Assembly: GCA_963665525.1 (NCBI GenBank)
Contig: OY762280.1
Span: 3,948,084-4,012,083, forward strand
DNA from: Bacteroidales bacterium
GTDB lineage: Bacteria; Bacteroidota; Bacteroidia; Bacteroidales; UBA12077
DNA length: 64,000 nt
Reading direction: 5' to 3'
The translations under genes were made by a program, and so were the position numbers. The notes beneath the pieces were generated by a model, which did no database searches, had not been told where the DNA came from, and saw only the letters and a program-made list of their open reading frames with translations. Within the stretch, counting starts at the first letter, position 1. Each line of letters begins with the position of its first letter. Positions 1-64,000 of the stretch are shown here, piece by piece.

Positions 1-1770
1 GAAACTTATAAAAGTGTATATCATAGAGATTTGTTTGAGCTTTGGGATTGGCATAGTGTAAGAGTTTATTTAAAACTGAAAGAAGATGTTGATGCTAAAG
101 TATTTGAAAATAAGATTAAGTATTTATTAGATGATTTTCTTGAAGATCGCAATGATGAAATTAAACTCACACCTGTTTGGTTATTTCACTTACGTCAAAG
201 TGACGAAGACGGTTATTGGGCAGTAGTTGTATTGTATGGATCATTAGGATTATTTACATTGCTTCTGGCAGCTATAAATTTTACAAATCTTACTACAGCC
301 TATTCATTAACACGAGCTAAAGAAATTGGAGTGAAAAAAATTGTTGGTTCTTCAAGATTAAATTTGGTGGGACAATTTATTGGGGAATCTCTTATTATGA
401 TTTTTATTTCTTTGCTAATAGCATTTACTATTACTGAAGCAGTTTTACCACTATTTAGTCGGATTGTTTCTACTCCACTTGATATAAGGTATGTCGAAAA
501 TTGGCAATTTACATTGTTCGTTCTTGGAATAACTATTTTGACTGGAATTGTGGCGGGACTTTATCCAGCCTTGGTTTTATCGTCTATTAATCCATTGTTA
601 ATTGTTAAAAATCAAATATTTGATAGTAATAGGTTTAAAAAATTCTCAATGCGTAGAGGATTAATCGTATTTCAAATGGTAATATGTATATTATTTGTAT
701 TAATAACCATAGGTATTCTTAAGCAGTTTAATTATCTACAAAACAAAGAATTAGGATTTAATAAAGAAAATCTACTTATATGTAGTATAAAAAACACAGA
801 AAAAGTAAAAATAAATGAGTTTTCGGCATTGCGCAATGAACTACTTTTGATTCCTGGTGTTGAAGAAACATCATTAGCATACAATACTCCTTTTTATGGA
901 TCAATGGCTCATACCTTGAATTGGGAGGGTGCCCCGGAAGGTGAGAAAATAAGTTGCAGATATAATAAAGCATATGCAACTTTCTTAAAAACTCTGGAAA
1001 TAGAATTATTAGCAGGTAGAGATTTTGATGAAAATAGAATTGCAGATTCCACTGCATGTATTGTAAATGAAACCTTCGTGAGAATATTAGGTTGGAATAT
1101 AGAAGAGGCTATAGGTAAGAGAGTGTGGAATTTACAATATACAATTATAGGCATAACCAAAGACTTTCATCAACAATCTCCTTTTACAAAAATAAGACCT
1201 TATTTTTTATGTAGTCATCCTGGATTTTTGACTGGAAATAAAGTTATAAGCATTCGAGTAGCAGATGCACGAAACAGAAATACTATTAAAAATATTAATA
1301 TCGTTTTGGATGATTTTTTTCCTGATAGCAATTTTGAGCTTACACTGTTCGATGAAAATGCAGATGATGATACCCAGGAAACATTTAGTGCGATAGGGAA
1401 AACTTTTGGATTCTTCTCGGTTATTTCAATTGTAATAGCAATAATTGGGATGTTTGCTTTAGTTGCTTATAGCAGTAAAAGAAAAGTAAAAGAAATAGGT
1501 ATTCGAAAAGTAATTGGAGCTAAATCAACACAAATTTTTGCCGTTATTATGAAAGAGTATCTTAAACTTGTTCTTATAGCAAATATTATTGCTATCCCTC
1601 TTGGATATTTTATGATGAATGCAGATCCTTCCTATTACAAACCAGAAGCAGATTATTCTATATTTGTTTGGGTTGGAATGCTGTCATTCGTTATAATAAT
1701 AGCTATTATTAGTATTCAAGTTCTAAAATCATCGAGGGCAAACCCAGTTGATAGTTTACGTTATGAATAA
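1..1770 (+). CDS. ABC transporter permease, FtsX/MacB-type (5' end lies upstream of the window)
   Basis: The reading frame is open from base 1 (ETYKSVYHRDLFELW...), so the codon at 31 is not the true start. Two FtsX-type motifs are present (KEIGVKKIVGSSR and KEIGIRKVIGAKS), each followed by TM helices, with a large extracytoplasmic domain between them. Confidence 0.85.
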   Translation, partial: ETYKSVYHRDLFELWDWHSVRVYLKLKEDVDAKVFENKIKYLLDDFLEDRNDEIKLTPVWLFHLRQSDEDGYWAVVVLYGSLGLFTLLLAAINFTNLTTAYSLTRAKEIGVKKIVGSSRLNLVGQFIGESLIMIFISLLIAFTITEAVLPLFSRIVSTPLDIRYVENWQFTLFVLGITILTGIVAGLYPALVLSSINPLLIVKNQIFDSNRFKKFSMRRGLIVFQMVICILFVLITIGILKQFNYLQNKELGFNKENLLICSIKNTEKVKINEFSALRNELLLIPGVEETSLAYNTPFYGSMAHTLNWEGAPEGEKISCRYNKAYATFLKTLEIELLAGRDFDENRIADSTACIVNETFVRILGWNIEEAIGKRVWNLQYTIIGITKDFHQQSPFTKIRPYFLCSHPGFLTGNKVISIRVADARNRNTIKNINIVLDDFFPDSNFELTLFDENADDDTQETFSAIGKTFGFFSVISIVIAIIGMFALVAYSSKRKVKEIGIRKVIGAKSTQIFAVIMKEYLKLVLIANIIAIPLGYFMMNADPSYYKPEADYSIFVWVGMLSFVIIIAIISIQVLKSSRANPVDSLRYE

Positions 1771-1793
1771 TATAAATCTTGTTTTTAGAATTG

Positions 1794-1823
1794 ATCCGAA
1801 GTTGTAAGGCTTCGGATTTTTTT
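1794..1823 (+). terminator. Rho-independent terminator after the permease gene
   Basis: The stem atccgaag / cttcggat (8 bp, 8-nt loop) is followed by a run of six T. Confidence 0.75.
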
Positions 1824-1880
1824 AATTATTTATGCTAGCTTTGTTAAACAAAATTGATGAACTTTTGTTTTTAAATATTT

Positions 1881-2324
1881 ATGACAGAGATTGATAATAG
1901 AATTGTTGAGTTTATTAATAAACATCACGTACTTACTCTAGCTACCTCGAAAAATAATATACCTTACTGTGCCAATTGTTTTTATGTGTATTCTGAGGAT
2001 CAAAATATGTTGGTTTTTACTACCGATCATAAAACCAAGCATGCGCAAGATGTTTCTAAAAATAGTATAGTTGCCGGATCAATTGTTTTAGAAACGAATG
2101 TTGTTGGAAAAATTCAGGGAGTGCAGTTTCAGGGAAAAATGTATGAGCCAAAAGATGAATTGTTAAAAGCTGTAAAAGCAAGATATCTAAAAAGATTTCC
2201 GGTTGCCATGTTAATGAAAACTAATTTATGGGTTGTTGAGATAAGTTTTCTTAAATTTACAGATAATCGATTGGGTTTTGGAAAGAAACTATATTGGGGA
2301 AACGAAGCTTCAGAAATAGAATAA
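1881..2324 (+). CDS. Pyridoxamine 5'-phosphate oxidase-fold protein (YhbP/UPF0306-like)
   Basis: 147 aa. The N-terminus (FINKHHVLTLATS...PYCANCFYVY) and the overall pattern resemble the YhbP-type FMN-binding split-barrel family. Confidence 0.65.
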   Translation: MTEIDNRIVEFINKHHVLTLATSKNNIPYCANCFYVYSEDQNMLVFTTDHKTKHAQDVSKNSIVAGSIVLETNVVGKIQGVQFQGKMYEPKDELLKAVKARYLKRFPVAMLMKTNLWVVEISFLKFTDNRLGFGKKLYWGNEASEIE

Positions 2325-2325
2325 T

Positions 2326-3342
2326 ATGATTTTAGTAACAGGTGGAACAGGTTTAGTAGGTTCTCATTTGCTTTTTGAATTGGCACAAAGGAATGAAGAA
2401 GTTAGGGTTATTGTTCGTAACAGGCAAAAAATTAAACTTGTAGAAAAAGTATTTTCATATTATTCCGAAGATTATAAAGAATTAGTTGAAAAGATTCAGT
2501 GGGTAAATGGAGATCTTTTCGATTTAAGTTCTTTATCAGAAGCATTTGTAGGTGTAAATAAAGTTTATCATTGTGCTGCTATTGTATCTATTGGAGGGAA
2601 AAACCCAGATCAATTGATTAATGAAAATGTTGGATTAACAGAGAATATGGTTAATTTATGCCTAGAGAATAAAATCGAAAAGCTTTGTCATGTAAGCTCC
2701 ATAGCGACAATGGGAAATTCTGTAAATGGAGAACTAATTACTGAAGGTACAACGTGGACATCTTCAAAAAATCGTTCGGCTTATTCGGTTAGTAAGTTCA
2801 AATCGGAAATGGAAGTTTGGCGTGGTGTAGAAGAAGGATTAAATGCTGTAATTGTGAATCCATCGGTTATATTGGGGCCAGGGTTCTGGAATTCGGGGAG
2901 CGGAGCTTTGTTTACTAAAGCTGCAAAAGGAATGAAGTATTATACTCAGGGGATAACAGGTTTTGTTGATGTTCGTGATGTTGTTCGTTCTATGATTAAG
3001 TTAATGGAAAGTGACATATGTTCTGAACGATTCATTTTGAATTCAGAGAATATAAGTTACAAACAGCTTTTCGATATGGTTGCCGAAGCTATGCAAGTTA
3101 ATAAACCAAAAAAAGAAGCTTCAAAATCTTTATTAAAACTTGCGGTAGGTTTAGATTCTGTGGCAAGTAGTTTAAAAATAAAAAAGCAAGAAATTACAAA
3201 AGATGTGATACGTGCAAGCACATCGATAACGAAATATTCAAATCAGAAAATTCTTGAGTCTATAGGAATAGATTTTATTCCAGTGGAGACTAGTATAAAA
3301 AAGATTGCACAATTATTTAAAGAAGATATAATAAAGAACTAA
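2326..3342 (+). CDS. NAD-dependent epimerase/dehydratase family (extended SDR)
   Basis: It has an N-terminal Rossmann motif (VTGGTGLVGSHL) and a catalytic YxxxK (YSVSK). The start is 1 nt after the upstream stop. Confidence 0.85.
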   Translation: MILVTGGTGLVGSHLLFELAQRNEEVRVIVRNRQKIKLVEKVFSYYSEDYKELVEKIQWVNGDLFDLSSLSEAFVGVNKVYHCAAIVSIGGKNPDQLINENVGLTENMVNLCLENKIEKLCHVSSIATMGNSVNGELITEGTTWTSSKNRSAYSVSKFKSEMEVWRGVEEGLNAVIVNPSVILGPGFWNSGSGALFTKAAKGMKYYTQGITGFVDVRDVVRSMIKLMESDICSERFILNSENISYKQLFDMVAEAMQVNKPKKEASKSLLKLAVGLDSVASSLKIKKQEITKDVIRASTSITKYSNQKILESIGIDFIPVETSIKKIAQLFKEDIIKN

Positions 3343-3391
3343 TTACAAATCTGTAAAAGTTGTTTATTATTATCAATTAATACAAAATATT

Positions 3392-5542
3392 ATGAGTAAA
3401 GGAAAAAATAAGACAGGAAAGAGGAAGAGCTCAAAAAGATTAAATAAACAAATTCTTACTAATAAAATAATAGGGTTATTTACTAATAACCCAAACAAGA
3501 CCTATAATTATAAGCAAATTGCTAAGCAGTTTGAAGTAAAAGACGAAGGACAAAAAGCCTTAATATCAGCCATACTTTATGAATTACACGATTATGGTAG
3601 TTTGGTGGAAATTTCGCGTGGTAAGTTTAAGTTGGTTACACAAGGTGGTTATATAGAAGGAACGGTAGATTTAACTTTAAAAGGATCAGGTTATATCGTA
3701 TCGGATGATTGTGATGAAGATATCTTTGTGTCGCAATCTAATCTTAATCATGCATTAAATGGTGATTTTGTAAAAGTATATTTATATGCTAAGAAAAGAG
3801 GTAGACAACCTGAAGGTGAAGTTGTTGAAATATTAAAAAGATCAAAAGAAAATATTGTTGGTGTTGTTCAGGTATCAAAGACTTTTGCATTTATGACAGC
3901 AAATAGTAAGCAGATGCCTTACGATGTTTTTATTCCATTACCAAAATTGAAAGGCGCAAAAAATGGTGATAAAGTGGTCGTAAAAATAACTGAATGGCCC
4001 GAAAAATATAAAAACCCTTTTGGTGAAGTAGTAAGTGTACTTGGAAAACCTGGCGAGAATGAAACAGAGATGCATGCGATATTGGCCGAGTTTGATTTGC
4101 CCTATGAATTTGATAAAAAGGTTGAAGACGCAGCGAATAAAGTTCCTGTTGAAATAACTAAAGAGGATTATAAGGCTAGAAGAGATTTTCGTGATATCAC
4201 AACTTTTACAATTGACCCAATCGATGCAAAAGATTTTGACGATGCTTTATCAATACAAAAACTGGAAAGTGGGAATTGGCAGATTGGTGTTCATATTGCA
4301 GATGTGACACATTATGTAACACCAGATTCAATTGTCGATAGGGAAGCATACGAAAGAGCCACATCAGTTTATCTGGTTGATCGTGTTGTTCCGATGATTC
4401 CTGAAAAACTATCAAATTTGGTTTGTAGTTTACGTCCAAATGAAGAGAAACTTTGTTATAGTATTGTTTTTGAATTAGATGATAAAGGTGATGTGCTTGA
4501 TCAATGGATAGGAAGAACGGTTATAAATTCTAACAGGCGTTTCAACTATGAGGAGGCACAGCAGATTATTGAAGGTGGTGAAGGGGATTTTAAAGAAGAA
4601 CTTTTAATCTTGAATGATCTTGCTCAAAAAATACGCGCTAGACGTTTTAAAAATGGTGCAATTTCATTTGAACGTGTTGAAGTTAAATTTGATATTGATG
4701 AAAAAGGAAAACCTCTTGGAGTTTTCTTTAAAGAGCACAAAGAATCGAATCAACTAATTGAAGAGTTCATGCTATTAGCTAATAAACGTGTTGCTGAGTT
4801 TATAGGTCGAGTTAAAAAAGGACAAAAAGCAAAAACTTTTGTGTATAGAATTCACGATAAACCAGATCCAGAAAAGTTAGAACGATTCGCAAGGTTTATT
4901 CAGCGATTTGGATATGGAATTAATACAAGAAACCAGAAAAACATTACAACTTCAATTAATGATTTGCTGGATGAGGTTCAAGGAAAAAAAGAACAAAATG
5001 TTATTGAAACCTTGGCTGTTAGAGCGATGGCTAAAGCAATTTATTCTACTAAAAATGTGGGTCATTATGGACTTTCATTTCCTTTCTATACTCATTTTAC
5101 TTCTCCTATTCGCCGTTATCCAGATATGATGGTTCATAGAATGTTAACGGATTATTTAGAAGATGGAAAAAGCAAAAATAAGTCTAAATACGAGGATAGA
5201 TGTAAACACTCTTCGGAAATGGAACGCAGATCTGCTGAAGCAGAAAGAGCATCCATTAAATATAAACAGGTTGAGTTTATGAAAGATCACATTGGTGAAG
5301 AGTTTGATGGAATAATATCTGGTGTAACAGAGTGGGGATTTTATGTTGAATTGAATGAAAGTAAATGCGAAGGGCTAGTTCATATTCGTGAATTGGATGA
5401 TGACTATTATTTCTTCGATGAAGATGATTATGCAATTATTGGGAAACGAAATAAGAAAACTTACCAGCTAGGTGATCCTGTAAAAATTAAGATCGTACGA
5501 GCCGATCTGGAAAAGAAACAACTTGACTACACCTTGGCTTAA
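3392..5542 (+). CDS. rnr: Ribonuclease R
   Basis: 716 aa. It has a basic N-terminus, cold-shock-like region, RNB catalytic motifs (DPIDAKDFDDALS, HFTSPIRRYPD) and a C-terminal S1 domain (FDGIISGVTEWGFYVEL). Confidence 0.95.
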   Translation: MSKGKNKTGKRKSSKRLNKQILTNKIIGLFTNNPNKTYNYKQIAKQFEVKDEGQKALISAILYELHDYGSLVEISRGKFKLVTQGGYIEGTVDLTLKGSGYIVSDDCDEDIFVSQSNLNHALNGDFVKVYLYAKKRGRQPEGEVVEILKRSKENIVGVVQVSKTFAFMTANSKQMPYDVFIPLPKLKGAKNGDKVVVKITEWPEKYKNPFGEVVSVLGKPGENETEMHAILAEFDLPYEFDKKVEDAANKVPVEITKEDYKARRDFRDITTFTIDPIDAKDFDDALSIQKLESGNWQIGVHIADVTHYVTPDSIVDREAYERATSVYLVDRVVPMIPEKLSNLVCSLRPNEEKLCYSIVFELDDKGDVLDQWIGRTVINSNRRFNYEEAQQIIEGGEGDFKEELLILNDLAQKIRARRFKNGAISFERVEVKFDIDEKGKPLGVFFKEHKESNQLIEEFMLLANKRVAEFIGRVKKGQKAKTFVYRIHDKPDPEKLERFARFIQRFGYGINTRNQKNITTSINDLLDEVQGKKEQNVIETLAVRAMAKAIYSTKNVGHYGLSFPFYTHFTSPIRRYPDMMVHRMLTDYLEDGKSKNKSKYEDRCKHSSEMERRSAEAERASIKYKQVEFMKDHIGEEFDGIISGVTEWGFYVELNESKCEGLVHIRELDDDYYFFDEDDYAIIGKRNKKTYQLGDPVKIKIVRADLEKKQLDYTLA

Positions 5543-5557
5543 TTAAATCAATTTTTC

Positions 5558-5583
5558 GAACAGACCAATTGCTGTTCTTTTTA
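5558..5583 (+). terminator. Weak rho-independent terminator after rnr
   Basis: The stem gaacag / ctgttc (6 bp, 8-nt loop) is followed by tttttatt. Confidence 0.45.
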
Positions 5584-5708
5584 TTCAAATTATTTACTGA
5601 TCTATACAGACCTACTTAAATTATAGAATTTCGAAAAAAACAGTCGAAAAATTTTGCATTCAAGTTTTCAAAACTTAAATTTGAATTAGAACTAAAAATA
5701 TTCGAAAA

Positions 5709-6314
5709 ATGATCAAAGAACATATCGTAAAGAAACAAAAAGCAATAAAACATAAAATTGTAAATATTGCATCCAACGTTTTTAGTAAATTCGGATTTAA
5801 AAAAGCAACCATGGAAGACATTGCTTATGCTGCAGGAATGGGGAAAAGTTCAATTTATTATTATTTTAAGAGCAAAGAGGAAATCTTTGAAGCGGTTGTA
5901 AAAAAAGAAGCTTATGAGTTAAGTTTAGAGATCGAAAAAAGGGTTGTAAATGTAAATGATAACCCAAAAGAGAAGATTAGGAATTATGTTTTTATTCGAA
6001 TGAAATATCTAAAAGAAATGGTCAACTTTTATGAAACTTTAAAAAATGATTATTTAGCTAACCTTGCTTTTACAGAGCGTATTCGAAAAAAGTATGATAA
6101 AGATGAACAGCAAACCATAAAAACGATTTTAGAAGAAGGTGTTAACCAAGGAATATTTAATTTAAATAATACAAAACTTGCTTCTACTGCTTTGGTAACA
6201 TTTTTAAAAGGTTTGGAGACTACAATGCTTATTGATGAAGAGTTGGACTTAAAGGGTTTAGAAAAAAACCTGGATGATATTTTGCAGATTTTATTTTATG
6301 GAATGATAAAATAA
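5709..6314 (+). CDS. TetR/AcrR family transcriptional regulator
   Basis: It has an N-terminal TetR HTH (FGFKKATMEDIAYAAGMGKSSIYYYFKSKEEIF) and sits directly upstream of an RND efflux operon. Confidence 0.85.
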   Translation: MIKEHIVKKQKAIKHKIVNIASNVFSKFGFKKATMEDIAYAAGMGKSSIYYYFKSKEEIFEAVVKKEAYELSLEIEKRVVNVNDNPKEKIRNYVFIRMKYLKEMVNFYETLKNDYLANLAFTERIRKKYDKDEQQTIKTILEEGVNQGIFNLNNTKLASTALVTFLKGLETTMLIDEELDLKGLEKNLDDILQILFYGMIK

Positions 6315-6320
6315 ATCAAA

Positions 6321-7781
6321 ATGAAATTGAGATTTCTTTTTGTACTTTTTTTACCTTCAGTTCTTTTTGCTCAAAATACTCTTAATCGAGACGATTGCAG
6401 AAAAATAGCATTAGAGCATAATCGACAAATAATAATTGCCAATGAAAACTTGTCGATGATGTCAGCATTAAATCGTTCTGCAAAAACACAATATTACCCA
6501 AGGTTTGGAGCAAATGGTGCATATATTAAAATGAGCAAAGAAATTAGCTTGCTAAGTGAGAATATGTTTTTACCTATTGTCCCTTCTGAAGCGATTGTAA
6601 ACGGTAAAATTAGTGAATTAATTTTTGCACTTAATCCTGCTTTATTAGAGGAAACCTTTGTTACGGATGGTAGTGGGAATATTGTTTATGATGAAAGTGG
6701 AAATCCTGTTTTTGAGAATTATGCTTATCTGCCAGGACAAGAGGCTACCTTAGATCTACGTGATGTATTTCTATTTAACATGAGTATGAAACAGCCAATT
6801 TATACAGGAGGTAAAATAAAAGAAATTAATCGTTTAACAGAATATGGAAAGGATTTGTTTAATGCAAAAAGATCATTAACAAAAACTGAAATAATAATTG
6901 AAACTGATCAGCGATATTGGCAGGTTATTTCGTTAAAAGAGAAAGTTAAGCTTACAACGATCTATAAACAGATGATAGAAAATCTATTAAATGATCTATA
7001 CAATATTTACGAAGAAGGAATCATTACAAATAATGAAATACTTAAGGCCAAAGTAAAATATAACGAAGTTGATTTAAAGTTGATGAAAGCAAGTAATGGA
7101 TTAAGGCTTGCGCAAATGGCTCTAAATCAAACATTGGGATTTCCCTTGGATACTATTATTTCTTTATCAGATTCTATTATCCTGGATTATGATTTAGTTC
7201 ATGAGTCGAATATGAAAGATGAGGCAATCAAGAAAAGATCAGAAATAGATATGTTAAATTCTACTATAAAAATTGCCGAATCTGCTGAAAAGATAATGAA
7301 ATCAAGATACTTGCCAAACGTTGGCCTAACAGCAAATTATTTATTTATGAATCCAAATCCATACAATGGATTCGAAAAAGAATTTGGAAGCGATTGGAAC
7401 ATTGGTTTGATAGTCAATATACCAATATGGCACTGGAACGATAAGAAACACACTTTACAAGCTTCTAAACATAAAACAGCAGCAATAAAACAGCAGTATG
7501 CAGAAGCACAGGAATTAATTGCTCTCGAAGTTCAACAATCATTATTTAAGTATACCGAGTCAATAAAAAAGGTTGAATTAACGATGGTTTCGGTACAGCA
7601 AGCAGAAGAAAATCTTAAACTTACTAAAGATAGTTTTGATGAAGGCATTTTAAAAACAACTGATTTGTTGGAAGCACAAACCTTGTGGCAAGAAGCATAT
7701 ACTGAATTTATTGAAGCGAAAACAGAGAATAAACTGTGCGAATCAGAACTATTAAAGGTTACAGGAAATCTGAATCAGTAA
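6321..7781 (+). CDS. TolC-family outer membrane efflux protein
   Basis: It has a signal peptide and two long coiled-coil/beta repeats typical of outer membrane factor proteins. It is the first gene of the efflux operon. Confidence 0.85.
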   Translation: MKLRFLFVLFLPSVLFAQNTLNRDDCRKIALEHNRQIIIANENLSMMSALNRSAKTQYYPRFGANGAYIKMSKEISLLSENMFLPIVPSEAIVNGKISELIFALNPALLEETFVTDGSGNIVYDESGNPVFENYAYLPGQEATLDLRDVFLFNMSMKQPIYTGGKIKEINRLTEYGKDLFNAKRSLTKTEIIIETDQRYWQVISLKEKVKLTTIYKQMIENLLNDLYNIYEEGIITNNEILKAKVKYNEVDLKLMKASNGLRLAQMALNQTLGFPLDTIISLSDSIILDYDLVHESNMKDEAIKKRSEIDMLNSTIKIAESAEKIMKSRYLPNVGLTANYLFMNPNPYNGFEKEFGSDWNIGLIVNIPIWHWNDKKHTLQASKHKTAAIKQQYAEAQELIALEVQQSLFKYTESIKKVELTMVSVQQAEENLKLTKDSFDEGILKTTDLLEAQTLWQEAYTEFIEAKTENKLCESELLKVTGNLNQ

Positions 7782-7791
7782 ATTATTTGTT

Positions 7792-8835
7792 ATGAAAAAA
7801 TATATACACATCTTAATGGTTACAATTTTATCCTTTAGTTGTAAAGATAAGATACATAAAACTGACATAACAGATTCAATAATCCCTGTTGTGGTTACAA
7901 AATCGAAACAAATAAAATTTATTCCAAAGCTTGAGTTTTCAGGAACGGCCTTTGCTAATAAAGAAGCAAATTTGGGAACTGCAATTCCGGGGCGAATTGA
8001 AAAAATTTATTTTAACGAAGGACAAAAAGTAAATAAGGGTGATTTATTAGTAGAACTTTCTTCAGAATTATACATGCAAGCTTTAATTGAACGTGATGCC
8101 TTAAAGAAGGATTTTGACAGGGTAAGTAGATTACGTGAGAAAGGAAGCTTAAGCGAACAAGACTTTGATCATGTGAAAGCAAAATATGATGCTTCAGTTG
8201 CTAAAACCCAGATGATGAAAAAGAACTCCGAAATTAGAGCCCCTTTTTCTGGTATTATTGTAGATCATATTGTTAAAGAAGGAGAGAATTACTTTTTTGC
8301 GCCAAGTCTTAAACCCGGGTATTCAACAACATCAGGTATTATAAAGCTAATGCAACTAAGTGAGTTAAAAGTAGAAATTGAGGTGAATGAAAAGGAGATA
8401 TCTAAAATTAAAAAAGGACAAAAAGCATTGATCATTTTTGATGCTTATCCTGAAACTACATATGAAGGCATCGTCACAAGAATTGATCCGATATTATCTA
8501 CTTTATCAAGAACTACTAAAGTTGAGATTAAGATTATTAATCGTGATTTAAAAATAAAGCCAGGCATGTATGCCAGTGTAAAAATCCAAATGCCCGAACA
8601 AAATGCAATAGTTGTTCCTGTTGAAGCAATATACCGACAAGCTGGTACTGGAAATGATTTTGTTTATGTAATAACAGATCAACTTGCTAATAAAATTCCT
8701 GTGAAAAGAAAATATACTTTAAATAATGAAGTTGTTATTGAAGGGATAGAACCCGATGAAACGATTGTTATAGCAGGCAAAAACAAACTAAACGAAAGTT
8801 CTAAGGTAGAAATTAAAGAAAATAAAAATCAATAA
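7792..8835 (+). CDS. RND efflux periplasmic adaptor (membrane fusion protein, HlyD family)
   Basis: It has a lipoprotein-like N-terminus (LSFSC), a biotinyl/lipoyl-like hairpin motif (KVNKGDLLVEL ... IRAPFSGII) and a beta-barrel domain. Confidence 0.9.
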   Translation: MKKYIHILMVTILSFSCKDKIHKTDITDSIIPVVVTKSKQIKFIPKLEFSGTAFANKEANLGTAIPGRIEKIYFNEGQKVNKGDLLVELSSELYMQALIERDALKKDFDRVSRLREKGSLSEQDFDHVKAKYDASVAKTQMMKKNSEIRAPFSGIIVDHIVKEGENYFFAPSLKPGYSTTSGIIKLMQLSELKVEIEVNEKEISKIKKGQKALIIFDAYPETTYEGIVTRIDPILSTLSRTTKVEIKIINRDLKIKPGMYASVKIQMPEQNAIVVPVEAIYRQAGTGNDFVYVITDQLANKIPVKRKYTLNNEVVIEGIEPDETIVIAGKNKLNESSKVEIKENKNQ

Positions 8836-8855
8836 TATGTTTAAATTGATTTAAC

Positions 8856-11800
8856 ATGAAATTACCCAAGATAAGTGTTAATAGACCAGTTGCTACAATC
8901 ATGGCCTTTATGGCAGTCTTATTGTTTGGATTGGTTTCTTTACAAAAGCTCCCTTTGGATATTATGCCCGAGATGGAGCTTCCTACCTTGACTATTATGA
9001 CCATTTATCCGGGAGCTTCTGCTAATGAAGTGGAAGAACAAGTAACAAAAGTGTTAGAAGAGGTTCTGGCTGGAACCGAAGGTCTAAAAGATATAACATC
9101 TGATTCGCAAGAAAATATTTCCTTCATTGCTTTACAATTTGCCTGGGGTACCAATATAACGGATGCAGCAAATGATGCGAGAGACTTAATGGAACTGGTT
9201 AAACGAAAACTTCCTGACAATTCAGAAAATCCGATTATTTATAAAATAAATTCTTCTCTTTTTCCAATATTAGTATATGGTGTAACGGCCACGGAAAATT
9301 ATTATGGGATAAATAATATTATCAAAGATGAAATTGCAGGCCCGTTAAAAAAAGTAAAAGGTGTTGGTTCTGTGGTTTATATTGGTCAGCCCGAAAGGGA
9401 AATAAAGATTAATATCGATCCACAAAAACTTTCAGCGTATAACATGTCAATTGCCCAGATAGCTAACATTTTAAAGACTGAAAATATCACTATTCCTGGA
9501 GGTAATATAAAAATTGGAATTAGTGATTTAGCCGTGAAGGTTCCTGGTAAATTTGAAAGTGTTGAACAGATTGAGAATATTGTACTGGTTAACTACCAGA
9601 ATTATATTATAAAACTTAAAGATGTAGCTAAGGTTGAAGATGGTTACAAAGAAAAGGATGAGTGGGCTCGATCAAAAAACGGCTTGGGTGTTGCGCTTTT
9701 AATTCAAAAACAATCGGGAGTAAACACCTTAGAAGTGGCTAATGCTATTCGTAGTAAAATGGAAGAGATAAAGCAAAATCTTCCGAGCGATATGGAGGCT
9801 TTTGAGATTATTAATACCGATGAGTTAATAGTGCAGTCAATAAAGAATTTAACCAGAACCTTATGGTGGGCATTGCTTTTTGTTATAATTGTAGTTTTTG
9901 TATTCTTACGCGAATGGAAATCAAGTTTAATCGTATTTCTAACCATACCATTTTCTTTAATTATTGCCTTTGTAGTAATGTTCATTATCGGATATACCAT
10001 TAATATTTTCTCGTTAATGGCTATTGTTATTGCTATAGGAATGGTTGTGGATAATGCAATTGTTGTTCTTGAAAATATTACTCAACATATCGATAAAGGA
10101 TCAAGACCAAAGCAGGCAGCTATTTTTGGATCGAGCGAGATGGGAATGGCTATTACTGCTTCTACAGCAACAACTCTAATGGTATTTATTCCTATGATCT
10201 TTGTAGGTGGAGTGGTTGGACTGTTATTTAAGCAATTGGCAATTATAACATCTGCAACCATGCTTGCATCATTGATTACTTCCTTATCGCTAACACCCAT
10301 GGCATCTGCCCAATTGCTGAAGACACAAAAGAGATCAGATAAAAAATCAAAAACTAAGATTTATCAGTGGACAGAAAACATCTTTGTTCAGCTCGAGAAA
10401 ATTTATAAAGAATCATTAAACTGGGCAATACATCATAAATTCATAGTTTTAATTTTAGCAATTTTTATATTTGCCGGAAGTCTTCTTATAGGCAAAAGCA
10501 TGGGATCAGATTATATTCCTGCCTTTGATGCTGGTGATGTTTATATTGTTTTTGAAACTGAAGTAGGAACCAGTGCAGAAGAAACTGACCGTATTGCACA
10601 GAAAGTTATGGATATCTTTCGTGAAGAGGTACCAGAAATGGTTCCCGGTTCGTTAGCTTCTATTACAGGACAAACCGAAGGAGGAACCTTAAAGTCGGTT
10701 GGTTTTTCCGAAGGAAAAAATGTAAGTACTGTAATTGCACATTTGGTGTTACCAGATGAAAGAGAGAGATCGGCAGCAGAAATTGGAGAAGTATTACGAA
10801 AAAGGTTAGGTGACATTCCAGAGATAGATAAATTTCATGTTACTGCAGGAAGTATAATTTCCGAAGCAATTACTGGTAGTATAAAACCAATTGAAGTAGA
10901 AGTGTCTGGAACGAACTACCAGGAGATGAATGAATTTGCCCGGGATGTTTATAATAATATGATTAACATTCAAGGATTAACAGATGTTCAATCAACAATT
11001 GATGATGGAAAGTTAGAAGTACAAATAGAAATTAATAAAGATAAAGCATCAGCATTAGCTTTAAATACAGCTATGATAGCATTGCAGGTTCGTCAGAGTA
11101 TTTATGGAGCCGAAGCAGGAGATTATAGTGAGATGGGAGAAGATTATAAAATAAATATCAGGTATGCACTGCAGCACAGATCACAAATAGAGAATCTTGA
11201 AAACATCATGGTTACTAATTTAAGAGGTAATCAGATTCCTATTTCTGCAGTTGCTACTATCAAACTAGGAACCGGACCTTTAGCAATAAATCATAAGTCG
11301 CAACAGAGAATTGTGAAAGTTACAGCTAATTTAGAACAAATATCCTTAGGAGAGGCGGCTAATAAGGTTCAATCGTTCATTGATACCATGAATATTCCAG
11401 ATGGTATAGAAGTTCATTTAGCAGGACAAATTTCAGAGCAGGGGGAATCATTCTCAGACCTGTACACCATTCTTATCATTGGTATTTTATTAGTATATAT
11501 GGTGATGGCAGCACAATTCGAATCCATTAAAGATCCATTTATTATTATGTTTGCAATTCCTTTTACCTTGGTAGGTATCATATTAGCATTTTGGATAACA
11601 GGAATAACCCTGAGTGTTACCACTTTTATTGGTGTAATAATGCTAATGGGAATAGTTGTAAACAATGGAATTGTATTAGTTGATTATACCAACTTGTTAA
11701 GAAAGAGAGGATATAAATTACAGGAAGCAGTTTTAGAAGCAGGAAGATCTCGTATGCGTCCGGTGTTAATGACTTCGTTTACAACCATGTTAGGAATGTT

Positions 11801-11951
11801 GCCTATGGCATTAAGTAAAGGAATGGGTCGCGAAATGTATTCTCCACTTGGGGTTACCATTATTGGAGGTTTATTGGTGTCAACAGTAATTACACTTATT
11901 TTAGTGCCAACCATTTACAGTATTTTTCATCAGTCAAAAGTTAAAAATTAA
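8856..11951 (+). CDS. RND efflux transporter permease (AcrB/HAE1-like)
   Basis: 1031 aa with a 12-TM architecture, two large periplasmic loops and conserved RND blocks (GMVVDNAIVVLENI, GIVVNNGIVLVDY). Confidence 0.95.
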   Translation: MKLPKISVNRPVATIMAFMAVLLFGLVSLQKLPLDIMPEMELPTLTIMTIYPGASANEVEEQVTKVLEEVLAGTEGLKDITSDSQENISFIALQFAWGTNITDAANDARDLMELVKRKLPDNSENPIIYKINSSLFPILVYGVTATENYYGINNIIKDEIAGPLKKVKGVGSVVYIGQPEREIKINIDPQKLSAYNMSIAQIANILKTENITIPGGNIKIGISDLAVKVPGKFESVEQIENIVLVNYQNYIIKLKDVAKVEDGYKEKDEWARSKNGLGVALLIQKQSGVNTLEVANAIRSKMEEIKQNLPSDMEAFEIINTDELIVQSIKNLTRTLWWALLFVIIVVFVFLREWKSSLIVFLTIPFSLIIAFVVMFIIGYTINIFSLMAIVIAIGMVVDNAIVVLENITQHIDKGSRPKQAAIFGSSEMGMAITASTATTLMVFIPMIFVGGVVGLLFKQLAIITSATMLASLITSLSLTPMASAQLLKTQKRSDKKSKTKIYQWTENIFVQLEKIYKESLNWAIHHKFIVLILAIFIFAGSLLIGKSMGSDYIPAFDAGDVYIVFETEVGTSAEETDRIAQKVMDIFREEVPEMVPGSLASITGQTEGGTLKSVGFSEGKNVSTVIAHLVLPDERERSAAEIGEVLRKRLGDIPEIDKFHVTAGSIISEAITGSIKPIEVEVSGTNYQEMNEFARDVYNNMINIQGLTDVQSTIDDGKLEVQIEINKDKASALALNTAMIALQVRQSIYGAEAGDYSEMGEDYKINIRYALQHRSQIENLENIMVTNLRGNQIPISAVATIKLGTGPLAINHKSQQRIVKVTANLEQISLGEAANKVQSFIDTMNIPDGIEVHLAGQISEQGESFSDLYTILIIGILLVYMVMAAQFESIKDPFIIMFAIPFTLVGIILAFWITGITLSVTTFIGVIMLMGIVVNNGIVLVDYTNLLRKRGYKLQEAVLEAGRSRMRPVLMTSFTTMLGMLPMALSKGMGREMYSPLGVTIIGGLLVSTVITLILVPTIYSIFHQSKVKN

Positions 11952-11955
11952 CACA

Positions 11956-12255
11956 ATGAAAATAGTATATCTGACATTTAATGTGAGTATTCGTGAACCT
12001 TTAATTAAAGTGCTTGAAGAAAATGCTGTAACAGATTTTCAGGTTATCGATCAGGTAATAGCAAAAAGTTCAAAAGGAGAGGCAAGATTTAATACTCCTG
12101 TTTGGCCGGGATATAATAATTCTATTTTTATGCAATTTATCGAAGATGACAAAGCCAGAGAGATTATTCAGAAAATTAAGGATTTTAATAAAAACATGAT
12201 CAATGAAAATGAACAAGTTACTGCCTGTTCGTGGACTTTGGATGATATATTTTAA
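11956..12255 (+). CDS. Small P-II-fold-like transporter-associated protein (PG0541-type, from memory)
   Basis: 99 aa. It starts 4 nt after the RND stop. The sequence pattern and position match the small accessory protein commonly found behind Bacteroidota RND pumps. Confidence 0.6.
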   Translation: MKIVYLTFNVSIREPLIKVLEENAVTDFQVIDQVIAKSSKGEARFNTPVWPGYNNSIFMQFIEDDKAREIIQKIKDFNKNMINENEQVTACSWTLDDIF

Positions 12256-12265
12256 TATAGATAAG

Positions 12266-12289
12266 AAACCCGGCATAAAGCCGGGTTTT
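12266..12289. terminator. Bidirectional terminator between convergent genes
   Basis: The stem aaacccggc / gccgggttt is perfect with a 5-nt loop. A/T runs flank both sides. Confidence 0.75.
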
Positions 12290-12298
12290 CTATAGTTA

Positions 12299-15166
12299 TT
12301 AATCGTTAAATAATTGTTTTTCTTTAATTTCAATTATTTTACCATATTTTTTTAATTCGTTAAGATCAATCCTCTTTTTATCTCCTACAATTGCAATAAC
12401 CATAGGCTTGTTTTTAAGATTCTTGTTGTTAAACTCCACAATGTCTTTAAAATTCAGATTCTCGTAGGTTTTAGCTTTAAATTTAGCAGGATCTACCTTA
12501 AAGCCTTTATTATCCCATTCTACAATTTTAGTACTTAAATTTCTAAAATTTGGTTTATCAATGATTGATGATTGTAATAAATAATCTTTTATCATCGGCA
12601 TTCTGTCTGCTTTTTCTGGCATCTCACGAACCAAAGTGTTAAATGTTTCTAAGGCAATGAGTGTTTTATCTGCTTGTGTACCAATATAACCAATAAAGTA
12701 ACTTTGATTGCCTTTGTTTTTTGGAGTTCTAATTCCTGCTCCAGCAGAATATGCTAATGATCGGTATTCTCTTATTTCCTGTAATACCAAACCTGAAAAT
12801 CCTCCCCCAAAATACATATTAAAAGCATCGATATATGCCTGTTGATCCGGATTGTATTGCTCCTGGTTAGTATAAAAATATATCTTACTTTGTAAAGCTT
12901 TTTTCTTATTTACAAGGTAAATAGTATTTTCAGAGTATTGATTTAGCTCAAGATCAAAAGGAGATTTAGATGTTTTATATTCTGATTTAAAATCAAGTTT
13001 TTCCTGAATAGTACTTAGTGCTTTTTGGGCGTCAATCTTACCAGTATAATGAATTTCTGTTTCAAATTCTGTTGCATTTATAAAAGCAGAAACTAATTGT
13101 TCCGTCGATAACTTTTTAATTTCTTTTAAGGTAAGGCGGTCAATGTATTCAGATTTATCACCATATTTAACATATTCAAAAAGAGCATCGGCAATACCAT
13201 CAGCATCTGACTTTTCCATTTTTCGATCACCTTTTGTATTATCAATGATATTAGCAAGTTTGTTTTCTTCTAAAACCGGCTCATTAATAAGTTCATTAAT
13301 TAATGCCAGGGCTTGTGGAAATGATTCTTCTACGCCTTCAATGCTTATTTCTGTATAATCATCATTTGAGTAAATAGAATAAGAACAAGCTATTTTGCTA
13401 AACTCACGTTTAAGTTCTTTGGTAGTTTTTGTCTTGGTACCTGCATAATTCATAATATCTCCTGCATATCTCATTAGTGGAATTTCTGTTTCTCCTGCAC
13501 CAAATTTAATTTCTAATGAGAAGATATCATTTACTGGATTTTTAGTATAATAAAAATGTACATTTTCTTGCAGATTTTTAGAGATTACATCTTTATGAAT
13601 ATCAATGTAGTTAGGCTCGGTTTTTGTTGCTGGTAAAGACTCAAGGTATTTGGCAAACTCCGATTTGGCATTTGTGTTGGAAACAACAGCTTCGTATTCG
13701 GGTTTATCAATTTTTTCCGGTTTAGAGAATCCCATTTTAGAATAGAAAGCTAAAAAGTCGTTACCATAATATTGGTTTGCTACACGAATAACATCTTCTT
13801 TTGTCACTGATTTTATTTTTTCGGGATAACTAAAAACTTCTTCAACAGAAACTCCCCTAATAAATGCTTCCGAAATCAGGTAAGATCTTCCTTCTGGTTC
13901 TTCAACAGATAATTGATGTTCGGTATATAGATCTTTTTTAGAAGCTTCAACAAGCCAATCTTCAAATTCACCTTTTTTTAATTTATTAACTTTTTCAAGC
14001 ACCAATTCTTCTGCTGATTCTAACTTCTGACCAATAATTTTAGGCACAAAAAAGATGATGGTCGCTCCATGATCCTGATAAGGTAATGGAATTACACCGG
14101 CATACATAATTTTATTGTCGATACTTAATTCGTCTAATAATCCTGACTGATTATAGTTGGATAATATGTTATTTGCAATATCTAAGGCTTCTTTGTCTGG
14201 ATGCCCTGCTGTAACTGTTCTAAATCCTAATAAACCCAGCTTTACCGGACTAAGTTTTGCTTCTACAAATTCACGACCATGAAAGGCTTCTTCTTCCCAA
14301 ATTTTTGGTTCGGGCACTTTACCATTTTCTAGTTTACCAAATGTTCTTTCAATGATAGGTTTTGCTATTGTAGGATCAAAATTTCCAGAAAGTACTAAGG
14401 CCATATTGTTAGCAACATAATAGGTTTTAAAAAATTCATACATTTTAGTTAATGACGGATTTTTTAAATCATCAATAGTACCTATGGTCGTTTGTTGTCC
14501 ATATGGATGATTCTTAAAAAAGCTTTTTTGAAATTGCTCTAATAAGTTCGACATAAACATATCAGAATACATATTCTTTTCTTCGTAAACAACTTCAAGT
14601 TCAGATTGGAATCCTCTGAAAACAGGTTCTTTAAGCCTATGTGCATAAAGTTCTAACCATTTTTCAAGTTGATTTGGAGGAAATGAATTATAATATACCG
14701 TTTCATCAGCTCCTGTACCTGCATTAATATTTTTACTACCCATGCTATTAAGTACATTACTAAACTCATTTGGGATAGCATATTGATTAGCTTTAACAGA
14801 TTCTTCGTTAATTTGTTTTTGAATCGATTTACGTTCTTCTTCGTTTTCTGTTTGTCCTAGTTTATCATATAACTCAAAGATCTTATCAATATGTATTTTT
14901 TCTTTTCCCCAATCTGTAGTTCCTAATTGAGTAGTTCCTTTAAAGAGCATATGTTCCTGGTAGTGTGCCATTCCTGTTGCATCGGCAGCGTCGTTTTTTG
15001 AGCCTGCTCGTGTTATGGTCATTCCAAAAACTTCTGATGCTGTTGGATCCTGATTTAAGTATACAGTTAATCCATTTTGTAGTTTGTATACTTCAATATT
15101 TTGGCCATTCGTATTTATAAAGAATGCCAAGCAAAGATTAATAAGTAAGAGATGTTTTAATTTCAT
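12299..15166 (-). CDS. M16-family zinc peptidase (insulinase/pitrilysin-like, double-module)
   Basis: 955 aa with a signal peptide, the inverted zinc motif HxxEH (AHYQEHMLFKG) and a duplicated M16 module length. Confidence 0.9.
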   Translation of the reverse strand: MKLKHLLLINLCLAFFINTNGQNIEVYKLQNGLTVYLNQDPTASEVFGMTITRAGSKNDAADATGMAHYQEHMLFKGTTQLGTTDWGKEKIHIDKIFELYDKLGQTENEEERKSIQKQINEESVKANQYAIPNEFSNVLNSMGSKNINAGTGADETVYYNSFPPNQLEKWLELYAHRLKEPVFRGFQSELEVVYEEKNMYSDMFMSNLLEQFQKSFFKNHPYGQQTTIGTIDDLKNPSLTKMYEFFKTYYVANNMALVLSGNFDPTIAKPIIERTFGKLENGKVPEPKIWEEEAFHGREFVEAKLSPVKLGLLGFRTVTAGHPDKEALDIANNILSNYNQSGLLDELSIDNKIMYAGVIPLPYQDHGATIIFFVPKIIGQKLESAEELVLEKVNKLKKGEFEDWLVEASKKDLYTEHQLSVEEPEGRSYLISEAFIRGVSVEEVFSYPEKIKSVTKEDVIRVANQYYGNDFLAFYSKMGFSKPEKIDKPEYEAVVSNTNAKSEFAKYLESLPATKTEPNYIDIHKDVISKNLQENVHFYYTKNPVNDIFSLEIKFGAGETEIPLMRYAGDIMNYAGTKTKTTKELKREFSKIACSYSIYSNDDYTEISIEGVEESFPQALALINELINEPVLEENKLANIIDNTKGDRKMEKSDADGIADALFEYVKYGDKSEYIDRLTLKEIKKLSTEQLVSAFINATEFETEIHYTGKIDAQKALSTIQEKLDFKSEYKTSKSPFDLELNQYSENTIYLVNKKKALQSKIYFYTNQEQYNPDQQAYIDAFNMYFGGGFSGLVLQEIREYRSLAYSAGAGIRTPKNKGNQSYFIGYIGTQADKTLIALETFNTLVREMPEKADRMPMIKDYLLQSSIIDKPNFRNLSTKIVEWDNKGFKVDPAKFKAKTYENLNFKDIVEFNNKNLKNKPMVIAIVGDKKRIDLNELKKYGKIIEIKEKQLFND

Positions 15167-15332
15167 AATGGTAATTTATTATTTAGTAACAATACTACAA
15201 TATTTAACTTTATAAAGCTACAAATATTTATTGTTTTTCGATAAAACATAAAATCAAAATGCCTAAATTAAATTATAACAATTATTATAAAATTAGTATC
15301 TTGGCAAATACTAAAAACTAAAAATTTGTATT

Positions 15333-15800
15333 ATGAAAATTAGATTATTCATTATTTCTCTGCTATTAGGTATTTTTTTTATTCCAGATTTAATAGCTCA
15401 AGATGCCGATAAAGTCTTAGGTTATTGGTTAACCCAGTATGAGGACTCGCAGGTTAAAATCTTCAAAACAAAAGATGGTAAATATTATGGAAATGTCAAG
15501 TGGCTCGAAAAACCAAATAATGATGATGGAACACCTAGACTTGATAAAGAAAATGAAGATGAGAAATTAAGGAGCCGTACAATACTTGGCTTGCAAATAT
15601 TAAAGTCGTTTGAATACGATGCAGATGATAAAGAATGGGTCGATGGTACCATTTATGATCCTAAAAATGGAAAAACATATAAATGTTTTATGTGGTTTGA
15701 AGATGGCGATGATCAAACACTACATGTAAAAGGTTTTATTGGATTTTCTTTGTTAGGAAGAGAGGTTGAATGGACCAGGGAAGAAAGTTTAAGAGAGTAA
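15333..15800 (+). CDS. DUF2147-domain secreted protein
   Basis: It has a signal peptide and the characteristic blocks GYW...QVKIFK..GKYYG and DGTIYDPKNGKTYKC. Confidence 0.8.
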   Translation: MKIRLFIISLLLGIFFIPDLIAQDADKVLGYWLTQYEDSQVKIFKTKDGKYYGNVKWLEKPNNDDGTPRLDKENEDEKLRSRTILGLQILKSFEYDADDKEWVDGTIYDPKNGKTYKCFMWFEDGDDQTLHVKGFIGFSLLGREVEWTREESLRE

Positions 15801-15844
15801 TTGAAATAAACATACTTATAAATAGACTTATCATAAGTCTTAGT

Positions 15845-15891
15845 TGTCATCCCCAACTTGCTCCGATGAATATCGGGAGGGGATTTTTTTA
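15845..15891 (+). terminator. Compound hairpin plus T-run (terminator; head resembles the REP-like motif at 37985)
   Basis: In tgtcATCCCCaacttgCTCCGATgaatATCGGGAGGGGATtttttt, the outer stem is atcccc/ggggat and the inner stem is ctccgat/atcgg(g)ag, followed by a run of T. The listed ORF start at 15844 lies inside this structure. Confidence 0.55.
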
Positions 15892-15900
15892 TTTCAACGT

Positions 15901-16551
15901 ATGAGTAAAGAACAAATTATACAACAAACAATAGGATTTGTAAAAAATAAATTGGATGGTGATAGCTCGGGTCACGATTGGTGGCATATTAGCCGGGTAT
16001 GGAATTTATCCAAGCAAATTCAAAAAGAAGAAGGGGGTGATTTATTCATAATTGAAATGGCTGCATTATTACACGATGTGGCAGATTGGAAGTTTTATAA
16101 AAACGAAGATGAAGGTTTAAGAGTAATTGTTGATTGGTTAAAAGAAATGAAAATTGAGAAGGTTTATAGCGAGTATATTATTGACATCATTCAAAATGTA
16201 TCGTTTAAAGGTGCTGGTGTGGATGATTGTATGAATAGTTTAGAGGGAAAGATTGTTCAAGATGCAGATCGATTGGATGCGATAGGAGCAATAGGTGTGG
16301 GTAGAGCATTTGCATTTGGAGGTAAGTTTCAAAGAGAAATGCATAATCCAAATCAGGAAAAACGGATGCATAAGAATTTTGAAGAATATAAATCTGCAAA
16401 GGGAACAACCATTAATCATTTTTATGAAAAATTACTTCTGTTAAAAGATCGTCTGAATACACAAACAGCAAAAGAAATTGCAGAAAAACGTCATGCATTT
16501 ATGGAAACTTTCTTAAAACAATTCTACAATGAGTGGAATAATCTAAAATAG
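15901..16551 (+). CDS. HD-domain phosphohydrolase
   Basis: It has the HD motif (LLHDVADWK) and a metal-binding H (DWWHISRV). I moved the start to the ATG at 15901, because the upstream extension overlaps a terminator hairpin. Confidence 0.85.
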   Translation: MSKEQIIQQTIGFVKNKLDGDSSGHDWWHISRVWNLSKQIQKEEGGDLFIIEMAALLHDVADWKFYKNEDEGLRVIVDWLKEMKIEKVYSEYIIDIIQNVSFKGAGVDDCMNSLEGKIVQDADRLDAIGAIGVGRAFAFGGKFQREMHNPNQEKRMHKNFEEYKSAKGTTINHFYEKLLLLKDRLNTQTAKEIAEKRHAFMETFLKQFYNEWNNLK

Positions 16552-16578
16552 TATGCTTAACTTAGAGTTAAGAATTTC

Positions 16579-17277
16579 ATGAAAATGAGAAGATTAACTC
16601 CGTATTTCAACGATTTTTTCAACTTATTCTTTCCTGATCTTTGTGTTGTTTGTAATACACATCTTATCAGTCAGGAAGATTTAATTTGTACCAGGTGTTT
16701 ATATAATTTACCAAAAACAAATTACCATAAAGAAGTTAACAACCCCGTATCACAATTATTCTGGGGAAGAACAAGTATTGAGTTTGCTACGGCATATTTT
16801 ACTTTTAAAAAAGGAAGCAAATACCAGCATATGATGCATAAGTTTAAATATCACGGCAAGAAGGAAATTGGGTATGTGTTGGGAAAATCTTTTGGGAATC
16901 AATTACGAAATAGCAATTTTGAAAAAATAGATATCATCATTCCTGTACCTTTACATAAAAGTAAATTAAAGAAACGAGGATATAACCAAAGTGAATGGAT
17001 AGGAAAAGGTTTATCAGAAACTTTGAATAAACCTTTAGATACAACATCATTTATTCGTTCTATAGCTACTGAAACACAAACCCGCAAATCGAGATTTGAA
17101 CGATGGAAGAATGTTGAGAATATTTTTAAGATTACGGATAAGAATGCAATTCAGGGAAAACATATTTTATTGGTAGATGATGTGGTTACAACAGGTTCAA
17201 CACTTGAGGCTTGTGCAAATATTTTACTCGAAATGGAAGGAACGATAGTGAGTATAGCAACATTGGCAGTTGCTTAA
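16579..17277 (+). CDS. ComF-family phosphoribosyltransferase-domain protein
   Basis: It has an N-terminal double Cys pair (CVVC...CTRC) and a C-terminal PRTase motif (ILLVDDVVTTGSTL). Confidence 0.85.
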   Translation: MKMRRLTPYFNDFFNLFFPDLCVVCNTHLISQEDLICTRCLYNLPKTNYHKEVNNPVSQLFWGRTSIEFATAYFTFKKGSKYQHMMHKFKYHGKKEIGYVLGKSFGNQLRNSNFEKIDIIIPVPLHKSKLKKRGYNQSEWIGKGLSETLNKPLDTTSFIRSIATETQTRKSRFERWKNVENIFKITDKNAIQGKHILLVDDVVTTGSTLEACANILLEMEGTIVSIATLAVA

Positions 17278-17309
17278 AGAGGATACTATTTTATTATGCG
17301 AGCAATTAA

Positions 17310-17876
17310 CTAAATACCTCCCCAACGTTTAGTATCAATATTAAAATCGGCTAAATCTAGCACCCTGTTTATAACAGTTAAAACAGTTTCATGAATATTC
17401 TGAGGTCGAGAGTAAAACGATGGACTGGCAGGACAAATGATTCCACCTGCAAGTGTGATTGTTTCCATATTTTGAATATGAATTAAATTATATGGAAGTT
17501 CTCGAGGGACAAGTATCAATTTTTGTTTTTCTTTTAAAATAACATCTGCTGCCCTTGTAATTAGATCGTCTGAAATTCCGTGAGCAATTCTACCAACAGT
17601 TCCCATAGAGCATGGGCAAATTATCATGGTATTAAACTGTGCTGATCCAGAAGCAAAGGGAGCATAAAAATCGTTGATAGCATAGAATTTAAAAGGATAA
17701 TTTTTATATGAATCGTTTTCAAGTTCATATTCCCAAATTTCTCTGGCATTTTTAGAGAATACTAATCCAACTTCATCAATTTGATCTTTAATTTGAATTA
17801 AAGAATCAAGTAATAACTTCGCATATATTGATCCGCTTGCTCCACTTACAGCAACGATTAGTTTATGTTTTTTCAT
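17310..17876 (-). CDS. ubiX: Flavin prenyltransferase UbiX
   Basis: 188 aa with a flavoprotein fold and the motifs VAVSGASGSIY, MIICPCSMGTVGRIAHG and LILVPRE. Confidence 0.9.
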   Translation of the reverse strand: MKKHKLIVAVSGASGSIYAKLLLDSLIQIKDQIDEVGLVFSKNAREIWEYELENDSYKNYPFKFYAINDFYAPFASGSAQFNTMIICPCSMGTVGRIAHGISDDLITRAADVILKEKQKLILVPRELPYNLIHIQNMETITLAGGIICPASPSFYSRPQNIHETVLTVINRVLDLADFNIDTKRWGGI

Positions 17877-17881
17877 TGATT

Positions 17882-18493
17882 TTATTTTTTACCAAAGCTG
17901 GCAATTTCATAATAAACAGCAAATGTTAACACATTGTTGTATTGTCCACGGTTTAAAAAATAAGTTTGATCTCCTGGATGATCTCTAACCGGTAATATAG
18001 AGTAGTTAAAACGCACATTGATAAAAAGCTTGTCTATAATTTGATATTCAACTCCAGCTAATCCGGAGAGTTCAAACTCATCAAATGGAGGATCAGCAGG
18101 TTCATCTCCTGCCTCATTTTTATTTTCTGTTGATTTTTGTAGATAACCGGCAGCTAATCCAACATTAGCTGAAAATCTGTTTAAAAAATGGTATTTTAAA
18201 AATATGGGGATTTCAATATAATTTAACTTAGATTGGTAAAATGTACCTTGATCGTCATCATTTGATTTACTGCCCTTTTGAACGTACTTTAGCTCCAATT
18301 GTGCATCAATGTATTTATTTAGTTTTGCATTGGTATAAATCCCAAAAGCCAAACCTGCTTTACTATATCCTCCCCAGTTATCACCATCGAGTTGCGAAGC
18401 CGATAATCCGGCAAATACTCCTCCACCAAAAGTTTGAGAAAAACTATAATTGTTGATAACTAATAAAATAAGTATAATGATTATTTTTTTCAT
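17882..18493 (-). CDS. Small outer-membrane beta-barrel (porin-family) protein
   Basis: It has a signal peptide, an alternating amphipathic beta-strand pattern and an aromatic-rich C-terminal strand. Confidence 0.7.
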   Translation of the reverse strand: MKKIIIILILLVINNYSFSQTFGGGVFAGLSASQLDGDNWGGYSKAGLAFGIYTNAKLNKYIDAQLELKYVQKGSKSNDDDQGTFYQSKLNYIEIPIFLKYHFLNRFSANVGLAAGYLQKSTENKNEAGDEPADPPFDEFELSGLAGVEYQIIDKLFINVRFNYSILPVRDHPGDQTYFLNRGQYNNVLTFAVYYEIASFGKK

Positions 18494-18646
18494 ATCTTTA
18501 ATAGTTAACTAGGAGCTAAAATACATAAAAAGAAGAAAGGCCTCTTAAATAAATTAAGGTTTATTAGCAAACTTTAACATTTAAGGTCCGTATAGTAAGG
18601 TATAGTTTTTGTTTATTTGTATTAGTAACAACAAACACCCCTTGGC

Positions 18647-19012
18647 ATGAGAAAGATTTTACTTTTAATACTAGTTACTTTTACTATTGGAACCTCATCT
18701 GTAAGATCAGAAAATTCTGAACAGATTCAACCCGATTCTTCGATTATTAATATTCAAGAGATACAAAAATTGAAATTGTATCCCAATCCAGCATCAACAT
18801 ATTTATTTATTGATTATGATGTTCTTTTTGTAAAAGAGGCAAAACTTCAAATTTATAATTCAATTGGAGCTGTTGTTTATACTAAGAAACTGGAAGAAAA
18901 GAAAGGTAATATAAAAGTGTCCGTTTCTGATTTTAAGAACGGACTGTATTTCTGTTCGCTTCAAATTGACGGAAAGCTATTAAATACTCGTAAGATATTA
19001 ATTAATCATTAA
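18647..19012 (+). CDS. Small secreted protein consisting mainly of a T9SS C-terminal sorting domain
   Basis: It has a signal peptide followed by LKLYPNPASTYLFIDY...GLYFCSLQIDGKLLNTRKILI, the typical Por-secretion tail. Confidence 0.7.
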   Translation: MRKILLLILVTFTIGTSSVRSENSEQIQPDSSIINIQEIQKLKLYPNPASTYLFIDYDVLFVKEAKLQIYNSIGAVVYTKKLEEKKGNIKVSVSDFKNGLYFCSLQIDGKLLNTRKILINH

Positions 19013-19697
19013 GATAATCACTTTTTAAGATATCAATAAGCTGGCGAACTCCAACGCTGGCTTTTTCTTTTATAAAATGTACATTTTTATTTGAAGTATA
19101 AACATCGTTAGGATCAATAAGAAATATGGGAATTCCAGATGGAGCATAATCAATTAACCCGGCGGCAGGATATACATTCAGTGAAGTTCCTACTACAATA
19201 AATATATCAGCTGTTTGACTAATGCTTGCAGCTTCAGAGATGGCAGGGACAGCTTCTCCAAACCAAACTATATGAGGACGTAGCTGAGAACCTTTCTCAC
19301 AAGTATCGCCTAATTTTAGTTCCCAATCCTTTAATTCATAAATTAAATCCGGATCGATAGTGCTTCGTGCTTTTTTTAATTCACCATGTAAGTGCAAAAC
19401 ATTGGTGCTTCCGGCACGTTCGTGTAAGTCATCCACATTTTGGGTTATGATTTGCACTGTAAAATAGTTTTCTAACTCAACTAATCCTTTGTGTCCTTCA
19501 TTAGGAGATGCCTCAAATAGTTTTCTACGACGCTCGTTATAAAAACGCATAACCAATTCAGGATTAGAATCCCAGGCTTGAGGACTTGCAACTTCCATAA
19601 CATCATATTCTTCCCAAAGACCACCCATTTCACGAAATGTTTTAATGCCACTTTCGGCACTTATTCCTGCTCCGGTTAATACTACGATTTTTTTCAT
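19002..19697 (-). CDS. cobB: NAD-dependent protein deacylase (Sir2 family)
   Basis: It has the motifs GAGISAESGIKTFR, QNVDDLHERAG and HG.., plus the C-terminal Rossmann part. I chose the ATG at 19697 rather than the TTG at 19718. Confidence 0.9.
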   Translation of the reverse strand: MKKIVVLTGAGISAESGIKTFREMGGLWEEYDVMEVASPQAWDSNPELVMRFYNERRRKLFEASPNEGHKGLVELENYFTVQIITQNVDDLHERAGSTNVLHLHGELKKARSTIDPDLIYELKDWELKLGDTCEKGSQLRPHIVWFGEAVPAISEAASISQTADIFIVVGTSLNVYPAAGLIDYAPSGIPIFLIDPNDVYTSNKNVHFIKEKASVGVRQLIDILKSDYLND

Positions 19698-19853
19698 TAG
19701 ATAAATTTTAGAGTCCAAATTACTTATTATTAGTGTAATTTGAAAGAAGTTCGTTTTTTAAATCCGTATTCAAAAAATCACATTTTTATTTTTAGTATTT
19801 TAGCCAATGCTCTTAGCTTTTTTAAAGGTGCTGGAATACTGTATAATAGATTT

Positions 19854-21803
19854 ATGATAGATTATAATACCATACAAAGAATAATTGATACTGCTGAAAT
19901 TACGGAAGTAGTTCAGGATTTTGTGAATCTTAAAAAACGTGGTGTTAACTATCTTGGTTTATGTCCTTTTCATAACGAAAAAACACCTTCATTTATCGTT
20001 TCCCCATCCAAAGGAATATACAAATGCTTTGGTTGTGGCAAAGGAGGAAATGCAGTAAACTTTATTATGGAGCATGAGCATTTGGGTTATCCCGAGGCAC
20101 TTAAATATCTTGCTAAAAAATATAATATTGAAGTTGTTGAAAAAGAGCTTACTGCAGAGGAAATTCAACAGCAGAACGAACGCGATAGTTTATTGGTTGT
20201 AACCAAATTTGCGAACACTTATTTCCAGGATAAACTTCATAAAAATACTGATGGGCGTGCTATTGGATTAAGCTATTTTAAAGAAAGAGGTTTTCGTGAA
20301 GATATCATCGAAAAATTTGAGCTGGGGTATAGCCTGGATGTTCGTGATGCTTTTACAAAAGCAGCTAAGGAAAAAGGATTTAAAATTGATTTCCTGGAGA
20401 AAACAGGTCTAACCATAGTTAATGAAAATGGCCAATATGATCGCTTTCGTGGAAGGGTAATTTTTCCTATTCATGGATTATCAGGAAATGTGATTGGTTT
20501 TGGTGGGCGTATTCTGAAAAAAGATACTAAAACTGCGAAATACCTTAATTCGCCTGAATCGGATATTTATCATAAGAGTCGTGTGTTATATGGAATGTTT
20601 CAGGCAAAGAAATCTATTACACAGCTCGACAAATGTTATTTGGTGGAGGGCTATACTGATGTTATCTCCATGCATCAATCGGGAATTGAAAATGTAGTAG
20701 CTTCTTCGGGAACATCTTTAACGGTTGAGCAGATAAGACTGATTAAACGATTTACGCCAAACGTGACTATAATTTATGATGGCGATGCTGCTGGGATTAA
20801 AGCTTCGTTACGTGGAATTGATTTGATTTTGGAACAAGGGCTGAATGTTAGGGTATTATTATTACCCGATGGTGAAGATCCTGATTCCTTTGCTAAAAGT
20901 CATAGTGCTGCAGAATTAGTAGAGCATATTGAGAAGAACGAAGAGGATTTTATTACATTTAAAACACGTTTGCTTTTTAATGAAGCGAAAAACGATCCGG
21001 TTAGAAAAGCAAATCTTATAACCGATATTGTTCGATCAATAGCAGTTATTCCGGAAACTATTGTTCGTACTGTTTATATTAAAGAGTGTAGTGATATATT
21101 GGAGATCGATGAAAAAGTTCTTTATGGTGAAATCAATAAAATCAGAAGAAAGAATTACGAGAAAGAGTATAAAAGAACTTTATCACCAGATGCCAGCTTA
21201 AAAACGGGTTCTCCTTCTCTTCCTTCATCGCTTGAGGGATATTATGCAGAACCTCAGGAGAAGGAAATTATTAGGTTATTATTGCATTATGCCGATCACA
21301 CTTTGTATACTTACCAGGAAAATAAATATGATGAACCACGAAGTGTTACTGTTGCAGAATATACCATAGGTGAAATTTTGAATGATGATTTAGAGTTTAA
21401 GAATCTAATTTATAAACAGATTTTTCAGGAGTATTTAGAATCGGTAAATTCAGGGTCGAAGCTCAACGATAAACATTTTATTTATCACTCCGATCCAGAG
21501 ATTAGTAAACTGGCAGCTGATTTATTAAGTACATCTTATACCTTAAGTAAAATTTTCAAAAAAGGAGGGGCTTATATCGAAACAGAAGAGCAGAAATTGA
21601 AAAATCTGGTTCCGGAAACCATCATTGCATATAAAAGAAAAATCCTCGAAATAGCACAAAGTAGTGCAAAAGAAAAGCTAAAAGAAGCACAAGAAAAGAA
21701 ATCCTCAAATGAGGAACTTGAGCATCTTCAAAAAGAGTTTATGCAAATTACCTCTGTGATAAGTGCTATTGCAAAAGAACGTGGTTGGATTGCATTTAAG
21801 TAA
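19854..21803 (+). CDS. dnaG: DNA primase
   Basis: It has a zinc ribbon (CPFHNEKTPSF...CFGCGKGG), the TOPRIM motif (LVEGYTDVIS ... IIYDGDAAG) and a C-terminal helical domain. I chose the ATG at 19854 rather than the TTG at 19740. Confidence 0.95.
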   Translation: MIDYNTIQRIIDTAEITEVVQDFVNLKKRGVNYLGLCPFHNEKTPSFIVSPSKGIYKCFGCGKGGNAVNFIMEHEHLGYPEALKYLAKKYNIEVVEKELTAEEIQQQNERDSLLVVTKFANTYFQDKLHKNTDGRAIGLSYFKERGFREDIIEKFELGYSLDVRDAFTKAAKEKGFKIDFLEKTGLTIVNENGQYDRFRGRVIFPIHGLSGNVIGFGGRILKKDTKTAKYLNSPESDIYHKSRVLYGMFQAKKSITQLDKCYLVEGYTDVISMHQSGIENVVASSGTSLTVEQIRLIKRFTPNVTIIYDGDAAGIKASLRGIDLILEQGLNVRVLLLPDGEDPDSFAKSHSAAELVEHIEKNEEDFITFKTRLLFNEAKNDPVRKANLITDIVRSIAVIPETIVRTVYIKECSDILEIDEKVLYGEINKIRRKNYEKEYKRTLSPDASLKTGSPSLPSSLEGYYAEPQEKEIIRLLLHYADHTLYTYQENKYDEPRSVTVAEYTIGEILNDDLEFKNLIYKQIFQEYLESVNSGSKLNDKHFIYHSDPEISKLAADLLSTSYTLSKIFKKGGAYIETEEQKLKNLVPETIIAYKRKILEIAQSSAKEKLKEAQEKKSSNEELEHLQKEFMQITSVISAIAKERGWIAFK

Positions 21804-21829
21804 AAATCCGGATATTTCTACCCGGATTT
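21804..21829. terminator. Hairpin between convergent dnaG and creD
   Basis: The stem aaatccgg / ccggattt is 8 bp with a 10-nt loop. A T-run lies a few nt downstream. Confidence 0.5.
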
Positions 21830-21843
21830 AATACTTTTTTGTC

Positions 21844-23166
21844 TTATTCATTTAAATCATTTGATTCTAAATTTGAATACCAATCAATTCTTTTTGATAG
21901 ATACATAACAATTGCTAAAGCTATAAATAAACCAATACTTCCTAATAGTAAGGAATAATCTTGTAATTGGAGTATTACAAATAAAAATGAATATAATATG
22001 ATCAGCACAAAAGCAATGATGGCTGTCAGTTTTTTACTTTTGAAAATGCTGTGTGAATATACTGTTATTAAACTAATAATGGAGATACCAGCTATAAGGT
22101 AAGCCAAATTAAAATTGATTTGTTCCGATAATGAAACAAGTAAAGTATAGAAAATACTTAATCCAAGACCTACCAGAAGATATTGAATTGGATGTATTCT
22201 TTTTTTGTTTAAAATTTCTGAAAAGAAAAATACCATAAAGGTCAAAGCGATAAACATAATGGCATATTTTACCGATCGCTCTGATTTTAGATAATGATCG
22301 ACAGGAAGTAATAGTTTAACTCCAAATGATGATTCATTTAAGGAGTATTTGTTCCCAATCCATTGTTGTGGATAAGAACGATTTACATGCAATACCTTCC
22401 AGTTTGCTTCAAATCCATGTTCAGATATTTTATGATTATTTGGTAAAAATGCACCATCGAAACTAGGATTAGTCCAATCTGATGTTATATTGATGTTTGT
22501 TTCTTTACCGAGAGGAATGAAATTTAAATATTCACTTCCATTTAAGTTTAAATCAAATGCAAAGGTATATTTATTTTCATCTGTAATATTAATAAAAGAT
22601 GATACTCCGCTATGGTCAGTCTGATAACTAATTCCGGGATTTACATCATATGTTTCCTTATTCCATTTTACTTTTATTACATCTTTTATTCCTCGCATAT
22701 CAGGAATCCGAATTGAAAGTGTTGCCTGATCCCATAAAATATTTTTTTCTTGAATTTTCCAATCTTGAAAATTAGGTTTATTAAAACTTCCGCTGAAATT
22801 TAGGTTGGTTTTATATACTATTACCTTATAAATACCTCTTTTTCTTTCTTCTGGTGATATTTTTCCTTTAATATTTAATTTTTCAGGCAGAAAATGAGCA
22901 TAACGGATTTCTTCAATAATTTCTTTATCCTTTTTATAATAGGATTTGTAAGGAACTGTTATAATGGGTCCACCAATGGTTTGAGGATTTCCCCATTTAA
23001 AACTTACTTCAGAAATTGCAGAATTGCGTAAAGAATTTCTTTCTTGAATAAGGTTCTTGATCATTCCTGCAGGTATAAGAAGAACAAGAATCAATAAACC
23101 AACTATTATTGATTTAATCGTAATTGAATTTTGGAACCAGTTCTTGGATGATTGTTTATCAGTCAT
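21844..23166 (-). CDS. creD: Cell envelope integrity protein CreD
   Basis: 440 aa. One N-terminal TM helix, then IQERNSLRNSAISEVSFKWGNPQTIGGPIITVPY, a large periplasmic region and five C-terminal TM helices, as in CreD. Confidence 0.8.
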   Translation of the reverse strand: MTDKQSSKNWFQNSITIKSIIVGLLILVLLIPAGMIKNLIQERNSLRNSAISEVSFKWGNPQTIGGPIITVPYKSYYKKDKEIIEEIRYAHFLPEKLNIKGKISPEERKRGIYKVIVYKTNLNFSGSFNKPNFQDWKIQEKNILWDQATLSIRIPDMRGIKDVIKVKWNKETYDVNPGISYQTDHSGVSSFINITDENKYTFAFDLNLNGSEYLNFIPLGKETNINITSDWTNPSFDGAFLPNNHKISEHGFEANWKVLHVNRSYPQQWIGNKYSLNESSFGVKLLLPVDHYLKSERSVKYAIMFIALTFMVFFFSEILNKKRIHPIQYLLVGLGLSIFYTLLVSLSEQINFNLAYLIAGISIISLITVYSHSIFKSKKLTAIIAFVLIILYSFLFVILQLQDYSLLLGSIGLFIALAIVMYLSKRIDWYSNLESNDLNE

Positions 23167-23454
23167 TTTAACTTGTTTTGGTTAGTAATTTAAATACTCC
23201 AGGATTGGGAAAATATTGTTAAATAAGGAGTTAATTAATGTTAAAAGAGGTGTTTTAAAATGATAACTTGCTTTAAAGTAGGTCAGGTGAAGAATCTGTT
23301 TTTTTTCGGATATGCTAATAAGGAAAGTAATTTTGATGTGAAACCTGAACCTACCAGCAAGCATTTTGTAATGTTGAACTATATTAAATACTCGAATTTT
23401 TGCTAAAAATTGCTTCAGTTGTAGTTAAGAAAAGTTAAAAGGTGTAAAGATGTC

Positions 23455-26400
23455 TTAAGAAGAATGTTTCTTTAAGGTGAATTCAATGTTAGTTCCTTTT
23501 TGTGGTTCACTTAAAATTGAAATGATTCCACCATTTTTCTCGATAAATTCTTTACAAAGAATAAGCCCTAATCCGGATCCTTTTTCATTTGCGAGGCCTG
23601 GAGTTGTATGGTGTGTGTCAATTCTAAATAGTTTATTCTGATCTTCTTTTTTAATGCCAATTCCAGAATCTTTCACCGAATATTTAAGAAACTCTGTGTC
23701 ATCTGAGCAGGTAATTTCTATAATGCCATTTTCAGGAGTAAATTTAACGGCATTTGAAAGGAGGTTACGAATAACAGTTTTGATCATATTTTCGTCTGCA
23801 TAAGCGATAGTTCCTTTTTTTACATTTACTTTAAGGTCAATGTTTTTAGAGCCTAGTTTTCGTTTTATAAGTTCAATGCTTTCGTTTGTTAAAGAGTGAA
23901 TGTCAATAAGTTTAGGGAAAAACTTGATTTCACCCATTTGTGTCGACGACCAATCGAGAAGATTTTCAAGTAAGTTAAAAGTTGTTTGCGAAAGTTTATT
24001 TAATTCTCCAATAAATCCTTTGGTTTGCTCTTTATTATATTCGTCAAAATCATTAAATATTAAATTTGTTGAACCTGCCAGTGTACTTATCGGGTTTCTT
24101 AAATCATGCGCAATAATTCTAAAAAATTTGTTTTTAGTGGCATTACTTTTAGCCAATTTATCTCTTTGTTCTTCAATTTCCTGTTTTTGATCGAGAATTT
24201 CTCTTTCTGCTTGTTTTATCTTCGTGATATCAGAATCAATGGCGATTAAATTTATCGTATCACCATTTTTATCGATTACATGTGTAAGTGTTGTTTGTGC
24301 CCACAGTTCTTTCCCATCACGAGTTCTGGTTTTAAACTGATAAACTACAGATTTTTTATCATTTATGCATGATTTAACAGCCTCTCTGATATTTGGATTA
24401 TCGCTACCGTCAATAATATTGATATTTTTTTCTTTGATGTACTGGTCTTGAGTATATCCATACATTCTGGTAAATCCATCATTGATCCATTCAAGGTTTC
24501 CATCTTTATCGAATATCGTAATGGCATTATCTGTTTCGCTGGCAACTTTCGATAACTTTATTAATTCTACATTTGCTTTCTTTAATTTTAAGGCCTGGTT
24601 GGTAATCTCCCATTTTTGTTTCTCAAGTTCTTCGTTTTTTGCACTTATCCGTTCATTGGCATCTTTAAGGTGTTCGGCTTGTACCAGAATCTCTTCCTTT
24701 TGCATTAGAATTTCCTGAGTTCTTTCAATAACAATTTTTTCAAGTTTCTCTTTTTCTTTAATTAATCGGTAGGTATACAAGCGAACAATAAGAATGATTA
24801 AAAAGATACCTATAACAATATATCCTAAAACAGCAGCAAATCTTCTATACCATGGAGGAAGAATAGTAAATTTAAATTCAGCAGCAGGGCTTTCAAGCAT
24901 ATATAAGTTGCGTGATTTAACTTTGAAAGTATAATTACCTTCTTTTAAATTGGTGTATTCTTTTTTTGTTTCAGCACTCCAAGGTGACCATTCTTTATCG
25001 AAACCGTCTAAATAAAAACTAAATTCATTTTTTAACTCATCTTCATAAAACGGAAGTGAATATTTAAAGATTAGTGAATTGTCTTTGTATTCAAGAATGG
25101 TATTGACATCAATAATTGAACTCGTATCTATTGATAAGATATCGGCAGAATCTCTATAATAATTTGTTCCACTATAAATAATTGAATCATTAGCTCTTAT
25201 TTCACGAATTACTGCAGGACGAAGATTAAAGTAGTCTTTTTCTTCCAGAACTTGATATCTAAAAATTGCATCTGTAGTACTAAACCATTCTGATGGATCG
25301 GCATAGGTTGTAATATATCGTGTTGATGTTACATCTTTATATATTTTATACCATGCCAGTGTATCGTAATACATAGTTAAAGCTTCTTCCTCTTCTTCTT
25401 GATCATTAGATACAACAAGATTTTCAAATCTGTTGGTTGAGTCGTTAAATATTTGGTAAGTATTGTTGTTAATATATACAAGTTTGTTTTTATAAGTGCT
25501 AAAAAGAACTGATTGTTCTGAGCTTAATCCGTTTTCTTTATTGTAAAAGGATATCTCATTGATATCATTTTTCGGATCTTCAACTTTATAAACTCCTTTA
25601 TATCTGGCACTAAGCCATAAATCACCAACGGAGTCTTCTATAATGTCTCGTATTTGATCAGTAATATGATATTTTAAACCATGATCAATCCACTTTCCTT
25701 TAGTATAGCTCAGATGCGCAATCCCATTCGTTAAACCTAGAAAAATTTGAGATGGGTCATGTTTGTACTGATAGATATCAAATATAGCTTTATAATCAGA
25801 TATTTTTATGGATCGTCCTCCAATAATTTGATAAAGACCATTGCTAGAAGCTACTAATAATAATATTTTATCGGAGGTAGGAGCGAAGTATTTTTCTCTA
25901 CTGTATAATAAAGCTTCGGTTTTTTCAAAATCAGTATTAGGTAAAATAAAATATAAAAAACTCCAGGCTTGTTCAAAGTTTCCTTCTACAGGCTTAAAAT
26001 TATTAATGGTATAATTGACATTTTCATTTTTCCTGGAAGTATAGTATACTCCAGATACGGTAGATATATATAAATTATTGTCTAAGCACGATATATCAGA
26101 AATATTCCCATTAATTCCTTTATCGTTGTTCCAAAACCTAAAAGGAGAAAAAATATCTATTTGGCTAATTCCATTGGCAAGTGCAATCCATAAATTTTGA
26201 TCTTTATCAAGATATAGATATTGTGCAGAGCTTACCGTTCCTGTTGTTTCTTCATTGATAACATCTATTACATTCCATGTTTTATCTACTATGAGCACAT
26301 CTCCTGAGATACTTCCCATTGCATATAGTGAATCAGAAATTGGAATGCCATGATAAAATGGATTATTTAAAAAGTAGTTATTTAAATTTTTAGCATTAGC

Positions 26401-27132
26401 AGATAATACAGAAACAGGAATAATCTTACCATGATCATATATATACAAACCCTTAGTTCTGGTACAGATGAGTAGCTTGTCATCATAAGGTAGAATAGAA
26501 TGAATTCTCTTATTTGCAAAGTATTCACCTTTTTCTATTAAAAGTAAAGAATCGTTTTCAAATTTGAGTAAACCATTTCCCATTTCCTGCACATACAGTT
26601 GAGAATTAACCTTGTGGCTTAAATAAAATCTCTCTTTGGATTTTTTCCAGAAATCTATTTTTTGATTTTTGTATCGAAACAGATAATAATCAGACAGAAA
26701 GAATACCTGTCCATTGATACAGTTAATGTCCCAAATATCACCAAAATTAGCACAAGAAGAGTCAATTAAATGTGTTAAGGAGTGATAATTTAAAGATCCA
26801 TTTTTATCAGGTAGTAATTGTCCAAGTTCTTCATAAGCTCCGGCATAAATATGATTATCTTGATCTATTGCCAACGTTCTTACTGCTGAACTATTAGGGA
26901 TATATATTTTTCTCCACTCAATACCGTCGTATTCTAAAATACAACTAGCATTCCCAAAATACATGATTCCTCTTTGATCTTGAATAATAGACCAGTTTTG
27001 TGATGAAGCTTTGTAATCTTTTGAAGTATAATGTTTCGAAATTAGTAATCCTCGTTCTTGACCATATAGCCATAGGGAACTAAATAAGAAAGAAATAAAA
27101 ACAATGATATATTTGTGTTTGGGTATAAGCAT
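23455..27132 (-). CDS. Sensor histidine kinase with periplasmic beta-propeller/Y_Y_Y domains, PAS domain and HisKA-HATPase core
   Basis: 1225 aa. It has a long N-terminal repeat region, a Y_Y_Y-like block (YSLPFYEDE...YTFKVKS), one TM helix, a coiled coil and a PAS domain. The kinase core has the H-box FFRIIAHDLRNP and the N and G boxes (NLLSNAVKFT, DSGIGI, GSGLGL). Confidence 0.9.
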   Translation of the reverse strand: MLIPKHKYIIVFISFLFSSLWLYGQERGLLISKHYTSKDYKASSQNWSIIQDQRGIMYFGNASCILEYDGIEWRKIYIPNSSAVRTLAIDQDNHIYAGAYEELGQLLPDKNGSLNYHSLTHLIDSSCANFGDIWDINCINGQVFFLSDYYLFRYKNQKIDFWKKSKERFYLSHKVNSQLYVQEMGNGLLKFENDSLLLIEKGEYFANKRIHSILPYDDKLLICTRTKGLYIYDHGKIIPVSVLSANAKNLNNYFLNNPFYHGIPISDSLYAMGSISGDVLIVDKTWNVIDVINEETTGTVSSAQYLYLDKDQNLWIALANGISQIDIFSPFRFWNNDKGINGNISDISCLDNNLYISTVSGVYYTSRKNENVNYTINNFKPVEGNFEQAWSFLYFILPNTDFEKTEALLYSREKYFAPTSDKILLLVASSNGLYQIIGGRSIKISDYKAIFDIYQYKHDPSQIFLGLTNGIAHLSYTKGKWIDHGLKYHITDQIRDIIEDSVGDLWLSARYKGVYKVEDPKNDINEISFYNKENGLSSEQSVLFSTYKNKLVYINNNTYQIFNDSTNRFENLVVSNDQEEEEEALTMYYDTLAWYKIYKDVTSTRYITTYADPSEWFSTTDAIFRYQVLEEKDYFNLRPAVIREIRANDSIIYSGTNYYRDSADILSIDTSSIIDVNTILEYKDNSLIFKYSLPFYEDELKNEFSFYLDGFDKEWSPWSAETKKEYTNLKEGNYTFKVKSRNLYMLESPAAEFKFTILPPWYRRFAAVLGYIVIGIFLIILIVRLYTYRLIKEKEKLEKIVIERTQEILMQKEEILVQAEHLKDANERISAKNEELEKQKWEITNQALKLKKANVELIKLSKVASETDNAITIFDKDGNLEWINDGFTRMYGYTQDQYIKEKNINIIDGSDNPNIREAVKSCINDKKSVVYQFKTRTRDGKELWAQTTLTHVIDKNGDTINLIAIDSDITKIKQAEREILDQKQEIEEQRDKLAKSNATKNKFFRIIAHDLRNPISTLAGSTNLIFNDFDEYNKEQTKGFIGELNKLSQTTFNLLENLLDWSSTQMGEIKFFPKLIDIHSLTNESIELIKRKLGSKNIDLKVNVKKGTIAYADENMIKTVIRNLLSNAVKFTPENGIIEITCSDDTEFLKYSVKDSGIGIKKEDQNKLFRIDTHHTTPGLANEKGSGLGLILCKEFIEKNGGIISILSEPQKGTNIEFTLKKHSS

Positions 27133-27842
27133 TAGGTTATATTATTTAAGTTAGCTAATGCTTCATTTACTTCTTCTTTATATTTTCTTCCAATTGGTAA
27201 TTCAGTATTGCCAATATCAATTCCTGATAAGCTATATGCATCTACTTTATTTAGTGCAACAATAAAAGATCTGTGGATGCGTAAAAAAAAGGTGTTATTT
27301 AAAATTGACTCAAAATAACTAAGTTGTTGCTTTGTGACAACAGTTTTACATGTTGTAACAACTTTAACATAGTCTTTAACACTTTCAAGATATAATATAT
27401 TTTTAAGATAAACCTTAACCATTTTTTTATTTTCTTTTAAATAAATAAAATCATCATTGTTTGAGACCTTATTATTAATAGATGGCTTAAGTTTTTCATA
27501 AACTCTATTTACAGGTTTTAGTAACCTTTCTAAAGTTACAGGTTTTAAAATATAATCTTCAACATTTAACTCAAACCCATCAATAGCATAGTTTTTATTA
27601 GCTGTAGTAAATATTACTGAAGGAGCATTAGGTAAGCTTCTTAAAAAATCAACACCAGTTAAATTTGGCATTTCAATATCAAGAAAAAGTAAATCAACCG
27701 TATTCTTTTTGATAAACTCATATACAGGCAAAGCATTATCGAATTTTCCAATGATTTCTACATATGGAATTTTCTTTAAGTAACCTTCAATAATAGTTAT
27801 AGCCAATGGTTCATCATCTACTATAACGCACTTCAGTTTCAT
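27132..27842 (-). CDS. LytTR-family response regulator
   Basis: It has a receiver domain (VIVDDEP, LFLDIEMP, T..A..K) and a C-terminal LytTR DNA-binding domain. Its TAA overlaps the kinase ATG by 1 nt. Confidence 0.9.
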   Translation of the reverse strand: MKLKCVIVDDEPLAITIIEGYLKKIPYVEIIGKFDNALPVYEFIKKNTVDLLFLDIEMPNLTGVDFLRSLPNAPSVIFTTANKNYAIDGFELNVEDYILKPVTLERLLKPVNRVYEKLKPSINNKVSNNDDFIYLKENKKMVKVYLKNILYLESVKDYVKVVTTCKTVVTKQQLSYFESILNNTFFLRIHRSFIVALNKVDAYSLSGIDIGNTELPIGRKYKEEVNEALANLNNIT

Positions 27843-28065
27843 AAATGTTTTTAAGTTAGGTGGTTAGGCTTTCCCTTTAGTTAAAATTAACGAGCAATTT
27901 AAAAATTATTTTTAAAAAACAATAACACTAACTAAATAAAAATATAAGAAAACTGAGAAATAGTGTTTTTATAGGTAGCAAATTGTTGTTTGTCTATATG
28001 CAAAAAATATTATAAAAATATGTAATATTTTGAGCAAGATTTATTTAACCCTAAAACTATTTACT

Positions 28066-31000
28066 ATGAAAAAATTTACTCTACTAACTTTAACCTTAAC
28101 TTTAATATTGAGTTTTACGTTATGGGCTCAAAAGGGTTACATTAACCCTGCCGCCAAGTATAGTGAAATGCTTGGTTATCGATACGAAATTCAAAATACA
28201 AAAGCTGGTGGTGAAGTAGGTATGGTGCATCTTCCCGATGGACAAATTGTTAATGCCTGGGATTTCTATAAAGGAAAAGTAGCTCAGGAATTTTCTTATG
28301 CAGCAAAGTTAGGCTTTGATCTGGAAACAGAAGTGGTTAAGAAAAATGGTTTCACAACCGAACGAGCTGTTTGTATAAGAATGAATAAAGGTATTGAAGA
28401 AAGAATTCCTTTATTAGAACTAATGGAACTTAATGGAGAGCCTTTAAATGCAGAGGTTCAAAGAACTGCTCCTTCAATTTATGAGAAGGCAACAGTTGAT
28501 CCTTCATTCTCTGCATCAAAAAGTTTACCTACAGAGTTTGATTGGAGAGATTATAATGGGCATGCTTATATAGGAGAAGCTCGTGATCAAGGTGGATGTG
28601 GTTCTTGTTATTCTTTTGGAGCTACTGCTTGTGCTGAAGGTACTTATAACTATGCAACAGGTAGTTATGATAGTAATGCAGCTGATTTTTCTGAAGGTTG
28701 GATTGCTTTTTGTTTAAGTGAAATGTCTGCTTATAGCAGTCACTTTAGTGGTTGTAATGGTGCTGATTATGAATACATGGAATTACAAGCATTAGTTGAT
28801 GTAGGACATATTGATGAATCATATTTCCCATATTCAGATGCAAATAATCAATCTTGTCCTTCTACTACAGACAATGCACCAAAAATTCAATTTGAAGGAT
28901 GGTACAGAGTTCCAAGCAGCGACGTAGATGCTATTAAAACAGCGATCATGACATATGGAGTTGTGGATGCTGCAGTATATGTTACAACTTCATTCCAAAA
29001 CTACAGTGGTGGTGTTTGGTCTGATTCTAATAGCGGATGTAGCAATGGAGCTTATACTACAACTAACCACGCTATTGCTTTAGTAGGTTGGGGCCATGAT
29101 GCAACCGAAGGTGATTATTGGATCTTAAGAAACTCTTGGGGAACAAGTTGGGGAGAGAATGGTTATATGAGAATCTCTGTGAATTCTGCAGCGGTTGACT
29201 GTGCCGTTTGTTATATGGTATATCAAAATGTTCCACAACCTCCAGTTGCTGGATTTAGTGCTGATGCTACAACAGTAGTTGCTGGAAGTACTGTTAACTT
29301 TACTGATGAGTCGGCTAATAACCCTACTTCTTGGTCTTGGTCATTCGAAGGTGGAACTCCATCAACAAGTACAACTCAAAACCCATCTGTTACTTATAAT
29401 ACTTTAGGAACATATAATGTTACTTTAACTGCTACAAATGCTGAAGGTAATGATACTGAAACAAAAACAGCTTATATCAATGTAGTTGATGAAATCATTA
29501 ATTACTGCGAATCTGCAGGAAATAATTTCTCATATGAATGGATTGCTGGTGTTCAGGTTGGTGATTTCTCTAATACATCAGGTGCAGCAGGTTATACTGA
29601 CTTTACTAATTTAACAGCAAACTTAACTGCTGGTCAAACATACAATATTACATTAACTCCTGATTTCAGTGGTTCTACTTATGATGAATATTGGAAAATC
29701 TGGATTGATTTAAATCATGATGGTGATTTTGATGATGCTGGTGAAAATGTATTCGATCAAGGTGGAATGAGTAAAACAACAGTTACAGGAACAATTACTA
29801 TTCCTTCAGGAACAGCTTCAACAACAACTCGTATGCGTGTTACTATGAAATATAATGGAGAACCTACTGCTTGTGAAACTTCATTCAGCTATGGTGAGGT
29901 TGAAGATTACACAGTATTTATTGGTGGTGGTGATGATGAAGCTCCAACTGCTCCATCTGGATTAGCAGCATCTAATATTACTATGACAAGTGTAAGTTTA
30001 AGCTGGAATGCAGCTACTGATAATGTTGGTGTTACAGGGTATCAAGTATATCAAAACGGATCATTATTAGCAAACACAACTGGTACTTCTTATAATGTAA
30101 CCGGATTAAATTCAGGAACAAATTATTCTTATTATGTAATTGCTGAAGATGCTGCTGGTAACGAATCAGCACAAAGTAATACAGTTAACATAACTACTTT
30201 AACTGATACTGAAGCTCCAACTACTCCAACAGGATTAGCTAGCTCTGGTATTGCTCAAACAAGCTTTACTTTATCATGGAATGCATCAACAGATAATGTT
30301 GCTGTAACAGGATATAATGTATATCAAGATGGTACTTTATTAACAAATACATCAGCAACTTCATTTAGTGTTACCGGATTATCTCCTGCTACTACATATG
30401 CATATTATGTTACTGCTGAAGATGCTGCTGGAAATATTTCAGGAGTAAGCGGAACGTTAAATGTAACAACTACCGATGAGGTTATTGTAGTTGATTATTG
30501 TGATCTTTATGCTACAAATACTGTCTTTGAATGGATAGATTTGGTAGGATTAAATGACCTTTACAATGAATCTAGCAAAAATGGTGGATATGCTGATTTC
30601 ACTAATCTGGTAGCAAATGTATCACAAGGTACAAGTTATACAGCTTATATAAGTGCTGGATTTAGAAGAAGAACTTATACTGAATATTGGAATGTATGGA
30701 TTGACTTTAATATTGATGGTGAATTTACAAGCGATGAAATTGTAGTTCAAGGTAGTGTTGCCGATGGAGATGTTTATACTGCAACTGTTGATATTCCTGC
30801 TACAGCTACAATTGGTCAAACAAGAATGAGAGCTGCTATGTGGGATACTGACTATCCTTCTTCTTGTGGATCTTATAAATATGGTGAAGTAGAGGATTAT
30901 ACTGTAAATATTACAGCTAAGTCTGCTCCATCAGGAAGATTGGTAAGTGGCAAACAATTAGGTAATGATGAAGTTGCAGGTATTAAGTTATTCCCTAATC

Positions 31001-31200
31001 CTGTTAAAGATGAATTAAATCTTGAAATTTCATATGACAATGCTAAAGTTAAAATTTTCAATGCTACAGGTGCAGTTGTTAAAGAAGTGGAACTTAATGG
31101 AGAGAAAATAATTAATGTTTCTGATCTGGCAACTGGTTTATATATTCTTACTGTTGAGGATGAAAAAGGTCCTATTACAGAAACATTTGTAAAACAATAA
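28066..31200 (+). CDS. Multidomain secreted C1 (papain-like) cysteine peptidase with PKD, two GEVED-type, two FN3 domains and a T9SS C-terminal domain
   Basis: Catalytic residues are QGGCGSCYSFGA, NHAIALVGWG and NSWGTSWGENGYMRI. It also has a PKD-like block (FTDES...WSWSFEGGTPSTS), two YGEVEDYTV motifs, two FN3 repeats and a KLFPNPVKDELNL...GLYILTV tail. I set the start at the ATG at 28066. Confidence 0.9.
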   Translation: MKKFTLLTLTLTLILSFTLWAQKGYINPAAKYSEMLGYRYEIQNTKAGGEVGMVHLPDGQIVNAWDFYKGKVAQEFSYAAKLGFDLETEVVKKNGFTTERAVCIRMNKGIEERIPLLELMELNGEPLNAEVQRTAPSIYEKATVDPSFSASKSLPTEFDWRDYNGHAYIGEARDQGGCGSCYSFGATACAEGTYNYATGSYDSNAADFSEGWIAFCLSEMSAYSSHFSGCNGADYEYMELQALVDVGHIDESYFPYSDANNQSCPSTTDNAPKIQFEGWYRVPSSDVDAIKTAIMTYGVVDAAVYVTTSFQNYSGGVWSDSNSGCSNGAYTTTNHAIALVGWGHDATEGDYWILRNSWGTSWGENGYMRISVNSAAVDCAVCYMVYQNVPQPPVAGFSADATTVVAGSTVNFTDESANNPTSWSWSFEGGTPSTSTTQNPSVTYNTLGTYNVTLTATNAEGNDTETKTAYINVVDEIINYCESAGNNFSYEWIAGVQVGDFSNTSGAAGYTDFTNLTANLTAGQTYNITLTPDFSGSTYDEYWKIWIDLNHDGDFDDAGENVFDQGGMSKTTVTGTITIPSGTASTTTRMRVTMKYNGEPTACETSFSYGEVEDYTVFIGGGDDEAPTAPSGLAASNITMTSVSLSWNAATDNVGVTGYQVYQNGSLLANTTGTSYNVTGLNSGTNYSYYVIAEDAAGNESAQSNTVNITTLTDTEAPTTPTGLASSGIAQTSFTLSWNASTDNVAVTGYNVYQDGTLLTNTSATSFSVTGLSPATTYAYYVTAEDAAGNISGVSGTLNVTTTDEVIVVDYCDLYATNTVFEWIDLVGLNDLYNESSKNGGYADFTNLVANVSQGTSYTAYISAGFRRRTYTEYWNVWIDFNIDGEFTSDEIVVQGSVADGDVYTATVDIPATATIGQTRMRAAMWDTDYPSSCGSYKYGEVEDYTVNITAKSAPSGRLVSGKQLGNDEVAGIKLFPNPVKDELNLEISYDNAKVKIFNATGAVVKEVELNGEKIINVSDLATGLYILTVEDEKGPITETFVKQ
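29938..30480 (+). repeat. Intragenic tandem duplication (2 x 273 nt) encoding two FN3 modules
   Basis: EAPTAPSGLAASNIT...YYVIAEDAAGNES is matched by EAPTTPTGLASSGIA...YYVTAEDAAGNIS. The repeat period is 273 nt (29938 and 30211). Confidence 0.8.
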
Positions 31201-31222
31201 TTGTTAATTTCTAGGATAATTG

Positions 31223-31255
31223 AAAGAGCTCCAATTTGGAGCTCTTTCTTTTTTT
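31223..31255 (+). terminator. Strong rho-independent terminator after the peptidase gene
   Basis: The stem aaagagctcc / ggagctcttt is 10 bp with a 5-nt loop, followed by cttttttt. Confidence 0.85.
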
Positions 31256-31447
31256 AAATTTCTACGAAAATGACTTTTTAGGGGTCAATCTTTGTCGTTT
31301 ATCGATAAACAGTAAATAATTAAAAAAGTAATGTTACTTTTCGGGTGTTAATTTCATGGTTATCCAAAATATTAATTTGTAATTTTTTAGGCCTCTTGGT
31401 CTAACACTCTATTTAACCCAAACATTCTAATTTATTAGTCTTAACCC

Positions 31448-31472
31448 AAAAGAGCCAACGGCTCTTTTTTTC
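31448..31472 (+). terminator. Second, orphan terminator-like hairpin about 200 nt downstream of the first
   Basis: aaagagcc aac ggctcttt followed by ttttttt. No annotated CDS ends here. Confidence 0.5.
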
Positions 31473-31528
31473 TTTTGATAACCTCTATTAATCTTTTTCG
31501 TATTTATATTGTCTTATAAAGAAAACTT

Positions 31529-32911
31529 ATGAAAAAGATAATCTTATTATTACTGGCAACTTTTACATTATTAACATGTAATAACAATTTATCAGACAAA
31601 TTAAGTGATAAAGAGGTGGTTGATTTAATTTTTGAATCATCCAAAACAAATTACGAAGCATATAATAACTTACAATACTTAACAGAAAATTTTCCAAAAC
31701 GTTTAGCGTGTTATCGTCAGGGTATTGAAGCTGCAGAGTGGACCAAAGCAGTAATGGAACAGATGGATTTGGATGAAGTGTTTTTGCAAGAAGCTAATGT
31801 AATGAACTGGAAAAGAGGAGATGCGGAAATCGGGAAAATAATTGTAGGTGAAGAGGAAATTAATGTGAACGTTTGTGCTTTAGGTCGAGGAATAGGAACA
31901 GGGGATGCAGGTATTGAAGCTGAGGTATTAGAAGTTGACGGTTTAGAAGCTTTACAAAAGCTGTCAAAATCAGAAGTGAAAGGTAAAATAGTTTTTTTTA
32001 ATGGAGCAATGAATCCAGAATATGAAAACCCGTTTAAAGCTTACGGAGAAACTGCAGGACAAAGATTTACAGGACCAATTTTAGCTGCTGAATATGGAGC
32101 AGTAGGGACTGTTATTAGATCATTAACAACTTCAATTGATGAATTTCCTCATACCGGAACAACGCGTAAAGCAAATGATGAAGAAACAGTTCCTGCCGTT
32201 TGTATAGCAACAAAACATGCTAATTTATTAAGTGAACAGCTTAAGACCAATCCTAAATTGAAATTCTATTTTAGAACAACTTGTGAGAATCTTCCAGACA
32301 CAATTTCTTATAATGCAATTGGTGAAATTACAGGATCAGAATTTCCGAATGAGTATATTACCGTGGGAGGTCATTTAGATTCCTGGGATAACAGCCCGGG
32401 AGCTCATGATGATGGAGGAGGATGTATGCAAGCAATGGAGATGCTTCGAATTTTTAAAGAGATTGGATATAAACCGAAACATTCCATAAGAGCCGTTATG
32501 TTTATGGACGAAGAAATATCGCAAGGCGGAGGCAGGGCATATGCTGAACAAGCTAAATTGAAAGGTGAAAAGCATATTCTTGCCATCGAAAGTGATAGGG
32601 GTGTAACTCAACCGCGTGGTTTTACTATGGATGCAAATTCCCAAGTTATTGAAAAATTAACTTCATACAAGTATTTGTTTGAACCATATGATATTACTGT
32701 TTTTGAGGCAGGTTATGGTGGTGTTGATATTAGTCCTTTAAAAGAATTTGGGACGCCTGTTCTTGGACTTGATGTGGATGCAACTAACTATTTTAAATGG
32801 CATCATTGTGCCAATGATACTTTTGATCAGGTTAAAAGAGAAGAAATGCAAAAAGGAGCAGCTACTATGGCTGCCCTTATATATTTAGTAGATAAATATG
32901 GTTTAGAATAG
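31529..32911 (+). CDS. M28-family aminopeptidase with PA domain
   Basis: It has a signal/lipoprotein N-terminus and the zinc-binding blocks GGHLDSWDNSPGAHDDGGG and MFMDEE. Confidence 0.9.
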   Translation: MKKIILLLLATFTLLTCNNNLSDKLSDKEVVDLIFESSKTNYEAYNNLQYLTENFPKRLACYRQGIEAAEWTKAVMEQMDLDEVFLQEANVMNWKRGDAEIGKIIVGEEEINVNVCALGRGIGTGDAGIEAEVLEVDGLEALQKLSKSEVKGKIVFFNGAMNPEYENPFKAYGETAGQRFTGPILAAEYGAVGTVIRSLTTSIDEFPHTGTTRKANDEETVPAVCIATKHANLLSEQLKTNPKLKFYFRTTCENLPDTISYNAIGEITGSEFPNEYITVGGHLDSWDNSPGAHDDGGGCMQAMEMLRIFKEIGYKPKHSIRAVMFMDEEISQGGGRAYAEQAKLKGEKHILAIESDRGVTQPRGFTMDANSQVIEKLTSYKYLFEPYDITVFEAGYGGVDISPLKEFGTPVLGLDVDATNYFKWHHCANDTFDQVKREEMQKGAATMAALIYLVDKYGLE

Positions 32912-33043
32912 ATATATTCTATTTTTAAAATTTTATTCTGTGATTTTTATAAAATCAGGTTTTAAATAACAGGATTGTATAAAGAATAATATTAATTTCG
33001 TAGAAGTATCGTTTTATGGTTAATTTACGAAAGAGTATTATTC

Positions 33044-36000
33044 ATGAAAAAACTATTCAAAGTATTTATATGGTTCGTATTTACAATACTTGTTTTAATT
33101 ATTGTATTAATCAGCGTAGCTAAATTAGCTGAAAATAAGATTGCAAATATTGCCCTACAGAAAGTGAGCGAAAGTATAGAAGCTCCGGTTGCAATGGATG
33201 AGGTGTCGTTTACTTTATTGCGACGATTTCCTTTAGCAACTATCGAACTGAATAATGTAAAACTTGGCTCGTCAGTTATTAAGAATAGTAAAGATTCATT
33301 AGACTACAATACAGATACCATTGTTAGTATCGACAAAATTTATGTTTCGGTAAAATCAAGACCTCTTATAAAAGGTATTATCGAAATTATGAAAGTTGAT
33401 GTTGAAGGGGCTAATATAAACTATCATGTAGACACGAGTGGTGTTACAAATATTGATTTTTTAATGAGTTCTACTGATTCAACTGAAGTTGATACAAGCT
33501 CTTCGAGCCCTTTAAATTTAACCTTAACAGATTTAACACTTAGTAATGTTATTTGTAATTATAATGATGAATTACTTGGAGCAAAGGCAAGAGTTACAAT
33601 TCCTGATTTAAAGTTAGATGCTAAACTTCTAGGTGATGATATGAAGGCCTCTGTAAAAGGAGACATTTTATTTGATAAATGTTCATACGATCAAACAAAT
33701 CTATATTTAATGAATCAGCTAAGTATAGGATTGGATGCTGATTATGAGAACGATTCAGTGCAAATACACGAATTGTTAATAAATACCGATGGTGCATTGT
33801 TAAATGTATTGGGAAGTGTTAAGTTGGGAGATATTATTAAAACCGATGTGTCGGTTAATGGTTCGTATTTTATACTTGAAGATTTAATTAAATATGTACC
33901 GGCAGAAATGCAGAAAGAATTTAGTTTAAATGATATTTCTGGAAAGTTAAACTTGGATGCTAAGATAGCAGGAAATTATTCCGAAGTTGAAATACCGCGA
34001 GTGGATGCTACAATTCAGTTACTCGAAGGAAATGTCAAAACGAAAGATTATCCTGAGTTAAAAAATATTGAATTAAAAGGGAGTGTGAGTAATGGAATCT
34101 TAAAGAATAATCAGTCTACCCAGGCTAAATTTGATAAAGTACATTTCGAAACAGCAAAGAGTAAATTTGATATTGTGTTTTCAATATTAGATATTGATCA
34201 TCCAAAATATAATGTGACAACTAATTTAGATATTAATCTAGCAGAATTTAGACAATTCATTCCCGATTCACTTATTGAGCACATTGATGGAAATATTATT
34301 GCAAGTTTATCTACAAAAGGAGAGCTTCCAGATTCCATAGGTGATGATTTTATTGATCAGGTAATGGCAAATAGTAAATTGAATGTTCAACTGAATGGGT
34401 TGAATGTTGATATGACATCATCCTTATCAATAGAAAATTTGTCAACAGCTTTTACATATAAACCGAATAATTTTTCAGTAAGTAACTTAAATATCGATGT
34501 TCCTGCATATAATTTTGAATTAAGAAACACATCCTTAAATACCGACTTTTACGGTAGTATAAATAATCTTGCTGCTTTAAGATTAAATGTTAAAGATTAT
34601 CATATTGAAACAAAAGGAGCTGAGATATCAGGTTATGTTAAAGTAAAAAACCTTGAACAACCAAGTTATGACACTCATACTAAATTAGTTTTTGCACTTG
34701 ATGAAACAAAAGCCTTACTTCCCGATTCATTGCTTTCCGAATTGAAAGGAAAATTAATGGTCGATATTAAATCAAAAGCTACATTAAATTTAGATTCAAT
34801 TGCCGATCAGGCTATTGATGCTGCATTTAATAAAAGTGTGGTTAAAGTAAATATGGATCAAATCACAGCGGTTTTACCTGATAATCCATACACAATAGAG
34901 AATTTGTCGGGAAATATTCAAATGAGTCCTGAGGCTGTGAAAATAGATAAAATGTCGGGAGTGGCAGCAGGAATTACCTTTAATATTGACTCAACAGAAG
35001 TGTGGAATTCTTATGAGACATTTGTAATGGGAAGTAAAAAAGAGATTTTTACTTTACAAACAAATATTACTATTGATGAGATTAATAATGATCTTCTTCA
35101 AACATTTATGCCTACTGATACAACAAGTGAGTTAATTTCAGAACAAGTTGAAGAATCTGATGTGCCAGATCGAACCGATGGAGCTAATCCTGATAATAAA
35201 GAGCCTGCTGATACAACAATTAAATATTTACTTCCTGATTTAAGTCAGTTTGGATTACCTCATTTCTTAGTTCGCGGGAAACTAGCTATAAAAAGGGTAG
35301 AGTATGGTAAAAATATTGTGGATGATATTTCAGTGAAATTCCGTTTTGCTGACAGTTTGTATGTTATCGATCAATTTAAATTGAAAACTTGTGAGGGCGA
35401 ATTAAATACTTCGTTAAAAGTGGATGCTCGTAATTGGGAAAACCCGGTGATTGATGTTAAAAATTATATCAGCAACCTTAATGTAAAAACTCTGCTAATG
35501 GCCAACGATAATTTTGGAGATTCATCGTTAACTTACGAAAAAGTAACAGGATTATTAACCAGCGAATTACATGTAAGGGCATTTTATGAAAACGGAGAGT
35601 TTCCAACTAATAAAGTAAAAGCTCAGGGAGACTTTACCTTAGAAGATGGAAGTATTCATGGATATGAACCTTTAGTAGAGTTATCAAAAAATAAAATTGT
35701 AGGAGGATTAAAAGAGTTGGATGAGCTCGATTTTAATACTTTAAAAACGGCCATCTTTATGAGAAAAGGAAAAATCTTTATTCCTAAAACCAATATTATT
35801 ACTTCATCGATGGATATTACTGCTTTTGCAATGCATGGCTTAGAAGGAGATTACGAATATCACTTAAAGTTAAATTTAGGAGATGTATTAACAGGTAAGA
35901 ACGATGAAATTATGAAGGAACAGGCCAAGCAGAATAAAGCAGACGGCAGTACTGTTGAAAGAAGTGGAATTAAGTTATATTCTATGGAATATAATGGGAA

Positions 36001-36178
36001 TAGGAAAAATGGTTTCGATAATGATAAATTGGAGAAGAAATTTAAACAAGAATTAAATAAGCAGGATGGACTGTTAAGATTATCATTTAAACCCGAATTG
36101 GTTAACTTTAGCACGGATCTTGATAGAACAAAAAGGAATCAAGATATTATTGATGAATACGGAAAGAAAAGTGAGTAA
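33044..36178 (+). CDS. AsmA-family / TamB-like large envelope protein
   Basis: 1044 aa with a single N-terminal TM anchor, a long beta-rich repetitive body and a C-terminal AsmA-like region. Confidence 0.75.
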   Translation: MKKLFKVFIWFVFTILVLIIVLISVAKLAENKIANIALQKVSESIEAPVAMDEVSFTLLRRFPLATIELNNVKLGSSVIKNSKDSLDYNTDTIVSIDKIYVSVKSRPLIKGIIEIMKVDVEGANINYHVDTSGVTNIDFLMSSTDSTEVDTSSSSPLNLTLTDLTLSNVICNYNDELLGAKARVTIPDLKLDAKLLGDDMKASVKGDILFDKCSYDQTNLYLMNQLSIGLDADYENDSVQIHELLINTDGALLNVLGSVKLGDIIKTDVSVNGSYFILEDLIKYVPAEMQKEFSLNDISGKLNLDAKIAGNYSEVEIPRVDATIQLLEGNVKTKDYPELKNIELKGSVSNGILKNNQSTQAKFDKVHFETAKSKFDIVFSILDIDHPKYNVTTNLDINLAEFRQFIPDSLIEHIDGNIIASLSTKGELPDSIGDDFIDQVMANSKLNVQLNGLNVDMTSSLSIENLSTAFTYKPNNFSVSNLNIDVPAYNFELRNTSLNTDFYGSINNLAALRLNVKDYHIETKGAEISGYVKVKNLEQPSYDTHTKLVFALDETKALLPDSLLSELKGKLMVDIKSKATLNLDSIADQAIDAAFNKSVVKVNMDQITAVLPDNPYTIENLSGNIQMSPEAVKIDKMSGVAAGITFNIDSTEVWNSYETFVMGSKKEIFTLQTNITIDEINNDLLQTFMPTDTTSELISEQVEESDVPDRTDGANPDNKEPADTTIKYLLPDLSQFGLPHFLVRGKLAIKRVEYGKNIVDDISVKFRFADSLYVIDQFKLKTCEGELNTSLKVDARNWENPVIDVKNYISNLNVKTLLMANDNFGDSSLTYEKVTGLLTSELHVRAFYENGEFPTNKVKAQGDFTLEDGSIHGYEPLVELSKNKIVGGLKELDELDFNTLKTAIFMRKGKIFIPKTNIITSSMDITAFAMHGLEGDYEYHLKLNLGDVLTGKNDEIMKEQAKQNKADGSTVERSGIKLYSMEYNGNRKNGFDNDKLEKKFKQELNKQDGLLRLSFKPELVNFSTDLDRTKRNQDIIDEYGKKSE

Positions 36179-36191
36179 GAGTAAAATCATA

Positions 36192-36803
36192 ATGCGTTTT
36201 TTAATTGTACTGGTACTAATTGTTGTTGCTGTAGTATTGTTTCAAAAGAAGAAGGATAACCGGGTTGAAGCTAATATTTTTCAGAATGAGATGGATATTG
36301 TGCATGGTTCTGATAGCGCTGATTTAACTATTTACTTGTTTTCGAATTATACTTGCGCTTTTTGCAGGAAGTTTTTCAATAATGTATATCCTGAATTAAA
36401 AAAAGAATATATCGATAGTGGAAAAGTAAAATTAGTAATAAAACCTATTGCTTTAACAAATAATGAAGCCGTTATTAATTCATTAAAAATTGTAGTTTGT
36501 TTAAATAAATACGGAAACATGGAAAAGCTTCATGAATTATTATTACTAGAACCTAAAGTAATATATTCGGGTAAGTTTGAACAGGTTGTTGATGAGTTAA
36601 CTGCAAAAGATGAATTTGTTGCTGAATGTATGTTAGGAGGTGAAGCAGAGGTGTATTTATCGAGAAACTTAATTGACTTTAAAAGATTAAATTGTACAGG
36701 TACCCCAACTTTTGTTATCAATAATAAAATATATAAAGGTTACGTTGAATATGAAAGGTTTAAAAAAGTAGTTGAAAAAGAACGTCAATATGCTTTACAT
36801 TAG
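36192..36803 (+). CDS. DsbA-like thioredoxin-fold protein
   Basis: It has an N-terminal TM anchor, the CxxC motif CAFC and a C-terminal GTPTFVINNK cis-Pro-type block. I set the start at the ATG at 36192, because the longer ORF overlaps the AsmA gene. Confidence 0.75.
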   Translation: MRFLIVLVLIVVAVVLFQKKKDNRVEANIFQNEMDIVHGSDSADLTIYLFSNYTCAFCRKFFNNVYPELKKEYIDSGKVKLVIKPIALTNNEAVINSLKIVVCLNKYGNMEKLHELLLLEPKVIYSGKFEQVVDELTAKDEFVAECMLGGEAEVYLSRNLIDFKRLNCTGTPTFVINNKIYKGYVEYERFKKVVEKERQYALH

Positions 36804-36861
36804 CCGTATTATTCATTAATTTGCACTTTTAAATAGAATTAATTTTAAACTCAGATATAAG

Positions 36862-37242
36862 ATGAAAGTAAAGAAGTATTTAGTTTGGATGATGATGGTT
36901 CTTGCAGTTGCTATTGTAGCTTGTGAAGATGATGAACCAACCGAATCTTGCGATAGCGAAGATTTGTCTGCTGATTTTCAATGCCCTGAAGATGTTGATG
37001 CAATAGCTACTTTTTGTAGTGATGGTACAAATAGATCATACTATACTTTTGGTGGTACCGATTATTATTGTACAGGAGTGGAGGCATCAACTTGCGACGC
37101 TGCTTTAAATACGATAAGTAATTTATTACTTGAGGCAGGATGTAGTTCAAAAAAGAAATCAATGGAGGCTGGACTAATTAAGTTAACTACTATGGCAGAA
37201 AACTTGCTCGAAGAAGTGAGAACAGGTTCTGTTTGTGAGTAG
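36862..37242 (+). CDS. Cys-rich acidic lipoprotein, unknown function
   Basis: The lipobox AIVAC is followed by EDDEPTE. The mature part has eight further Cys. I recognise no family. Confidence 0.55.
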   Translation: MKVKKYLVWMMMVLAVAIVACEDDEPTESCDSEDLSADFQCPEDVDAIATFCSDGTNRSYYTFGGTDYYCTGVEASTCDAALNTISNLLLEAGCSSKKKSMEAGLIKLTTMAENLLEEVRTGSVCE

Positions 37243-37263
37243 TACTTACTCTAAAGATAAAAG

Positions 37264-37293
37264 AAAACGGACAAATTTTATTTGTCCGTTTTT
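37264..37293. terminator. Bidirectional terminator between convergent genes
   Basis: The stem aaaacggacaaa / tttgtccgtttt is 12 bp with a 5-nt loop, and A/T runs flank both sides. Confidence 0.8.
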
Positions 37294-37313
37294 ATATTGT
37301 TAGTTTTTACTTT

Positions 37314-37844
37314 TTAGTCTTTTGAAGAGAAAGAAAACTTTTTTTTTTGCTTCTTAAGTTTTGCTTCAAGCTTTTCACCACGTAAGTTAACTCCAATAAT
37401 AGTACCTTCACCATCAATTAAATAACTGACAGGAATACTTTTTACTCCATAGGCCTGGGCAGCAGCATTTTTCCACCCTTTTAAATCGCCAACATGGTAA
37501 GGCCAATCTAGCTTATCGTCTTGAATTGCTTTTTCCCAAAAAGCTTTATGAAAATCAAGAGAAACACTAAGAACCGTAAATCCATTGCCGTTTTTAAATT
37601 TTGCATCCTTGTATTCATGGTAAGCTTTAACAATATTTGGATTTTCTTTTCGACATGGCTTACACCATGCAGCCCAAAAATCAATTAAAACCAATTTACC
37701 TTTTAAGTCCGATAATTGAAACTCTTCACCTGAAATTAAATTTAAGTTTATTTCTGGTGCTTTATCACCAACTTTAAAATCTTGACTAAAAGAATTAAAT
37801 GCTATTAAACTAAGCGCAAAAAGAATAATCTGTTTTGTTCTCAT
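37314..37844 (-). CDS. TlpA/ResA-family thiol-disulfide oxidoreductase
   Basis: It has a signal peptide and the motif LIDFWAAWCKPCRKENP, with thioredoxin-fold length. Confidence 0.9.
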   Translation of the reverse strand: MRTKQIILFALSLIAFNSFSQDFKVGDKAPEINLNLISGEEFQLSDLKGKLVLIDFWAAWCKPCRKENPNIVKAYHEYKDAKFKNGNGFTVLSVSLDFHKAFWEKAIQDDKLDWPYHVGDLKGWKNAAAQAYGVKSIPVSYLIDGEGTIIGVNLRGEKLEAKLKKQKKKFSFSSKD

Positions 37845-37930
37845 TATAAAAAACTTCTAAAAATTATCACCTTGCTAAGATACATAATATATGAATAACG
37901 CTTGTATCAATATTTTGTTTTAGAAAGAAA

Positions 37931-37962
37931 AACCCTGTCAAGGTTTAAACTCTGACAGGGTT
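37931..37962. repeat. Palindromic intergenic hairpin
   Basis: aaccctgtca - 12 nt - tgacagggtt, a perfect 10-bp inverted repeat. Confidence 0.5.
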
Positions 37963-37984
37963 GGCAATATTATACTGTTTCTTT

Positions 37985-38050
37985 TGTCACTCTGAGCTTG
38001 TCGAAGAGTGAGTTAGTATTTGTTAATCCTTCGATAAACTCAGGATGACA
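37985..38050. repeat. REP-like element: two inverted copies of a ~25-nt motif (TGTCAyyCTGAG..TCGAAGrr)
   Basis: tgtcactctgagcttgtcgaagagtga and the reverse complement of atccttcgataaactcaggatgaca share the motif. Each copy is itself a small hairpin (tcactct/agagtga and atcct/aggat). Confidence 0.6.
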
Positions 38051-38067
38051 AAAACTAAATAGTAATA

Positions 38068-40119
38068 TTAGTTATATGTTGGTAAGAAAGAATATTCTTC
38101 ACCATACTTTAACATTTGTTTAGTATAGTTATCAGGATATTCAACTTTAATGTCCACGATTTTATCATTTTCCATTACTGGAATTAATTCAGGATTTACA
38201 AAACCACCAAATACAGCACGGTTCAATTTTGCATATCTCTCTAATAATTCTTTATGTAAATCATAATCAATTTGTACTCCATAATCTTCAACAAGAGCTT
38301 CACCAGCTGCATAATCACCTTCTGATTTGATTCGTTGAACTTCAGCTAATAATTCACCGAAAATAATTCTTAGTTTTTCGTAATCGTTAATTCTAATATA
38401 AGTTTTATCATTACTGGTATACATTTCAATTACGTTTTCAGCTTTCCCTTTTTCATAAGCCCATTTCGAAATCATTTGACGACCACGCATATGAGCTTGC
38501 TCAACATTTTTACCAAGCTTGATTCTTGCCAACTGACCCATTAATCCATTTAAGATATACGAATCGTATTGTGCTTTGTATGCTTCAGCATCAGGTAATA
38601 ATCCTAATTCAACCATTTTAGCATCTGGTAAATAGTACAGACCAAACAAGTCAGCACGTGATTCTTCAAGAGGTGTTTGATATCCTTTTAATGCTCCAGG
38701 ATCTGTTCCTGGTAATAATTGACCACTACCATGACCTACAACCTCATGTAAATCGGTATGTAACATTCCAGTAATGTCAATATATTTTTTGTAACGTTCT
38801 TTTACCTCTTCCGATTCAACAAACTCGTCAAGATAACCTGAACGTCCTCCCTGGCTGTATGAGAAACCAATATTTTTTAAAGTAACAGATTTCGATCCAT
38901 GATCTTTACGAATCCAATCAGCATTTGGCAAGTTAATTCCTAATGGAGAATTTGGATAACAAGCGCCGCCTAACTGCACAACATCAATTACTTTTGCTGT
39001 AACACCAGTAACTTTTTCTTTCTTAAATTGCTTAGCAACCGGAGAATGATCTTCGAACCATTGTGCTTGTTGACCAATAACTTCAGTTAATTCTGTAGCT
39101 TTTTCATTTTTAACATTTACCACTGATTCCCAAGCTGCTTTCATTGCCATTGGATCGTCGTAAACTTCAATAAATCCATTAACATAATCAATTTTTACAT
39201 CGGTATTACCAGCCCAAAGAACATTGTATTCGTCCCAAATTTCCAAATCACCAGTTTTATAATATTCAATCAATAATTCAAATTCTTTCGCTTGAGTTTC
39301 GTTTTCAGCAACAGTTTTAGCTTTTTCTAACCAATAAATTATTTTTTGGATAGCAGCTCCGTACATTCCATCAGCAGTGTAAGCAATTTCTTTTACTTTA
39401 CCATTCTCTTTAACAACTTTAGTATTTAAACCATAGCTAATAGGAGTTGGGTCGTTTTTATCAACTATAGCATCGTAATATTTATTAACTTCTTCAAGAT
39501 TGACACCTTCGTAGAAATTACTTGCCGAATTAGCAACAATATCAGTTCCTTTTTCGGATGCTACTTTTTTAGCATATAAATTAGGATCAAACATAATTGG
39601 AGTTGCTTTAGTTATTAATTCTTCAACAGTTTGATTTTCTTCTAACGGAAGTTTTGATGCATCAGAATTAAGAACTAAATTCTTGAAATACTCTTCGCTA
39701 AATTCAGGTAAAAACTTATCGGTTGAATAGTGATGATGAATACCTGCCGAGAACCAAACACGTTTGGTATAGTTCATAAATTTGGTAAAATCTTCACTTG
39801 TTTTATCGCCAGTATAAGAAGCAACTATTGCATCTAATGTTCTACGGATAAATAAATTGTGTTTAAAGTTTTGATCAAAAGTAATATCTCTACCACATTT
39901 TGCCGCTTCGCTTAAATAATATAAGAGCTCTTTTTGGCGTAAATCTAAACTTTCGAAATCAGGAATTTGATAGCGTAAAATTCTGATCTCTTCAAAACGA
40001 TCAATTTCGTATTGGAATTCTCCTTCTTCTGTTTGTGCAGGTTTTTCAACACAACCAGAAATAAATAAACTTGTCATTAATATAAAAATTAAAGAAATGA
40101 ATGATAAATACTTTTTCAT
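38068..40119 (-). CDS. M49-family metallopeptidase (dipeptidyl-peptidase III-like) lipoprotein
   Basis: It has the lipobox ISGC, the zinc motif HEVVGH and the second motif EESRAD, about 50 residues apart as in DPP III. Confidence 0.85.
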   Translation of the reverse strand: MKKYLSFISLIFILMTSLFISGCVEKPAQTEEGEFQYEIDRFEEIRILRYQIPDFESLDLRQKELLYYLSEAAKCGRDITFDQNFKHNLFIRRTLDAIVASYTGDKTSEDFTKFMNYTKRVWFSAGIHHHYSTDKFLPEFSEEYFKNLVLNSDASKLPLEENQTVEELITKATPIMFDPNLYAKKVASEKGTDIVANSASNFYEGVNLEEVNKYYDAIVDKNDPTPISYGLNTKVVKENGKVKEIAYTADGMYGAAIQKIIYWLEKAKTVAENETQAKEFELLIEYYKTGDLEIWDEYNVLWAGNTDVKIDYVNGFIEVYDDPMAMKAAWESVVNVKNEKATELTEVIGQQAQWFEDHSPVAKQFKKEKVTGVTAKVIDVVQLGGACYPNSPLGINLPNADWIRKDHGSKSVTLKNIGFSYSQGGRSGYLDEFVESEEVKERYKKYIDITGMLHTDLHEVVGHGSGQLLPGTDPGALKGYQTPLEESRADLFGLYYLPDAKMVELGLLPDAEAYKAQYDSYILNGLMGQLARIKLGKNVEQAHMRGRQMISKWAYEKGKAENVIEMYTSNDKTYIRINDYEKLRIIFGELLAEVQRIKSEGDYAAGEALVEDYGVQIDYDLHKELLERYAKLNRAVFGGFVNPELIPVMENDKIVDIKVEYPDNYTKQMLKYGEEYSFLPTYN

Positions 40120-40344
40120 GGTATAAGGGTTTAGTTATTTAATTTGTTCAATGTTTATAAGACACTATTTTAATTCATTCGTTTAATAGAATAAGATTAT
40201 ACAAAAATAAGGGTTTTATTTAAATCTGGTGGTCATAAAAAGAATTGATCTAAAACAGTTTTTTAGTTGATCTATTGAATGTGCAAAAATATGTTTAATA
40301 ACACATTATAGTTTAAATTTGATATAGATTAAAAATGGAAAGTT

Positions 40345-40737
40345 GTGACATTAAAAGTTTCTGATATAAAAAAATATTCGATCCGTTTAGCAGAAAAGGG
40401 AGAGGTTCTTACCTGGGTGGGTCCATGCTCTGTTAAAAAAATTGAGAGTAATGAGATTCCACTAGATGGAAGAAAATACGAATGTGGTGGTACTATTTAT
40501 TTAGCTAATGGATTGGATTTACAAGCAAGTTTTAGAATTAAAAAATCAAATGATCCTATGCTTATTGAAGATACCATTTATACTAAGATTGATGAAGTAT
40601 GGTATAAATTAGGGGAACCTGATTTTTATTCTAAAACAGAACTGGATAAAGAAGATGTTTTTCCGATAGAATGGGAACCTGATACGCCAATTGAAAATTT
40701 AGGTAAGGGTCCATTTAAAATGGATTTTAAGGGTTAG
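40345..40737 (+). CDS. Hypothetical protein (GTG start)
   Basis: The 130-aa ORF has no in-frame ATG upstream and an in-frame TAA at 40330. I recognise no family. Confidence 0.45.
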   Translation: MTLKVSDIKKYSIRLAEKGEVLTWVGPCSVKKIESNEIPLDGRKYECGGTIYLANGLDLQASFRIKKSNDPMLIEDTIYTKIDEVWYKLGEPDFYSKTELDKEDVFPIEWEPDTPIENLGKGPFKMDFKG

Positions 40738-40794
40738 CAAATTCTTAGAATAAAAGAAGATCTCTGTAATTAAGAAATCTTCTTTTTTTTTATT

Positions 40795-41187
40795 TTATTC
40801 TAATGTCTTGATTTTATTCCTGAATAAGAACCAAATAAGACAGGTAACTAAGAATAGAAATAAAGCATAAAGTGGTGCAATAAGAGAAACTCTTAATCCT
40901 CCAACAACCAAAGCTGGTGAAATATCTCCTGCATTTTGAATGGCTAAAAATGCTCCATACATTCCTAACATTCGATAAAACCACGAAAAAAGAAATCCAA
41001 AGGCACCAATAAAAAGGATAGTAGAATTAAATTTATTAAGTTTTTTTAAATCTTTATTATCTGACTTATAAACTTGCATGAATCTTACAATACAGAAGAT
41101 AACCAATATCCACATGATATAATGTAGTGTCATGAAGAATGGTCCTCCTTCCATAAAATGTCCTTTAAATAAACTTGCTACTGACAT
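40795..41187 (-). CDS. Small 3-TM membrane protein, MotA/TolQ/ExbB-like channel segment
   Basis: The C-terminal region GMYGAFLAIQNAGDISPALVVGGLRVSLIAPLYALFLF resembles the conserved ExbB/TolQ helix pair. The assignment is tentative. Confidence 0.45.
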   Translation of the reverse strand: MSVASLFKGHFMEGGPFFMTLHYIMWILVIFCIVRFMQVYKSDNKDLKKLNKFNSTILFIGAFGFLFSWFYRMLGMYGAFLAIQNAGDISPALVVGGLRVSLIAPLYALFLFLVTCLIWFLFRNKIKTLE

Positions 41188-41260
41188 AATTTTTAGTTTT
41201 AGATATGTAGTCTACTTAAAACGTAGACCACAGAATGGTTAATAATAAGGTAATTTTAAA

Positions 41261-42148
41261 TTATTTTGCTTCGTTGGTTTTGGCTAGAGATACTAAACCT
41301 CCCATAGCTCCAAGGTTCATTGAATCAAGAGCTGAACTAGGAACAATAACCATTGATCCTTTTTCTTTTAAACCTTCGAATAACATATTCATTCCACGAA
41401 GTTGCAATGCAACAGGATTATCTGCATATTGCTCACTTGCTTTGGCAAATTTTTCTGCGATCTCTGTTTCGGCAGTTCCCAGAATAACTCTTGCTCTGCG
41501 TTCTCTTTCTGCTTGTGCTTCTTTACTCATGGCATCAGCTAGGGCTTGTGGAATAACAATATCTTTTATACCAACAGTTTGACAGGTTATTCCCCAAGGA
41601 TTGGTGTTGTGATCAAGAATTTTTTGCAAATCATCGGCTATTTTATCTCTCTCCTGAAGTAAATCGGCTAACTCGTGTTTCCCAATAATATCGCGCAATC
41701 CGGTTTGTGCAATATAAGATATGGCTTTAACATATTCTTGTACTTCAAGAGCAGCTTTTTCTACATCCCAAACAGTCCAGTAAACTACAGCATCAACATT
41801 TACAGGAACTGTGTCTTTGGTTAAGGTTTGATCGGCCATAAAATCGGTTACCCGAACACGTTGGTCAATGTAGGTGTCAATTTTATCTACAATAGGAATA
41901 ATCATGAAAGGACCTGGACCTTTTAAGCCCTGATATTTACCAAGACGCAATACAACAGCTTTTTCCCATTGATCTGCAATGTGAATGGAGCATGCAATGA
42001 ACAAAGAAAGTAGGATTGAGGGAACCAAAATAGAAATATTAATAATCTCTAAAAAATATAATCCAAACGATACAGTCAATAAAATAATAAGTACTGTAAT
42101 AGAAATTGGATTAAGAAAGCTTTTAGTAATCGTTTGTTTCGTTTTCAT
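41261..42148 (-). CDS. SPFH/Band 7 (stomatin-like, slipin) membrane protein
   Basis: It has N-terminal TM helices, an SPFH core (VRVTDF...VPVNVDAVVYW...IKDIVIP) and an Ala/Glu-rich coiled coil (EAQAERERRARV). Confidence 0.9.
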   Translation of the reverse strand: MKTKQTITKSFLNPISITVLIILLTVSFGLYFLEIINISILVPSILLSLFIACSIHIADQWEKAVVLRLGKYQGLKGPGPFMIIPIVDKIDTYIDQRVRVTDFMADQTLTKDTVPVNVDAVVYWTVWDVEKAALEVQEYVKAISYIAQTGLRDIIGKHELADLLQERDKIADDLQKILDHNTNPWGITCQTVGIKDIVIPQALADAMSKEAQAERERRARVILGTAETEIAEKFAKASEQYADNPVALQLRGMNMLFEGLKEKGSMVIVPSSALDSMNLGAMGGLVSLAKTNEAK

Positions 42149-42195
42149 AATTTTTAGATTTAACTTGCTTGTAAAATAATTACGGGCATTGTCTC

Positions 42196-42564
42196 TTATT
42201 TTTGTTTTTGTAGTTCGTTTATAATATCGTTTACTGAGAATCCATAGCTATACGCTATTGTACAAAACTCATGACATATTTCTTTTAGTTTTTCATTTCT
42301 TTCTTTTTCGGAAATTTGAATTTCTATTGTAGAAATAAAAGTGCCTGTGCCTTGTTGGGTTTCAAGAATATTTTGTATTTCAAGCTCTTTATAAGCTTTT
42401 GCGACTGTATTTAAGTTAACTTTTAAATCAACAGCCAAAGCTCGTACTGTAGGTAGTTGCTCTCCAATTTTTAAATTACCACTGGCAATACCAAATTTTA
42501 TCTGATCGATAATTTGTCGGTAAAATGGAGTTCCTGCTTTTGGGTCTAATTTAAATTGAATCAT
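42196..42564 (-). CDS. GntR-family transcriptional regulator, YtrA subfamily
   Basis: 122 aa. It has the GntR wHTH (PFYRQIIDQIKFGIASGNLKIGEQLPTVRALAVDLKVNLNTVAKAY) and a short C-terminal helix pair. Confidence 0.9.
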   Translation of the reverse strand: MIQFKLDPKAGTPFYRQIIDQIKFGIASGNLKIGEQLPTVRALAVDLKVNLNTVAKAYKELEIQNILETQQGTGTFISTIEIQISEKERNEKLKEICHEFCTIAYSYGFSVNDIINELQKQK

Positions 42565-42752
42565 TGTTCTATTATATTATTGTCATATAAGAATAGTACA
42601 AACATACAAGATAAATTAATTCATGTCAAGTTTTTTTGAATGTTTTTTTGATTAAGATTCTGAGGATACTATAGATAGAGGTGTTTAAAAAAAGAAATCA
42701 CCACTAAATTATTGTGATGATCTCCTTTTAACTAAATAAACAACTAAATTAA

Positions 42753-43802
42753 TTATGTGGTTTTAATTAATTTATCGAAATACATTGCAAACGAGCGATA
42801 TAAAAAGTGAGTCCATTTACCAAACGGAACTATTATTACAGCCCACTGTACAAGAACTATTAAATGGAATAAATACATCCAAAGGTTGTTTTCGATAATA
42901 TTTAAATCGATAAAAACTCTTACAATAAATGCTGTTAATCCCATTAAGAATAGCCAGATTACAAAAAACCAGTCCGATGGTTGTGAGAACTTGTTTACTT
43001 CTCTGTTTTTTCTAATTCTTCCAATCATAAATATGAATGTAATTGCAAAAATTGCAATACTTTCAATATATCCTAAAAGAATAATAAACATGTTTTCTGT
43101 CCCAAACCAATCTAGAACAACGGTAGTAAAAAGTAAAGCCAGATAACCAAATACAAGTATCATATGCATTAGCCAACGTCTATAACTATCGTCGCAACCC
43201 AAAGTTCGCTTTTGAGTAAACATATGAATAAACAGTTCTTTGGCTGTTAACAGATAGGTTTTAAATTTTACTTTTTTGCCTGGTTTTAATATTACAAACC
43301 ACCACATTCGTGCTAAGTTAGGAATAAGTATAACTGCAAAAACAGCAGCAATAGCAAGCATTTCGAATGTATGTCCAAAGTGCATAATTGCTTCGGTATT
43401 AAAATTTAGTTTAAAACTAAACCAAATAACTGCGATAGCAGTAGCAATAAATGCAAACAGACTAAAAAATAATGATTTGTATAATAGACCCGATAAACCG
43501 GTCCAGTCGTATTTTGCAGTAAGCCATCTTCTTAACGACATCATTAATTCGCCAGGATTAGCTTCTCGCGGACAAGTACTTGCACAATCGCCGCAATAAT
43601 AACATAACCAAGGATCTAATGATGATGTAATTTTCTGATCTAACCCAAGAACACTGGCACGCACCATTTTTCGTGGGAAAGAATTGTCTTTATCAGATAA
43701 GCTGCATACAGCAGTACAATTCCCGCAATTATAACACGCATTAAAATCGTTGTTACCGTATTTGAAGATTTCTTTTGCAAATTTAGGATTTATTCTTGCC
43801 AT
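42753..43802 (-). CDS. QmoC-like subunit: HdrC-type 2x[4Fe-4S] domain fused to a 6-TM cytochrome-b-like (HdrE/NarI-type) membrane domain
   Basis: It has two ferredoxin-type motifs (CYNCGNCTAVC and CYYCGDCASTCP). About six hydrophobic helices follow, carrying candidate haem-ligand His residues (HFGH, MHMIL, FHLIV, WTHF). Confidence 0.8.
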   Translation of the reverse strand: MARINPKFAKEIFKYGNNDFNACYNCGNCTAVCSLSDKDNSFPRKMVRASVLGLDQKITSSLDPWLCYYCGDCASTCPREANPGELMMSLRRWLTAKYDWTGLSGLLYKSLFFSLFAFIATAIAVIWFSFKLNFNTEAIMHFGHTFEMLAIAAVFAVILIPNLARMWWFVILKPGKKVKFKTYLLTAKELFIHMFTQKRTLGCDDSYRRWLMHMILVFGYLALLFTTVVLDWFGTENMFIILLGYIESIAIFAITFIFMIGRIRKNREVNKFSQPSDWFFVIWLFLMGLTAFIVRVFIDLNIIENNLWMYLFHLIVLVQWAVIIVPFGKWTHFLYRSFAMYFDKLIKTT

Positions 43803-43807
43803 ATGAT

Positions 43808-44086
43808 TTACTTTTTCAATTTGTAAAAATAGTATTCATCCATATCATCAATTTCCCCGGTTTCAATACTTCCGTATTTTTGCAAAGTCATTAAATGATA
43901 GGTGACTATATCAAAAGGAATACCTGTTTCTTTAGCAATTTGAGGAATGGTTTTATCTTCCGCTTCGAGAGCTTTCAGGATTTGTTTTTTTATCCTGTTA
44001 AACTCTTTCATTTTTTCTTTTACTTCATCGGAAACTTTCCTCGTTTTCTTAATAATGTCTATTGTTTTTTCCATAATATCTTGCAT
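43808..44086 (-). CDS. Small winged-helix DNA-binding-like protein (Cys-free)
   Basis: 92 aa. The pattern RIKKQILKALEAEDKTIPQIAKETGIPFDIVTYHLMTLQKYGSIE looks like an ArsR/MarR-type wHTH. The gene lies 2 nt and 5 nt from its neighbours inside the operon. Confidence 0.55.
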   Translation of the reverse strand: MQDIMEKTIDIIKKTRKVSDEVKEKMKEFNRIKKQILKALEAEDKTIPQIAKETGIPFDIVTYHLMTLQKYGSIETGEIDDMDEYYFYKLKK

Positions 44087-44088
44087 TA

Positions 44089-46023
44089 TTAATCAATTAA
44101 AGCTTCAATCATACTTTCCATTTCTTTGTCTGTGTATCCAATTAAGTCAATTGCATTTTCAGGACAAACAGGTAAGCACATTCCGCATCCTTTACATAAT
44201 GATTTATTTACAACAGCAACCTCTTTACCATCGGTTGTAGTTTTTGAAATAGCATCGTACGGACAAGCGTTAGAGCAGTTATCACACCACGAACATTTAT
44301 CGTTATGAATAACGGCCATGGTTGGTTCAAGTTCAATTTCGCCTAAGCTAACCAAAGAGTTTGCTTTAGATGCAGCCGATAGTGCCGATTTTACCGATTC
44401 GGTAATATTTAAAGGAGCCTGACAAGCACCTGAAATTAATACTCCATCGATAACGGTTTCTACAGGACGTAGCTTAGGATGTATTTCGTTAAAGAATTTA
44501 TCTCTACCAACAGGAACTTTAAGTAAGTTAACAATGCCTTCGTATTCTCTAGGAACCATTCCGGTTACTAAAACAACTAAATCAGCATTAATTTCTACTT
44601 CTTCGTTGTCGGTTAAAATATCTTTAATTTTAACTATAGTTTCGTTGCCAACATATTGAACTTCCGGAGGAGAATCTTCGAAAGATTGTAAGAAAATATC
44701 GCCAGCTTCGGATGCTTGATGATAAAGTTTCTCTTGCTTTCCGTAAGTTCTTATTCCACGGTTAAAATGGAAGTTATTAATGTTTGGATATTTTTCTTTA
44801 ACAAGAATCGCGGTATGAATTGCTGATGTACAGCAATAACGCGAGCAATATTTATTAGGCCCATCAACCTGACGACTACCAACACAATAGATGTAAGCTA
44901 TATTTTTAACTTCTTGATGATTGTATAATAATTTATCATTATTAAGTTCAATTAATCGCTTAAATTGCTGAAGTGTAATTACATTACTTACCTCATGGTA
45001 TCCAAATTCGCCTTTTTCAGGTTCATAAGGGTTAAATCCGGTACAAAGCTGAATAGCTCCAACAGTAATTTCTGTTTCGGTTTCAGTTTGTTCAAGATCA
45101 ATATCATCGCATATGGCCACACATTCGCCACATTTAGTACAAGCTTTATAATCAATTGCAGGAATTTCAGGAAACTCACTACAGTAGTTTTTAAAAATAG
45201 CTTTACGTTTTGTGATGTTAAAATTGAAATCGTCATCAACCTCAACAGGGCATACTTCAATAGCTTTTTGGAACTTCTCTTTATCAAGTTTGCAATCGGG
45301 TTTAATATAGCGTGGAATAGTTTTTAATTTAAGACTATATTCTCCAACACTACCTTTTTTCTCAGCAATTTCGGTTCCGGTATAAAGCGTAATTTTTGGA
45401 TGAGAAATAATTTCATTGTATAAACGAGATACTACTTCTTGTCCGGTTTCATTAGTTGTAAACAATACGTTCCATTGAGAGGTACGACCACCAACAAAAT
45501 GTTCGCGCTCAATTAAATGAACAGTCGTTCCCATTTCGGCAAGTTCCAAAGCAGCACGCATTCCTGCAATACCAGCACCAACAACAGCAATGGCATTTTG
45601 CGATGGAATTTTAACAGGAGTAAGTTCTTTTGAATATTTTACTCTTTCAATTCCTCCCTGAACTAATTTTATGGCCTTTTCGGTTGCCATTGGGGCATTA
45701 TCGGAATGTGCCCAGGAGCCTTGTTCACGGATATTAACCTGAACGTAATTGTAAGGATTTAACCCGGCGCGTATCGCTACATTTCTAAATGTAAACAAGT
45801 GTAATTTTGGAGAACAAGATGCAACAACTATAGCATCCAAACTTTGTTCTTTGATATCGTTAGCAATTTCTTGTTGTGTGGAATCGGCACAGGCAAACAT
45901 GGTTGTTTTTGCCAGTGTAACTCCTTCAACTTTTGCGGCAGCTTCTTTTACTTTTTCAACATCTACATAGTCGGAAATATTCGAGCCGCACATGCATACA
46001 TATACTCCAATTTTATTTTTCAT
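44089..46023 (-). CDS. HdrA-like FAD/FeS oxidoreductase (QmoB-like but lacking the MvhD domain)
   Basis: It has an N-terminal CMCG motif, the dinucleotide fold VVGAGIAGMRAALELAE, the HdrA signature CVGSRQ...YCSRYCC and a C-terminal 2x4Fe-4S (CSWCDNCSNACP, CKGCGMCLPVCP). It overlaps the upstream gene by 11 nt. Confidence 0.85.
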   Translation of the reverse strand: MKNKIGVYVCMCGSNISDYVDVEKVKEAAAKVEGVTLAKTTMFACADSTQQEIANDIKEQSLDAIVVASCSPKLHLFTFRNVAIRAGLNPYNYVQVNIREQGSWAHSDNAPMATEKAIKLVQGGIERVKYSKELTPVKIPSQNAIAVVGAGIAGMRAALELAEMGTTVHLIEREHFVGGRTSQWNVLFTTNETGQEVVSRLYNEIISHPKITLYTGTEIAEKKGSVGEYSLKLKTIPRYIKPDCKLDKEKFQKAIEVCPVEVDDDFNFNITKRKAIFKNYCSEFPEIPAIDYKACTKCGECVAICDDIDLEQTETETEITVGAIQLCTGFNPYEPEKGEFGYHEVSNVITLQQFKRLIELNNDKLLYNHQEVKNIAYIYCVGSRQVDGPNKYCSRYCCTSAIHTAILVKEKYPNINNFHFNRGIRTYGKQEKLYHQASEAGDIFLQSFEDSPPEVQYVGNETIVKIKDILTDNEEVEINADLVVLVTGMVPREYEGIVNLLKVPVGRDKFFNEIHPKLRPVETVIDGVLISGACQAPLNITESVKSALSAASKANSLVSLGEIELEPTMAVIHNDKCSWCDNCSNACPYDAISKTTTDGKEVAVVNKSLCKGCGMCLPVCPENAIDLIGYTDKEMESMIEALID

Positions 46024-47311
46024 GAGTACCTCCTCTCAAGTAGCCTGCAGTTTCTGAGGAAGCTGCTCCGGCCGATAATATTGAATCTGGGATATCCATT
46101 GGCCCTGATGCTGTTCCTGCTACATAAACCCCATCAATATTGGTTTGTGCAGGGTTGGCAAGTAAATCTCTTTGTTGAACATAATTAAATTGATCTAACT
46201 CAAGATTGTTGTTAAACATTGATTTAACACCATCGTTGGCTAAAATACCAGTCGATAAAACAACCATATCGTGATTCGCTTCTTTAACAGTTCCACTTTC
46301 AATATCCTCGTATCTTAACTTAAGGTCTCCATCTTCAATTTCTTCTATTTTACCAATCTTACCTTTAATAAAGCTTACACCCATATCTTTTGCTTGTTGG
46401 TAAAACTCGTTAAATCCTTTACCAAACGACCGTATGTGTAAGTAATAAATTGTGATATCGGCCATAGGTAATGCTCCCATTAAAAGCTGGGCTTGCTTAA
46501 TTGAATACATACAGCAAACTTGTGAACATATTGGATTTCCAACAGTTTCGTCGCGCGAACCAGCACATAATACATAAGCAATATTGTCGGGCATTTTACC
46601 ATCTTTAGGTCTTAGAACAGTATTGTATGGACGTGTTGGAACTAGCTGACGTTCCATTTGCATGGCTGTAAGTACATTTTTGAATTTTCCAAAACCGTAT
46701 CTTGGAATATTTTCTGCATCGAATAGTTTATATCCGGTTGCAATAATTACCGATTTTGCCTGAATAGCTATGTCTTGCTTTTCTTGAGTAAAATCGATAC
46801 AGTTTGCAGGGCAGGCTTTTTCACATGCTCCGCATAAGCTACAGTTTTCAATATCTATTGCAGCAACCCTGGGATTGGCAATACTAAAAGGTACATAAAC
46901 AGCTTTACGGCCAACTAAATCCCATTGATATTGGTCTTTTACCACTACAGGGCATTTGTCTTCGCAAATCTGGCATCCTGTGCATGATTCTTCATCAACA
47001 TAGCGTGGATACTTGGTTAAGGTAGCGCGAAAATCAAATTCAGACTTTTTATCAATATTACTTACCTGGCTGTTGGTATAAATAGTTATATTTGGATGTC
47101 TTGCTGTTTCGGATACTTTAGGTGTTGTAATACATGCAGAACAATCTAATGTTGGAAAAACCTTACTTAAGTGGATCATTTTACCACCCAGGGATAAGTC
47201 TTTTTCAACAATAATGACTTTATAACCTTGGTTTGCAAGGTTAAGAGCTGCTTCTTCTCCAGAAATTCCTCCACCAATAACAAGAACATCGTATTCTTCT
47301 GATTTTGTCAT
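46013..47311 (-). CDS. HdrA-like FAD/FeS oxidoreductase (QmoA-like)
   Basis: It has VLVIGGGISGEEAAL, FPTLDCSACITTPK and CAGSRDE...CSQVCCMY, matching HdrA signatures, plus two inserted ferredoxin motifs (CTGCQICEDKCP, CSLCGACEKACP). Confidence 0.9.
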   Translation of the reverse strand: MTKSEEYDVLVIGGGISGEEAALNLANQGYKVIIVEKDLSLGGKMIHLSKVFPTLDCSACITTPKVSETARHPNITIYTNSQVSNIDKKSEFDFRATLTKYPRYVDEESCTGCQICEDKCPVVVKDQYQWDLVGRKAVYVPFSIANPRVAAIDIENCSLCGACEKACPANCIDFTQEKQDIAIQAKSVIIATGYKLFDAENIPRYGFGKFKNVLTAMQMERQLVPTRPYNTVLRPKDGKMPDNIAYVLCAGSRDETVGNPICSQVCCMYSIKQAQLLMGALPMADITIYYLHIRSFGKGFNEFYQQAKDMGVSFIKGKIGKIEEIEDGDLKLRYEDIESGTVKEANHDMVVLSTGILANDGVKSMFNNNLELDQFNYVQQRDLLANPAQTNIDGVYVAGTASGPMDIPDSILSAGAASSETAGYLRGGTHEK

Positions 47312-47327
47312 ATTGAGTAATTTTTAG

Positions 47328-47729
47328 TTAATTCTCCGAAGCTTTAGATAATTGCTCATGAAATGTTTTCATGTGCTTTACAAAAGCTTCTGCACAAACG
47401 GAACATATAGCAGCCATTTTTAATCGGGCAGGATCCATATTTTTTTCTTTCATGATAGCATGAGTCGCTTGCACTATTTTTGATGTTTTTTCAGAACAAG
47501 TATCGCTATAAGGACAGTCGGTTCCGTCAGCAGCAATAAAAACACCATCGAATCCTTTTTCGAAAGCATGTAAAATCCATTGTGGTTTTACCGAGCTAGA
47601 ACAAGGAACATTAACAGTATAAACTGTTGCAGGATAATGTTTTTTAAGGAGCCCCGCCATATCGATCGCGGGGTCCGAAATTTTCTCAGTTGAAAAAACC
47701 AGAATCTTTGGATTCTTTAATTTTTCCAT
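47328..47729 (-). CDS. MvhD/FlpD-like iron-sulfur protein (hydrogenase delta-subunit family)
   Basis: 133 aa. The layout ILVFST...VPCSS...FDGVFIAADGTDCPYSDTC...AICSVCAEAF is typical of MvhD-type [2Fe-2S] proteins that partner HdrA. Confidence 0.8.
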   Translation of the reverse strand: MEKLKNPKILVFSTEKISDPAIDMAGLLKKHYPATVYTVNVPCSSSVKPQWILHAFEKGFDGVFIAADGTDCPYSDTCSEKTSKIVQATHAIMKEKNMDPARLKMAAICSVCAEAFVKHMKTFHEQLSKASEN

Positions 47730-47732
47730 CGT

Positions 47733-47984
47733 TTATCCTTTCTTCATGTAAATTTTGAAGTATCCTGACTCTTCTACTGTACCTAAGTAGTCGTGGCCTT
47801 TTTTAGCAGCCCACTTAGGGATATCTTTTTTAGTTCCTTCGTCGGCAGAAAGAACTTCCATAATTTGACCTGAAGTTATTTCGCCAATTGCTTTTTTAGC
47901 AGCTAAAAGTGGTCCTGGACATGCTGTTCCTCTTGCGTCGACTGATTTGTCAACATTTAATGCTTGTAATTCTTCTGTTGTCAT
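47733..47984 (-). CDS. TusA-family sulfurtransferase (second copy)
   Basis: 83 aa with the CPxP active-site motif in VDARGTACPGPLLAAKKAI. Confidence 0.9.
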   Translation of the reverse strand: MTTEELQALNVDKSVDARGTACPGPLLAAKKAIGEITSGQIMEVLSADEGTKKDIPKWAAKKGHDYLGTVEESGYFKIYMKKG

Positions 47985-48004
47985 AACTATATCTCCTTTA
48001 AATT

Positions 48005-48418
48005 TTAAATAAATAAATTAACGTCTGTTTCTTGAATAGACTCAATGTATTCTCCAATTCCACAAATGTCATCAACCACATCAATGAAATCTTCGATTTT
48101 TTCTCCACCGGCAATTTTACCTGCTAAACTGCAGATATGGATTTTTACTTCGGTCATTTCTTTTGCCATTTCGAAAAACTCAATCCACGATGGTGTTGAT
48201 AAGCTTTCGAGAGCAGCTTTAAATTCGTCGGGTGTTTGAACATCTTCGCTCATATTTGATATATCGGCAGCTTTACTTTTTAAGAATGCATGACCTGCAT
48301 TTACCAGAACAAATAAATCTACTTCCATATCGTCGGCAGCAGCACCACTTAAAATAACGCCAACACTTGTTAATTTATCGATGCTTGATGTGCTCAAACC
48401 TATTGTCATTTTTGCCAT
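48005..48418 (-). CDS. DsrE/DsrF-like sulfur-relay family protein
   Basis: 137 aa with an alpha/beta pattern (VGVILSGAAADD...DLFVLVNAGHAF...KIHICSLAG) typical of the DsrE_2/COG2210-type relatives of DsrE. The candidate active Cys is in HICS. Confidence 0.75.
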   Translation of the reverse strand: MAKMTIGLSTSSIDKLTSVGVILSGAAADDMEVDLFVLVNAGHAFLKSKAADISNMSEDVQTPDEFKAALESLSTPSWIEFFEMAKEMTEVKIHICSLAGKIAGGEKIEDFIDVVDDICGIGEYIESIQETDVNLFI

Positions 48419-48443
48419 AATAATTCAATTTTTGTATTAAAGA

Positions 48444-48947
48444 TTAACCTCCACAGCCTCCGCTCGATTCTTCTTTTTTAGGTTCTGCAACAGGTGCAGC
48501 TTCACCCATTCCTTGTTCAACTAATTCAGGATAAGTTGCTTCCCAATCGAACCAGCTAAAATCAAGCAAATAACAATCGGAATATTTTAATAATTCCAGA
48601 GATTGAACAGCTAATGCACCGCTACCCATTTCGTTACCAATTACTAAAGTTTTTATTCTACGATTTGATATTTTACCCGAGAATTCCAGTAATCCGCGAG
48701 GAATATGAATTGATCCCGGAATGTGGCCAAGTATAAAATCATAATCTTCGCGACAATCAACAATTTGAATCTCAGTGTGATTATCAATTAGATTTTTTAA
48801 TTCTTCCATGCCCAATGTTTTGATTTCTGCTTTTGCAGCAGCTATCATATCATCTACATTTTCATAAACTGTATTATCTTTCTGAACACAGCTTGATAAT
48901 AAGATGATTGACAATAAGGTCGGAAAAATGAATTTTATAAATCTCAT
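48444..48947 (-). CDS. Rhodanese-domain lipoprotein without active-site Cys, ending in GGCGG
   Basis: It has the lipobox LLSSC and a rhodanese core (IVDCREDYDFILGHIPGSIHIPRG). The active-site loop reads LVIGNEMGSGALA, with no Cys. A Pro/Glu/Ala linker follows, then the C-terminal SSGGCGG and a stop. Confidence 0.8.
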   Translation of the reverse strand: MRFIKFIFPTLLSIILLSSCVQKDNTVYENVDDMIAAAKAEIKTLGMEELKNLIDNHTEIQIVDCREDYDFILGHIPGSIHIPRGLLEFSGKISNRRIKTLVIGNEMGSGALAVQSLELLKYSDCYLLDFSWFDWEATYPELVEQGMGEAAPVAEPKKEESSGGCGG

Positions 48948-48958
48948 AATTACTTATT

Positions 48959-49765
48959 TTATAATTTCCATTCGTTGTATGCTCCGTCGTAAACTTTTAC
49001 GTTAGGATACTCAAGAACTGAAGTTAATGCAAGATATACTATCCCGGCTCTTACGCTGGTTGCACAGTAAAGAATAATTTCTTTGTCTTTGGTAATACCT
49101 GCACCATTAAATAATGCTTGTAAATCTTCTTTTGATTTAAGTTTACCGCCATCGGCTAAAACATTTTTATACTCTAAGTGCTTAGCACCTTCGATGTATC
49201 CTTCTGCCCATTCTGTATCGTCTCTAACATCAACAAGAATAGCCGACTTTAATTTAGATTTTACATAAGCTTTATCGGCAAAGATTTTAGCATTTACTTT
49301 AGGAGTAAATGTTACAGCAGCTTTTTTTGTTGCAGCATTTGTAACTGGACCTCTTGCGGTTCTCCATGCTTGCATATGACCATCCATAACTTTCACATCG
49401 TTGAATCCTAAATATTTTAGAATCCAGTATAAACGGCCTGCACCTTTATTTGAACCTGTATCGTAAATGATGATTTTTTTAGCTGGATCAATTCCTTTTT
49501 CTCCTAAGATAGTAGCTAGTTCAGCTGGAGATTTAAGAATTCCTTTAGGATCAGTTGTGCTTGCTAAGTCGTTAATGTTCACATTAACCGCATTTCTGAT
49601 ATGCACTTTTGCATAATCGGCTGGAGTTCTAGTAGATACAATAACAGCATCTTTGCTATTCACTAATTTCTTAGCTTCGGCAGCAGAAATTAAATCCTGA
49701 GCAAAAGAAAGATTTGCGAATATAGCTACTAATAAAAGACTAAATAATATGTTTTTTAATTTCAT
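48959..49765 (-). CDS. Secreted two-domain rhodanese (thiosulfate sulfurtransferase type)
   Basis: It has a signal peptide (LSFA|QD). The N-domain loop IYDTGSNKGAGR is inactive (Asp in place of Cys). The C-domain loop LYCATSVRAG is active. Confidence 0.9.
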   Translation of the reverse strand: MKLKNILFSLLLVAIFANLSFAQDLISAAEAKKLVNSKDAVIVSTRTPADYAKVHIRNAVNVNINDLASTTDPKGILKSPAELATILGEKGIDPAKKIIIYDTGSNKGAGRLYWILKYLGFNDVKVMDGHMQAWRTARGPVTNAATKKAAVTFTPKVNAKIFADKAYVKSKLKSAILVDVRDDTEWAEGYIEGAKHLEYKNVLADGGKLKSKEDLQALFNGAGITKDKEIILYCATSVRAGIVYLALTSVLEYPNVKVYDGAYNEWKL

Positions 49766-49776
49766 AATTTCGTTTA

Positions 49777-50823
49777 TTAAAATTTAACCTGAACTTGCAA
49801 TACAACCTGATCGTTAGGAATTTCTAAAGCTTGTTCTGCTTTGTATCTGTAATTTAATTGAACACGTGTCCAATCGTTTAAGAAATAGTTTAATCCAAAT
49901 GTCATGATTGTTTCAGAGTTGTCGTCGATATCTACGTCAGAATCAAAGCATTCAAATTTGAATACTGGTTGTAAATTCCATCTTGTAGTATACATTGCCT
50001 GTGCAAAATAACCGCTACGAGTTACACCACCAGTATGATATTCGATTGGTGTACCATCGCAACCACCACCAGTTGTGTAATCGCCAGTATCATCGGCCCA
50101 AAGATATTCTGCCTGAAATAAGAAATTTCCGGTTTTTATTTGTACTTCGCCACCTAAACGAGTTTTCTCGTTATCTTCTTCGGCACCTGTTTTACCATAG
50201 GCAAAACTACCGCCTACCTGAAGAAAATCAACAGGAGCAAATGTTAATCTTCCTTTTATACTTTTAGCTTTGTTTTCATCTTCGAAACCTTTTTCATAAT
50301 CATTCATTAAAGCTAAATAGTAGTTGATTTTAGAGTCGAGAAGACTACCAAAAACCATAGCTCCCATATCGCGTTGCGGACCTGCTAGTTCGTCAACAGC
50401 TTTTGAACGATAGATAGTATGAAGAGACTGACAAGGTGTGTTTTGCTCTAAACTTAATGGCGATTTAAACTGACCAAAGCTTATTTTGGCAAAATCGTAT
50501 CGTGAATAAGTCACAAATGCATCTAGTAACCATGGCGATCCTGATTTGAATCGAGAGAAATCAACCATGAAGAAATAACTTACATCGTAAGGAATATTTC
50601 CAACTGCAGCTATTCTTGCACGGTTAAAGGTAAAGCTGTTAGCATCTTTACCATCGGTAGTTTGATAATATTCCCACTGTGGCTGAATGTAACCTTTAAT
50701 GCTTACTCCTTCGTCGGAAGAAGCTTCCATACATCCTTGTGCAGAAACAAGCTGTGTAGATGTTAATACCACAAGAATTGAGAGGCTAAATATTGATAAT
50801 ATCTTTTTAATCATTTTTTTCAT
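49777..50823 (-). CDS. Outer-membrane porin, phosphate-selective porin O/P-like family
   Basis: It has a signal peptide (LVSA|QG), an N-terminal FTFNRARIAAVGNI block like the porin O/P family, a beta-strand periodicity and the C-terminal ...VLQVQVKF. Confidence 0.75.
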   Translation of the reverse strand: MKKMIKKILSIFSLSILVVLTSTQLVSAQGCMEASSDEGVSIKGYIQPQWEYYQTTDGKDANSFTFNRARIAAVGNIPYDVSYFFMVDFSRFKSGSPWLLDAFVTYSRYDFAKISFGQFKSPLSLEQNTPCQSLHTIYRSKAVDELAGPQRDMGAMVFGSLLDSKINYYLALMNDYEKGFEDENKAKSIKGRLTFAPVDFLQVGGSFAYGKTGAEEDNEKTRLGGEVQIKTGNFLFQAEYLWADDTGDYTTGGGCDGTPIEYHTGGVTRSGYFAQAMYTTRWNLQPVFKFECFDSDVDIDDNSETIMTFGLNYFLNDWTRVQLNYRYKAEQALEIPNDQVVLQVQVKF

Positions 50824-50832
50824 ATTTTTAAT

Positions 50833-50866
50833 TAAAAAATAAGCTAAGTAGCTTTTGCTACCCAGC
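50833..50866 (-). terminator. Intra-operon terminator/attenuator-like hairpin (minus strand)
   Basis: The minus-strand RNA reads gcugggtagc-aaaa-gcuacuuagc, a 10-bp stem with two G-U pairs, followed by uuauuuuuu. On the plus strand the same positions would be A-C mismatches. Confidence 0.45.
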
Positions 50867-50877
50867 TTAAATATTTT

Positions 50878-51843
50878 TTATTCTAATGGTAAGTCAGTAA
50901 TTGCTGTAGCATCCCACTTGTGTGAAGTAAGATTATCATAAATCATACTATTAACACCATTTTTTAAACTGTGTGGAGTATAACCTAATACATATAAATA
51001 AGCTGTTACCATTGAAGAAGTTTGTCCTGTCCAGCAATATGTTACCACATCTTTTGATGGATCAAGATACATATATTCTCCACCAGCTAATGTTAAAGGC
51101 TTAATTCGGTATGCACCAGAAATGTGTCCGTAAGTTGTAACATCAGCCGCATCCCAGAAATTATTTACATAGTAACTTCCTGGACTAGCTAATACGTCAG
51201 ACCCAGCAACACCTTGGAAACCAGCTGTTAATAATGCAGTAACTCTTGCGGCAAGAATTTCAGCACCTGTTCCTGTAGTTGTAATATCAGGATCGTCGAA
51301 TTGAGTAGTTTGAGTACTTACAGCACCAGGAGCAGCAATCCAGTTAGGGCTATCAATTGTATTACATGAACCACTCCATGAGTCAAGGCTGGTATGCCAT
51401 CCACTCATTCCCCATTTTAATACTTTGGCATCAGTATAACCGCTTAAACGTAAAGCAACGGTTCCATGTCCTGCTCCTTGTCCGCTATAACAAACAACAA
51501 TAATTGGTTTTCCGGCAGCATTACCTGCTTCGGTAACAATATTACCTAAAGTTGAATTTACTGCTCCAGGAATATGACTTGTGTTATATGCGTCAGAAGA
51601 TCTGATATCAATTATATAATAAGAGCTTAGGTTATCTTTTATAGCATCAGCAGTAGTGATCCAGTCAGTTAGTATATTATCCAAATCCAAATCGTTAGCT
51701 ACTAAGTACTCTTTTAGAATCTGAAATTCAGTGTCGGTTTGACGGTCTGGAGTTGCATCGTCATCACTGTCGTCTTTACAAGATGTTAAAACAAATGCAG
51801 GAATAATTAAAATTAATAATGCGTACTTTAAAAACTTTTTCAT
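50878..51843 (-). CDS. Lipoprotein with two rhodanese-like domains and an acidic post-Cys tract
   Basis: The lipobox VLTSC is followed by KDDSDDDATPD. Two rhodanese modules carry the loops VVCYSGQGAGHG and TYCWTGQTSS. I chose the ATG at 51843, because the longer ORF overlaps the upstream gene. Confidence 0.8.
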   Translation of the reverse strand: MKKFLKYALLILIIPAFVLTSCKDDSDDDATPDRQTDTEFQILKEYLVANDLDLDNILTDWITTADAIKDNLSSYYIIDIRSSDAYNTSHIPGAVNSTLGNIVTEAGNAAGKPIIVVCYSGQGAGHGTVALRLSGYTDAKVLKWGMSGWHTSLDSWSGSCNTIDSPNWIAAPGAVSTQTTQFDDPDITTTGTGAEILAARVTALLTAGFQGVAGSDVLASPGSYYVNNFWDAADVTTYGHISGAYRIKPLTLAGGEYMYLDPSKDVVTYCWTGQTSSMVTAYLYVLGYTPHSLKNGVNSMIYDNLTSHKWDATAITDLPLE

Positions 51844-51878
51844 AGTATTATAAATTTTGGTTAGTATTTTCTTATTTA

Positions 51879-52355
51879 TTATCCTCCACAACCACCTGAC
51901 TCAGGTTGCTTAGTAATAGCAGGGGCTCCGCCTGAAAATTTCATCCAACCACCTTTAAGGTTAGATATATTTTCGAATCCCAATTTTTGAAGTGATTTTG
52001 CAGCAAGAGCACCACGGCCACCTACTTTGCAATACACAATAATTTTATCAGTTTTTAGAGGGGTGTACATGAATTGCTCTTCCCAGAAATATTCATCAAG
52101 AATAAGGAATTCTAATTCACCACGAGGAATAGAGAATGATCCCGGAATATTTCCTGCTTCGTATTCGGAAGGTTGTCTTACATCTATTAAAAGGAATTCT
52201 TCTCCATTATCAATCATCGATTTTAAAGTATCGACAGATATTTCATTTATTTCGGTTGCAACAACACTAGCTAATTCTTTACCATCTTCATATATGGCAG
52301 TACAAGAAGAAAACAAGAAGATGAGCAGTGCTGCGATTGATATATTAAATTTCAT
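51879..52355 (-). CDS. Rhodanese lipoprotein with intact active-site Cys, ending in GGCGG
   Basis: It has the lipobox LFSSC, the core LIDVRQPSEYEAGNIPGSFSIPRG and the active loop IVYCKVGGRGALA. The C-terminus reads ...APAITKQPESGGCGG followed by TAA. Confidence 0.85.
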   Translation of the reverse strand: MKFNISIAALLIFLFSSCTAIYEDGKELASVVATEINEISVDTLKSMIDNGEEFLLIDVRQPSEYEAGNIPGSFSIPRGELEFLILDEYFWEEQFMYTPLKTDKIIVYCKVGGRGALAAKSLQKLGFENISNLKGGWMKFSGGAPAITKQPESGGCGG

Positions 52356-52381
52356 AATTTTGTTTTTAATAGTTTCAATAA

Positions 52382-53596
52382 TTAAAAAGCACTGAATTTT
52401 CCTGTGCGTTCATTCCACTTAACAAATACATACCATATTAGTATTACTACAAGAACTAGAATAAAAGCTCCAGCATAGCCTAAATAGTCAGGCAAATAAT
52501 TTTTGAACTTCATTGTATGAGGGAGTGCATCAACGATTGCAGGAACAATATATTTTTTAGAAATAGGGGATACAAGTAAGAATCCTAATGCAGCCATCCA
52601 TAATTTAACCTGCCCTTCGCCTACACGCCAAAGTGTTCCAACGGCACATCCTCCGGCAACAGTCATTCCTAATCCAAAAATAAATCCTCCTAAAAGACCA
52701 CGTAACCAGAAATGTCCAAAAACCCAGGTCATTTCACGAGCACGAATAGTAGCATCGCCTGCACCAATACCAAAATATTTAATGGCAGTGAAACCTATTA
52801 ATGTAATAACTAAACCGGCCATTACTCCAACAGAACCATCGCTTTCGCCTGTCATAAAAGGATCGCGGAATGCTTTAACGATACAAAAGCGTGATCGTTG
52901 GCAAATGAGTCCCATTAATAATCCTGAAATTATAAACCAGGCTAATACGCCATTGGTTCCGGCAACTCTATATGCAAGAACAAAAGTTCCGATAGAAACG
53001 ATCCATCCTAACCAGATTTGCCATTTTCCTGTTTTTTCTGATGCAGCAAGGAAAGTAAAACTTTTACCTGTGCTAAAAGAAGGGAACTTTTCCATTTCCC
53101 AAAGCAAGTATTTAAGAGCAATTATAGTACCAGCAAAAAGTCCTATAGTAAAAATAATTGCTCCACCTGATAATGCTGGGACACCCGAGAAAAATGAACC
53201 AATTGTACAACCTAATCCCAGAGTTGCTCCAATAGCCATTAATGCACCTCCAATAAATCCTTTTATTAATTCTCCTTTAGGAGGTATTCGTAAGGCAAAT
53301 TCTTTTGAGAAGAGAGCTCCGGCAAATGATCCTAAAACCAGTATCAGGCAAAGCATACCATAAAGACTGGTACTTGTAGGTGCAGCATTTTCAAAAGCAG
53401 AAATACCCAGGAGCTTAAAAATATTCTCACCCCAGTTATTAATACCACCACTAGCACCCCAAGGACTTTTTACGGTAAATAGTAAAATGTTTAGTAGTCC
53501 CAGAGTAACACCACCAACCCATACTGGCCAGTGTTTGGCGAAAAAAATATTAAATAATTCGCGAAGTATTCCTGGCTCTTTTTGTTGATCAGCCAT
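52382..53596 (-). CDS. YeeE/YedE-family sulfur-compound (thiosulfate-type) transporter
   Basis: 404 aa and polytopic. It has the repeated Cys-containing motifs LGLGCTIGSFFSG, GLICQRSRFC and VAGGCAVGTLWRVGEG that are characteristic of YeeE/YedE. Confidence 0.9.
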   Translation of the reverse strand: MADQQKEPGILRELFNIFFAKHWPVWVGGVTLGLLNILLFTVKSPWGASGGINNWGENIFKLLGISAFENAAPTSTSLYGMLCLILVLGSFAGALFSKEFALRIPPKGELIKGFIGGALMAIGATLGLGCTIGSFFSGVPALSGGAIIFTIGLFAGTIIALKYLLWEMEKFPSFSTGKSFTFLAASEKTGKWQIWLGWIVSIGTFVLAYRVAGTNGVLAWFIISGLLMGLICQRSRFCIVKAFRDPFMTGESDGSVGVMAGLVITLIGFTAIKYFGIGAGDATIRAREMTWVFGHFWLRGLLGGFIFGLGMTVAGGCAVGTLWRVGEGQVKLWMAALGFLLVSPISKKYIVPAIVDALPHTMKFKNYLPDYLGYAGAFILVLVVILIWYVFVKWNERTGKFSAF

Positions 53597-53605
53597 TTTT
53601 ACCTC

Positions 53606-53836
53606 CTACTTTTTTTGTATTAGAAACCTGAAAACACCATTTTCAACTTCACCTTCTTCAAGTAAAGCGTTTCCTGTTTTTTCACACCATTTTGGTAGGT
53701 CTGATTTTGTTCCAGGATCGGTTCCTAACATTTCAAGCACATCTCCAGAACCTAATCCTTTAATTGCTTTTGCCAGTTTCATCATTGGCATAGGACATGA
53801 AAGCCCTTTTACGTCTAATGTTTCTTTAATTTCCAT
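53606..53836 (-). CDS. TusA-family sulfurtransferase (first copy, paired with YeeE)
   Basis: 76 aa with the motif LDVKGLSCPMPMMKLAKAI (CPxP). It lies 9 nt upstream of the YeeE gene. Confidence 0.9.
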   Translation of the reverse strand: MEIKETLDVKGLSCPMPMMKLAKAIKGLGSGDVLEMLGTDPGTKSDLPKWCEKTGNALLEEGEVENGVFRFLIQKK

Positions 53837-53954
53837 ATCAATAAAATTTAGTGATTATTTCGTTGGAGTAAAGGTTGTTAATTAATTAACACAAGTAAAG
53901 AAAACCTTTGTGATGTTCATCCAGTATAAATCATGAGATTGGGTAGCAAGAAAA

Positions 53955-53968
53955 CTGATTTAGATCAA
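53955..53968. promoter_or_regulatory. Candidate Crp/FNR-type operator (cTGAT-N4-ATCAA)
   Basis: CTGATTTAGATCAA matches 9 of 10 positions of TTGAT-N4-ATCAA. It lies in the divergent region between the sulfur operon (ATG at 53836) and the Crp/Fnr gene (ATG at 54026). Confidence 0.4.
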
Positions 53969-54025
53969 CTTTTTTGCTGATTTATTGTTATATTTATATC
54001 ATTAAAGCCTATTAATGTTGTACTT

Positions 54026-54721
54026 ATGGAAAAGATATCTGCTTTAAATAGTTGTACAGTAAGCAATGCAAAATGTATTTGTTTTGATTTATTGACGCCA
54101 GAACAAAGAGAATTGATTGAAAAAAATTCGATTGATGTTCGATATAAGAAAGGTGAAGTAATTTGTAAACATGGTACTTTTGCTCCACATGTTATTCTAC
54201 TTAAAGAGGGCTTGGCAAAAATTTATTTAGAGGGTTTAAATGATTCCTTAATCTTAAAAATAATTACTTCGGGTAATTTAATTGGGTTAACTTCTGTTAT
54301 GGAAGATAATAATGTGTTTCATTATTCAGCATCGGCATATGTTGATTCTTCTGCCAGCTTAATAGATATCAATATCTTTAGAAAAATTCTTAAAGAAAAT
54401 GCCGAATTTGCAAATTCGGTAATAAATATTTTATGTGAAAATTCCTTACAAACTTTCGGAAGATTTTTCTGCTTAACACATAAACAACTATATGGTAGAA
54501 TGGCAGATATTATCTTATGTTTATCTGAAAGAATCTTTAAAGAAAAAAGTTTTGTTTTAAATCTTACAAGAAAAGAGCTGGCTGAATTAACAGGGATGTC
54601 AACGGAAAGCGTTATACGAATGCTTAAGAAATTTAAAGATGACGGAATAATAGAACTGCAAGGAAAGGAAGTCGTTATTTCAAATTATGATTTATTGCGT
54701 AAGATTAGCGAATATGGATAA
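54026..54721 (+). CDS. Crp/Fnr-family transcriptional regulator
   Basis: It has a cNMP-binding-like beta-barrel and a C-terminal HTH (TRKELAELTGMSTESVIRMLKKF). The N-terminus carries the Cys residues CTVSNAKCIC. Confidence 0.9.
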   Translation: MEKISALNSCTVSNAKCICFDLLTPEQRELIEKNSIDVRYKKGEVICKHGTFAPHVILLKEGLAKIYLEGLNDSLILKIITSGNLIGLTSVMEDNNVFHYSASAYVDSSASLIDINIFRKILKENAEFANSVINILCENSLQTFGRFFCLTHKQLYGRMADIILCLSERIFKEKSFVLNLTRKELAELTGMSTESVIRMLKKFKDDGIIELQGKEVVISNYDLLRKISEYG

Positions 54722-54724
54722 TAT

Positions 54725-55417
54725 CTATCCATTTTTACTTATCTCTTTTAGTAGTTCCAGGTTTAAGATCTTTATTTTTTTACCCTTTAGCTGAATAATT
54801 TTTTCATCATTAAATTCTGATAATATTCGGGCAACACTTTCAATGGCCATTCCGGAAAGCTCGGCTAAATCTTTTCGATTAACATATGAAAATACATCAA
54901 TTGATTTAAACTCTTCTCTGTTTAAGTATAATAATACATTAGCTAATTTTCCATTTAATTGTTTTAAACCAAGGTTTAAACATTTGGTTAACATAATATT
55001 GTAGTTTTTACAATACCAACTTGCTAATTCGCGAGAAAAATCGCAGCTCATAGAGATTAAGTCTTTAATGGCATTTTGATTAATTGCACATACTTTTGTT
55101 TCAGTAATTGCAGCTGCTGAGAAATAATAGGAATCGTCGCCGTATAAAGAGGTTAATCCAATAAAATCATGCGGTTTTAGTAGTTTGATGATAATATTTT
55201 TACCGGGACCTTCGATGTATACTTTTACTAATCCATTAAGAACATATAAAATATCAGATACACGTGTGCCTTCTTTAATTATTGTTTCTCCTTTGTTATA
55301 TGTAACATGGGTTTTGACTAGATTATTAAACTCATCAATTATTTCAATATCCTGGATAAAACATTCCGATTTTCTGTTGCAATCTGTACAGTTAGTTTTT
55401 ATTAAATATCTGTCCAT
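54725..55417 (-). CDS. Crp/Fnr-family transcriptional regulator (paralog, convergent)
   Basis: It has the same architecture, with the HTH NRKDLAELSGMAIESVARILSEF and the N-terminal Cys cluster CTDCNRKSEC. Confidence 0.9.
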   Translation of the reverse strand: MDRYLIKTNCTDCNRKSECFIQDIEIIDEFNNLVKTHVTYNKGETIIKEGTRVSDILYVLNGLVKVYIEGPGKNIIIKLLKPHDFIGLTSLYGDDSYYFSAAAITETKVCAINQNAIKDLISMSCDFSRELASWYCKNYNIMLTKCLNLGLKQLNGKLANVLLYLNREEFKSIDVFSYVNRKDLAELSGMAIESVARILSEFNDEKIIQLKGKKIKILNLELLKEISKNG

Positions 55418-55494
55418 TTTAACAGTGGGGTTTAAATAATAAATTGATAGTTGCAGTATATAAAGATATAAAATATTATGAAAAAATATGGAAG

Positions 55495-55529
55495 GGAATA
55501 AAAAATGGAAATCTATCTGATTTCCATTT
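55495..55529 (-). terminator. Rho-independent terminator after the 160-aa hypothetical gene
   Basis: The perfect 10-bp stem aaatggaaat / atttccattt has a 7-nt loop and is followed on the minus strand by a T-run. Confidence 0.6.
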
Positions 55530-55558
55530 AATATAAAGATTAAAAACAGGGAATTCTA

Positions 55559-56038
55559 CTACAGAGTGAATTCTAGCGGAATATCTTTTTTTGAATTAGA
55601 AAGCATTTTGTTTAAGATCGCTTCTTCTTGGTGAGTTTTTTTCAGCATATAGTAGAAAACATTAGCTACAGTTTCGCTTAATTCATTTTCCGAAGCTAAG
55701 ATATTGTAAAGCTTGATTAGACAATTATCAAAATGCAATTTAATATCGATTAATTCTGTCATGGATAAATTTGGTCCTGTTTTGATGTTTGTAAAACATT
55801 CATTTATTTGATCCGATAATTTTTCACAGGGGAAACATAACCAGCAGTTCATTACTTCCGCTACTTTTTTATGTTTTTCTAAATAGATTTCTCGAGATTT
55901 CTCATGTTGAAACAAATCATAAATCAATGATTTCATTTCTTGGTCCTCTATCTTTTCATAAATATTAAGATATAAATTAGCTAATTGTTTATGATAAGAT
56001 TGGATTTTTTCTATAATCTTACTTTTTTGTTTATACAT
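55559..56038 (-). CDS. Hypothetical helical protein
   Basis: The ORF has good coding character. I chose the ATG at 56038 (MYKQKSK...). It contains CWLCFPCEK. I recognise no family. Confidence 0.5.
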   Translation of the reverse strand: MYKQKSKIIEKIQSYHKQLANLYLNIYEKIEDQEMKSLIYDLFQHEKSREIYLEKHKKVAEVMNCWLCFPCEKLSDQINECFTNIKTGPNLSMTELIDIKLHFDNCLIKLYNILASENELSETVANVFYYMLKKTHQEEAILNKMLSNSKKDIPLEFTL

Positions 56039-56352
56039 AGTTCTTATTGTTTTAAGGTTGCTAAAATTCAGAAAATCAACTATTGAGTAGTTGTTGTTCT
56101 TATAAATAAAGGTAGTAAGATTAATGTTTAAAATCATTTGATGATAGTGTTTTTATATCAAGAAAAACTTTGAGATTTATCAAATTATTTGATTTGTACT
56201 GAGATATTTTAATTCAAATTGGTCAGAAATAAATTATAGGTTCATAAGAATTAAACCTTTATAAAAAATCAATATCAAATTAACAGATTGATAATTAGAG
56301 TTACTTTATTTAAGAATGTTTATATTTACATCTCTTTGTATTAACCGATTTG

Positions 56353-56733
56353 ATGAAAAATAGTGCGCGATTAAATAAAATCATTGTATTCATTGTTCTT
56401 CCGGCAATTAGCTGGCTATTCTTTAATTCAGTTTATTACAGACATTTACATGAGCTTCCTTCGGGAATAACAATTTCACATGCTCATCCATACGATAAAA
56501 CATCTGATAATAATTCAACTTGTCCTTTTTCTTCTCATGATCATACAGAAGATGAGTACTTACTTTACGATGTGATGTCGAATTTAATTGTTCCGATTGT
56601 ATTTGTATTGTTTGCCATTGCTACTTTTTTTACTGCCATTATACAAGATTATAGATTCGAATTAAAAGAATCTATTTATCAATCTGAGTTTTACCTCTAC
56701 AAAAACTATCGGGGACCACCAGCAAAATTCTAA
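56353..56733 (+). CDS. Small 2-TM membrane protein with a His-rich loop
   Basis: The loop HLHELPSGITISHAHPYDKTSDNNSTCPFSSHDHTEDE lies between two hydrophobic helices. It is the first gene of the metal-uptake cluster. Confidence 0.55.
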   Translation: MKNSARLNKIIVFIVLPAISWLFFNSVYYRHLHELPSGITISHAHPYDKTSDNNSTCPFSSHDHTEDEYLLYDVMSNLIVPIVFVLFAIATFFTAIIQDYRFELKESIYQSEFYLYKNYRGPPAKF

Positions 56734-56835
56734 ATCATACAATCAAGCTATATGTTCATATAGTGCCTTTTACAATTAGAATTTTATGTAATATAATCCA
56801 TGTATTAGCTACAGGGGTGGTAATAACTAATCATC

Positions 56836-58113
56836 ATGAAAATAAAAATATTTTTGGTACTGATATTCCTAATTAATATCAGTTTATCTTATGCACAGTC
56901 CGAAGGTGAATTGGCAACACGTATCGATTCTTTAGAGTTTCAATTAAAACAACTGCAAAATAAAATTGAGAAGAAAGAAAAGAAAGATGAATTAAAAGAG
57001 CTGATGGACAGGGCAAAGCATCTTTCATCACAAGAGAAAAAAGAGAGTAGTGATATTTCTAAAAAATTCCATAGTGGTATACGTCAACAACAAGGATTAA
57101 ATCCAAACATTAGTGTTAGTGGCGATTTTTTTACTTCGTACAGCACAGCCGAAAATGATATTATTAATGAACCAAGTGAGTTTTCATATGGAAATAATAA
57201 TTTTTATATGCGAGAACTTGAGTTGGCTTTAGTGGCACCACTCGATCCGTTTACTCGTGGAAAAACATTCTTAAGCATTACTGATGAAGGTCTTGAGTTA
57301 GAAGAAGCTTATATGGAGTTAATAAACCTGCCATTAAATATGAATTTAAAAGCAGGTATTTTTCATGCAGAGTATGGATTATTAAACAGATATCATCCTC
57401 ATGCTTTACCTCAGTTCGATAAACCAAAGGCTTTGATGTATCATTTTGGAGAAGGAGGATTAGGAGGTGCAGGTTTAGCAGTTAATTTTATGTTTCCAAA
57501 ACCTATTTTAGCTGATGCCAGCTCGTTCGATTTTACTGTTGTTGATGGAGGCAATGGAATGAGCTATACTACCGACCGAGATATTAATCTGCTTTATATT
57601 GGTAATTTTAAAAACTATTATGATATTAACGATGATAGTTACTTCGAATTTACCTTAGCTGGTGTAACAGGACAAAATGATAGTACTGGAAATTATAATT
57701 CTCATATTGGAAGTTTAGGTTTGCACTACAAATGGTCTCCGGTAGGCAGATCAAAGTACAGAACATTCGACTGGAAAACGGAGTTTATTTATGGATATCA
57801 CGAGGGAGCTTTAAAAGATATAGAAACTTTTGGTTGTTATACATCGCTTCAAAATAAATTGAATGCACGATTTTGGATTAGTGGTAGAGTAGGATACACA
57901 GAACTTCCTTATAATAAATCTGAATACGAAATCGACTATTCTATTTGTTTGGACTTCTGGCAAAGTGAATTTGTGTTTTTCCGATTTCAATATCAATATA
58001 ACGACAGGCATATTGATAATATGATGGGCTATATGGGAAAAATGCCAAGCGATCATGTATTTACATTACATGTTAACTGGGCTATGGGACCACATAAACA
58101 TGAGGCATATTAA
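56836..58113 (+). CDS. Putative outer-membrane beta-barrel/porin with N-terminal coiled coil
   Basis: It has a signal peptide (SYA|QS), a Lys/Glu coiled-coil segment, a beta-strand-rich body and an aromatic C-terminal residue. Confidence 0.6.
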   Translation: MKIKIFLVLIFLINISLSYAQSEGELATRIDSLEFQLKQLQNKIEKKEKKDELKELMDRAKHLSSQEKKESSDISKKFHSGIRQQQGLNPNISVSGDFFTSYSTAENDIINEPSEFSYGNNNFYMRELELALVAPLDPFTRGKTFLSITDEGLELEEAYMELINLPLNMNLKAGIFHAEYGLLNRYHPHALPQFDKPKALMYHFGEGGLGGAGLAVNFMFPKPILADASSFDFTVVDGGNGMSYTTDRDINLLYIGNFKNYYDINDDSYFEFTLAGVTGQNDSTGNYNSHIGSLGLHYKWSPVGRSKYRTFDWKTEFIYGYHEGALKDIETFGCYTSLQNKLNARFWISGRVGYTELPYNKSEYEIDYSICLDFWQSEFVFFRFQYQYNDRHIDNMMGYMGKMPSDHVFTLHVNWAMGPHKHEAY

Positions 58114-58138
58114 AATAGAAACATATAAAAAATTAGAT

Positions 58139-59164
58139 ATGAAAAAATTAAAAATTTTATTAGCTGTTTTACTGATTTCATCAGGAACATTATTTGCCGA
58201 TAATGGCAAAATTAAAGTGATTTGTTCATTTTCCGATTATGCTACTATAGTAGAGCAAATCGCAAAAGATAAAGCTGATGTTGAGTTTATTGCATCGGGA
58301 GAACAAGATCCTCACTTTGTAGCTCCAAAGCCAAGTTATGCCATGATGCTTAATAAAGCAGATATGTGGGTAACAACAGGATTAGATTTAGAAGTTTGGT
58401 CGACTACCTTATTAGATAAAGCAAGAAATAAGAAAATCATTGATGGAGCCAATGGTTTTGTTGCAGTATCCGATGGAGTAAAAATATTACAGAAAGTAAC
58501 AAAAGGAGATAGAACAGATGGCGATGTACACTTAATGGGGAATCCTCACATTAATACAAGTCCTGTTAACTGGAAAATTATAGCTAAAAATGTTACCATT
58601 GGACTAAAGAAAGTTGATCCTGCAAATGCAGCATTTTATGAGAATAATCGCGACGAGTATATTCAACGTGTTGATAATGCTTTATTCGGAGAAGCTTTAG
58701 TTGAAATGTTTGGTGGCGAAACATTAACGGAAATGTTATTAAATCACACCTTATTTGAGTTTCTGGAAAGTGATTACGAAGGTCAAAAATTAGTTGATTT
58801 ACTTGGTGGATGGTTAAAAGAAGCATCATCATTTCGAGGTAAAAAAATTATTGCTTACCATAAAAACTGGGCTTATTTTGCGGATGTTTTTGGTTTAAAT
58901 ATCATTGGTTTTATTGAGCCAAAACCGGGAATTCCACCTTCAGCAAAACATGTTCAGTATATGACAAATCTTATCGAAGAACAAAATATTAAGTTAATGC
59001 TTGTGGCAAGTTATTTCGAAAAGAAATCACCTCAAATGATTGAATCAAAAACAGGAGTGAAAGCAGTTTATCTTCCTTTATTCTCTAAGAGTATTGAAGG
59101 AGTTGATGATAACTTCGCTTTAATGGATTATTGGATTAAGCAGGTAAAAAGTAATATCAAATAG
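58139..59164 (+). CDS. Metal ABC transporter substrate-binding protein (ZnuA/TroA cluster A-I)
   Basis: It has a signal peptide and metal-ligand blocks (GEQDPHF, DVHLMGNPH, YHKNWAYF, and a C-terminal lobe). I chose the ATG at 58139. Confidence 0.9.
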   Translation: MKKLKILLAVLLISSGTLFADNGKIKVICSFSDYATIVEQIAKDKADVEFIASGEQDPHFVAPKPSYAMMLNKADMWVTTGLDLEVWSTTLLDKARNKKIIDGANGFVAVSDGVKILQKVTKGDRTDGDVHLMGNPHINTSPVNWKIIAKNVTIGLKKVDPANAAFYENNRDEYIQRVDNALFGEALVEMFGGETLTEMLLNHTLFEFLESDYEGQKLVDLLGGWLKEASSFRGKKIIAYHKNWAYFADVFGLNIIGFIEPKPGIPPSAKHVQYMTNLIEEQNIKLMLVASYFEKKSPQMIESKTGVKAVYLPLFSKSIEGVDDNFALMDYWIKQVKSNIK

Positions 59165-59166
59165 TT

Positions 59167-60006
59167 ATGATCGATAATTTGATTTTTTTAGGTCCGGCAT
59201 TAACGGCATGTATTATTCTGGCAGGAATCCTGAGTTATTTTGGGAATCACATATTAACGCGTGGAATTATATTTATTGATATAGCCATTGCACAGGTTGC
59301 AGCTCTGGGAACTATGATAGGTTTACTGTTGGGTTTTGCCGAGGAGTCTGCTGCTGTGCAGGTAATATCATATTCATTTACAGTGCTTATTATCATTTTC
59401 TTTGTGATGCTCCGATCAAAAAAGATGGAAATATCGCAAGAAACCATTATTGGAATTATTTACTGTGTGGCACTAGGAACCGCATTGTTATTAGCAGAAA
59501 GTATACCGGGAGGTTCGAATTACATTACAAAAACCATTACAGGTAATATTCTTTGGGTAACGTGGAAGCAAGTAATAATTACTCTTTTAGTGGTTTTAGT
59601 GGTAGGAATAATACATGTTTTTTATGCTAAGAAGTTTATAGAGATTTCAGAAGCAATTCGAGATAAGAAACCAATGCAATCATATAGATTTCAAGAATTG
59701 ATTTTTTTCATAACATTTGGTTTTGTAATTGTAAAAGCCGTGTTTATTCAAGGTATATTTTTAGTATTTATTCTATTAATAGCTCCTGCTGCTATCGCAC
59801 GATTATTTACTCAAAATTGGAAACAGAGATTTATATGGAGTTGGATTATTGGCATTTTGGGATCGGCTATTGGAATTTACATTTCGTATGATTTTAATAT
59901 TTCGAACGGACCAGCTATTGTTTGCCTGTTAGGTACTTTTGTGTTTCTGGCTGCTTTTATAAAAGCATTTCAGCGAATTTTTGCTAAAAAGGCTTTAACT
60001 AAATAA
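59167..60006 (+). CDS. Metal ABC transporter permease (ABC-3/ZnuB family)
   Basis: 279 aa with 8-9 TM helices and the motifs FIDIAIAQVAALG and LLIAPAAIARL. Confidence 0.9.
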   Translation: MIDNLIFLGPALTACIILAGILSYFGNHILTRGIIFIDIAIAQVAALGTMIGLLLGFAEESAAVQVISYSFTVLIIIFFVMLRSKKMEISQETIIGIIYCVALGTALLLAESIPGGSNYITKTITGNILWVTWKQVIITLLVVLVVGIIHVFYAKKFIEISEAIRDKKPMQSYRFQELIFFITFGFVIVKAVFIQGIFLVFILLIAPAAIARLFTQNWKQRFIWSWIIGILGSAIGIYISYDFNISNGPAIVCLLGTFVFLAAFIKAFQRIFAKKALTK

Positions 60007-60025
60007 ACGGATAAAATTATTAAAT

Positions 60026-60886
60026 ATGACAATATTAGAATTTATGTTAGCGCCTTTAATGGCCTGTATATTACTAATTCTTATCAATGTATATTTCGGA
60101 ATACATGTATTAAAACGTGAGATTATATTTATTGATATTGCTCTTGCACAAATAGCAGCATTTGGAACTTCTGTAGCTGCAGTTATTGAACATATTATGC
60201 ACGAAGGACATGCTCATAGTCACGATCATTCGGAACATTCTATGATGGCTTATTTGTTGTCTTTGGCATTTATTACTTTTTCGGCACTGGTGTTTTCATT
60301 TTTGAAGAACAGAAAACTAAGTATTCCTTTAGAAGCTATTATAGGTATATCCTATGCTTTTGCCACAACAGCAGCTGTAATTATTCTGGATAAAGGCGCT
60401 GGTGGTGATGTTCATATTCATGATATGCTTGTAGGTTCAATATTATGGGTTTCGTGGGCTCAGGTTATTAAATTAGCGATAGTTGTTGGTTTGGTGGGAG
60501 TAATACATTTTGTTTTCCGTAAGAAGTTTACCCAACTTTCCGATAATTATCATAACAAAGAGTGTAAAATGAAAGGTTCAATACTCTGGGATTTTCTATT
60601 TTACTTAACTTTTGGTGTGGTCATTATCGAAGCTGTAAATATCAGTGGAATATTAACGGTGTTTGCATTTCTGATTTTACCGGCAGCATTTTCTGCTATG
60701 TTTAGTAAAAATTGGACTCACAGAATCATTATAGGAGCTGTTTTAGGAACCTTGGTTTCTGCATTCGGGCTATATTTTTCATGGAATATGGATGTTCCGG
60801 TTGCTCCGCTAATTATTATTATGCTTGGAGTGTTTTTATTGCTAGGAGCTTTATATAAACGTCTTATTAACTTAAAAAAGAGTTAA
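60026..60886 (+). CDS. Metal ABC transporter permease (ABC-3/ZnuB family) with a His-rich loop
   Basis: It is a paralog of the previous gene (FIDIALAQIAAFG, LILPAAFSAMF) and carries the insert HIMHEGHAHSHDHSEHS. Confidence 0.9.
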   Translation: MTILEFMLAPLMACILLILINVYFGIHVLKREIIFIDIALAQIAAFGTSVAAVIEHIMHEGHAHSHDHSEHSMMAYLLSLAFITFSALVFSFLKNRKLSIPLEAIIGISYAFATTAAVIILDKGAGGDVHIHDMLVGSILWVSWAQVIKLAIVVGLVGVIHFVFRKKFTQLSDNYHNKECKMKGSILWDFLFYLTFGVVIIEAVNISGILTVFAFLILPAAFSAMFSKNWTHRIIIGAVLGTLVSAFGLYFSWNMDVPVAPLIIIMLGVFLLLGALYKRLINLKKS

Positions 60887-60904
60887 TAAATTTTGGTTTT
60901 TAGG

Positions 60905-60938
60905 AGAGAGTCATCAAGAAATTGATGACTCTCTTTTT
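60905..60938. terminator. Bidirectional terminator between convergent genes
   Basis: agagagtcatcaa-gaa-attgatgactctct, a stem of about 13 bp, followed by tttt. Confidence 0.8.
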
Positions 60939-61419
60939 AATTAGCAGGATATGAAAAATGCATTTGAACCATTCGCCAGCTTCCTTGACGTTTTTCAAGT
61001 ACTCCTGTCCAACGGGTATTTTCCCAATTAACTTCTTGATCTTCCCAACGATTCAAATCGTTCAGCATACAATAGTACCATGCAACAGTACCATCTTGTG
61101 AAATATTAATATGCATATCCCAGGTTTCAAATCCTATATGTTTAAATCTTGGGTCTAACCAAAATTTTTCAGCTTGCTTAAATTGGTTAATACCAATTAC
61201 AACGTTATTGCTAGGATGCACCTCAAGATAGTTTGAATCATTGGCAATGATGCTGTATAGCAATGTGGTATCCTTATCTTTAGCCCAGCGGATCGTATTT
61301 TTAATGGTTTCTTCAACAAGGATTTTCTCGGTTGCAAAATCAATTTCTTGTGCTGGTTTTTCTTTTTTACATGAAAAAAGAATTAAGCTTAATAATAAAA
61401 TTATTAGTGTTTGTTTCAT
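60937..61419 (-). CDS. Lipoprotein, NTF2-like (SnoaL/DUF4440-like) fold, paralog A
   Basis: It has the lipobox ILFSC and the C-terminal pattern NWENTRWTGVLEKRQGSWRMVQMHFSYP, typical of NTF2-like cone folds. I chose the ATG at 61419. Confidence 0.55.
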   Translation of the reverse strand: MKQTLIILLLSLILFSCKKEKPAQEIDFATEKILVEETIKNTIRWAKDKDTTLLYSIIANDSNYLEVHPSNNVVIGINQFKQAEKFWLDPRFKHIGFETWDMHINISQDGTVAWYYCMLNDLNRWEDQEVNWENTRWTGVLEKRQGSWRMVQMHFSYPAN

Positions 61420-61441
61420 TTTAATGTAATTTAAGTTTTTG

Positions 61442-61939
61442 TTATTTATTGGTAAATGAAAAATGTTGCTGAACAACTTTCCACTCATTATTTCTTTTTT
61501 CTAGAATACCTGTCCATCTTACTTTCTCCCAATTAATCTCTTGATCTTCCCATTTGTTGTAATCGTCTATAATACAAAAAAACCAAGCATAACTTCCAGA
61601 TTGAGAGAGATTGATTTCTAAATCACAAATTTCATGACTAATCGCTTTAAATCTTTCGTCTAACCAGAACTTTTTATTTTGTTCGATTCCTTCGGGATAA
61701 TACACGACTCTATTGTATGGTGTAATACTTCTAAATATACTATCTGAAGAAATACTGTTAAGAAAAAGGTCAATATTTTTGGTTTTTGCCCAGCCAAAAA
61801 CATTATTTAATGTTTTCTCAATGAGTAGTTTTTCTTTTTCTGTACTGTTAGTACTTTTATCAATGTTCACTAAAATGATTATTAGCAGTATTAATGAGAA
61901 AAGGAAAACATACCAGGTTGCTTTTGGAATTTTCTTCAT
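61442..61939 (-). CDS. Membrane-anchored NTF2-like protein, paralog B
   Basis: It is clearly homologous to the adjacent gene (NWEKVRWTGILEKRNNEWKVVQQHFSF; FWLDERFK versus FWLDPRFK). Confidence 0.55.
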   Translation of the reverse strand: MKKIPKATWYVFLFSLILLIIILVNIDKSTNSTEKEKLLIEKTLNNVFGWAKTKNIDLFLNSISSDSIFRSITPYNRVVYYPEGIEQNKKFWLDERFKAISHEICDLEINLSQSGSYAWFFCIIDDYNKWEDQEINWEKVRWTGILEKRNNEWKVVQQHFSFTNK

Positions 61940-62108
61940 GGTTAAAATATTTTATTATTGGAATGCAAGGTAAGAGATTAAGAAATAGCTTAAGTCTTAA
62001 CTTATCGGGATGGATTACAAGTTTACATTTATTGAAATTATGAATTAAAATAGTCCGAATATCTCGGGAAAGACTTCTTAATCATAAAAAAATATGTAAT
62101 TTGTAATT

Positions 62109-63278
62109 ATGAAAGAACTTGCATTAATTGGACTTGTACAAACAGTATATTTTTCGCTCATTGTTTTTATGAAGAAAAGAAAAGAACTAAAAGACTATTT
62201 CTTGATTCTATTTCTTCTTTTAGTTGGCTCAGAATTATTTTATCGATATTATTCACAAATTAACACAAGTGCAGAGAATAAATGGATAGCCATTTTTGAT
62301 ATCATATATTGGGCAATTCTAGGTCCTGTAATACTACTTTATGTTCAATCTGTTATTAATAAAACGAAAAAGTTAGAGTTAATACATTTATTACATCTAA
62401 TCCCATTAATTATTAGTATCATTCCCTTTATTGATTATATTTTAATTAGTAATCATGAAAGTTTCTTGTATTATTATTTTAGTACGCAAGGATTCATGAA
62501 GTTTGCTATAGCTTACGTTTGGGAGTATACTTCGTTTTTTTATATTGTATATTCAATAGTTGTTTTAATTAAGCACAGAAATAATGTTAAAGAGTTTTAT
62601 TCTACAACCGAAAATAAAAAATTACTTTGGCTACTTTATTTAACAGGAGGATTTGGCTTTTATATTTTTATATCCTATTTATCGTGGGTATTGAAAGATT
62701 TAGCTATTATTGAAACATCATTTAAATTTATTCAGATTATTGTTCCAGTTTTAGTAGTTTATGTTTTTGGTGTTGGACTTTATGGTTACAAACAAGAAGG
62801 TGTTTTTACGAATATTGAATTAAAACAAACTAAAATTATTACTTCTAATAAAACGAAACTAAGAAAACGGAATACTAAATATGCTAAATCGGGTTTAGGC
62901 GAAATAGAAAGTGAAGAGTTAAAAGAGAAGTTGCGTAAAGTAATGAAAAACGAAAAACCATTCCTGGATTGTGACCTAACCATATCGGTTTTAGCTAATA
63001 AGATTGAAACAACAACACATAAATTATCACAAGTTATTAATGAAACTTATCATAAGAATTTCTTTGATTTTATTAACTCATATCGAATCGAGGAGGTTAA
63101 AAATCAGCTTATGGATTCTGAAAATGATCATTATAAAATTATGGCTGTAGCTTATGATTGTGGGTTTAATTCAAAATCTACCTTTTACTCAATATTTAAA
63201 AAACATACAAGATTAACACCTTCAGAATACAAAAGCGAAATGCTTAAGCAATTAAAAGAAAAAGAACTTATTAACTAA
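62109..63278 (+). CDS. AraC-family transcriptional regulator with an N-terminal multi-TM domain
   Basis: About 230 aa with 6-7 hydrophobic helices are followed by the AraC HTH pair (LTISVLANKIETTTHKLSQVIN ... IMAVAYDCGFNSKSTFYSIFKKHT). Confidence 0.85.
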   Translation: MKELALIGLVQTVYFSLIVFMKKRKELKDYFLILFLLLVGSELFYRYYSQINTSAENKWIAIFDIIYWAILGPVILLYVQSVINKTKKLELIHLLHLIPLIISIIPFIDYILISNHESFLYYYFSTQGFMKFAIAYVWEYTSFFYIVYSIVVLIKHRNNVKEFYSTTENKKLLWLLYLTGGFGFYIFISYLSWVLKDLAIIETSFKFIQIIVPVLVVYVFGVGLYGYKQEGVFTNIELKQTKIITSNKTKLRKRNTKYAKSGLGEIESEELKEKLRKVMKNEKPFLDCDLTISVLANKIETTTHKLSQVINETYHKNFFDFINSYRIEEVKNQLMDSENDHYKIMAVAYDCGFNSKSTFYSIFKKHTRLTPSEYKSEMLKQLKEKELIN

Positions 63279-63282
63279 TTAA

Positions 63283-63474
63283 TTACTTAATTGCATAACA
63301 TCTCGATGGTCTTTGTGTTATTGGTGCTAAAGTTGTTTTCTTATTGCTTAACTTTTTAGTCTTATCTTCTATATTTTTTGTGTTTGAAACATTATTTGTA
63401 ATGCAGATCACAATTAGCATAACAATTGAAATAATAAAGATAAAAATGGCAGCTAAAGGAGTTTTTATTTTCAT
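63283..63474 (-). CDS. Possible small single-TM protein
   Basis: The 63-aa ORF has one hydrophobic helix and a basic tail. There is no further support. Confidence 0.3.
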   Translation of the reverse strand: MKIKTPLAAIFIFIISIVMLIVICITNNVSNTKNIEDKTKKLSNKKTTLAPITQRPSRCYAIK

Positions 63475-63633
63475 TACAATATAGTTTTATTAATATGAAA
63501 TCAAATTTATTGATTCAATCTATAAGTTAAGTACTGTTCTATCGGTTTGGATATTTTACTTATGAATCATGTGTCCGAATAGATCGGCAAAGACCATATT
63601 CTTTATGTATCCTATATTTTTACATAAAAAATT

Positions 63634-64000
63634 ATGTTTATGCTAACACAAAATTTCAGGATTAGGAAATGTAAGATAAAAGATTTTGAATCAATTTTTA
63701 GATTGCTTAAACAACTATGACCTGATAAAAATCTTAACATACATGATTTAAAGAAGGTTTTTAGAAAAGGTTTAGAGTCAAGTTTTCAAGAGTACTTATG
63801 TGTCGAGCGTGAAAATAATTTAATAGGATTTGCTTCTTTATCCATAAAAAATAATTTGTGGCAGGCAGGAAATCTTGGGCATATTGATGAATTAGTTGTT
63901 GATTCATTTTACCGGGGAAGCGGAATAGGCAAGAAGCTTCTTACAAGCTTAATTAATAAAGCACAAAAATTAAAGTGTAAACGAATAGAATTAGATACTG
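63634..64000 (+). pseudogene. GNAT-family N-acetyltransferase interrupted by an in-frame TGA (3' end outside the window)
   Basis: The ATG at 63634 gives MFMLTQNFRIRKCKIKDFESIFRLLKQL, then TGA at 63718-63720. The same frame continues PDKNLN...LVVDSFYRGSGIGKKLLTSLINKAQKLKCKRIELDT, which contains the GNAT acetyl-CoA motif R/Q-x-x-G-x-G/A. Confidence 0.7.

Follow-up and report, generated by a model that had tools for sequence, protein, structure and literature searches.

Fourteen closely packed genes of a Bacteroidales bacterium, ranging from surface rhodaneses to an HdrA-containing redox complex, raise the question of whether they form a single sulfur pathway and in which direction such a pathway would run. 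The genes lie at 42753–53836 of the window (the 64,000-nucleotide stretch of DNA that was analyzed), in a Bacteroidales genome that is closed, is 4.6 Mb in size, and belongs to a probable anaerobe. An earlier note had described 14 minus-strand genes separated by gaps of 2–54 nt, and ORF calling reproduced this layout, including the 11-nt overlap of the 2 HdrA genes, HdrA432 and HdrA644, at 46013–46023. Pfam and NCBIfam scans upheld the family assignments of that note, as did structure searches and, for the DsrE-like protein, an AlphaFold model, with the refinement that both of the proteins called "HdrA-like" belong to the HdrA family. The predicted products span the compartments that had been proposed: lipoproteins, an OprO/P porin, and a secreted rhodanese outside the inner membrane; YeeE and the QmoC-like subunit in the inner membrane; and TusA, DsrE, HdrA, and MvhD in the cytoplasm.

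Comparison with 80 Bacteroidales loci from related genomes separated the cluster into 2 parts. The 7 genes from DsrE to the end of the cluster (DsrE, TusA2, MvhD, HdrA432, HdrA644, a winged-HTH [wHTH] gene, and QmoC-like), which we designate the core, retain the same order in 70–80 of the 80 loci (DsrE itself in 58), with HdrA644 present in all 80, wHTH in 76, and TusA2 in 72. The remaining genes, which encode a second TusA, YeeE, the rhodanese lipoproteins, and the OprO/P-type porin and which we designate the peripheral module, are limited to about 15 close relatives. Such recurrence, of the core in the same order and of the peripheral genes in fewer loci, shows that these ORFs are not products of chance. 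Among Bacteroidales genomes, only about 12% have the core; its genes were also observed on a Desulfobulbia MAG contig (L071). Divergent from the operon lies a gene for a CRP/FNR-family regulator (54026–54721, plus strand; Pfam cNMP_binding and HTH_Crp_2) with an N-terminal Cys cluster, and a CRP-family gene with N-terminal Cys motifs occupies the same divergent position in 56 of the 80 relative loci. The idea of one conserved 14-gene pathway thus did not survive the 80-locus comparison: the core is widespread alone and the extracellular capture module is clade specific. The 14 genes are 2 modules of differing history and not a single ancestral operon.

The region upstream of the cluster suggests how the 2 modules came together. 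The predicted promoter and regulatory region (53837–54025), which contains a predicted sigma-70-like site at 53881–53854, corresponds by homology to the sequence that precedes dsrE where the core occurs alone; in blastn, 130 bp aligned at 80% identity with this sequence in 2 such loci (L015 and L017), and a 16-bp palindrome-like element is shared. By this alignment, the peripheral module is inserted directly downstream of the conserved promoter region of the core, and the 2 modules are therefore probably co-transcribed. At the module junction, Rhod167 and DsrE are separated by 25 nt, and in marine-sediment metatranscriptomes the cluster of relatives is covered by RNA-library contigs, which bridge several gene junctions, including this one. 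A terminator-like hairpin found by a consensus scan between Rhod2x and the porin (50840–50869, minus strand) is spanned by an RNA contig from a relative, and such terminator-like hits are in general no more frequent than expected by chance. These observations support a single transcription unit as likely.

The redox proteins of the core resemble the subunits of QmoABC. HdrA644 (44089–46023) is a full-length HdrA with FAD and 4Fe-4S sites (NCBIfam HdrA2, 566.6 bits over residues 1–640) and matches a solved methanogen HdrA (PDB 5odc, E = 6.3e-123). HdrA432 (46013–47311; HdrA2, 468 bits over 140–564) aligns through residues 146–562 of the HdrA structures 9sfi and 5odc (E = 1e-104 to 1e-109), retains the FAD and Fd motifs, and lacks the N-terminal domain, as does the FAD flavoprotein QmoA. 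The MvhD-like [2Fe-2S] subunit (47328–47729; Pfam FlpD, 104.5 bits) has 5 invariant Cys residues and aligns to the C-terminal MvhD part (644–772) of HdrA2, so that the regions fused in QmoB (HdrA2 1–640 and 644–772) are encoded here by separate genes. The last gene (42753–43802) encodes a membrane subunit consisting of an HdrC-type 2x[4Fe-4S] domain and a b-type cytochrome domain of about 6 hydrophobic segments, in which the 8 Fd Cys are invariant and 4 His are common to the canonical QmoC of the same genome. HdrC models also match this protein, and its score with the NCBIfam QmoC model (159.5 bits) is below the trusted cutoff of 300; therefore, we designate it QmoC-like. No aprBA, to which QmoABC is linked elsewhere, lies in the window. 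The core would thus in effect be a QmoABC-like complex, in which HdrA432 corresponds to QmoA, HdrA644 and MvhD together to a split QmoB, and the QmoC-like protein to QmoC; this description keeps the families of the earlier HdrA/MvhD/QmoC-like assignment and replaces its grouping. Between HdrA644 and the QmoC-like gene lies a small ArsR-like wHTH protein without Cys (43808–44086; Pfam HTH_5, 21.8 bits versus a cutoff of 22; HTH_Cmi2_C).

The other 2 core proteins point to sulfur as the substrate. TusA2 (47733–47984; Pfam TusA, 79.9 bits) carries a CPGP motif. The DsrE-like sulfur transferase (48005–48418; Pfam DrsE_2, 34 bits versus a cutoff of 25), encoded by the first core gene, gave an AlphaFold model with a pLDDT of 87, whose top Foldseek matches were the DsrE/DsrF-like protein SSO1126 (2qs7, TM 0.89), Swol DsrE, YchN, and DsrEFH (2hy5); its single Cys, Cys96, is invariant in 57 homologs. 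Fold and conserved active Cys together place it in the DsrE/DsrF superfamily, and alignment of relatives revealed a single invariant Cys in TusA as well, which supports the proposed role of both proteins as persulfide carriers. Because TusA and DsrE are kept with the core (70–80 and 58 of the 80 loci, respectively), they are integral to it and not incidental. This retention argues against a sulfur-independent function, in which the core would be a bifurcating menaquinol:ferredoxin (or NAD) oxidoreductase and TusA and DsrE would serve regulation or cofactor maturation. HdrA-MvhD bifurcating modules do serve many partners (PMC5296606, PMC6085437), and the operon has its own wHTH regulator and a CRP/FNR-type neighbor; however, the peripheral module is clearly for sulfur capture, and we consider such a function quite unlikely.

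The peripheral module begins with TusA1 (53606–53836), a TusA-like carrier with a CPMP motif (Pfam TusA, 86.7 bits; NCBIfam TusA PRK00299, 59 bits versus a cutoff of 78) whose Cys is conserved among relatives. The next gene encodes YeeE (52382–53596; Pfam Sulf_transp, 178.7 bits), a YeeE/YedE-family inner-membrane sulfur (thiosulfate-type) transporter of 404 residues with about 10 hydrophobic segments, which the NCBIfam YedE and TsuA models match below their cutoffs. Four rhodanese proteins and a porin complete the module. Rhod158 (51879–52355) is a lipoprotein with a Pfam Rhodanese domain, in which the lipobox Cys18, the active Cys109, and Cys156 of the C-terminal SGGCGG arm are all conserved; the GGCGG tail is kept in 114 of 120 homologs, and such Cys tails are a family-wide feature. 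Rhod2x (50878–51843), a lipoprotein with 2 Pfam Rhodanese domains and CKDD after the lipobox Cys, has 2 active Cys that are mostly conserved; it likely starts at the ATG at 51843, and an alternative TTG at 51891 would give a 13-nt overlap with Rhod158. The OprO/P-family outer-membrane porin (49777–50823; Pfam Porin_O_P, 54.3 bits, and Porin_4) has a signal peptide, and a sulfur-disproportionating bacterium also has an OprOP-type porin (PMC13490349). Rhod268 (48959–49765; Pfam Rhodanese, 134.8 bits) is a secreted two-domain rhodanese with a signal peptide, a Cys-less first domain, and an active Cys in domain 2 only (Cys234, conserved). Rhod167 (48444–48947), a lipoprotein with a lipobox and a Pfam Rhodanese domain, has no active-site Cys, and the second SGGCGG arm of the module forms its C-terminus; the tails are conserved among relatives, with Cys165 invariant.

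We tentatively propose, at less than even confidence, that the core is a menaquinone-coupled enzyme whose substrate is sulfane sulfur bound to TusA/DsrE, that it most likely reduces this sulfur to sulfide, and that the peripheral module feeds it. Complex formation, the identity of the electron partner, and the reaction direction are inferred. HdrA432 as QmoA and HdrA644 with MvhD as split QmoB would form a membrane-anchored, menaquinone-linked complex, in which the QmoC-like subunit, with heme b, would provide the membrane anchor and the electron exchange with menaquinone, and the redox partner would be TusA and DsrE of the same operon, not AprAB. Electrons from menaquinol would most likely be passed to sulfane sulfur carried as persulfide on TusA/DsrE, with release of sulfide. 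Persulfide reduction by menaquinol alone is not thermodynamically feasible; we assume that reduced ferredoxin may contribute by flavin-based electron confurcation at the HdrA flavins. Known HdrA/Qmo complexes reduce disulfide or APS substrates. In a Pfam scan, the cluster encoded neither a catalytic subunit of the HdrB/CCG type nor any other known catalytic site that reacts with sulfur, and our guesses for the site of persulfide reduction are the TusA/DsrE Cys, an HdrA Cys pair, or an Fe-S cluster. In the about 15 lineages with the peripheral module, including the present one, the rhodanese lipoproteins, the secreted rhodanese, and the porin would capture extracellular sulfane sulfur (of thiosulfate, polysulfide, or S0); YeeE would move it inward, and TusA would pass it by way of DsrE to the Qmo-like complex. 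The complex would then be a thiosulfate, polysulfide, or sulfur reductase, and the cell would use it either to dispose of electrons or for the reductive part of sulfur disproportionation.

The sulfur and respiratory inventory of the genome bears on the direction of this reaction. The statement that the window holds no terminal sulfur enzyme is correct for the window; elsewhere, the genome has aprBA (C1:499549-501384) beside a separate canonical qmoABC, whose QmoB has HdrA and MvhD fused. The genome was found to lack Sat, DsrAB, and siroheme sulfite reductase, and none of its 3 molybdopterin enzymes is a Tat-exported Psr/Phs/Ttr-type molybdoenzyme; the Qmo-like complex thus remains a candidate for the reduction of sulfane sulfur. 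The genome has only a bd oxidase and no heme-copper oxidase; the organism is therefore likely an anaerobe, and sulfur reduction as an electron sink fits such a lifestyle. By contrast, the core and AprA co-occur above expectation, in about 11 of 16 AprA-positive Bacteroidales genomes, with AprBA-QmoABC that is Sat-less, and this co-occurrence is as compatible with oxidation or disproportionation as with reduction.

In the oxidative case, the core would work like sHdr, oxidizing TusA/DsrE-bound sulfane sulfur derived from thiosulfate or sulfide, with electrons passing to menaquinone through the QmoC-like subunit and sulfite passing to AprBA-QmoABC. Besides the co-occurrence with AprBA, precedents come from sHdr systems, which oxidize sulfane sulfur and are accompanied by the same TusA/DsrE/rhodanese set (PMC11094781), from the YeeE-like SoxT1A, which imports sulfur for oxidation (PMC11582611), and from Qmo complexes that work oxidatively in some sulfur oxidizers (PMC10504309). 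However, the 6-electron oxidation to sulfite would lack an HdrB/CCG subunit or siroheme enzyme (the only CCG protein of the genome is at C1:423895), there is no Sat for the conversion of APS to sulfate and ATP, and the missing heme-copper oxidase and the mainly anaerobic Bacteroidales hosts also make oxidation unlikely. Disproportionation would combine both directions, the core reducing sulfane sulfur with menaquinol generated when AprBA-QmoABC converts sulfite to APS, which a Sat-independent route would then process. The Sat-less AprBA-QmoABC, the core genes on the Desulfobulbia contig, and the proposal of YedE-TusA-DsrE ("YTD") clusters as candidate markers (PMC12998232, PMC13490349) are in its favor. 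Most such genomes, however, have neither Sat nor a known ATP-yielding step that consumes APS, which makes this route highly improbable. To our knowledge, disproportionation is not known in Bacteroidota, which also counts against it.

The missing siroheme sulfite reductase, because of which sulfate assimilation cannot reach sulfide, has a further possible meaning: the cluster could offset this lack by importing sulfane sulfur of thiosulfate or polysulfide and reducing it to sulfide or persulfide for cysteine and cofactors, with the Qmo-like complex as the source of reducing power. YeeE/TusA resembles, by NCBIfam matches, the TsuA/TsuB pair, which takes up thiosulfate in E. coli. Yet a four-subunit, membrane-bound, quinone-linked bifurcating complex far exceeds biosynthetic need, and the rarity of the core (about 12% of Bacteroidales genomes) together with its AprBA enrichment points to energy metabolism, so we regard biosynthetic supply as rather improbable. 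The reductive, menaquinone-coupled reading, if true, would add a sulfane-sulfur reductase of new design for anaerobic Bacteroidales and an energetic use of protein-bound sulfur, a role not yet described for them. A broader proposition, which we hold as doubtful, is that marine and sediment Bacteroidales have an unrecognized dissimilatory sulfur metabolism, in which a Qmo-type HdrA complex reduces or oxidizes TusA/DsrE-delivered sulfane sulfur and surface rhodanese arms feed it in some lineages. If true, it may, with the widespread Sat-less AprBA-QmoABC, sustain respiration of thiosulfate/S0, or even their disproportionation, in a phylum known for neither.

Comparison with known systems places the cluster among several of them. 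As in E. coli TsuA/TsuB (YeeE/YeeD), a YeeE-family transporter gene adjoins a TusA-like carrier gene, but here the pair is embedded among periplasmic and surface rhodaneses and a redox complex; despite this adjacency, it was not assigned to TsuA/TsuB because the scores are below the NCBIfam cutoffs (TsuA models, 92.9–94.9 bits versus 400–645; TsuB/YeeD, 27 bits versus 147.5). The GGCGG arm of SoxY carries sulfur substrates (PMC6067878), and the C-terminal GGCGG Cys on a flexible linker in 2 of the cluster rhodaneses is likewise a probable sulfur-substrate carrier, although here it is part of rhodanese-domain lipoproteins, and neither a SoxY fold nor a SoxZ partner was found. The YTD cluster of Desulfobacterota and Nitrospirota, a candidate marker of sulfur disproportionation, comprises syntenic yedE, tusA, dsrE, and chp1-3 of orthologous group OG1 (PMC12998232); the likeness is in the YedE-TusA-DsrE trio, with chp1-3 seemingly missing, and here, in Bacteroidota, the trio is joined to an HdrA/Qmo-like complex and extracellular rhodanese lipoproteins. 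A full HdrA, whose closest solved structure is methanogen HdrA (5odc), and a separate MvhD are shared with MvhADG-HdrABC of methanogens, but the cluster has neither MvhAG hydrogenase nor HdrBC and was not assigned to this system, and electrons would enter through the QmoC-like menaquinone module with no CoM-S-S-CoB involved.

The sHdr-LbpA system of Hyphomicrobium and Aquifex also combines an HdrA-type flavoprotein with TusA, DsrE-type, and rhodanese transferases, and in some hosts with a YeeE-type importer; the corresponding transferases here are 2 TusA proteins, a DsrE fold, and 4 rhodanese proteins. The sHdr core (sHdrC1-B1-A-Hyp-(C2-B2 or B3)) was rejected as an assignment, since the cluster has no CCG/HdrB gene (HdrB1, HdrB2, or HdrC1/C2) and no GcvH/LbpA-type ORF; it has instead MvhD and a membrane QmoC-like anchor, and its hosts are anaerobic Bacteroidales, whereas those of sHdr-LbpA are aerobic sulfur oxidizers. 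From the HdrA-derived, menaquinone-linked QmoABC of sulfate reducers and Chlorobi, whose partner is AprAB, the cluster differs in that (i) QmoB is split, (ii) the QmoC-like subunit scores below the model cutoff, and (iii) the operon contains TusA and DsrE instead of aprBA. With QmoABC it shares 2 HdrA-family flavoproteins, an MvhD-type subunit, and a membrane protein combining HdrC and cytochrome b, and its complex likewise probably joins menaquinone to a soluble sulfur-compound acceptor.

An ORF scan placed 14 ORFs, all on the minus strand, at window positions 42753–53836, with intergenic gaps of 2–54 nt and an 11-nt overlap (46013–46023) in which HdrA644 starts before HdrA432 stops. This layout agrees with the earlier note, and every family assignment made there was borne out by Pfam and NCBIfam profile searches. 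A further overlap of 13 nt, between Rhod2x and Rhod158, is probably an artefact of choosing TTG 51891 as the Rhod2x start; ATG 51843 yields a normal lipoprotein signal peptide. The plus-strand ORFs antisense to the cluster (42886–43146, 43276–43599, 44965–45327, and 52782–53363) show no conservation and contain no domains, and are probably not genes.

When the window proteins were all compared by tblastn with 80 loci from related genomes, synteny divided the cluster into two modules. The genes of the DsrE-like protein, TusA2 (CPGP), MvhD, HdrA432, HdrA644, wHTH, and the QmoC-like protein occur in the same order in 70–80 of the 80 loci (DsrE in 58), and we designate them the core. The peripheral genes, which encode TusA1 (CPMP), YeeE/YedE, the porin, and the four rhodanese proteins (Rhod158, Rhod2x, Rhod268, and Rhod167), were found in only ~12–17 close relatives. 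The single operon of the earlier note is therefore not an ancestral 14-gene unit; its core is conserved, whereas the add-on module behind the core promoter is clade-restricted. The 189-bp region between a divergent CRP/FNR-family regulator and TusA1 matches, at 80% over 130 bp, the region directly upstream of dsrE in core-only loci. Thus, insertion of the add-on module separated the conserved promoter region from dsrE, and 25 nt remain between Rhod167 and dsrE.

The CRP/FNR-family regulator occupies the same divergent position beside the core in relatives, and its N-terminal Cys clusters may serve in Fe–S or redox sensing. A second CRP/FNR-family regulator (54725–55417, minus strand), divergent from the first, carries an FNR-like N-terminal C-x2-C-x5-C motif. 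Directly downstream of the QmoC-like gene lie genes of a GntR-family regulator (42196–42564, minus strand) and an SPFH/Band-7 protein (41261–42148, minus strand), whose conservation is limited to the closest relatives (loci L005 and L008) and which are outside the core.

The core proteins have the following features: (i) HdrA644, which matches the solved HdrA structure 5odc (E 6e-123), spans residues 1–640 of methanogen HdrA2; (ii) HdrA432, of the same family, spans residues 140–564 and so resembles QmoA, that is, an HdrA without its N-terminal domain, with two ferredoxin motifs and, where methanogen HdrA has its “DDC..X” motif, a CxxC (C57/C60); (iii) MvhD (Pfam FlpD), with 5 invariant Cys residues, aligns to the C-terminal MvhD part of HdrA2 (residues 644–772); (iv) the QmoC-like protein combines a 2x[4Fe-4S] region, whose eight ferredoxin Cys residues are invariant, with ~6 hydrophobic segments, and scores 159.5 bits with the NCBIfam QmoC model (cutoff 300), HdrC models also matching; and (v) the DsrE-like protein (Pfam DrsE_2) has a single, invariant Cys96, and its good-quality AlphaFold model (pLDDT 87) has DsrE/DsrF-like proteins, YchN, and DsrEFH as its nearest solved structures. 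The four membrane His residues of the QmoC-like protein (193, 213, 313, and 332) are also present in the canonical QmoC of the host and are consistent with two b-hemes. Both TusA proteins match the Pfam TusA family, fall under the NCBIfam TusA equivalog cutoff, and retain the invariant CPxP Cys. The ArsR-like wHTH protein scores slightly under the Pfam cutoff; a persulfide-sensing role of the SqrR/BigR type was ruled out by its absence of Cys. We consider it improbable that the core is a sulfur-independent bifurcating oxidoreductase; the reading that fits best is a Qmo-like HdrA complex coupled to menaquinone, with the co-encoded TusA/DsrE persulfide relay, not AprAB, as its partner.

In the add-on module, YeeE/YedE scores 178.7 bits with Pfam Sulf_transp, the TsuA/YedE models remaining under their own cutoffs, and the porin matches Pfam Porin_O_P and Porin_4. 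Both Rhod2x and Rhod268 contain two rhodanese domains; the former has a lipobox and the latter is secreted. Rhod158 and Rhod167 are rhodanese lipoproteins with a C-terminal SGGCGG, the latter without the active-site Cys. These tails are not a one-off: 114 of the 120 top Rhod158 homologs carry a Cys-terminated Gly-rich tail, and two GGCGG-tailed rhodanese lipoproteins are encoded in every locus with the module. In SoxY, the C-terminal GGCGG arm bears sulfur (PMC6067878). The module would capture and import extracellular sulfane sulfur in the host lineage, by means of rhodanese lipoproteins that carry SoxY-like arms and lie at the surface or in the periplasm, together with the secreted rhodanese, the OprO/P porin, YeeE, and TusA. 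That the cluster supplies sulfur for biosynthesis is a doubtful alternative, and it shares with the other readings the gap described below.

The window (G000:C1:3948084–4012083) lies in a closed genome of 4,597,882 bp (~32% GC, completeness 99.9%). The host is probably an anaerobe or aerotolerant anaerobe, since its genome encodes one bd oxidase and no heme-copper oxidase. The notion of an “orphan” Qmo in an Apr-free genome was rejected, as aprBA and canonical qmoABC are present at G000:C1:494000–501400 (loci L002 and L003). Neither a Sat-type ATP sulfurylase (TIGR00339, PF01747), nor DsrAB, nor any siroheme sulfite or nitrite reductase was found in the host genome; two genes belong to the PAPS-reductase family. 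The genome encodes three molybdopterin enzymes, none of them a Tat-exported Psr/Phs/Ttr: a formate dehydrogenase, an enzyme of the DMSO-reductase family that is cytoplasmic, and a large protein of Fdh/Nuo-like type. The second of these (681 aa; G000:C1:41506–43551, locus L090) lacks a Tat signal, is weakly similar to PhsA, and is a candidate cytoplasmic thiosulfate reductase. An HdrD-like pair at G000:C1:422395–425655 (locus L088) comprises a 296-aa 4Fe-4S ferredoxin protein and a 266-aa protein with a CCG domain, which is the sole CCG protein of the host genome.

Tentatively, we favour the possibility that the core reduces carrier-bound sulfane sulfur to sulfide, because the host is anaerobic and no Sat, sulfite reductase, periplasmic Psr/Phs, or Sox-type oxidation parts were found in it. 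Menaquinol would drive the reduction of TusA/DsrE-bound sulfane sulfur, probably joined by ferredoxin through flavin-based confurcation, and this reduction would act either to dispose of electrons or as the reductive half of a disproportionation. An sHdr-like oxidation by the core is a less likely rival. In described systems, sHdr sulfur oxidation always goes with TusA, DsrE-type, and rhodanese transferases (PMC11094781), and SoxT1A, a YeeE-like protein, brings in sulfur for oxidation (PMC11582611). The main gap of all readings, the reductive one included, is the missing HdrB-type catalytic subunit.

Homologs of HdrA644 were found at 325 loci of the contig collection, nearly all in Bacteroidales MAGs (best identity 86%), which places the host among the Bacteroidales. 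Matches to the QmoC-like protein include proteins of Labilibaculum, Ancylomarina, and Draconibacterium, relatives that have been cultured. Among 301 Bacteroidales genomes, ~36–40 carry core orthologs (identity ≥ 55%) and 16 carry AprA above cutoff (a 5% baseline); the core is present in ~11 of these 16. Sat was found in just 5 of the 301 and in one AprA-positive genome, leaving 15 of 16 Sat-less. Therefore, Bacteroidales AprBA-QmoABC is characteristically Sat-less and is enriched beside the core, the latter as an association rather than a test, since related genomes do not count independently. The core may have been acquired horizontally, since it is absent from same-genus genomes and the GC content of the cluster (0.35–0.37 at 44001–52000) exceeds that of the genome (~0.31–0.32). 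A Desulfobulbia MAG contig (L071), possibly misbinned, carries DsrE, TusA, MvhD, and both HdrA genes, and ties the core to a class that includes sulfur disproportionators.

Because the add-on was inserted between the promoter region and dsrE, all 14 genes are probably transcribed from the core promoter in the host genome. DNA sequencing runs of the host organism exist, and RNA-library contigs (Logan, marine-sediment metatranscriptomes; mostly relatives at 90–95% identity) cover 27 of 30 bins. They span the DsrE/Rhod167, HdrA644/HdrA432, HdrA432/MvhD, and porin/Rhod2x junctions, and at the last of these a contig of a relative crosses a terminator-like hairpin (50840–50869). Such contigs are not single transcripts and the libraries may contain DNA, so they are weak evidence of co-transcription. 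Promoter and terminator consensus scans were at chance level overall, so the hairpin alone was retained from them as evidence.

The cluster is of interest because it would bring dissimilatory sulfur chemistry to sediment Bacteroidales, which are widespread, and would give a Qmo-type complex a persulfide carrier as its partner. If the proposal is true, the Bacteroidota, a phylum abundant in anoxic marine sediments and generally regarded as fermenters, would join the sulfur cycle directly through a new Qmo/Hdr module, and thousands of genes labelled only “4Fe-4S dicluster domain protein” would be reassigned. The partners of Qmo-type complexes would extend beyond AprAB to protein-bound persulfides, and sulfane sulfur would be processed by HdrA-based complexes without an HdrB catalytic subunit.

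Our literature search found no account of an operon joining QmoABC-like and TusA/DsrE genes in Bacteroidota. In Desulfobacterota, sulfur disproportionation has been associated with “YTD” (YedE-TusA-DsrE) clusters and with a porin of the OprOP type (PMC13490349, PMC12998232). Type II Qmo, which resembles HdrA more than it does canonical QmoAB and is of unknown role, occurs in organisms with or without Apr/Dsr (PMC10504309). Taken together, HdrA432, HdrA644, MvhD, and the QmoC-like protein follow the QmoABC plan, but the two parts of QmoB, HdrA and MvhD, are separate proteins here and fused in the Apr-linked QmoB that the host also encodes. The cluster represents a variant of the Qmo/Hdr sulfur-relay systems already known and does not amount to a categorically new system.

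What the first reader, a model, noticed from the sequence alone, without database searches (positions are those of the whole stretch)
48444..48947. Paralogous rhodanese lipoprotein that lost the catalytic Cys but kept the GGCGG tail
This is a second lipoprotein (LLSSC) with the same rhodanese core (HIPGSIHIPRGLLEF versus NIPGSFSIPRGELEF in the paralog). Its active-site loop is LVIGNEMGSGALA, with no Cys. It still ends ...AAPVAEPKKEESSGGCGG after a Pro/Glu/Ala-rich linker, using codons 48447-48461.

An inactive rhodanese scaffold with only the arm Cys looks like a dedicated carrier or acceptor. This would parallel the SoxY role, or the inactive domains of tandem rhodaneses. Two GGCGG-tailed proteins in one operon argues against a chance C-terminus.
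Basis: partly seen in the sequence, partly recalled or inferred. Interest (0 to 1): 0.8.

Follow-up and report, generated by a model that had tools for sequence, protein, structure and literature searches.

The report
Rhodanese lipoprotein turned sulfur-carrier arm
This gene encodes a periplasmic lipoprotein whose rhodanese enzyme domain has lost its catalytic cysteine but keeps a floppy tail ending in Gly-Gly-Cys-Gly-Gly, which most likely carries sulfur atoms to a membrane importer, much as the unrelated protein SoxY does.

Summary
ORF 48444-48947 (-) encodes a 167-aa lipoprotein with a rhodanese fold. Gly104 sits where the catalytic Cys should be, and a disordered linker of about 17 residues ends in GGCGG at codons 48447-48461.

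The tail is not chance. It is present in 49 of 50 orthologues, its codons vary only synonymously, and the composition-based expectation is about 1e-7 per protein.

The protein belongs to a large, undescribed family of FCB-group lipoprotein rhodaneses that end in GGCGG, GGCGD or GGC. In this family the catalytic Cys was lost in several lineages on an unbootstrapped tree, and each of them keeps the tail Cys. One Bacteroidales locus has two tailed rhodaneses that both lack the catalytic Cys. A Krumholzibacteriota operon has a single tailed rhodanese, also without it.

The operon is conserved: TusA, YeeE, tailed rhodanese, tandem rhodanese, porin, tandem rhodanese, tailed rhodanese, DsrE, TusA, then a Qmo-like module. 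My best reading is a trans-loaded sulfane-sulfur carrier arm that works like SoxY and feeds YeeE. This is inferred, not shown.

A second conserved Cys (C65, in the DCR motif) exists. Deep positional orthologues still carry the loop Cys, so the loss is a derived state.

I rate it a new variant of a known kind, interest about 0.65.

The parts
48444..48947 (-). Rhd167t: 167-aa lipoprotein with a catalytically dead rhodanese domain and a C-terminal GGCGG arm. This is the finding.
48891..48947 (-). Signal peptide, residues 1-19. The lipobox L-S-S-C lies at 48888-48899, and Cys20 is the predicted acylation site.
   Evidence: Read from the sequence. The lipobox Cys is invariant in alignment A1 and present in nearly all family members.
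48537..48806 (-). Rhodanese homology domain, residues 48-137.
   Evidence: Pfam PF00581, 1.3e-13. The AF2 core has block-mean pLDDT of 88-97 over residues 31-140. Foldseek hits include 6mxv, GlpE 1gmx and Sud 1qxn.
48753..48755 (-). Cys65 in the CH2A motif VDCRE. It is conserved in the orthologue clade and aligns with the Cys of the Cdc25B VDCRY motif.
48618..48638 (-). Degenerate active-site loop G104-N-E-M-G-S-G110, in place of C-K-V-G-G-R-G in the paralogue. It has no Cys and no Arg.
48462..48512 (-). Flexible linker rich in Pro, Glu, Ala and Lys, residues 146-162. Its sequence varies between orthologues but its length is conserved.
   Evidence: pLDDT is below 50 for residues 150-158 and 160-167. 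Sequences vary while orthologue lengths stay at 163-169 aa.
48447..48461 (-). GGCGG tail. Cys165 is the proposed sulfur-carrying residue. The stop codon is at 48444-48446.
51879..52355 (-). Rhd158t: the paralogous lipoprotein rhodanese, with a catalytic Cys (VYCKVGGRG) and a GGCGG tail.
48959..49765 (-). Rhd268: a secreted tandem rhodanese with its catalytic Cys in the C-terminal domain (ILYCATSVRAG). Its stop codon lies 11 nt before the Rhd167t start. It is the likely trans-loader.
50878..51843 (-). Tandem rhodanese lipoprotein, 321 aa from the ATG start. The mature N-terminus is C-KDDSDDD, and both domains carry a Cys.
49777..50823 (-). Outer-membrane porin of the OprO/P type, with a weak match to ExtI.
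52382..53596 (-). YeeE/YedE-family membrane transporter. The three channel cysteines of S. thermophila YeeE are conserved.
53606..53836 (-). TusA-like protein, 76 aa, first gene of the operon.
47733..48418 (-). DsrE-like protein (48005-48418) and a second TusA (47733-47984). Both are cytoplasmic sulfur-relay proteins.
42753..47729 (-). Qmo-like redox module. It comprises MvhD/FlpD (47328-47729), a QmoA-like HdrA (46013-47311), a QmoB-like HdrA (44089-46023), a small HTH protein (43808-44086) and a QmoC-like FeS/membrane subunit (42753-43802).

Best explanation
Rhd167t is a periplasm-facing lipoprotein. Its rhodanese domain no longer does catalysis and serves as a docking scaffold. Its disordered C-terminal arm of about 17-20 residues presents Cys165, flanked by glycines, as a covalent carrier of sulfane sulfur in persulfide or polysulfide form.

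The arm is loaded in trans by the Cys-containing rhodaneses of the same operon: Rhd268, encoded immediately upstream, the tandem lipoprotein rhodanese, or Rhd158t. These capture polysulfide or thiosulfate sulfur that enters through the operon's anion porin.

The loaded arm then delivers the sulfur to the periplasmic mouth of the YeeE transporter, whose three channel cysteines pass it inward. TusA and DsrE receive it in the cytoplasm, and a Qmo-like menaquinone-linked flavo-FeS complex reduces it (less likely, oxidises it).

What is shown: the anatomy, the conservation, the disorder of the arm, the loss of the catalytic loop and the gene linkage. What is inferred: the persulfide on Cys165, trans-loading, hand-over to YeeE and the direction of electron flow.
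For: 1. Tail conservation. The tail is under peptide-level purifying selection. It is present in 49 of 50 orthologues down to 37% identity. Its Gly and Cys codons vary only synonymously.

2. The tail outlasts the catalytic Cys. In a census of 209 tailed single-domain members, 71 lack the catalytic Cys. On an unbootstrapped neighbour-joining tree they fall in several lineages.
- Within the positional-orthologue clade there is a series C to S to G.
- In L075 both tailed rhodaneses have Ser at the catalytic position, and both tandem rhodaneses keep Cys.
- In Krumholzibacteriota locus L079 the only tailed rhodanese has Gly there.

3. Structure. The AF2 model has a confident rhodanese core, and residues 150-167 have pLDDT below 50.

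4. Synteny. The order TusA, YeeE, Rhd158t, (tandem Rhd, porin), Rhd268, Rhd167t, DsrE, TusA, MvhD, HdrA, HdrA, HTH, QmoC-like is seen in the Bacteroidales/Tenuifilaceae loci whose contigs span it. The minimal locus L017 keeps YeeE, both tailed rhodaneses and DsrE together, with the TusA/MvhD/HdrA/QmoC-like genes nearby on the opposite strand, and has no tandem rhodanese or porin.

5. Importer. YeeE keeps the three channel Cys of the solved YeeE/TsuA structure.

6. Precedent. The published model for Hyphomicrobium has SoxY-bound sulfane sulfur passing to the YeeE-like SoxT1A, then to rhodanese/TusA/DsrE3C and sHdr. The authors call the periplasm-to-transporter step unresolved (PMC11582611).

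7. No competing annotation. No NCBIfam model reaches its cut-off, and no paper pairs rhodanese with a GGCGG tail.
Against: - No biochemical evidence exists for any member of the family.
- The conserved C65 beneath the degenerate loop could be a second reactive thiol.
- Lipoprotein topology in Bacteroidota is ambiguous. If the protein is exposed on the cell surface, it cannot reach YeeE.
- The YeeE here scores better against the selenium-linked YedE/FdhT model than against TsuA, though both scores are far below cut-off.
- Why two different tailed carriers are kept in most Bacteroidales loci is not explained.
- The census selected sequences by presence of the tail, so only the orthologue sets are unbiased.
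Confidence: 0.5

Rival explanations
1. Structural partner. Rhd167t is the 'inactive half' of a split tandem rhodanese. It heterodimerises with Rhd158t or another rhodanese and shapes that partner's active site. The tail Cys plays only an auxiliary role, for example as a resolving or protecting thiol.
For: Tandem rhodaneses pair an inactive domain with an active one, and Rhd268 in this operon does so itself (IIYDTG versus ILYCATS). The two tailed genes co-occur in the 12 Bacteroidales loci that carry YeeE, and again in L075. A clade-specific conserved surface motif, K92-x-S-N-R-R-x-x-T100, suggests a binding interface.
Against: In L075 both tailed proteins lack the catalytic Cys, so the pair would contain no active half. 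In L079 a single Cys-less tailed protein is enough. This model does not explain why the tail is more conserved than the loop.
Confidence: 0.17
2. Thiol-disulfide or reductant role. The tail Cys attacks persulfides or polysulfides held on other carriers. This releases sulfide and forms tail-to-tail disulfides or polysulfide bridges, in effect a periplasmic redox shuttle rather than a cargo carrier.
For: There are two different tailed proteins per operon. From memory, SoxY is known to form inter-protein disulfides through the same motif. A related GGC-ended subfamily sits next to an octahaem reductase.
Against: The operon contains no periplasmic re-reducing system such as DsbD/CcdA or a thioredoxin. 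Single-carrier operons exist.
Confidence: 0.1
3. Not truly inactive. C65, in the DCR motif, is exposed by the Cys-to-Gly change in the loop. It serves as a relocated catalytic cysteine and exchanges sulfur with the tail Cys.
For: C65 is present in 49 of 50 orthologues and throughout the short-insert clade except P0050. It aligns with the Cys of the Cdc25B VDCRY motif. From memory, that Cys lies within disulfide distance of the catalytic Cys in Cdc25.
Against: The position is normally a buried hydrophobic residue, Val or Ile in 153 of 209 family members. P0050 has Val there and still keeps the tail. Members that retain the catalytic Cys also have DCR (P0282, P0313, P0304), so C65 predates the loss.
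Confidence: 0.08
4. The system handles selenium or tellurium, or another soft metal(loid), rather than sulfur. The tail Cys would carry Se as a selenotrisulfide or perselenide.
For: The best NCBIfam hit for the transporter is the selenium-linked YedE/FdhT model at 136 bits, against 95 bits for TsuA. The TusA proteins weakly match YedF, the porin weakly matches ExtI, and Rhd268 weakly matches ExtH of the Geobacter selenite/tellurite reduction operon.
Against: All these scores are far below their curated cut-offs. No selD or other selenium genes appeared among the window ORFs examined. The DsrE/TusA/Qmo-like module and the Otr and Psr neighbours in related loci are typical of dissimilatory sulfur metabolism. 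Four rhodaneses plus a respiratory-type complex is heavy machinery for a trace element.
Confidence: 0.07
5. The tail is a chance or non-functional C-terminus, or reflects a DNA-level signal.
For: None found.
Against:: the tail is conserved across phyla, varies only at synonymous sites, has an expectation of about 1e-7, and is restricted to rhodanese-family proteins.
Confidence: 0.01

Closest known systems
SoxY, the sulfur-carrier subunit of SoxYZ in the Sox thiosulfate-oxidation system
   Same: Both are periplasmic. Both have the identical C-terminal GGCGG-COOH motif with a single carrier Cys on a mobile peptide. In truncated Sox systems, the SoxY cargo is proposed to enter the cytoplasm through a YeeE-like transporter and continue via TusA/DsrE to an Hdr-like complex (PMC11582611). 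That is the same downstream parts list as here.
   Different: The fold is unrelated: rhodanese alpha/beta here, an Ig-like beta-sandwich in SoxY. Rhd167t is a lipoprotein, not a soluble Tat or Sec protein. No SoxZ, SoxAX or SoxB gene was found among the window ORFs examined. The arm is about 17-20 disordered residues, not a short extension of a beta-strand. The host is an anaerobic Bacteroidales bacterium, not a sulfur oxidiser. The resemblance is convergent.
Inactive N-terminal domains of tandem rhodaneses (bovine rhodanese, RhdA, SseA) and other Cys-less rhodanese homology domains
   Same: Rhodanese fold with a degenerate active-site loop lacking Cys. The presumed role is structural or in recognition.
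   Different: Rhd167t is a separate polypeptide with its own lipid anchor, and it has a conserved reactive Cys on a C-terminal arm.
Sud, the periplasmic polysulfide-sulfur transferase of Wolinella succinogenes (PDB 1qxn)
   Same: A single-domain periplasmic rhodanese that binds polysulfide sulfur and hands it to a membrane-bound sulfur respiratory system. It is a structural hit.
   Different: Sud carries sulfur on its catalytic-loop Cys and has no C-terminal Cys arm. Rhd167t has the reverse arrangement.
DsrC/TusE
   Same: A small protein with a flexible C-terminal arm that bears conserved Cys. It shuttles sulfur or disulfide between enzymes and an Hdr-like or DsrK-like reductase.
   Different: DsrC/TusE is cytoplasmic, has an unrelated fold, has two Cys in its arm, and no GGCGG motif.
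Cdc25-type rhodanese domains
   Same: The same CH2A motif (V/I)DCR(x)xY(D/E)(F/Y)xxGHI, with a Cys between Asp and Arg.
   Different: Cdc25 has the catalytic Cys and is a cytoplasmic phosphatase. It is relevant only for interpreting C65.

Membership tests
Rhodanese homology domain (PF00581) | The sequence matches the family profile above the curated threshold. | tested here: met
   51.7 bits against a cut-off of 22.2, residues 48-137.
Rhodanese homology domain (PF00581) | Alpha/beta rhodanese fold. | tested here: met
   The AF2 model has mean pLDDT 84, with block means of 88-97 over residues 31-140. Foldseek PDB hits are rhodaneses: 6mxv, 2hhg, GlpE 1gmx and Sud 1qxn, all at probability 1.00.
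Catalytically active sulfurtransferase (rhodanese proper, such as GlpE, PspE, Sud) | A catalytic Cys at the start of the active-site loop (CxxxxR/T) that forms the persulfide. | tested here: not met
   Gly104 aligns to the Cys of the paralogue. The loop reads GNEMGSG, with neither Cys nor Arg. It is therefore not filed as an active rhodanese.
SoxY | C-terminal GGCGG carrier motif. | tested here: met
   Codons 48447-48461. The motif is conserved as GGCG[G/D] in the orthologues.
SoxY | SoxY fold and family profile (Ig-like beta-sandwich, Pfam SoxY). | tested here: not met
   The only Pfam hit is Rhodanese, and the fold is rhodanese.
SoxY | Partnership with SoxZ and a genomic context of soxAX, soxB and soxZ. 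| tested here: not met
   No Sox families were found in the operon or among the flanking ORFs examined. The rest of the genome was not available.
Bacterial lipoprotein | A signal peptide followed by a lipobox [LVI][ASTVI][GAS]C. | tested here: met
   The N-terminus is MRFIKFIFPTLLSIILL-S-S-C20. This Cys is invariant in A1, and a lipobox-like motif is found in nearly all family members. Acylation and final location cannot be tested with these tools.
Tail-Cys lipoprotein rhodaneses (an undescribed family delineated here) | A rhodanese core of about 160-190 aa with a lipobox, an acidic or Ser-rich disordered linker, and a C-terminus of GGCGG, GGCGD or GGC. The gene sits next to YeeE/TusA or an Otr-type octahaem cytochrome, together with a tandem-rhodanese and porin cassette. 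| tested here: met
Covalent sulfur carrier (functional class) | A persulfide or polysulfide adduct on the arm Cys, and transfer to a partner. | not testable with these tools
   This needs mass spectrometry and transfer assays.

The most novel reading that the evidence does not exclude
Tail-Cys rhodaneses are a widespread, previously unrecognised class of periplasmic covalent sulfur carriers in FCB-group anaerobes. They would be a convergent, rhodanese-scaffolded equivalent of SoxY. The Cys-less forms such as Rhd167t would be the dedicated donors that insert their GGCGG arm into YeeE-type importers, which is the missing periplasmic step of sulfane-sulfur import. The GGC-ended relatives would be the physiological substrates or partners of Otr-type octahaem 'tetrathionate reductases'.
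Probability: 0.3. Interest if true: 0.8.

Novelty: new variant of a known kind. Interest (0 to 1): 0.65.

Why it matters
Three open questions in microbial sulfur metabolism would become directly testable.

1. How sulfane sulfur is presented to YeeE/SoxT-type importers. The Hyphomicrobium study says transfer to the cytoplasm occurs 'by unknown means' and lists the periplasmic hand-over as speculative (PMC11582611).
2. What Otr-type octahaem cytochromes really act on. A protein-bound sulfur species on a tail-Cys carrier is a new candidate.
3. How fermentative and anaerobic Bacteroidales in sulfidic sediments use zero-valent sulfur.

The family also gives a clean natural experiment. The catalytic Cys was lost in several lineages while the arm Cys was kept, which points to the arm as the functional centre. 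It would also be a case of convergent evolution of the SoxY carrier motif on a different fold.

Tried and rejected
- **Chance C-terminus.** Rejected on the composition expectation, the ORF background and conservation.
- **DNA-level signal.** I considered that the GGCGG codons might be conserved as a hairpin or a start signal for the downstream gene. Rejected because third codon positions vary freely.
- **Known named family.** NCBIfam gives only sub-threshold generic rhodanese, MoeB or GlpE hits. PDB sequence and fold searches give only generic rhodaneses.
- **Literature.** I ran seven full-text searches. The terms covered GGCGG with rhodanese; rhodanese, SoxY and lipoprotein; YeeE, HdrA, TusA and Bacteroid; Otr with rhodanese; QmoC, rhodanese, TusA and DsrE; and Bacteroidales, rhodanese and polysulfide. 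None describes a tailed rhodanese or this operon.
- **SoxY membership.** Rejected because the fold is different and there are no sox genes nearby.
- **Recent duplicate that is decaying.** Rejected. Orthologues are strongly conserved, with mean column identity of 60% and a clade-specific invariant motif. The paralogue split predates the divergence of the Bacteroidales lineages sampled.
- **Burial of C65.** I tried to read model coordinates to measure this, but the sandbox does not expose model files.
- **Phylogeny.** The neighbour-joining tree has no bootstrap. I use it only for coarse grouping.
Full report
**1. Observation**

The ORF at 48444..48947 on the minus strand encodes 167 aa. It has a signal peptide and lipobox (…LLSSC, Cys20) and a Pfam Rhodanese domain at residues 48-137 (51.7 bits, cut-off 22.2).

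It is 31% identical over its full length to the 158-aa lipoprotein rhodanese at 51879..52355 (-). In that alignment VYCKVGGRGALA of the paralogue lines up without gaps with VIGNEMGSGALA, so Gly104 takes the place of the catalytic Cys. The Lys and Arg of the loop are also gone.

The paralogue ends in SGGCGG.

**2. The tail is not chance and not a DNA signal**

- From the window's own amino-acid composition, P(GGCGG at a C-terminus) is about 1.4e-7. Only these two of 171 stop-to-stop ORFs in the window end in G[GSA]C….
- In 1.23 Mb of fetched loci, 44 of 7,945 ORFs end in GGC(Gx), and 43 of these are rhodanese proteins. This sample is biased by homology-based fetching.
- A search with the 167-aa protein returned 50 homologues at 37-100% identity. 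All came from metagenomes or Bacteroidales MAGs.
- Of these, 49 end in a tail Cys. Forty-eight end in GGCG[G/D] and one in …PEGC. The exception has what looks like a frameshifted end. None has a Cys in the loop.
- Across 13 orthologous loci the Gly codons (GGA, GGT, GGC) and Cys codons (TGT, TGC) differ while the peptide is invariant. The linker just upstream varies in sequence. Selection therefore acts on the peptide.

**3. Structure**

An AF2 model built from the orthologue alignment has mean pLDDT 84. The rhodanese core is confident (10-residue block means of 88-97 over residues 31-140). Residues 150-158 and 160-167 fall below 50, which marks the arm as disordered. Foldseek against the PDB returns only rhodanese-fold proteins, including 6mxv, GlpE 1gmx, Sud 1qxn and Cdc25B.

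**4.

C65, in the motif VDCRE, is present in 49 of 50 orthologues. It aligns with the Cys of the VDCRY motif in a Cdc25B sequence I supplied from memory. From memory, that Cys is the 'backdoor' Cys that can form a disulfide with the catalytic Cys in Cdc25.

So the mature protein has the arm Cys, C65 and a variable C125. In the wider family this position is usually Val or Ile, which suggests a buried residue.

**5. The wider family**

- A search with the 158-aa paralogue returned 140 homologues, of which the best 120 were listed. Nearly all of those are lipoproteins of 155-190 aa that end in GGCGG, GGCGD, GGCGS or GGCGE. The more distant ones end in …GGC-COOH.
- A profile search of 1.84 billion cluster representatives found dozens more 50%-identity clusters of this kind. 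It also found 2-3-domain versions with the same tail.
- One cluster, P0264, is MBN2185256.1 from Candidatus Krumholzibacteriota. The family therefore extends beyond Bacteroidota within the FCB group.
- No NCBIfam model reaches its cut-off. No paper in the searchable library pairs rhodanese with such a tail.

**6. The catalytic Cys is dispensable and the tail is not**

Among 209 tailed single-domain members, 138 have the catalytic Cys and 71 do not. This set was selected for having the tail, so it can only address loss of the catalytic Cys.

A neighbour-joining tree without bootstrap places the losses in several lineages:
- the short-insert DCR clade that contains Rhd167t;
- Ser variants scattered among relatives of the 158-aa paralogue (P0114/P0132, P0130, P0145);
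- a Gly variant in Krumholzibacteriota.

Within the short-insert DCR clade there is a graded series. Two positional orthologues, P0282 and P0313, lie between the Rhd268-type gene and dsrE and still have the catalytic Cys (loops CENYQK and CNNGER). P0304 belongs to the same clade and has CETGER, though its gene context was not examined. Others have Ser with the loop Arg kept (SQTNDR, SNQQNR). The window's subclade has GNEMGS, with neither Cys nor Arg.

The loss is therefore a derived state in a protein whose operon position did not change.

Two loci are especially telling.
- In L075 both tailed rhodaneses have Ser at the catalytic position and both end in GGCGG. Both tandem rhodaneses there keep their Cys.
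- In the Krumholzibacteriota locus L079 the only tailed rhodanese has Gly at the catalytic position. Its only cysteines are the lipobox Cys and the tail Cys.

**7. Genomic context**

The gene order is TusA, YeeE, Rhd158t, tandem lipoprotein rhodanese, OprO/P-type porin, Rhd268, Rhd167t, DsrE-like, TusA, MvhD/FlpD, HdrA-like, HdrA-like, small HTH protein, FeS/membrane protein. This order is seen in the Bacteroidales and Tenuifilaceae MAG loci whose contigs span it and essentially also in L075, L079 and L084.

The minimal locus L017 keeps TusA, YeeE, Rhd158t, Rhd167t and DsrE together. Its TusA, MvhD, HdrA and QmoC-like genes lie nearby on the opposite strand, and it has no tandem rhodanese or porin.

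Intergenic gaps around Rhd167t are 11 nt and 25 nt.

Details of the other components:
- The 349-aa FeS/membrane protein matches QmoC (1.5e-46, below cut-off). Together with the two HdrA-like proteins and MvhD, it looks like a Qmo-type quinone-linked module.
- YeeE keeps the three channel cysteines of the solved S. thermophila YeeE.
- The porin weakly resembles ExtI and Rhd268 weakly resembles ExtH, the porin and rhodanese of the Geobacter selenite/tellurite reduction operon.

**8. A second context for the family**

The GGC-ended relatives (P0163, P0153, P0157) lie directly downstream of an octahaem tetrathionate-reductase-family cytochrome and a b-type cytochrome. The octahaem protein matches TIGR04315 at 559 bits against a cut-off of 375, and PDB 1sp3 at 8e-117. 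The tandem-rhodanese, porin, tandem-rhodanese cassette lies adjacent or nearby.

These loci have only one tailed rhodanese, with its catalytic Cys, and no Rhd167t-type gene. The Cys-less positional clade therefore goes with the YeeE/Qmo-like version of the system.

**9. Mechanism (inferred)**

The simplest model consistent with all of this has four steps.
1. Anionic sulfur species such as polysulfide or thiosulfate enter through the porin.
2. Cys-bearing rhodaneses capture sulfane sulfur.
3. The sulfur is passed to the glycine-flanked Cys on the flexible arm of the tailed lipoproteins.
4. The arm delivers it to the YeeE channel, then to TusA and DsrE, and finally to the Qmo-like complex.

Rhd167t, having lost its own loop, would be a pure carrier loaded in trans, and Rhd268 is encoded immediately upstream of it.

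The closest published analogue is the Hyphomicrobium model, in which sulfane sulfur on the GGCGG Cys of SoxY reaches the cytoplasm via the YeeE-like SoxT1A and continues through rhodanese, TusA and DsrE3C to sHdr. [quoted passage not shown]

None of the chemical steps is shown here. I put the carrier model at about 0.5.

**10. Rivals**

- Split-tandem structural partner (0.17). Weakened by L075 and L079.
- Thiol-disulfide or reductant role for the tail (0.10). No periplasmic re-reduction system is present in the operon.
- C65 as a relocated catalytic Cys (0.08). C65 predates the loss of the loop Cys, and the position is normally hydrophobic.
- Selenium or tellurium trafficking (0.07). The only support is sub-threshold hits to YedE/FdhT, YedF and ExtH/ExtI.
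- Chance (0.01 or less).

**11. Classification**

The protein is a member of the rhodanese homology superfamily, in its catalytically inactive class. It is not a member of the SoxY family, because the fold and partners differ, but it plausibly works like SoxY. The tailed family itself appears undescribed.

I rate it a new variant of a known kind. The interest is moderate to high, because it offers a concrete candidate for the unresolved periplasmic donor to YeeE-type importers and a possible partner for Otr-type cytochromes.

Noticed in passing
L074:7734-10522, L076:6757-9513, L077:6531-9519: Tail-Cys rhodaneses that end in ...GGC-COOH, with the catalytic Cys present, lie directly downstream of an Otr-family octahaem cytochrome and a cytochrome b561-type subunit. 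The cytochrome matches TIGR04315 at 559 bits and PDB 1sp3 at 8e-117. A Crp/Fnr-type regulator gene is adjacent. This suggests Otr may act on, or with, a protein-bound sulfur carrier.
   Followed up: partly
window 42753-47729 (-): The 'Hdr' part of the operon looks like a Qmo-type complex. It has a separate MvhD/FlpD, two HdrA-like flavoproteins (432 and 644 aa) and a QmoC-like protein with an HdrC-type FeS domain followed by a long hydrophobic C-terminal region (NF038018, 1.5e-46, below cut-off). No AprAB is nearby. A 92-aa HTH protein without any Cys is inserted between the QmoB-like and QmoC-like genes.
   Followed up: partly
L075:8898-9383 and L075:12403-12912: In this Bacteroidales MAG both tailed rhodaneses have Ser at the catalytic position (LFSNSGKRG and VYSDNEAKS) and both keep GGCGG. 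The two tandem rhodaneses in the same operon keep their catalytic Cys.
   Followed up: yes
L079:7031-18516: The same operon architecture occurs in a Candidatus Krumholzibacteriota MAG. It has a single tailed rhodanese (P0264 = MBN2185256.1), whose only cysteines are the lipobox Cys and the tail Cys.
   Followed up: yes
window 50878-51843 (-): The tandem rhodanese lipoprotein has the mature N-terminus C-KDDSDDD. From memory, this resembles the acidic lipoprotein export signal that sends Bacteroidota lipoproteins to the cell surface. The orthologue in L075 has C-RKDEDS. It may be a surface sulfur-capturing rhodanese next to the porin.
   Followed up: no
window 52382-53596 (-): The YeeE protein is 404 aa, against about 330-350 aa for TsuA and SoxT. 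Its residues 222-341 align to the N-terminal part of S. thermophila YeeE, and its residues 78-156 align to the C-terminal part. This looks like a swapped order of the two pseudo-repeats. Its best NCBIfam hit is the selenium-linked YedE/FdhT model, far below cut-off.
   Followed up: no
window 49777-50823 (-) and 48959-49765 (-): The porin and the adjacent tandem rhodanese weakly match ExtI (2e-12) and ExtH (8e-18), the porin and rhodanese pair of the Geobacter selenite/tellurite reduction operon. This hints at an older, shared porin-plus-rhodanese module for chalcogen anions.
   Followed up: no
L077:4401-5300; P0171, P0176, P0180, P0205, P0267: The Cys tail (…SGGC, …GGCGG, …GGCG) also occurs on tandem and triple-domain rhodaneses. 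It is a portable module and is not tied to the single-domain scaffold.
   Followed up: no
L002:1715-6642, L003:11669-16593, L012:8536-13463, L015:11662-16589: In a subset of Bacteroidales loci the two HdrA-like genes are much longer, about 900 and 740 aa against 432 and 644 aa, and only 55-68% identical to the window's. In L002 and L012 the QmoC-like match is only about 100 aa. L004 carries a duplicated DsrE gene.
   Followed up: no
window 54026-54721 (+) and 54725-55417 (-): Two Crp/Fnr-family regulator genes sit immediately upstream of the operon. A Crp/Fnr-type gene also flanks the related operons in L074-L078 and L084. This is consistent with anaerobic or redox control.
   Followed up: no
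window residues 92-100 of Rhd167t (48646-48672, -): The clade-specific, nearly invariant motif K-x-S-N-R-R-x-x-T replaces the insert of about 11 aa (LILDEYFWEEQFMY) found in the paralogue, just before the degenerate loop. It may be a partner-binding or anion-binding surface.
   Followed up: no

Follow-up and report, generated by a model that had tools for sequence, protein, structure and literature searches.

A tandem-rhodanese lipoprotein and a three-cysteine porin as a candidate outer-membrane front end for sulfane-sulfur uptake

In the window, the 64,000-nt stretch of Bacteroidales DNA analysed here, the gene for a lipoprotein with two rhodanese domains lies directly before the gene for a porin. 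This locus raises the question of whether the two proteins work together, on which side of the outer membrane, and on what substrate. The sequence-only reading had suggested a surface-exposed sulfurtransferase paired with an anion porin that would mobilise extracellular sulfur compounds by other means than SusC/SusD. How polysulfide crosses the outer membrane has been called 'unclear' (PMC13510729, a 2026 paper on MccSep), a 2026 proteomics paper states that sulfurtransferases or porins of the outer membrane that handle thiosulfate are 'yet to be identified' (PMC13490349), and the thiol-bearing outer-membrane proteins that had been postulated for sulfur activation were never confirmed or identified (PMC10045233). 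For the passage through the outer membrane of sulfur that is polymeric or dissolves poorly (S0, polysulfide), the module described here provides named candidate genes and specific residues. Literature searches on GGCGG with rhodanese, selenoprotein with porin, and rhodanese with phosphate-selective porin returned no description of the family.

The lipoprotein and its candidate export signal

50878..51843, minus strand: Rhd321, a tandem-rhodanese lipoprotein of 321 aa (Pfam Rhodanese twice, 83 bits)
51757..51843, minus strand: signal peptide of Rhd321, lipobox LTS-C22 and acidic tract K23-D-D-S-D-D-D29, the candidate export signal (from sequence; fits K-(D/E)2)
51469..51492, minus strand: active-site loop 1 of Rhd321, C118-YSGQGAG (VVC118YSGQGAG; C118 invariant in alignment A1)
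51013..51036, minus strand: active-site loop 2 of Rhd321, C270-WTGQTSS (YC270WTGQTSS; C270, W271, T272, G273, S276 and S277 invariant in A1)

The Rhd321 gene starts with an ATG at 51843, its product begins MKKFLKYALLILIIPAFVLTS-C22-KDDSDDDATPD, and all sequence features described in the sequence-only reading were found in place. The two rhodanese modules with a Cys in each loop, which it had pointed out, are borne out by two Pfam Rhodanese (PF00581) stretches, with 83 bits against a gathering score of 22.2, and by the invariance of C118 and C270 in A1, an alignment of 34 Rhd321-family sequences; with a Cys opening each loop, both domains are rhodaneses of the catalytic type. The AF2 model (mean pLDDT 92.6, and under 50 at residues 23-27) consists of two alpha/beta domains, and its structural matches in the PDB are rhodaneses. 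The whole chain superposes on tandem rhodaneses with a TM of about 0.3 and an rmsd of about 15 Å. A classical tandem thiosulfate sulfurtransferase of the bovine TST/RhdA/SseA type, with an inactive N-domain and an active C-domain in the canonical packing, is ruled out by the Cys in both domains and by this poor superposition. The protein has at least 1178 homologues, and relatives occur in about 340 species genomes.

Rhd321 is predicted to be lipidated, as its sequence …PAFVLTS-C22 is that of a bacterial lipoprotein and every sequence of A1 has this Cys. The published export signal of Bacteroidota lipoproteins is K-(D/E)2 or S(D/E)3 (PMC5080379, PMC6222051), and its experimental validation is confined to Capnocytophaga, Bacteroides and Flavobacterium. 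We looked for K-(D/E)2, Q-A-(D/E)2 or S-(D/E)2-4 directly after Cys+1, and the C-K-D-D of Rhd321 equals the published K-(D/E)2 (PMC5080379). An acidic pair at +2 to +4 is found in 55% of 77 Rhd321-family members, as compared to none of the 56 homologues with a detectable lipobox of the two small rhodanese lipoproteins encoded in the same operon (0/42 of the Rhd158 type and 0/14 of the Rhd167 type). The remaining 45% of the Rhd321 family have weaker starts (CKKD…, CSDK…, CKKS…), and some of these relatives belong to Cloacimonadota, Marinimicrobia and Delongbacteria, phyla beyond those in which the signal was validated. A comparably acidic start, CEDDEPTE, recurs in a single further lipoprotein-like ORF of the window, at 36862-37242.

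The acidic tract after the Cys is a trait of the Rhd321 family. Since Rhd321 matches K-(D/E)2 and the acidic pair is frequent in its own family and absent from the small lipoproteins, it is likely that Rhd321 is displayed on the cell surface, its orientation being read from the signal only. The proposal that it was a good candidate for surface display thus stands for the window protein, but extends with the strict acidic pair to just over half of the family. Where the 167-aa GGCGG protein is located had been left unresolved but is now less open, since the lack of an acidic pair across the Rhd167-type and Rhd158-type homologues argues for a periplasmic orientation. The pI was dropped as a proxy for surface localisation because the lipoproteins and the porin all fall at 4.3-4.7; Rhd268 alone, a secreted rhodanese of the same operon, is basic.

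The three-cysteine porin and its TGA forms

49777..50823, minus strand: OprO/P-type 16-strand porin of 348 aa, 'CCC' subfamily (Pfam Porin_O_P 54.3 bits; AF2)
50731..50733, minus strand: porin C31, residue 3 of the predicted mature N-terminus, QGC… after …VSA (72/72 neighbourhood porins)
50431..50433, minus strand: porin C131 in constriction loop L3 (72/72 neighbourhood porins; aligns to OprO/OprP S125)
50059..50070, minus strand: porin G252-G-G-C255 at the tip of extracellular loop L6 (64 Cys and 8 in-frame TGA of 72)

The barrel had been described as anion-porin-like, and a profile search against porin families, which had been proposed as a check, gave Porin_O_P (PF07396) with 54.3 bits against a cut-off of 20.9, while the profile of the porin family matched OprO with an E of 5e-10. 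The database gene call begins at M4 (50814). The AF2 model (pLDDT 86.5) has 16 strands and an L3 of 30 residues that forms the constriction, and the best solved structural matches are OprP (2o4v) and OprO (4rjw), with a TM of 0.73-0.74, which together with the HMM score places the protein in the OprO-OprP structural family. With 16 strands in the model and no match to TonB_dep_Rec or Plug, a complex of the SusC/SusD or BtuB/BtuG type is ruled out, and the pairing is, as suggested, a non-SusCD one.

All but one of the 43 porin sequences of alignment A2 have the QGC motif, the exception being truncated at the N-terminus, and the arm that carries C31 has a pLDDT of 44-58. It is unlikely that QG-C31 is a lipobox and the porin lipidated, because the residues at -3 and -1 fit cleavage by signal peptidase I before the Gln, which also agrees with the 'Q-rule' of Bacteroidota. 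C255 is assigned to the extracellular L6 by the strand order of the AF2 model, in which long loops alternate with short turns; residues 251-260, which contain the L6 tip, have a block-mean pLDDT of 63. The Cys triad is found together only in the top-scoring, rhodanese-linked subfamily, and the next relatives mostly have a Ser at the C131 column.

The central phosphate site of OprP consists of D94, Y62, S124, S125, K121, K126, R34 and R133, and S125 of OprO/OprP is a central residue in it (PMC5877670). In the profile alignment to OprO, C131 falls on S125, K120 on D114, R68 on R60 and R70 on position 62. As compared to the OprO site, K121 is replaced by Leu, S124 by Ala or Pro, K126 by Gln, Y/F62 by Arg and R59 by Asn. 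A phosphate-specific porin with the function of OprP is ruled out, as S125, K121, S124, K126, position 62 and R59 are all replaced, and of the mapped residues R60 alone is kept. Arg and Lys are conserved in A2, and soluble anions could cross the porin without covalent chemistry; C31 and C131 could form a structural disulfide. The kinship with OprO/P holds, but the three invariant cysteines do not fit a simple anion channel, and the porin is probably more than that and takes part in sulfur chemistry.

The window porin has the Cys form, as do most carriers at position 255. In eight porins (L027, L028, L040, L048, L054, L066, L075 and L077) the C255 column holds an in-frame TGA. All in-frame stops of the porins (8/8) are TGA and lie exactly at this column; the 8 species represent three lineages or more, and the segments downstream match the window porin with 41-58% identity through the C-terminal end. 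The tail Cys codon of the 158-aa type of rhodanese is TGA in L028, L040 and L066. Rfam SECIS models gave no match at gathering thresholds in seven TGA-containing loci, and a permissive Rfam search of the surroundings of the L040 TGA had no relevant hit; SECIS-like elements were therefore judged by hairpin covariation. Four of the TGA loci have a 5-bp hairpin with the loop AG(G/U)U 11-13 nt past the UGA, in which three of the five pairs are compensatory, and in the other four the hairpins are less clear. An AGUU-loop hairpin also follows the rhodanese-tail TGA in L040 and L066. The MFE z-scores of the 60 nt past each TGA were not significant, the hairpins being too short for such a test. Because the TGA is in frame and followed, most clearly in four of the loci, by a covarying hairpin, position 255 is probably selenocysteine in the porins of these 8 species. 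Replacement of Cys by selenocysteine is typical of catalytic redox residues, not of structural ones.

Conserved order and neighbouring genes

54026..54721, plus strand: Crp/Fnr-family regulator, divergently transcribed (Pfam cNMP_binding and HTH_Crp_2)
53606-53836, minus strand: TusA (Pfam TusA 86.7 bits)
52382-53596, minus strand: YeeE/YedE-family inner-membrane sulfur transporter (Pfam Sulf_transp 178.7 bits)
51879..52355, minus strand: Rhd158, a rhodanese lipoprotein of 158 aa with catalytic C109 and a C-terminal SGGC156GG (sequence, Pfam)
48959..49765, minus strand: Rhd268, a secreted classical tandem rhodanese of 268 aa, third member of the core module (Pfam Rhodanese 134.8 bits)
48444..48947, minus strand: Rhd167, a rhodanese-fold lipoprotein of 167 aa that starts C20-VQKDN and ends SGGC165GG (sequence, Pfam)
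42753..48418, minus strand: cytoplasmic back-end of DsrE-like, TusA, MvhD/FlpD, two HdrA-like flavo-FeS, small ArsR-type HTH and 349-aa FeS proteins (Pfam)

The gap between the Rhd321 and porin genes is 54 nt, and the porin directly follows the Rhd321 homologue in all 74 related loci with 400 nt or more of downstream DNA, so the adjacency that had been remarked on in the window is a conserved order. In two loci (L032 and L037) the pair is even located on the strand opposite to the rest of the cluster. Rhd321 and the porin are an obligate conserved pair, beyond chance. A Rhd268 homologue comes after the porin in 58 of 67 loci; Rhd268 has a signal peptide ending …SFA before QD and a single catalytic Cys, C234, in the C-terminal domain, which fits the classical tandem thiosulfate sulfurtransferase type. 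A gene of the Rhd158 type lies directly upstream of the Rhd321 homologue in 37/75 loci. In Rhd167 a Gly replaces the catalytic Cys, and 12 of 18 homologues have G at this position.

The minus-strand genes form a 14-gene operon from 53836 to 42753, in which every intergenic gap is at most 54 nt. Its YeeE/YedE-family transporter scores below the equivalog cut-offs of TsuA and YedE, and the operon is similar, too, to YedE/YedF contexts linked to selenium. Among 80 loci, a homologue of the Crp/Fnr-family regulator is found beside the module in 58, and an octahaem cytochrome (E 2e-125 to PDB 1SP3) together with a cytochrome b in 13. The module is flanked either by the set of YeeE, TusA, DsrE and HdrA-like genes or by an octahaem cytochrome of the tetrathionate-reductase-like kind, and both contexts point to the uptake of S-S-bonded sulfur compounds.

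The Cys in the C-terminal GGCGG of SoxY carries sulfur intermediates covalently (PMC6067878). The same motif ends Rhd158 and Rhd167, and L6 of the porin has GGGC(G/D)G. The two small lipoproteins are not SoxY carriers, as Rhodanese is their only domain and a SoxY/SoxZ fold is lacking; SoxY, SoxZ and other Sox enzymes were not seen within the 14-gene operon.

A possible route for sulfur, its precedents and its alternatives

The model that we infer builds on the observed domain identities, fold, invariant cysteines, Cys/TGA alternation and synteny, and it supplies an orientation and a substrate for Rhd321, a contact with the porin and possibly a covalent role for the latter. Rhd321 would be lipid-anchored in the outer membrane and most likely flipped to the cell surface by its K-D-D signal, with two catalytically competent rhodanese domains hanging outside on a disordered tether. 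It would take sulfane sulfur as cysteine persulfide from S-S-bonded compounds, of which polysulfide, sulfide-solubilised sulfur, thiosulfate and polythionates are candidates. The porin would be a 16-strand anion pore of the OprO/P type with a partly replaced phosphate site (Lys at D114, Arg at 62, Cys131 at S125) and an extracellular loop that is flexible and rich in Gly and has Cys255, or selenocysteine in some species, at its tip, and this thiol or selenol would swap sulfur with the surface rhodanese and feed it into the pore. In the periplasm, the secreted tandem rhodanese and the small rhodanese lipoproteins with their SoxY-like GGCGG tails would take over. From there the sulfur would, in the window genome, move on via YeeE/TusA to the cytoplasmic DsrE, TusA and HdrA-like proteins, and in Marinifilum and other genomes instead reach a periplasmic octahaem cytochrome of the tetrathionate-reductase-like kind.

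That Rhd321 and the porin are the outer-membrane front end of a sulfane-sulfur uptake pathway we hold with moderate confidence. It is also conceivable that the porin itself is a covalent chalcogen carrier, and that the sulfur is passed from the persulfide to the L6 Cys/Sec, to Cys131 at the constriction, to Cys31 on the periplasmic arm, and on to periplasmic rhodaneses armed with GGC(U)GG. We regard this relay as tentative and rather unlikely, but if true it would make the protein the first selenoprotein porin, and would put a concrete molecule behind the thiol-bearing outer-membrane protein that has long been postulated to mobilise S0 or polysulfide from outside the cell.

The closest precedent is ExtH/ExtI of Geobacter sulfurreducens (extHIJKL…), where the gene of a rhodanese lipoprotein also lies directly before that of a weakly OprO/P-like porin. 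The idea of a surface sulfurtransferase paired with a porin is not without precedent, as ExtH and the OprP-like ExtI are a pair already described. The ext cluster is linked to polysulfide/S0 respiration via the selenoprotein cytochrome MccSep (ExtKL) (PMC13510729), and ExtI reportedly influences where ExtH is located (PMC5877670; PMC13510729 and its reference 58). Orthology was rejected: the porin scores 46.6 bits, over the N-terminal half only, against the ExtI model (NCBIfam NF040900, cut-off 150), and with the ExtH model (NCBIfam NF040901, cut-off 200) Rhd321 gives no hit at E<=0.01 and Rhd268 64.6 bits. ExtH (49 kDa) and ExtI (45 kDa) are also larger than the window proteins, the description of ExtI in PMC5877670 mentions neither a conserved Cys triad nor Sec nor a surface-export signal, and the back-end, be it YeeE/TusA/DsrE/HdrA-like as in the window or an octahaem tetrathionate-reductase homologue as in other loci, is unlike the ExtH/ExtI cluster.

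With OprP/OprO of Pseudomonas aeruginosa the window porin shares 17-18% identity, the 16 strands, the L3 constriction and an equivalent of R60 of the arginine ladder. Unlike these, it has the added Gly-rich L6 tip with Cys/Sec and the N-terminal QGC arm, and its family has no phosphate-uptake context among the loci seen. SusD/SusC and BtuG/BtuB are similar in that a lipoprotein with an acidic signal is encoded beside a barrel and capture and hand-over are proposed (PMC5080379, PMC6222051, PMC10404256). However, SusC and BtuB are TonB-dependent transporters of 22 strands and the window barrel is a passive porin of 16, SusD and BtuG are binding lids whereas Rhd321 is an enzyme (rhodanese), and here the lipoprotein gene comes first. 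In the model for Acidithiobacillus and Acidiphilium, in the form summarised in PMC10045233, -SH groups of outer-membrane proteins react with S0 outside the cell, and the resulting -SnH is carried to the periplasm. The three-Cys porin has the attributes that this model asks for, but the model concerns aerobic acidophilic sulfur oxidisers, while the porin carriers are mostly anaerobic Bacteroidota and allied phyla.

The same pair might also work with Rhd321 facing the periplasm from the outer membrane's inner leaflet and docked under the porin, where it would capture thiosulfate, polysulfide or polythionate that has diffused through the pore. Proteobacterial-type lipoproteins, for instance ExtH of Geobacter, are usually taken as periplasm-facing, and the remaining rhodaneses of the operon are all periplasmic. 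The ExtH/ExtI precedent (PMC5877670) favours such an arrangement, as does the title of Jahan et al. 2019, given in PMC13510729, which ties ExtI to the subcellular localisation of ExtH; the 45% of the family without the strict acidic pair, and the relatives in phyla beyond validation of the signal, also agree with it. This orientation is nevertheless doubtful, for the window protein and its closest relatives have a textbook K-(D/E)2-3 signal, the lack of the acidic pair in all 56 small rhodanese lipoproteins suggests a different destination for these, and a fourth periplasmic rhodanese would be redundant beside three others. Furthermore, the invariant Cys/Sec of the porin is predicted to be in an extracellular loop and therefore needs a partner or a substrate outside the cell. 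Wherever Rhd321 is located, the porin may be a passive, substrate-selective anion channel that lets sulfur through as a free anion, the cysteines being structural (a C31-C131 disulfide) or a redox gate. Passive diffusion is the default of porins, and the OprO/P homology, the retained basic pore residues and the Arg and Lys conserved in A2 are consistent with it; in Dissulfuribacter an OprO/P-like porin adjoins a ttr-type (tetrathionate reductase-like) cluster with no thiol chemistry reported (PMC13490349). We find such a channel possible but on the unlikely side, as it leaves aside the change from Cys to selenocysteine at C255 in several lineages, the Cys/TGA exchange that the partner rhodaneses of the same genomes show in their GGCGG tails, the repetition of the SoxY carrier-arm motif in L6, and the confinement of the triad to the rhodanese-linked subfamily.

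The module could finally serve selenium and not sulfur, in selenite uptake or detoxification or in selenoprotein supply, like ExtI/ExtH of Geobacter and YedE/YedF. Rhodaneses are able to carry selenium, the selenite/tellurite porin ExtI is the sole NCBIfam match of the porin, Rhd268 matches ExtH, and the best NCBIfam match of the transporter is the selenium-linked YedE/FdhT (136 bits). These scores are, however, far under the curated cut-offs of 150, 200 and 350 bits, and most carriers have Cys, not Sec. The operon also contains DsrE, two TusA and HdrA-like/MvhD proteins, the alternative contexts contain a tetrathionate-reductase homologue, and the Geobacter ext cluster is itself now tied to polysulfide respiration (PMC13510729), all of which makes a selenium module very improbable.

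If Rhd321 and the porin do form a surface front end for sulfur, the capture of nutrients by a surface lipoprotein and a barrel in Bacteroidota would extend past the TonB-dependent transporters. Two families of secreted selenoproteins would be added as well, the porin and the rhodanese with a GG-Sec-G/D tail, both of which are cut short by current gene callers. Carriers are common in anoxic sediments, digesters and sulfidic waters, and with this wide spread the module could serve to recognise genomes of bacteria that use sulfur compounds from outside the cell. Marinifilum, Draconibacterium, Labilibaculum and Ancylomarina are among the carriers in culture.

Gene order and conservation of the lipoprotein-porin pair

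The 321-aa lipoprotein (Rhd321) is encoded among 14 genes that probably form a single operon, since they share one strand from 53836 down to 42753 and every gap is 54 nt or less. The pairing of lipoprotein and porin genes, both on the minus strand, is exactly as the sequence-only reading described it.

Genes of the probable operon, in order
Gene 1: TusA (Pfam)
Gene 2: YeeE/YedE-family transporter (Pfam)
Gene 3, 51879-52355 (-): Rhd158, 158-aa rhodanese lipoprotein, C-terminal GGCGG
Gene 4, 50878-51843 (-): Rhd321
Gene 5, 49777-50823 (-): porin, 348 aa, after a 54-nt gap from Rhd321
Gene 6, 48959-49765 (-): Rhd268, secreted classical tandem rhodanese, 268 aa, one Cys
Gene 7, 48444-48947 (-): Rhd167, 167-aa rhodanese-fold lipoprotein, C-terminal GGCGG
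Gene 8: DsrE-like protein (Pfam)
Gene 9: second TusA (Pfam)
Gene 10: MvhD/FlpD (Pfam)
Genes 11 and 12: two HdrA-like flavo-iron-sulfur proteins
Gene 13, 43808-44086 (-): small ArsR-type protein without Cys
Gene 14: 349-aa iron-sulfur protein, polyferredoxin-like

The cytoplasmic part, 42753-47729 (-), holds MvhD/FlpD, both HdrA-like flavoproteins and the polyferredoxin-like protein, and Pfam detected no HdrB/HdrC-type CCG-domain subunit in it.

Rhd321 starts with the ATG at 51843, and its N-terminus reads MKKFLKYALLILIIPAFVLTS-C22-KDDSDDDATPD. A longer, TTG-started ORF was rejected, as it overlaps the upstream gene and its start is not used by homologues. Pfam recognises two rhodanese domains (83 bits) with the active-site loops VVC118YSGQGAG and YC270WTGQTSS, so the two Cys-bearing modules proposed earlier are confirmed. 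The AF2 model is confident (pLDDT 92.6), with residues 23-27, directly after the lipidated Cys, below 50 and the first helix starting at residue 38; the packing of the domains is unlike that of solved classical tandem rhodaneses (TM about 0.3). There are at least 1178 homologues, and the best 120 of them are full-length, 52-75% identical and mainly from Bacteroidales metagenome-assembled genomes. Tandem duplication has lengthened the protein to about 630 aa in many genomes, and the resulting four rhodanese domains all keep their active-site Cys.

Duplicated four-rhodanese lipoproteins (L numbers: loci fetched from other species' genomes)
L053:10411-12288
L022:4579-6507
L031:9971-11860
L048:9986-11881
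L059:6858-8810

When one genome per species was scanned, Rhd321 relatives turned up in 340 species, and the operon proteins were compared with the translated ORFs of 80 fetched loci. The porin gene lies immediately 3' of the lipoprotein gene on the same strand in 74/74 loci whose sequence extends 400 nt or more downstream. Next after the porin comes a Rhd268-type rhodanese in 58 of 67 loci, and in 37 of 75 a small rhodanese with a GGC tail is encoded ahead of the lipoprotein. The other operon genes are facultative (YeeE in 26/80, HdrA-like genes in 20/80). At two loci, L032 and L037, the pair is on the strand opposite to the other sulfur genes, which argues that lipoprotein and porin are a two-gene unit. 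Cultured carriers of the module include Marinifilum species, Draconibacterium orientale and Ancylomarina longa, and a Labilibaculum metagenome-assembled genome is a further carrier. A Crp/Fnr-family regulator (54026-54721, +) is divergent from the operon. Since homologues of it adjoin the module in 58/80 loci, it is a candidate for a dedicated regulator and may sense redox state or sulfur. Members of the lipoprotein and porin families are named only "porin", "phosphate-selective porin", "rhodanese-like domain-containing protein" or "hypothetical" in the databases, and NCBIfam has no model specific for either family.

Cysteine and probable selenocysteine in the porin and the small rhodaneses

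The porin passes the Pfam Porin_O_P gathering score (54.3 vs 20.9 bits). Its AF2 model (pLDDT 86.5) has 16 strands, joined by very short turns at one end of the barrel and by long loops at the opposite end, and the closest solved structures are OprP (2o4v) and OprO (4rjw), with TM 0.73-0.74 and 17-18% identity; the family profile finds OprO with E 5e-10. In the profile alignment, numbered via the F62Y/D114Y mutant chain of OprO, R68 corresponds to ladder residue R60, R70 to position 62, K120 to D114, and the invariant C131 in loop 3 to S125. The central phosphate-site residues are D94, Y62, S124, S125, K121, K126, R34 and R133 (PMC5877670). From this mapping, the pore is probably still anion-selective, with the phosphate site replaced and a thiol at the constriction. 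The anion-porin-like barrel expected beside the lipoprotein was found as to its family, but it departs from the known type in this site and in its three invariant cysteines.

C31, C131 and C255 are each invariant across 72 neighbourhood porins, if the TGA cases in the C255 column are included. C31, in a low-confidence N-terminal arm, is the third residue after the predicted signal peptidase I site (…A-QGC…). C255 occupies the tip of loop 6 (20 residues), within an invariant GGG-C-(G/D)-G motif, and the strand order of the model places this loop on the extracellular side. Only in the top-scoring porin subfamily did a profile search of 1.84 billion representatives find the three Cys together. 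In the relatives that rank next, the C131 column holds Ser (37 cases), Asp or Pro, and the other two Cys are absent. The predicted mature N-termini of the porin (…VSA-QGC, 50737-50739) and of Rhd268 (…SFA-QDL, 49697-49699) both begin with Gln, and they fit the Bacteroidota "Q-rule" for signal peptidase I substrates.

In porins of eight species, from Delongbacteria, Cloacimonadota and two Bacteroidales lineages, the C255 column coincides with the only in-frame stop, which is TGA in every case. Protein similarity continues past these stops to the C-terminal end of the barrel. In three genomes that also have a TGA porin, the tail Cys codon of the small rhodanese is TGA as well, followed by one codon and then the true stop.

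Porin TGA codons (aligned to window 50059-50061)
L027:11899-11901
L028:11820-11822
L040:5674-5676
L048:12688-12690
L054:11800-11802
L066:5831-5833
L075:11760-11762
L077:11859-11861

Small-rhodanese TGA tails
L028:9796-9804, …GG-TGA-GGC-TAG
L040:3834-3842, …GG-TGA-GAT-stop
L066:3922-3930, …GG-TGA-GAT-stop

A 5-bp hairpin with the loop AG(G/U)U begins 11-13 nt 3' of the porin UGA in the Delongbacteria and Cloacimonadota loci. It shows compensatory double changes in 3 of its 5 pairs among four sequences only, a covariation reached by 3 of 500 shuffles and by no slid register. The small-rhodanese tails of L040 and L066 are likewise followed by a hairpin, again with an AGUU loop. The Rfam SECIS models gave no match at gathering thresholds in seven TGA-containing loci, nor in a permissive search around the L040 TGA. 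Several database porin representatives end in …GG or …GGG exactly before the C255 column, which we interpret as gene prediction having ended at a Sec codon. The TGA is probably selenocysteine, and the TGA porins are candidate selenoproteins that gene callers split or truncate. Full-text literature searches yielded no account of a Cys/Sec porin or of GGCGG-tailed rhodaneses.

Rhd158 and Rhd167 both have a SoxY-like SGGCGG C-terminus, and their homologues always end in GGC, GGCG, GGCGG or GGCGD. A C-terminal GGCGG is the hallmark of SoxY, in which the Cys of this swinging arm covalently carries sulfur intermediates (PMC6067878); here the arm is instead attached to rhodanese domains. The Rhd158 type keeps the catalytic Cys in 45 of 47 cases. 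The Rhd167 type has Gly at this position in 12 of 18 homologues while keeping the arm, so that it resembles a pure carrier more than an enzyme.

Likely surface display and a proposed route of sulfur

In Capnocytophaga, the lipoprotein export signal was experimentally defined as K-(D/E)2 or Q-A-(D/E)2 and is sufficient to send a periplasmic lipoprotein to the surface; the variants SDDDD and SDDFE, from Bacteroides and Flavobacterium, are also functional (PMC5080379). The signal of B. thetaiotaomicron is S(D/E)3, or CS(D/E)2 in SusG mutagenesis (PMC6222051). The start of Rhd321, C-K-D-D-S-D-D-D, matches these definitions, which are validated in three genera, several Rhd321 carriers being from outside Bacteroidota. 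CKDD…, CSDD… or CKEE… starts occur in most of the best 120 homologues. The other lipoproteins encoded in the same loci served as an internal control. An acidic pair (D/E) with its first residue at +2 to +4 is present in 55% of 77 Rhd321-type proteins (mean 2.2 acidic residues in +2 to +6), as compared to 0/42 Rhd158-type and 0/14 Rhd167-type proteins, which argues that the large lipoprotein has another destination than the small ones. The earlier proposal of surface display thus gains a matching signal that is a family trait, but 45% of the family have weaker starts. Rhd167, which begins C-VQKDN and ends SGGCGG (family start CVKKDNTVY), had been left without a location; the lack of acidic pairs in its type, unlike in the Rhd321 type, argues for a periplasm-facing protein. 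A 126-aa predicted lipoprotein at 36862-37242 (+), starting C-EDDEPTE, has the sole acidic, export-signal-like start among the other scanned lipoprotein-like ORFs.

Building on the observed domains, invariant residues, Cys/TGA alternation, fold and synteny, we infer the orientation, contacts, substrate and covalent steps of a route for sulfur. Rhd321 would be displayed on the cell surface, where it would form Cys persulfides from extracellular sulfane sulfur and exchange sulfur with the thiol or selenol in loop 6 of the porin. The sulfur would then pass the positively lined pore and be taken over by the periplasmic rhodaneses and GGCGG arms. We give this route as a whole an even chance. A complete relay across the outer membrane via C255, C131 and C31 is conceivable but rather doubtful.

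It is somewhat unlikely that the porin is a passive selective channel in which the Cys are structural or gating. Alternation of Cys and Sec is a mark of catalytic nucleophiles and not of structural residues, and the passive-channel reading loses weight through the probable Sec at C255 and the SoxY-like motif in the porin. That the lipoprotein faces the periplasm, as in Geobacter, would agree with the weaker starts in part of the family but not with the acidic pairs in the rest, and we regard it as unlikely. A selenium-specific system is very improbable, as all selenium-family scores are far below the NCBIfam cut-offs.

Back-ends, likely substrate and known systems

After the periplasmic components, the back-end in the window consists of the YeeE/TusA importer and the cytoplasmic DsrE, TusA and HdrA-like/MvhD proteins. 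In Marinifilum fragile, and at 13 of 80 loci, the same four-gene front end is preceded by genes for an octahaem cytochrome and a cytochrome b-PAS protein.

Octahaem cytochrome c and cytochrome b fused to PAS domains, directly upstream of the module
L082:5576-8364 (Marinifilum fragile)
L063:7034-9831

The 534-aa octahaem cytochrome matches PDB 1SP3 (E 2e-125), an entry labelled only "cytochrome c, putative", which we take to be the Shewanella octahaem tetrathionate reductase. The cytochrome pair is a predicted alternative, periplasmic back-end to the YeeE/Hdr-like genes. Two different reductive back-ends would then share one front end, a sign that these mostly anaerobic organisms use it to take up sulfur compounds with S-S bonds (polysulfide or S0, thiosulfate, polythionates).

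The closest described system is Geobacter ExtH/ExtI, likewise a rhodanese lipoprotein and an OprP-like porin (PMC5877670); in the ext cluster, the cytochrome ExtKL (MccSep) has proved to act as the polysulfide reductase in S0 respiration (PMC13510729). Orthology with ExtH/ExtI is ruled out by the NCBIfam scores, the porin reaching 46.6 bits against the ExtI cut-off of 150 and Rhd321 giving no match to ExtH. The logic resembles the SusCD and BtuBG pairs of surface lipoprotein and barrel, but the barrel here is a 16-strand porin. Sulfur mobilisation by a sulfurtransferase and a porin outside SusCD, as first suggested, agrees with the conserved pair, but it is not without precedent. The outer-membrane route for polysulfide was recently called unclear (PMC13510729), outer-membrane sulfurtransferases or porins "yet to be identified" (PMC13490349), and the postulated S0-activating outer-membrane proteins with thiol groups have never been confirmed (PMC10045233). 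The module offers concrete genes, residues and cultured hosts for these questions.

Some features lie beside the operon or the module. The Crp/Fnr-family regulators at 54026-54721 (+) and 54725-55417 (-) are adjacent and have Cys-rich N-termini (…SCTVSNAKCIC… and …NCTDCNRKSEC…). In a Bacteroidales metagenome-assembled genome, L054:6252-6306 (-), which is upstream of the module by a few kb, matches the Rfam model of the Acido-Lenti-1 sRNA with 43 bits against a gathering score of 37. A 425-aa ORF at 56836-58113 (+), with a signal-peptide-like start and no Pfam match, may be an uncharacterised outer-membrane protein; it lies just upstream of ZnuA/ABC-3 metal-transport genes, as annotated in the same genomic region in L001.
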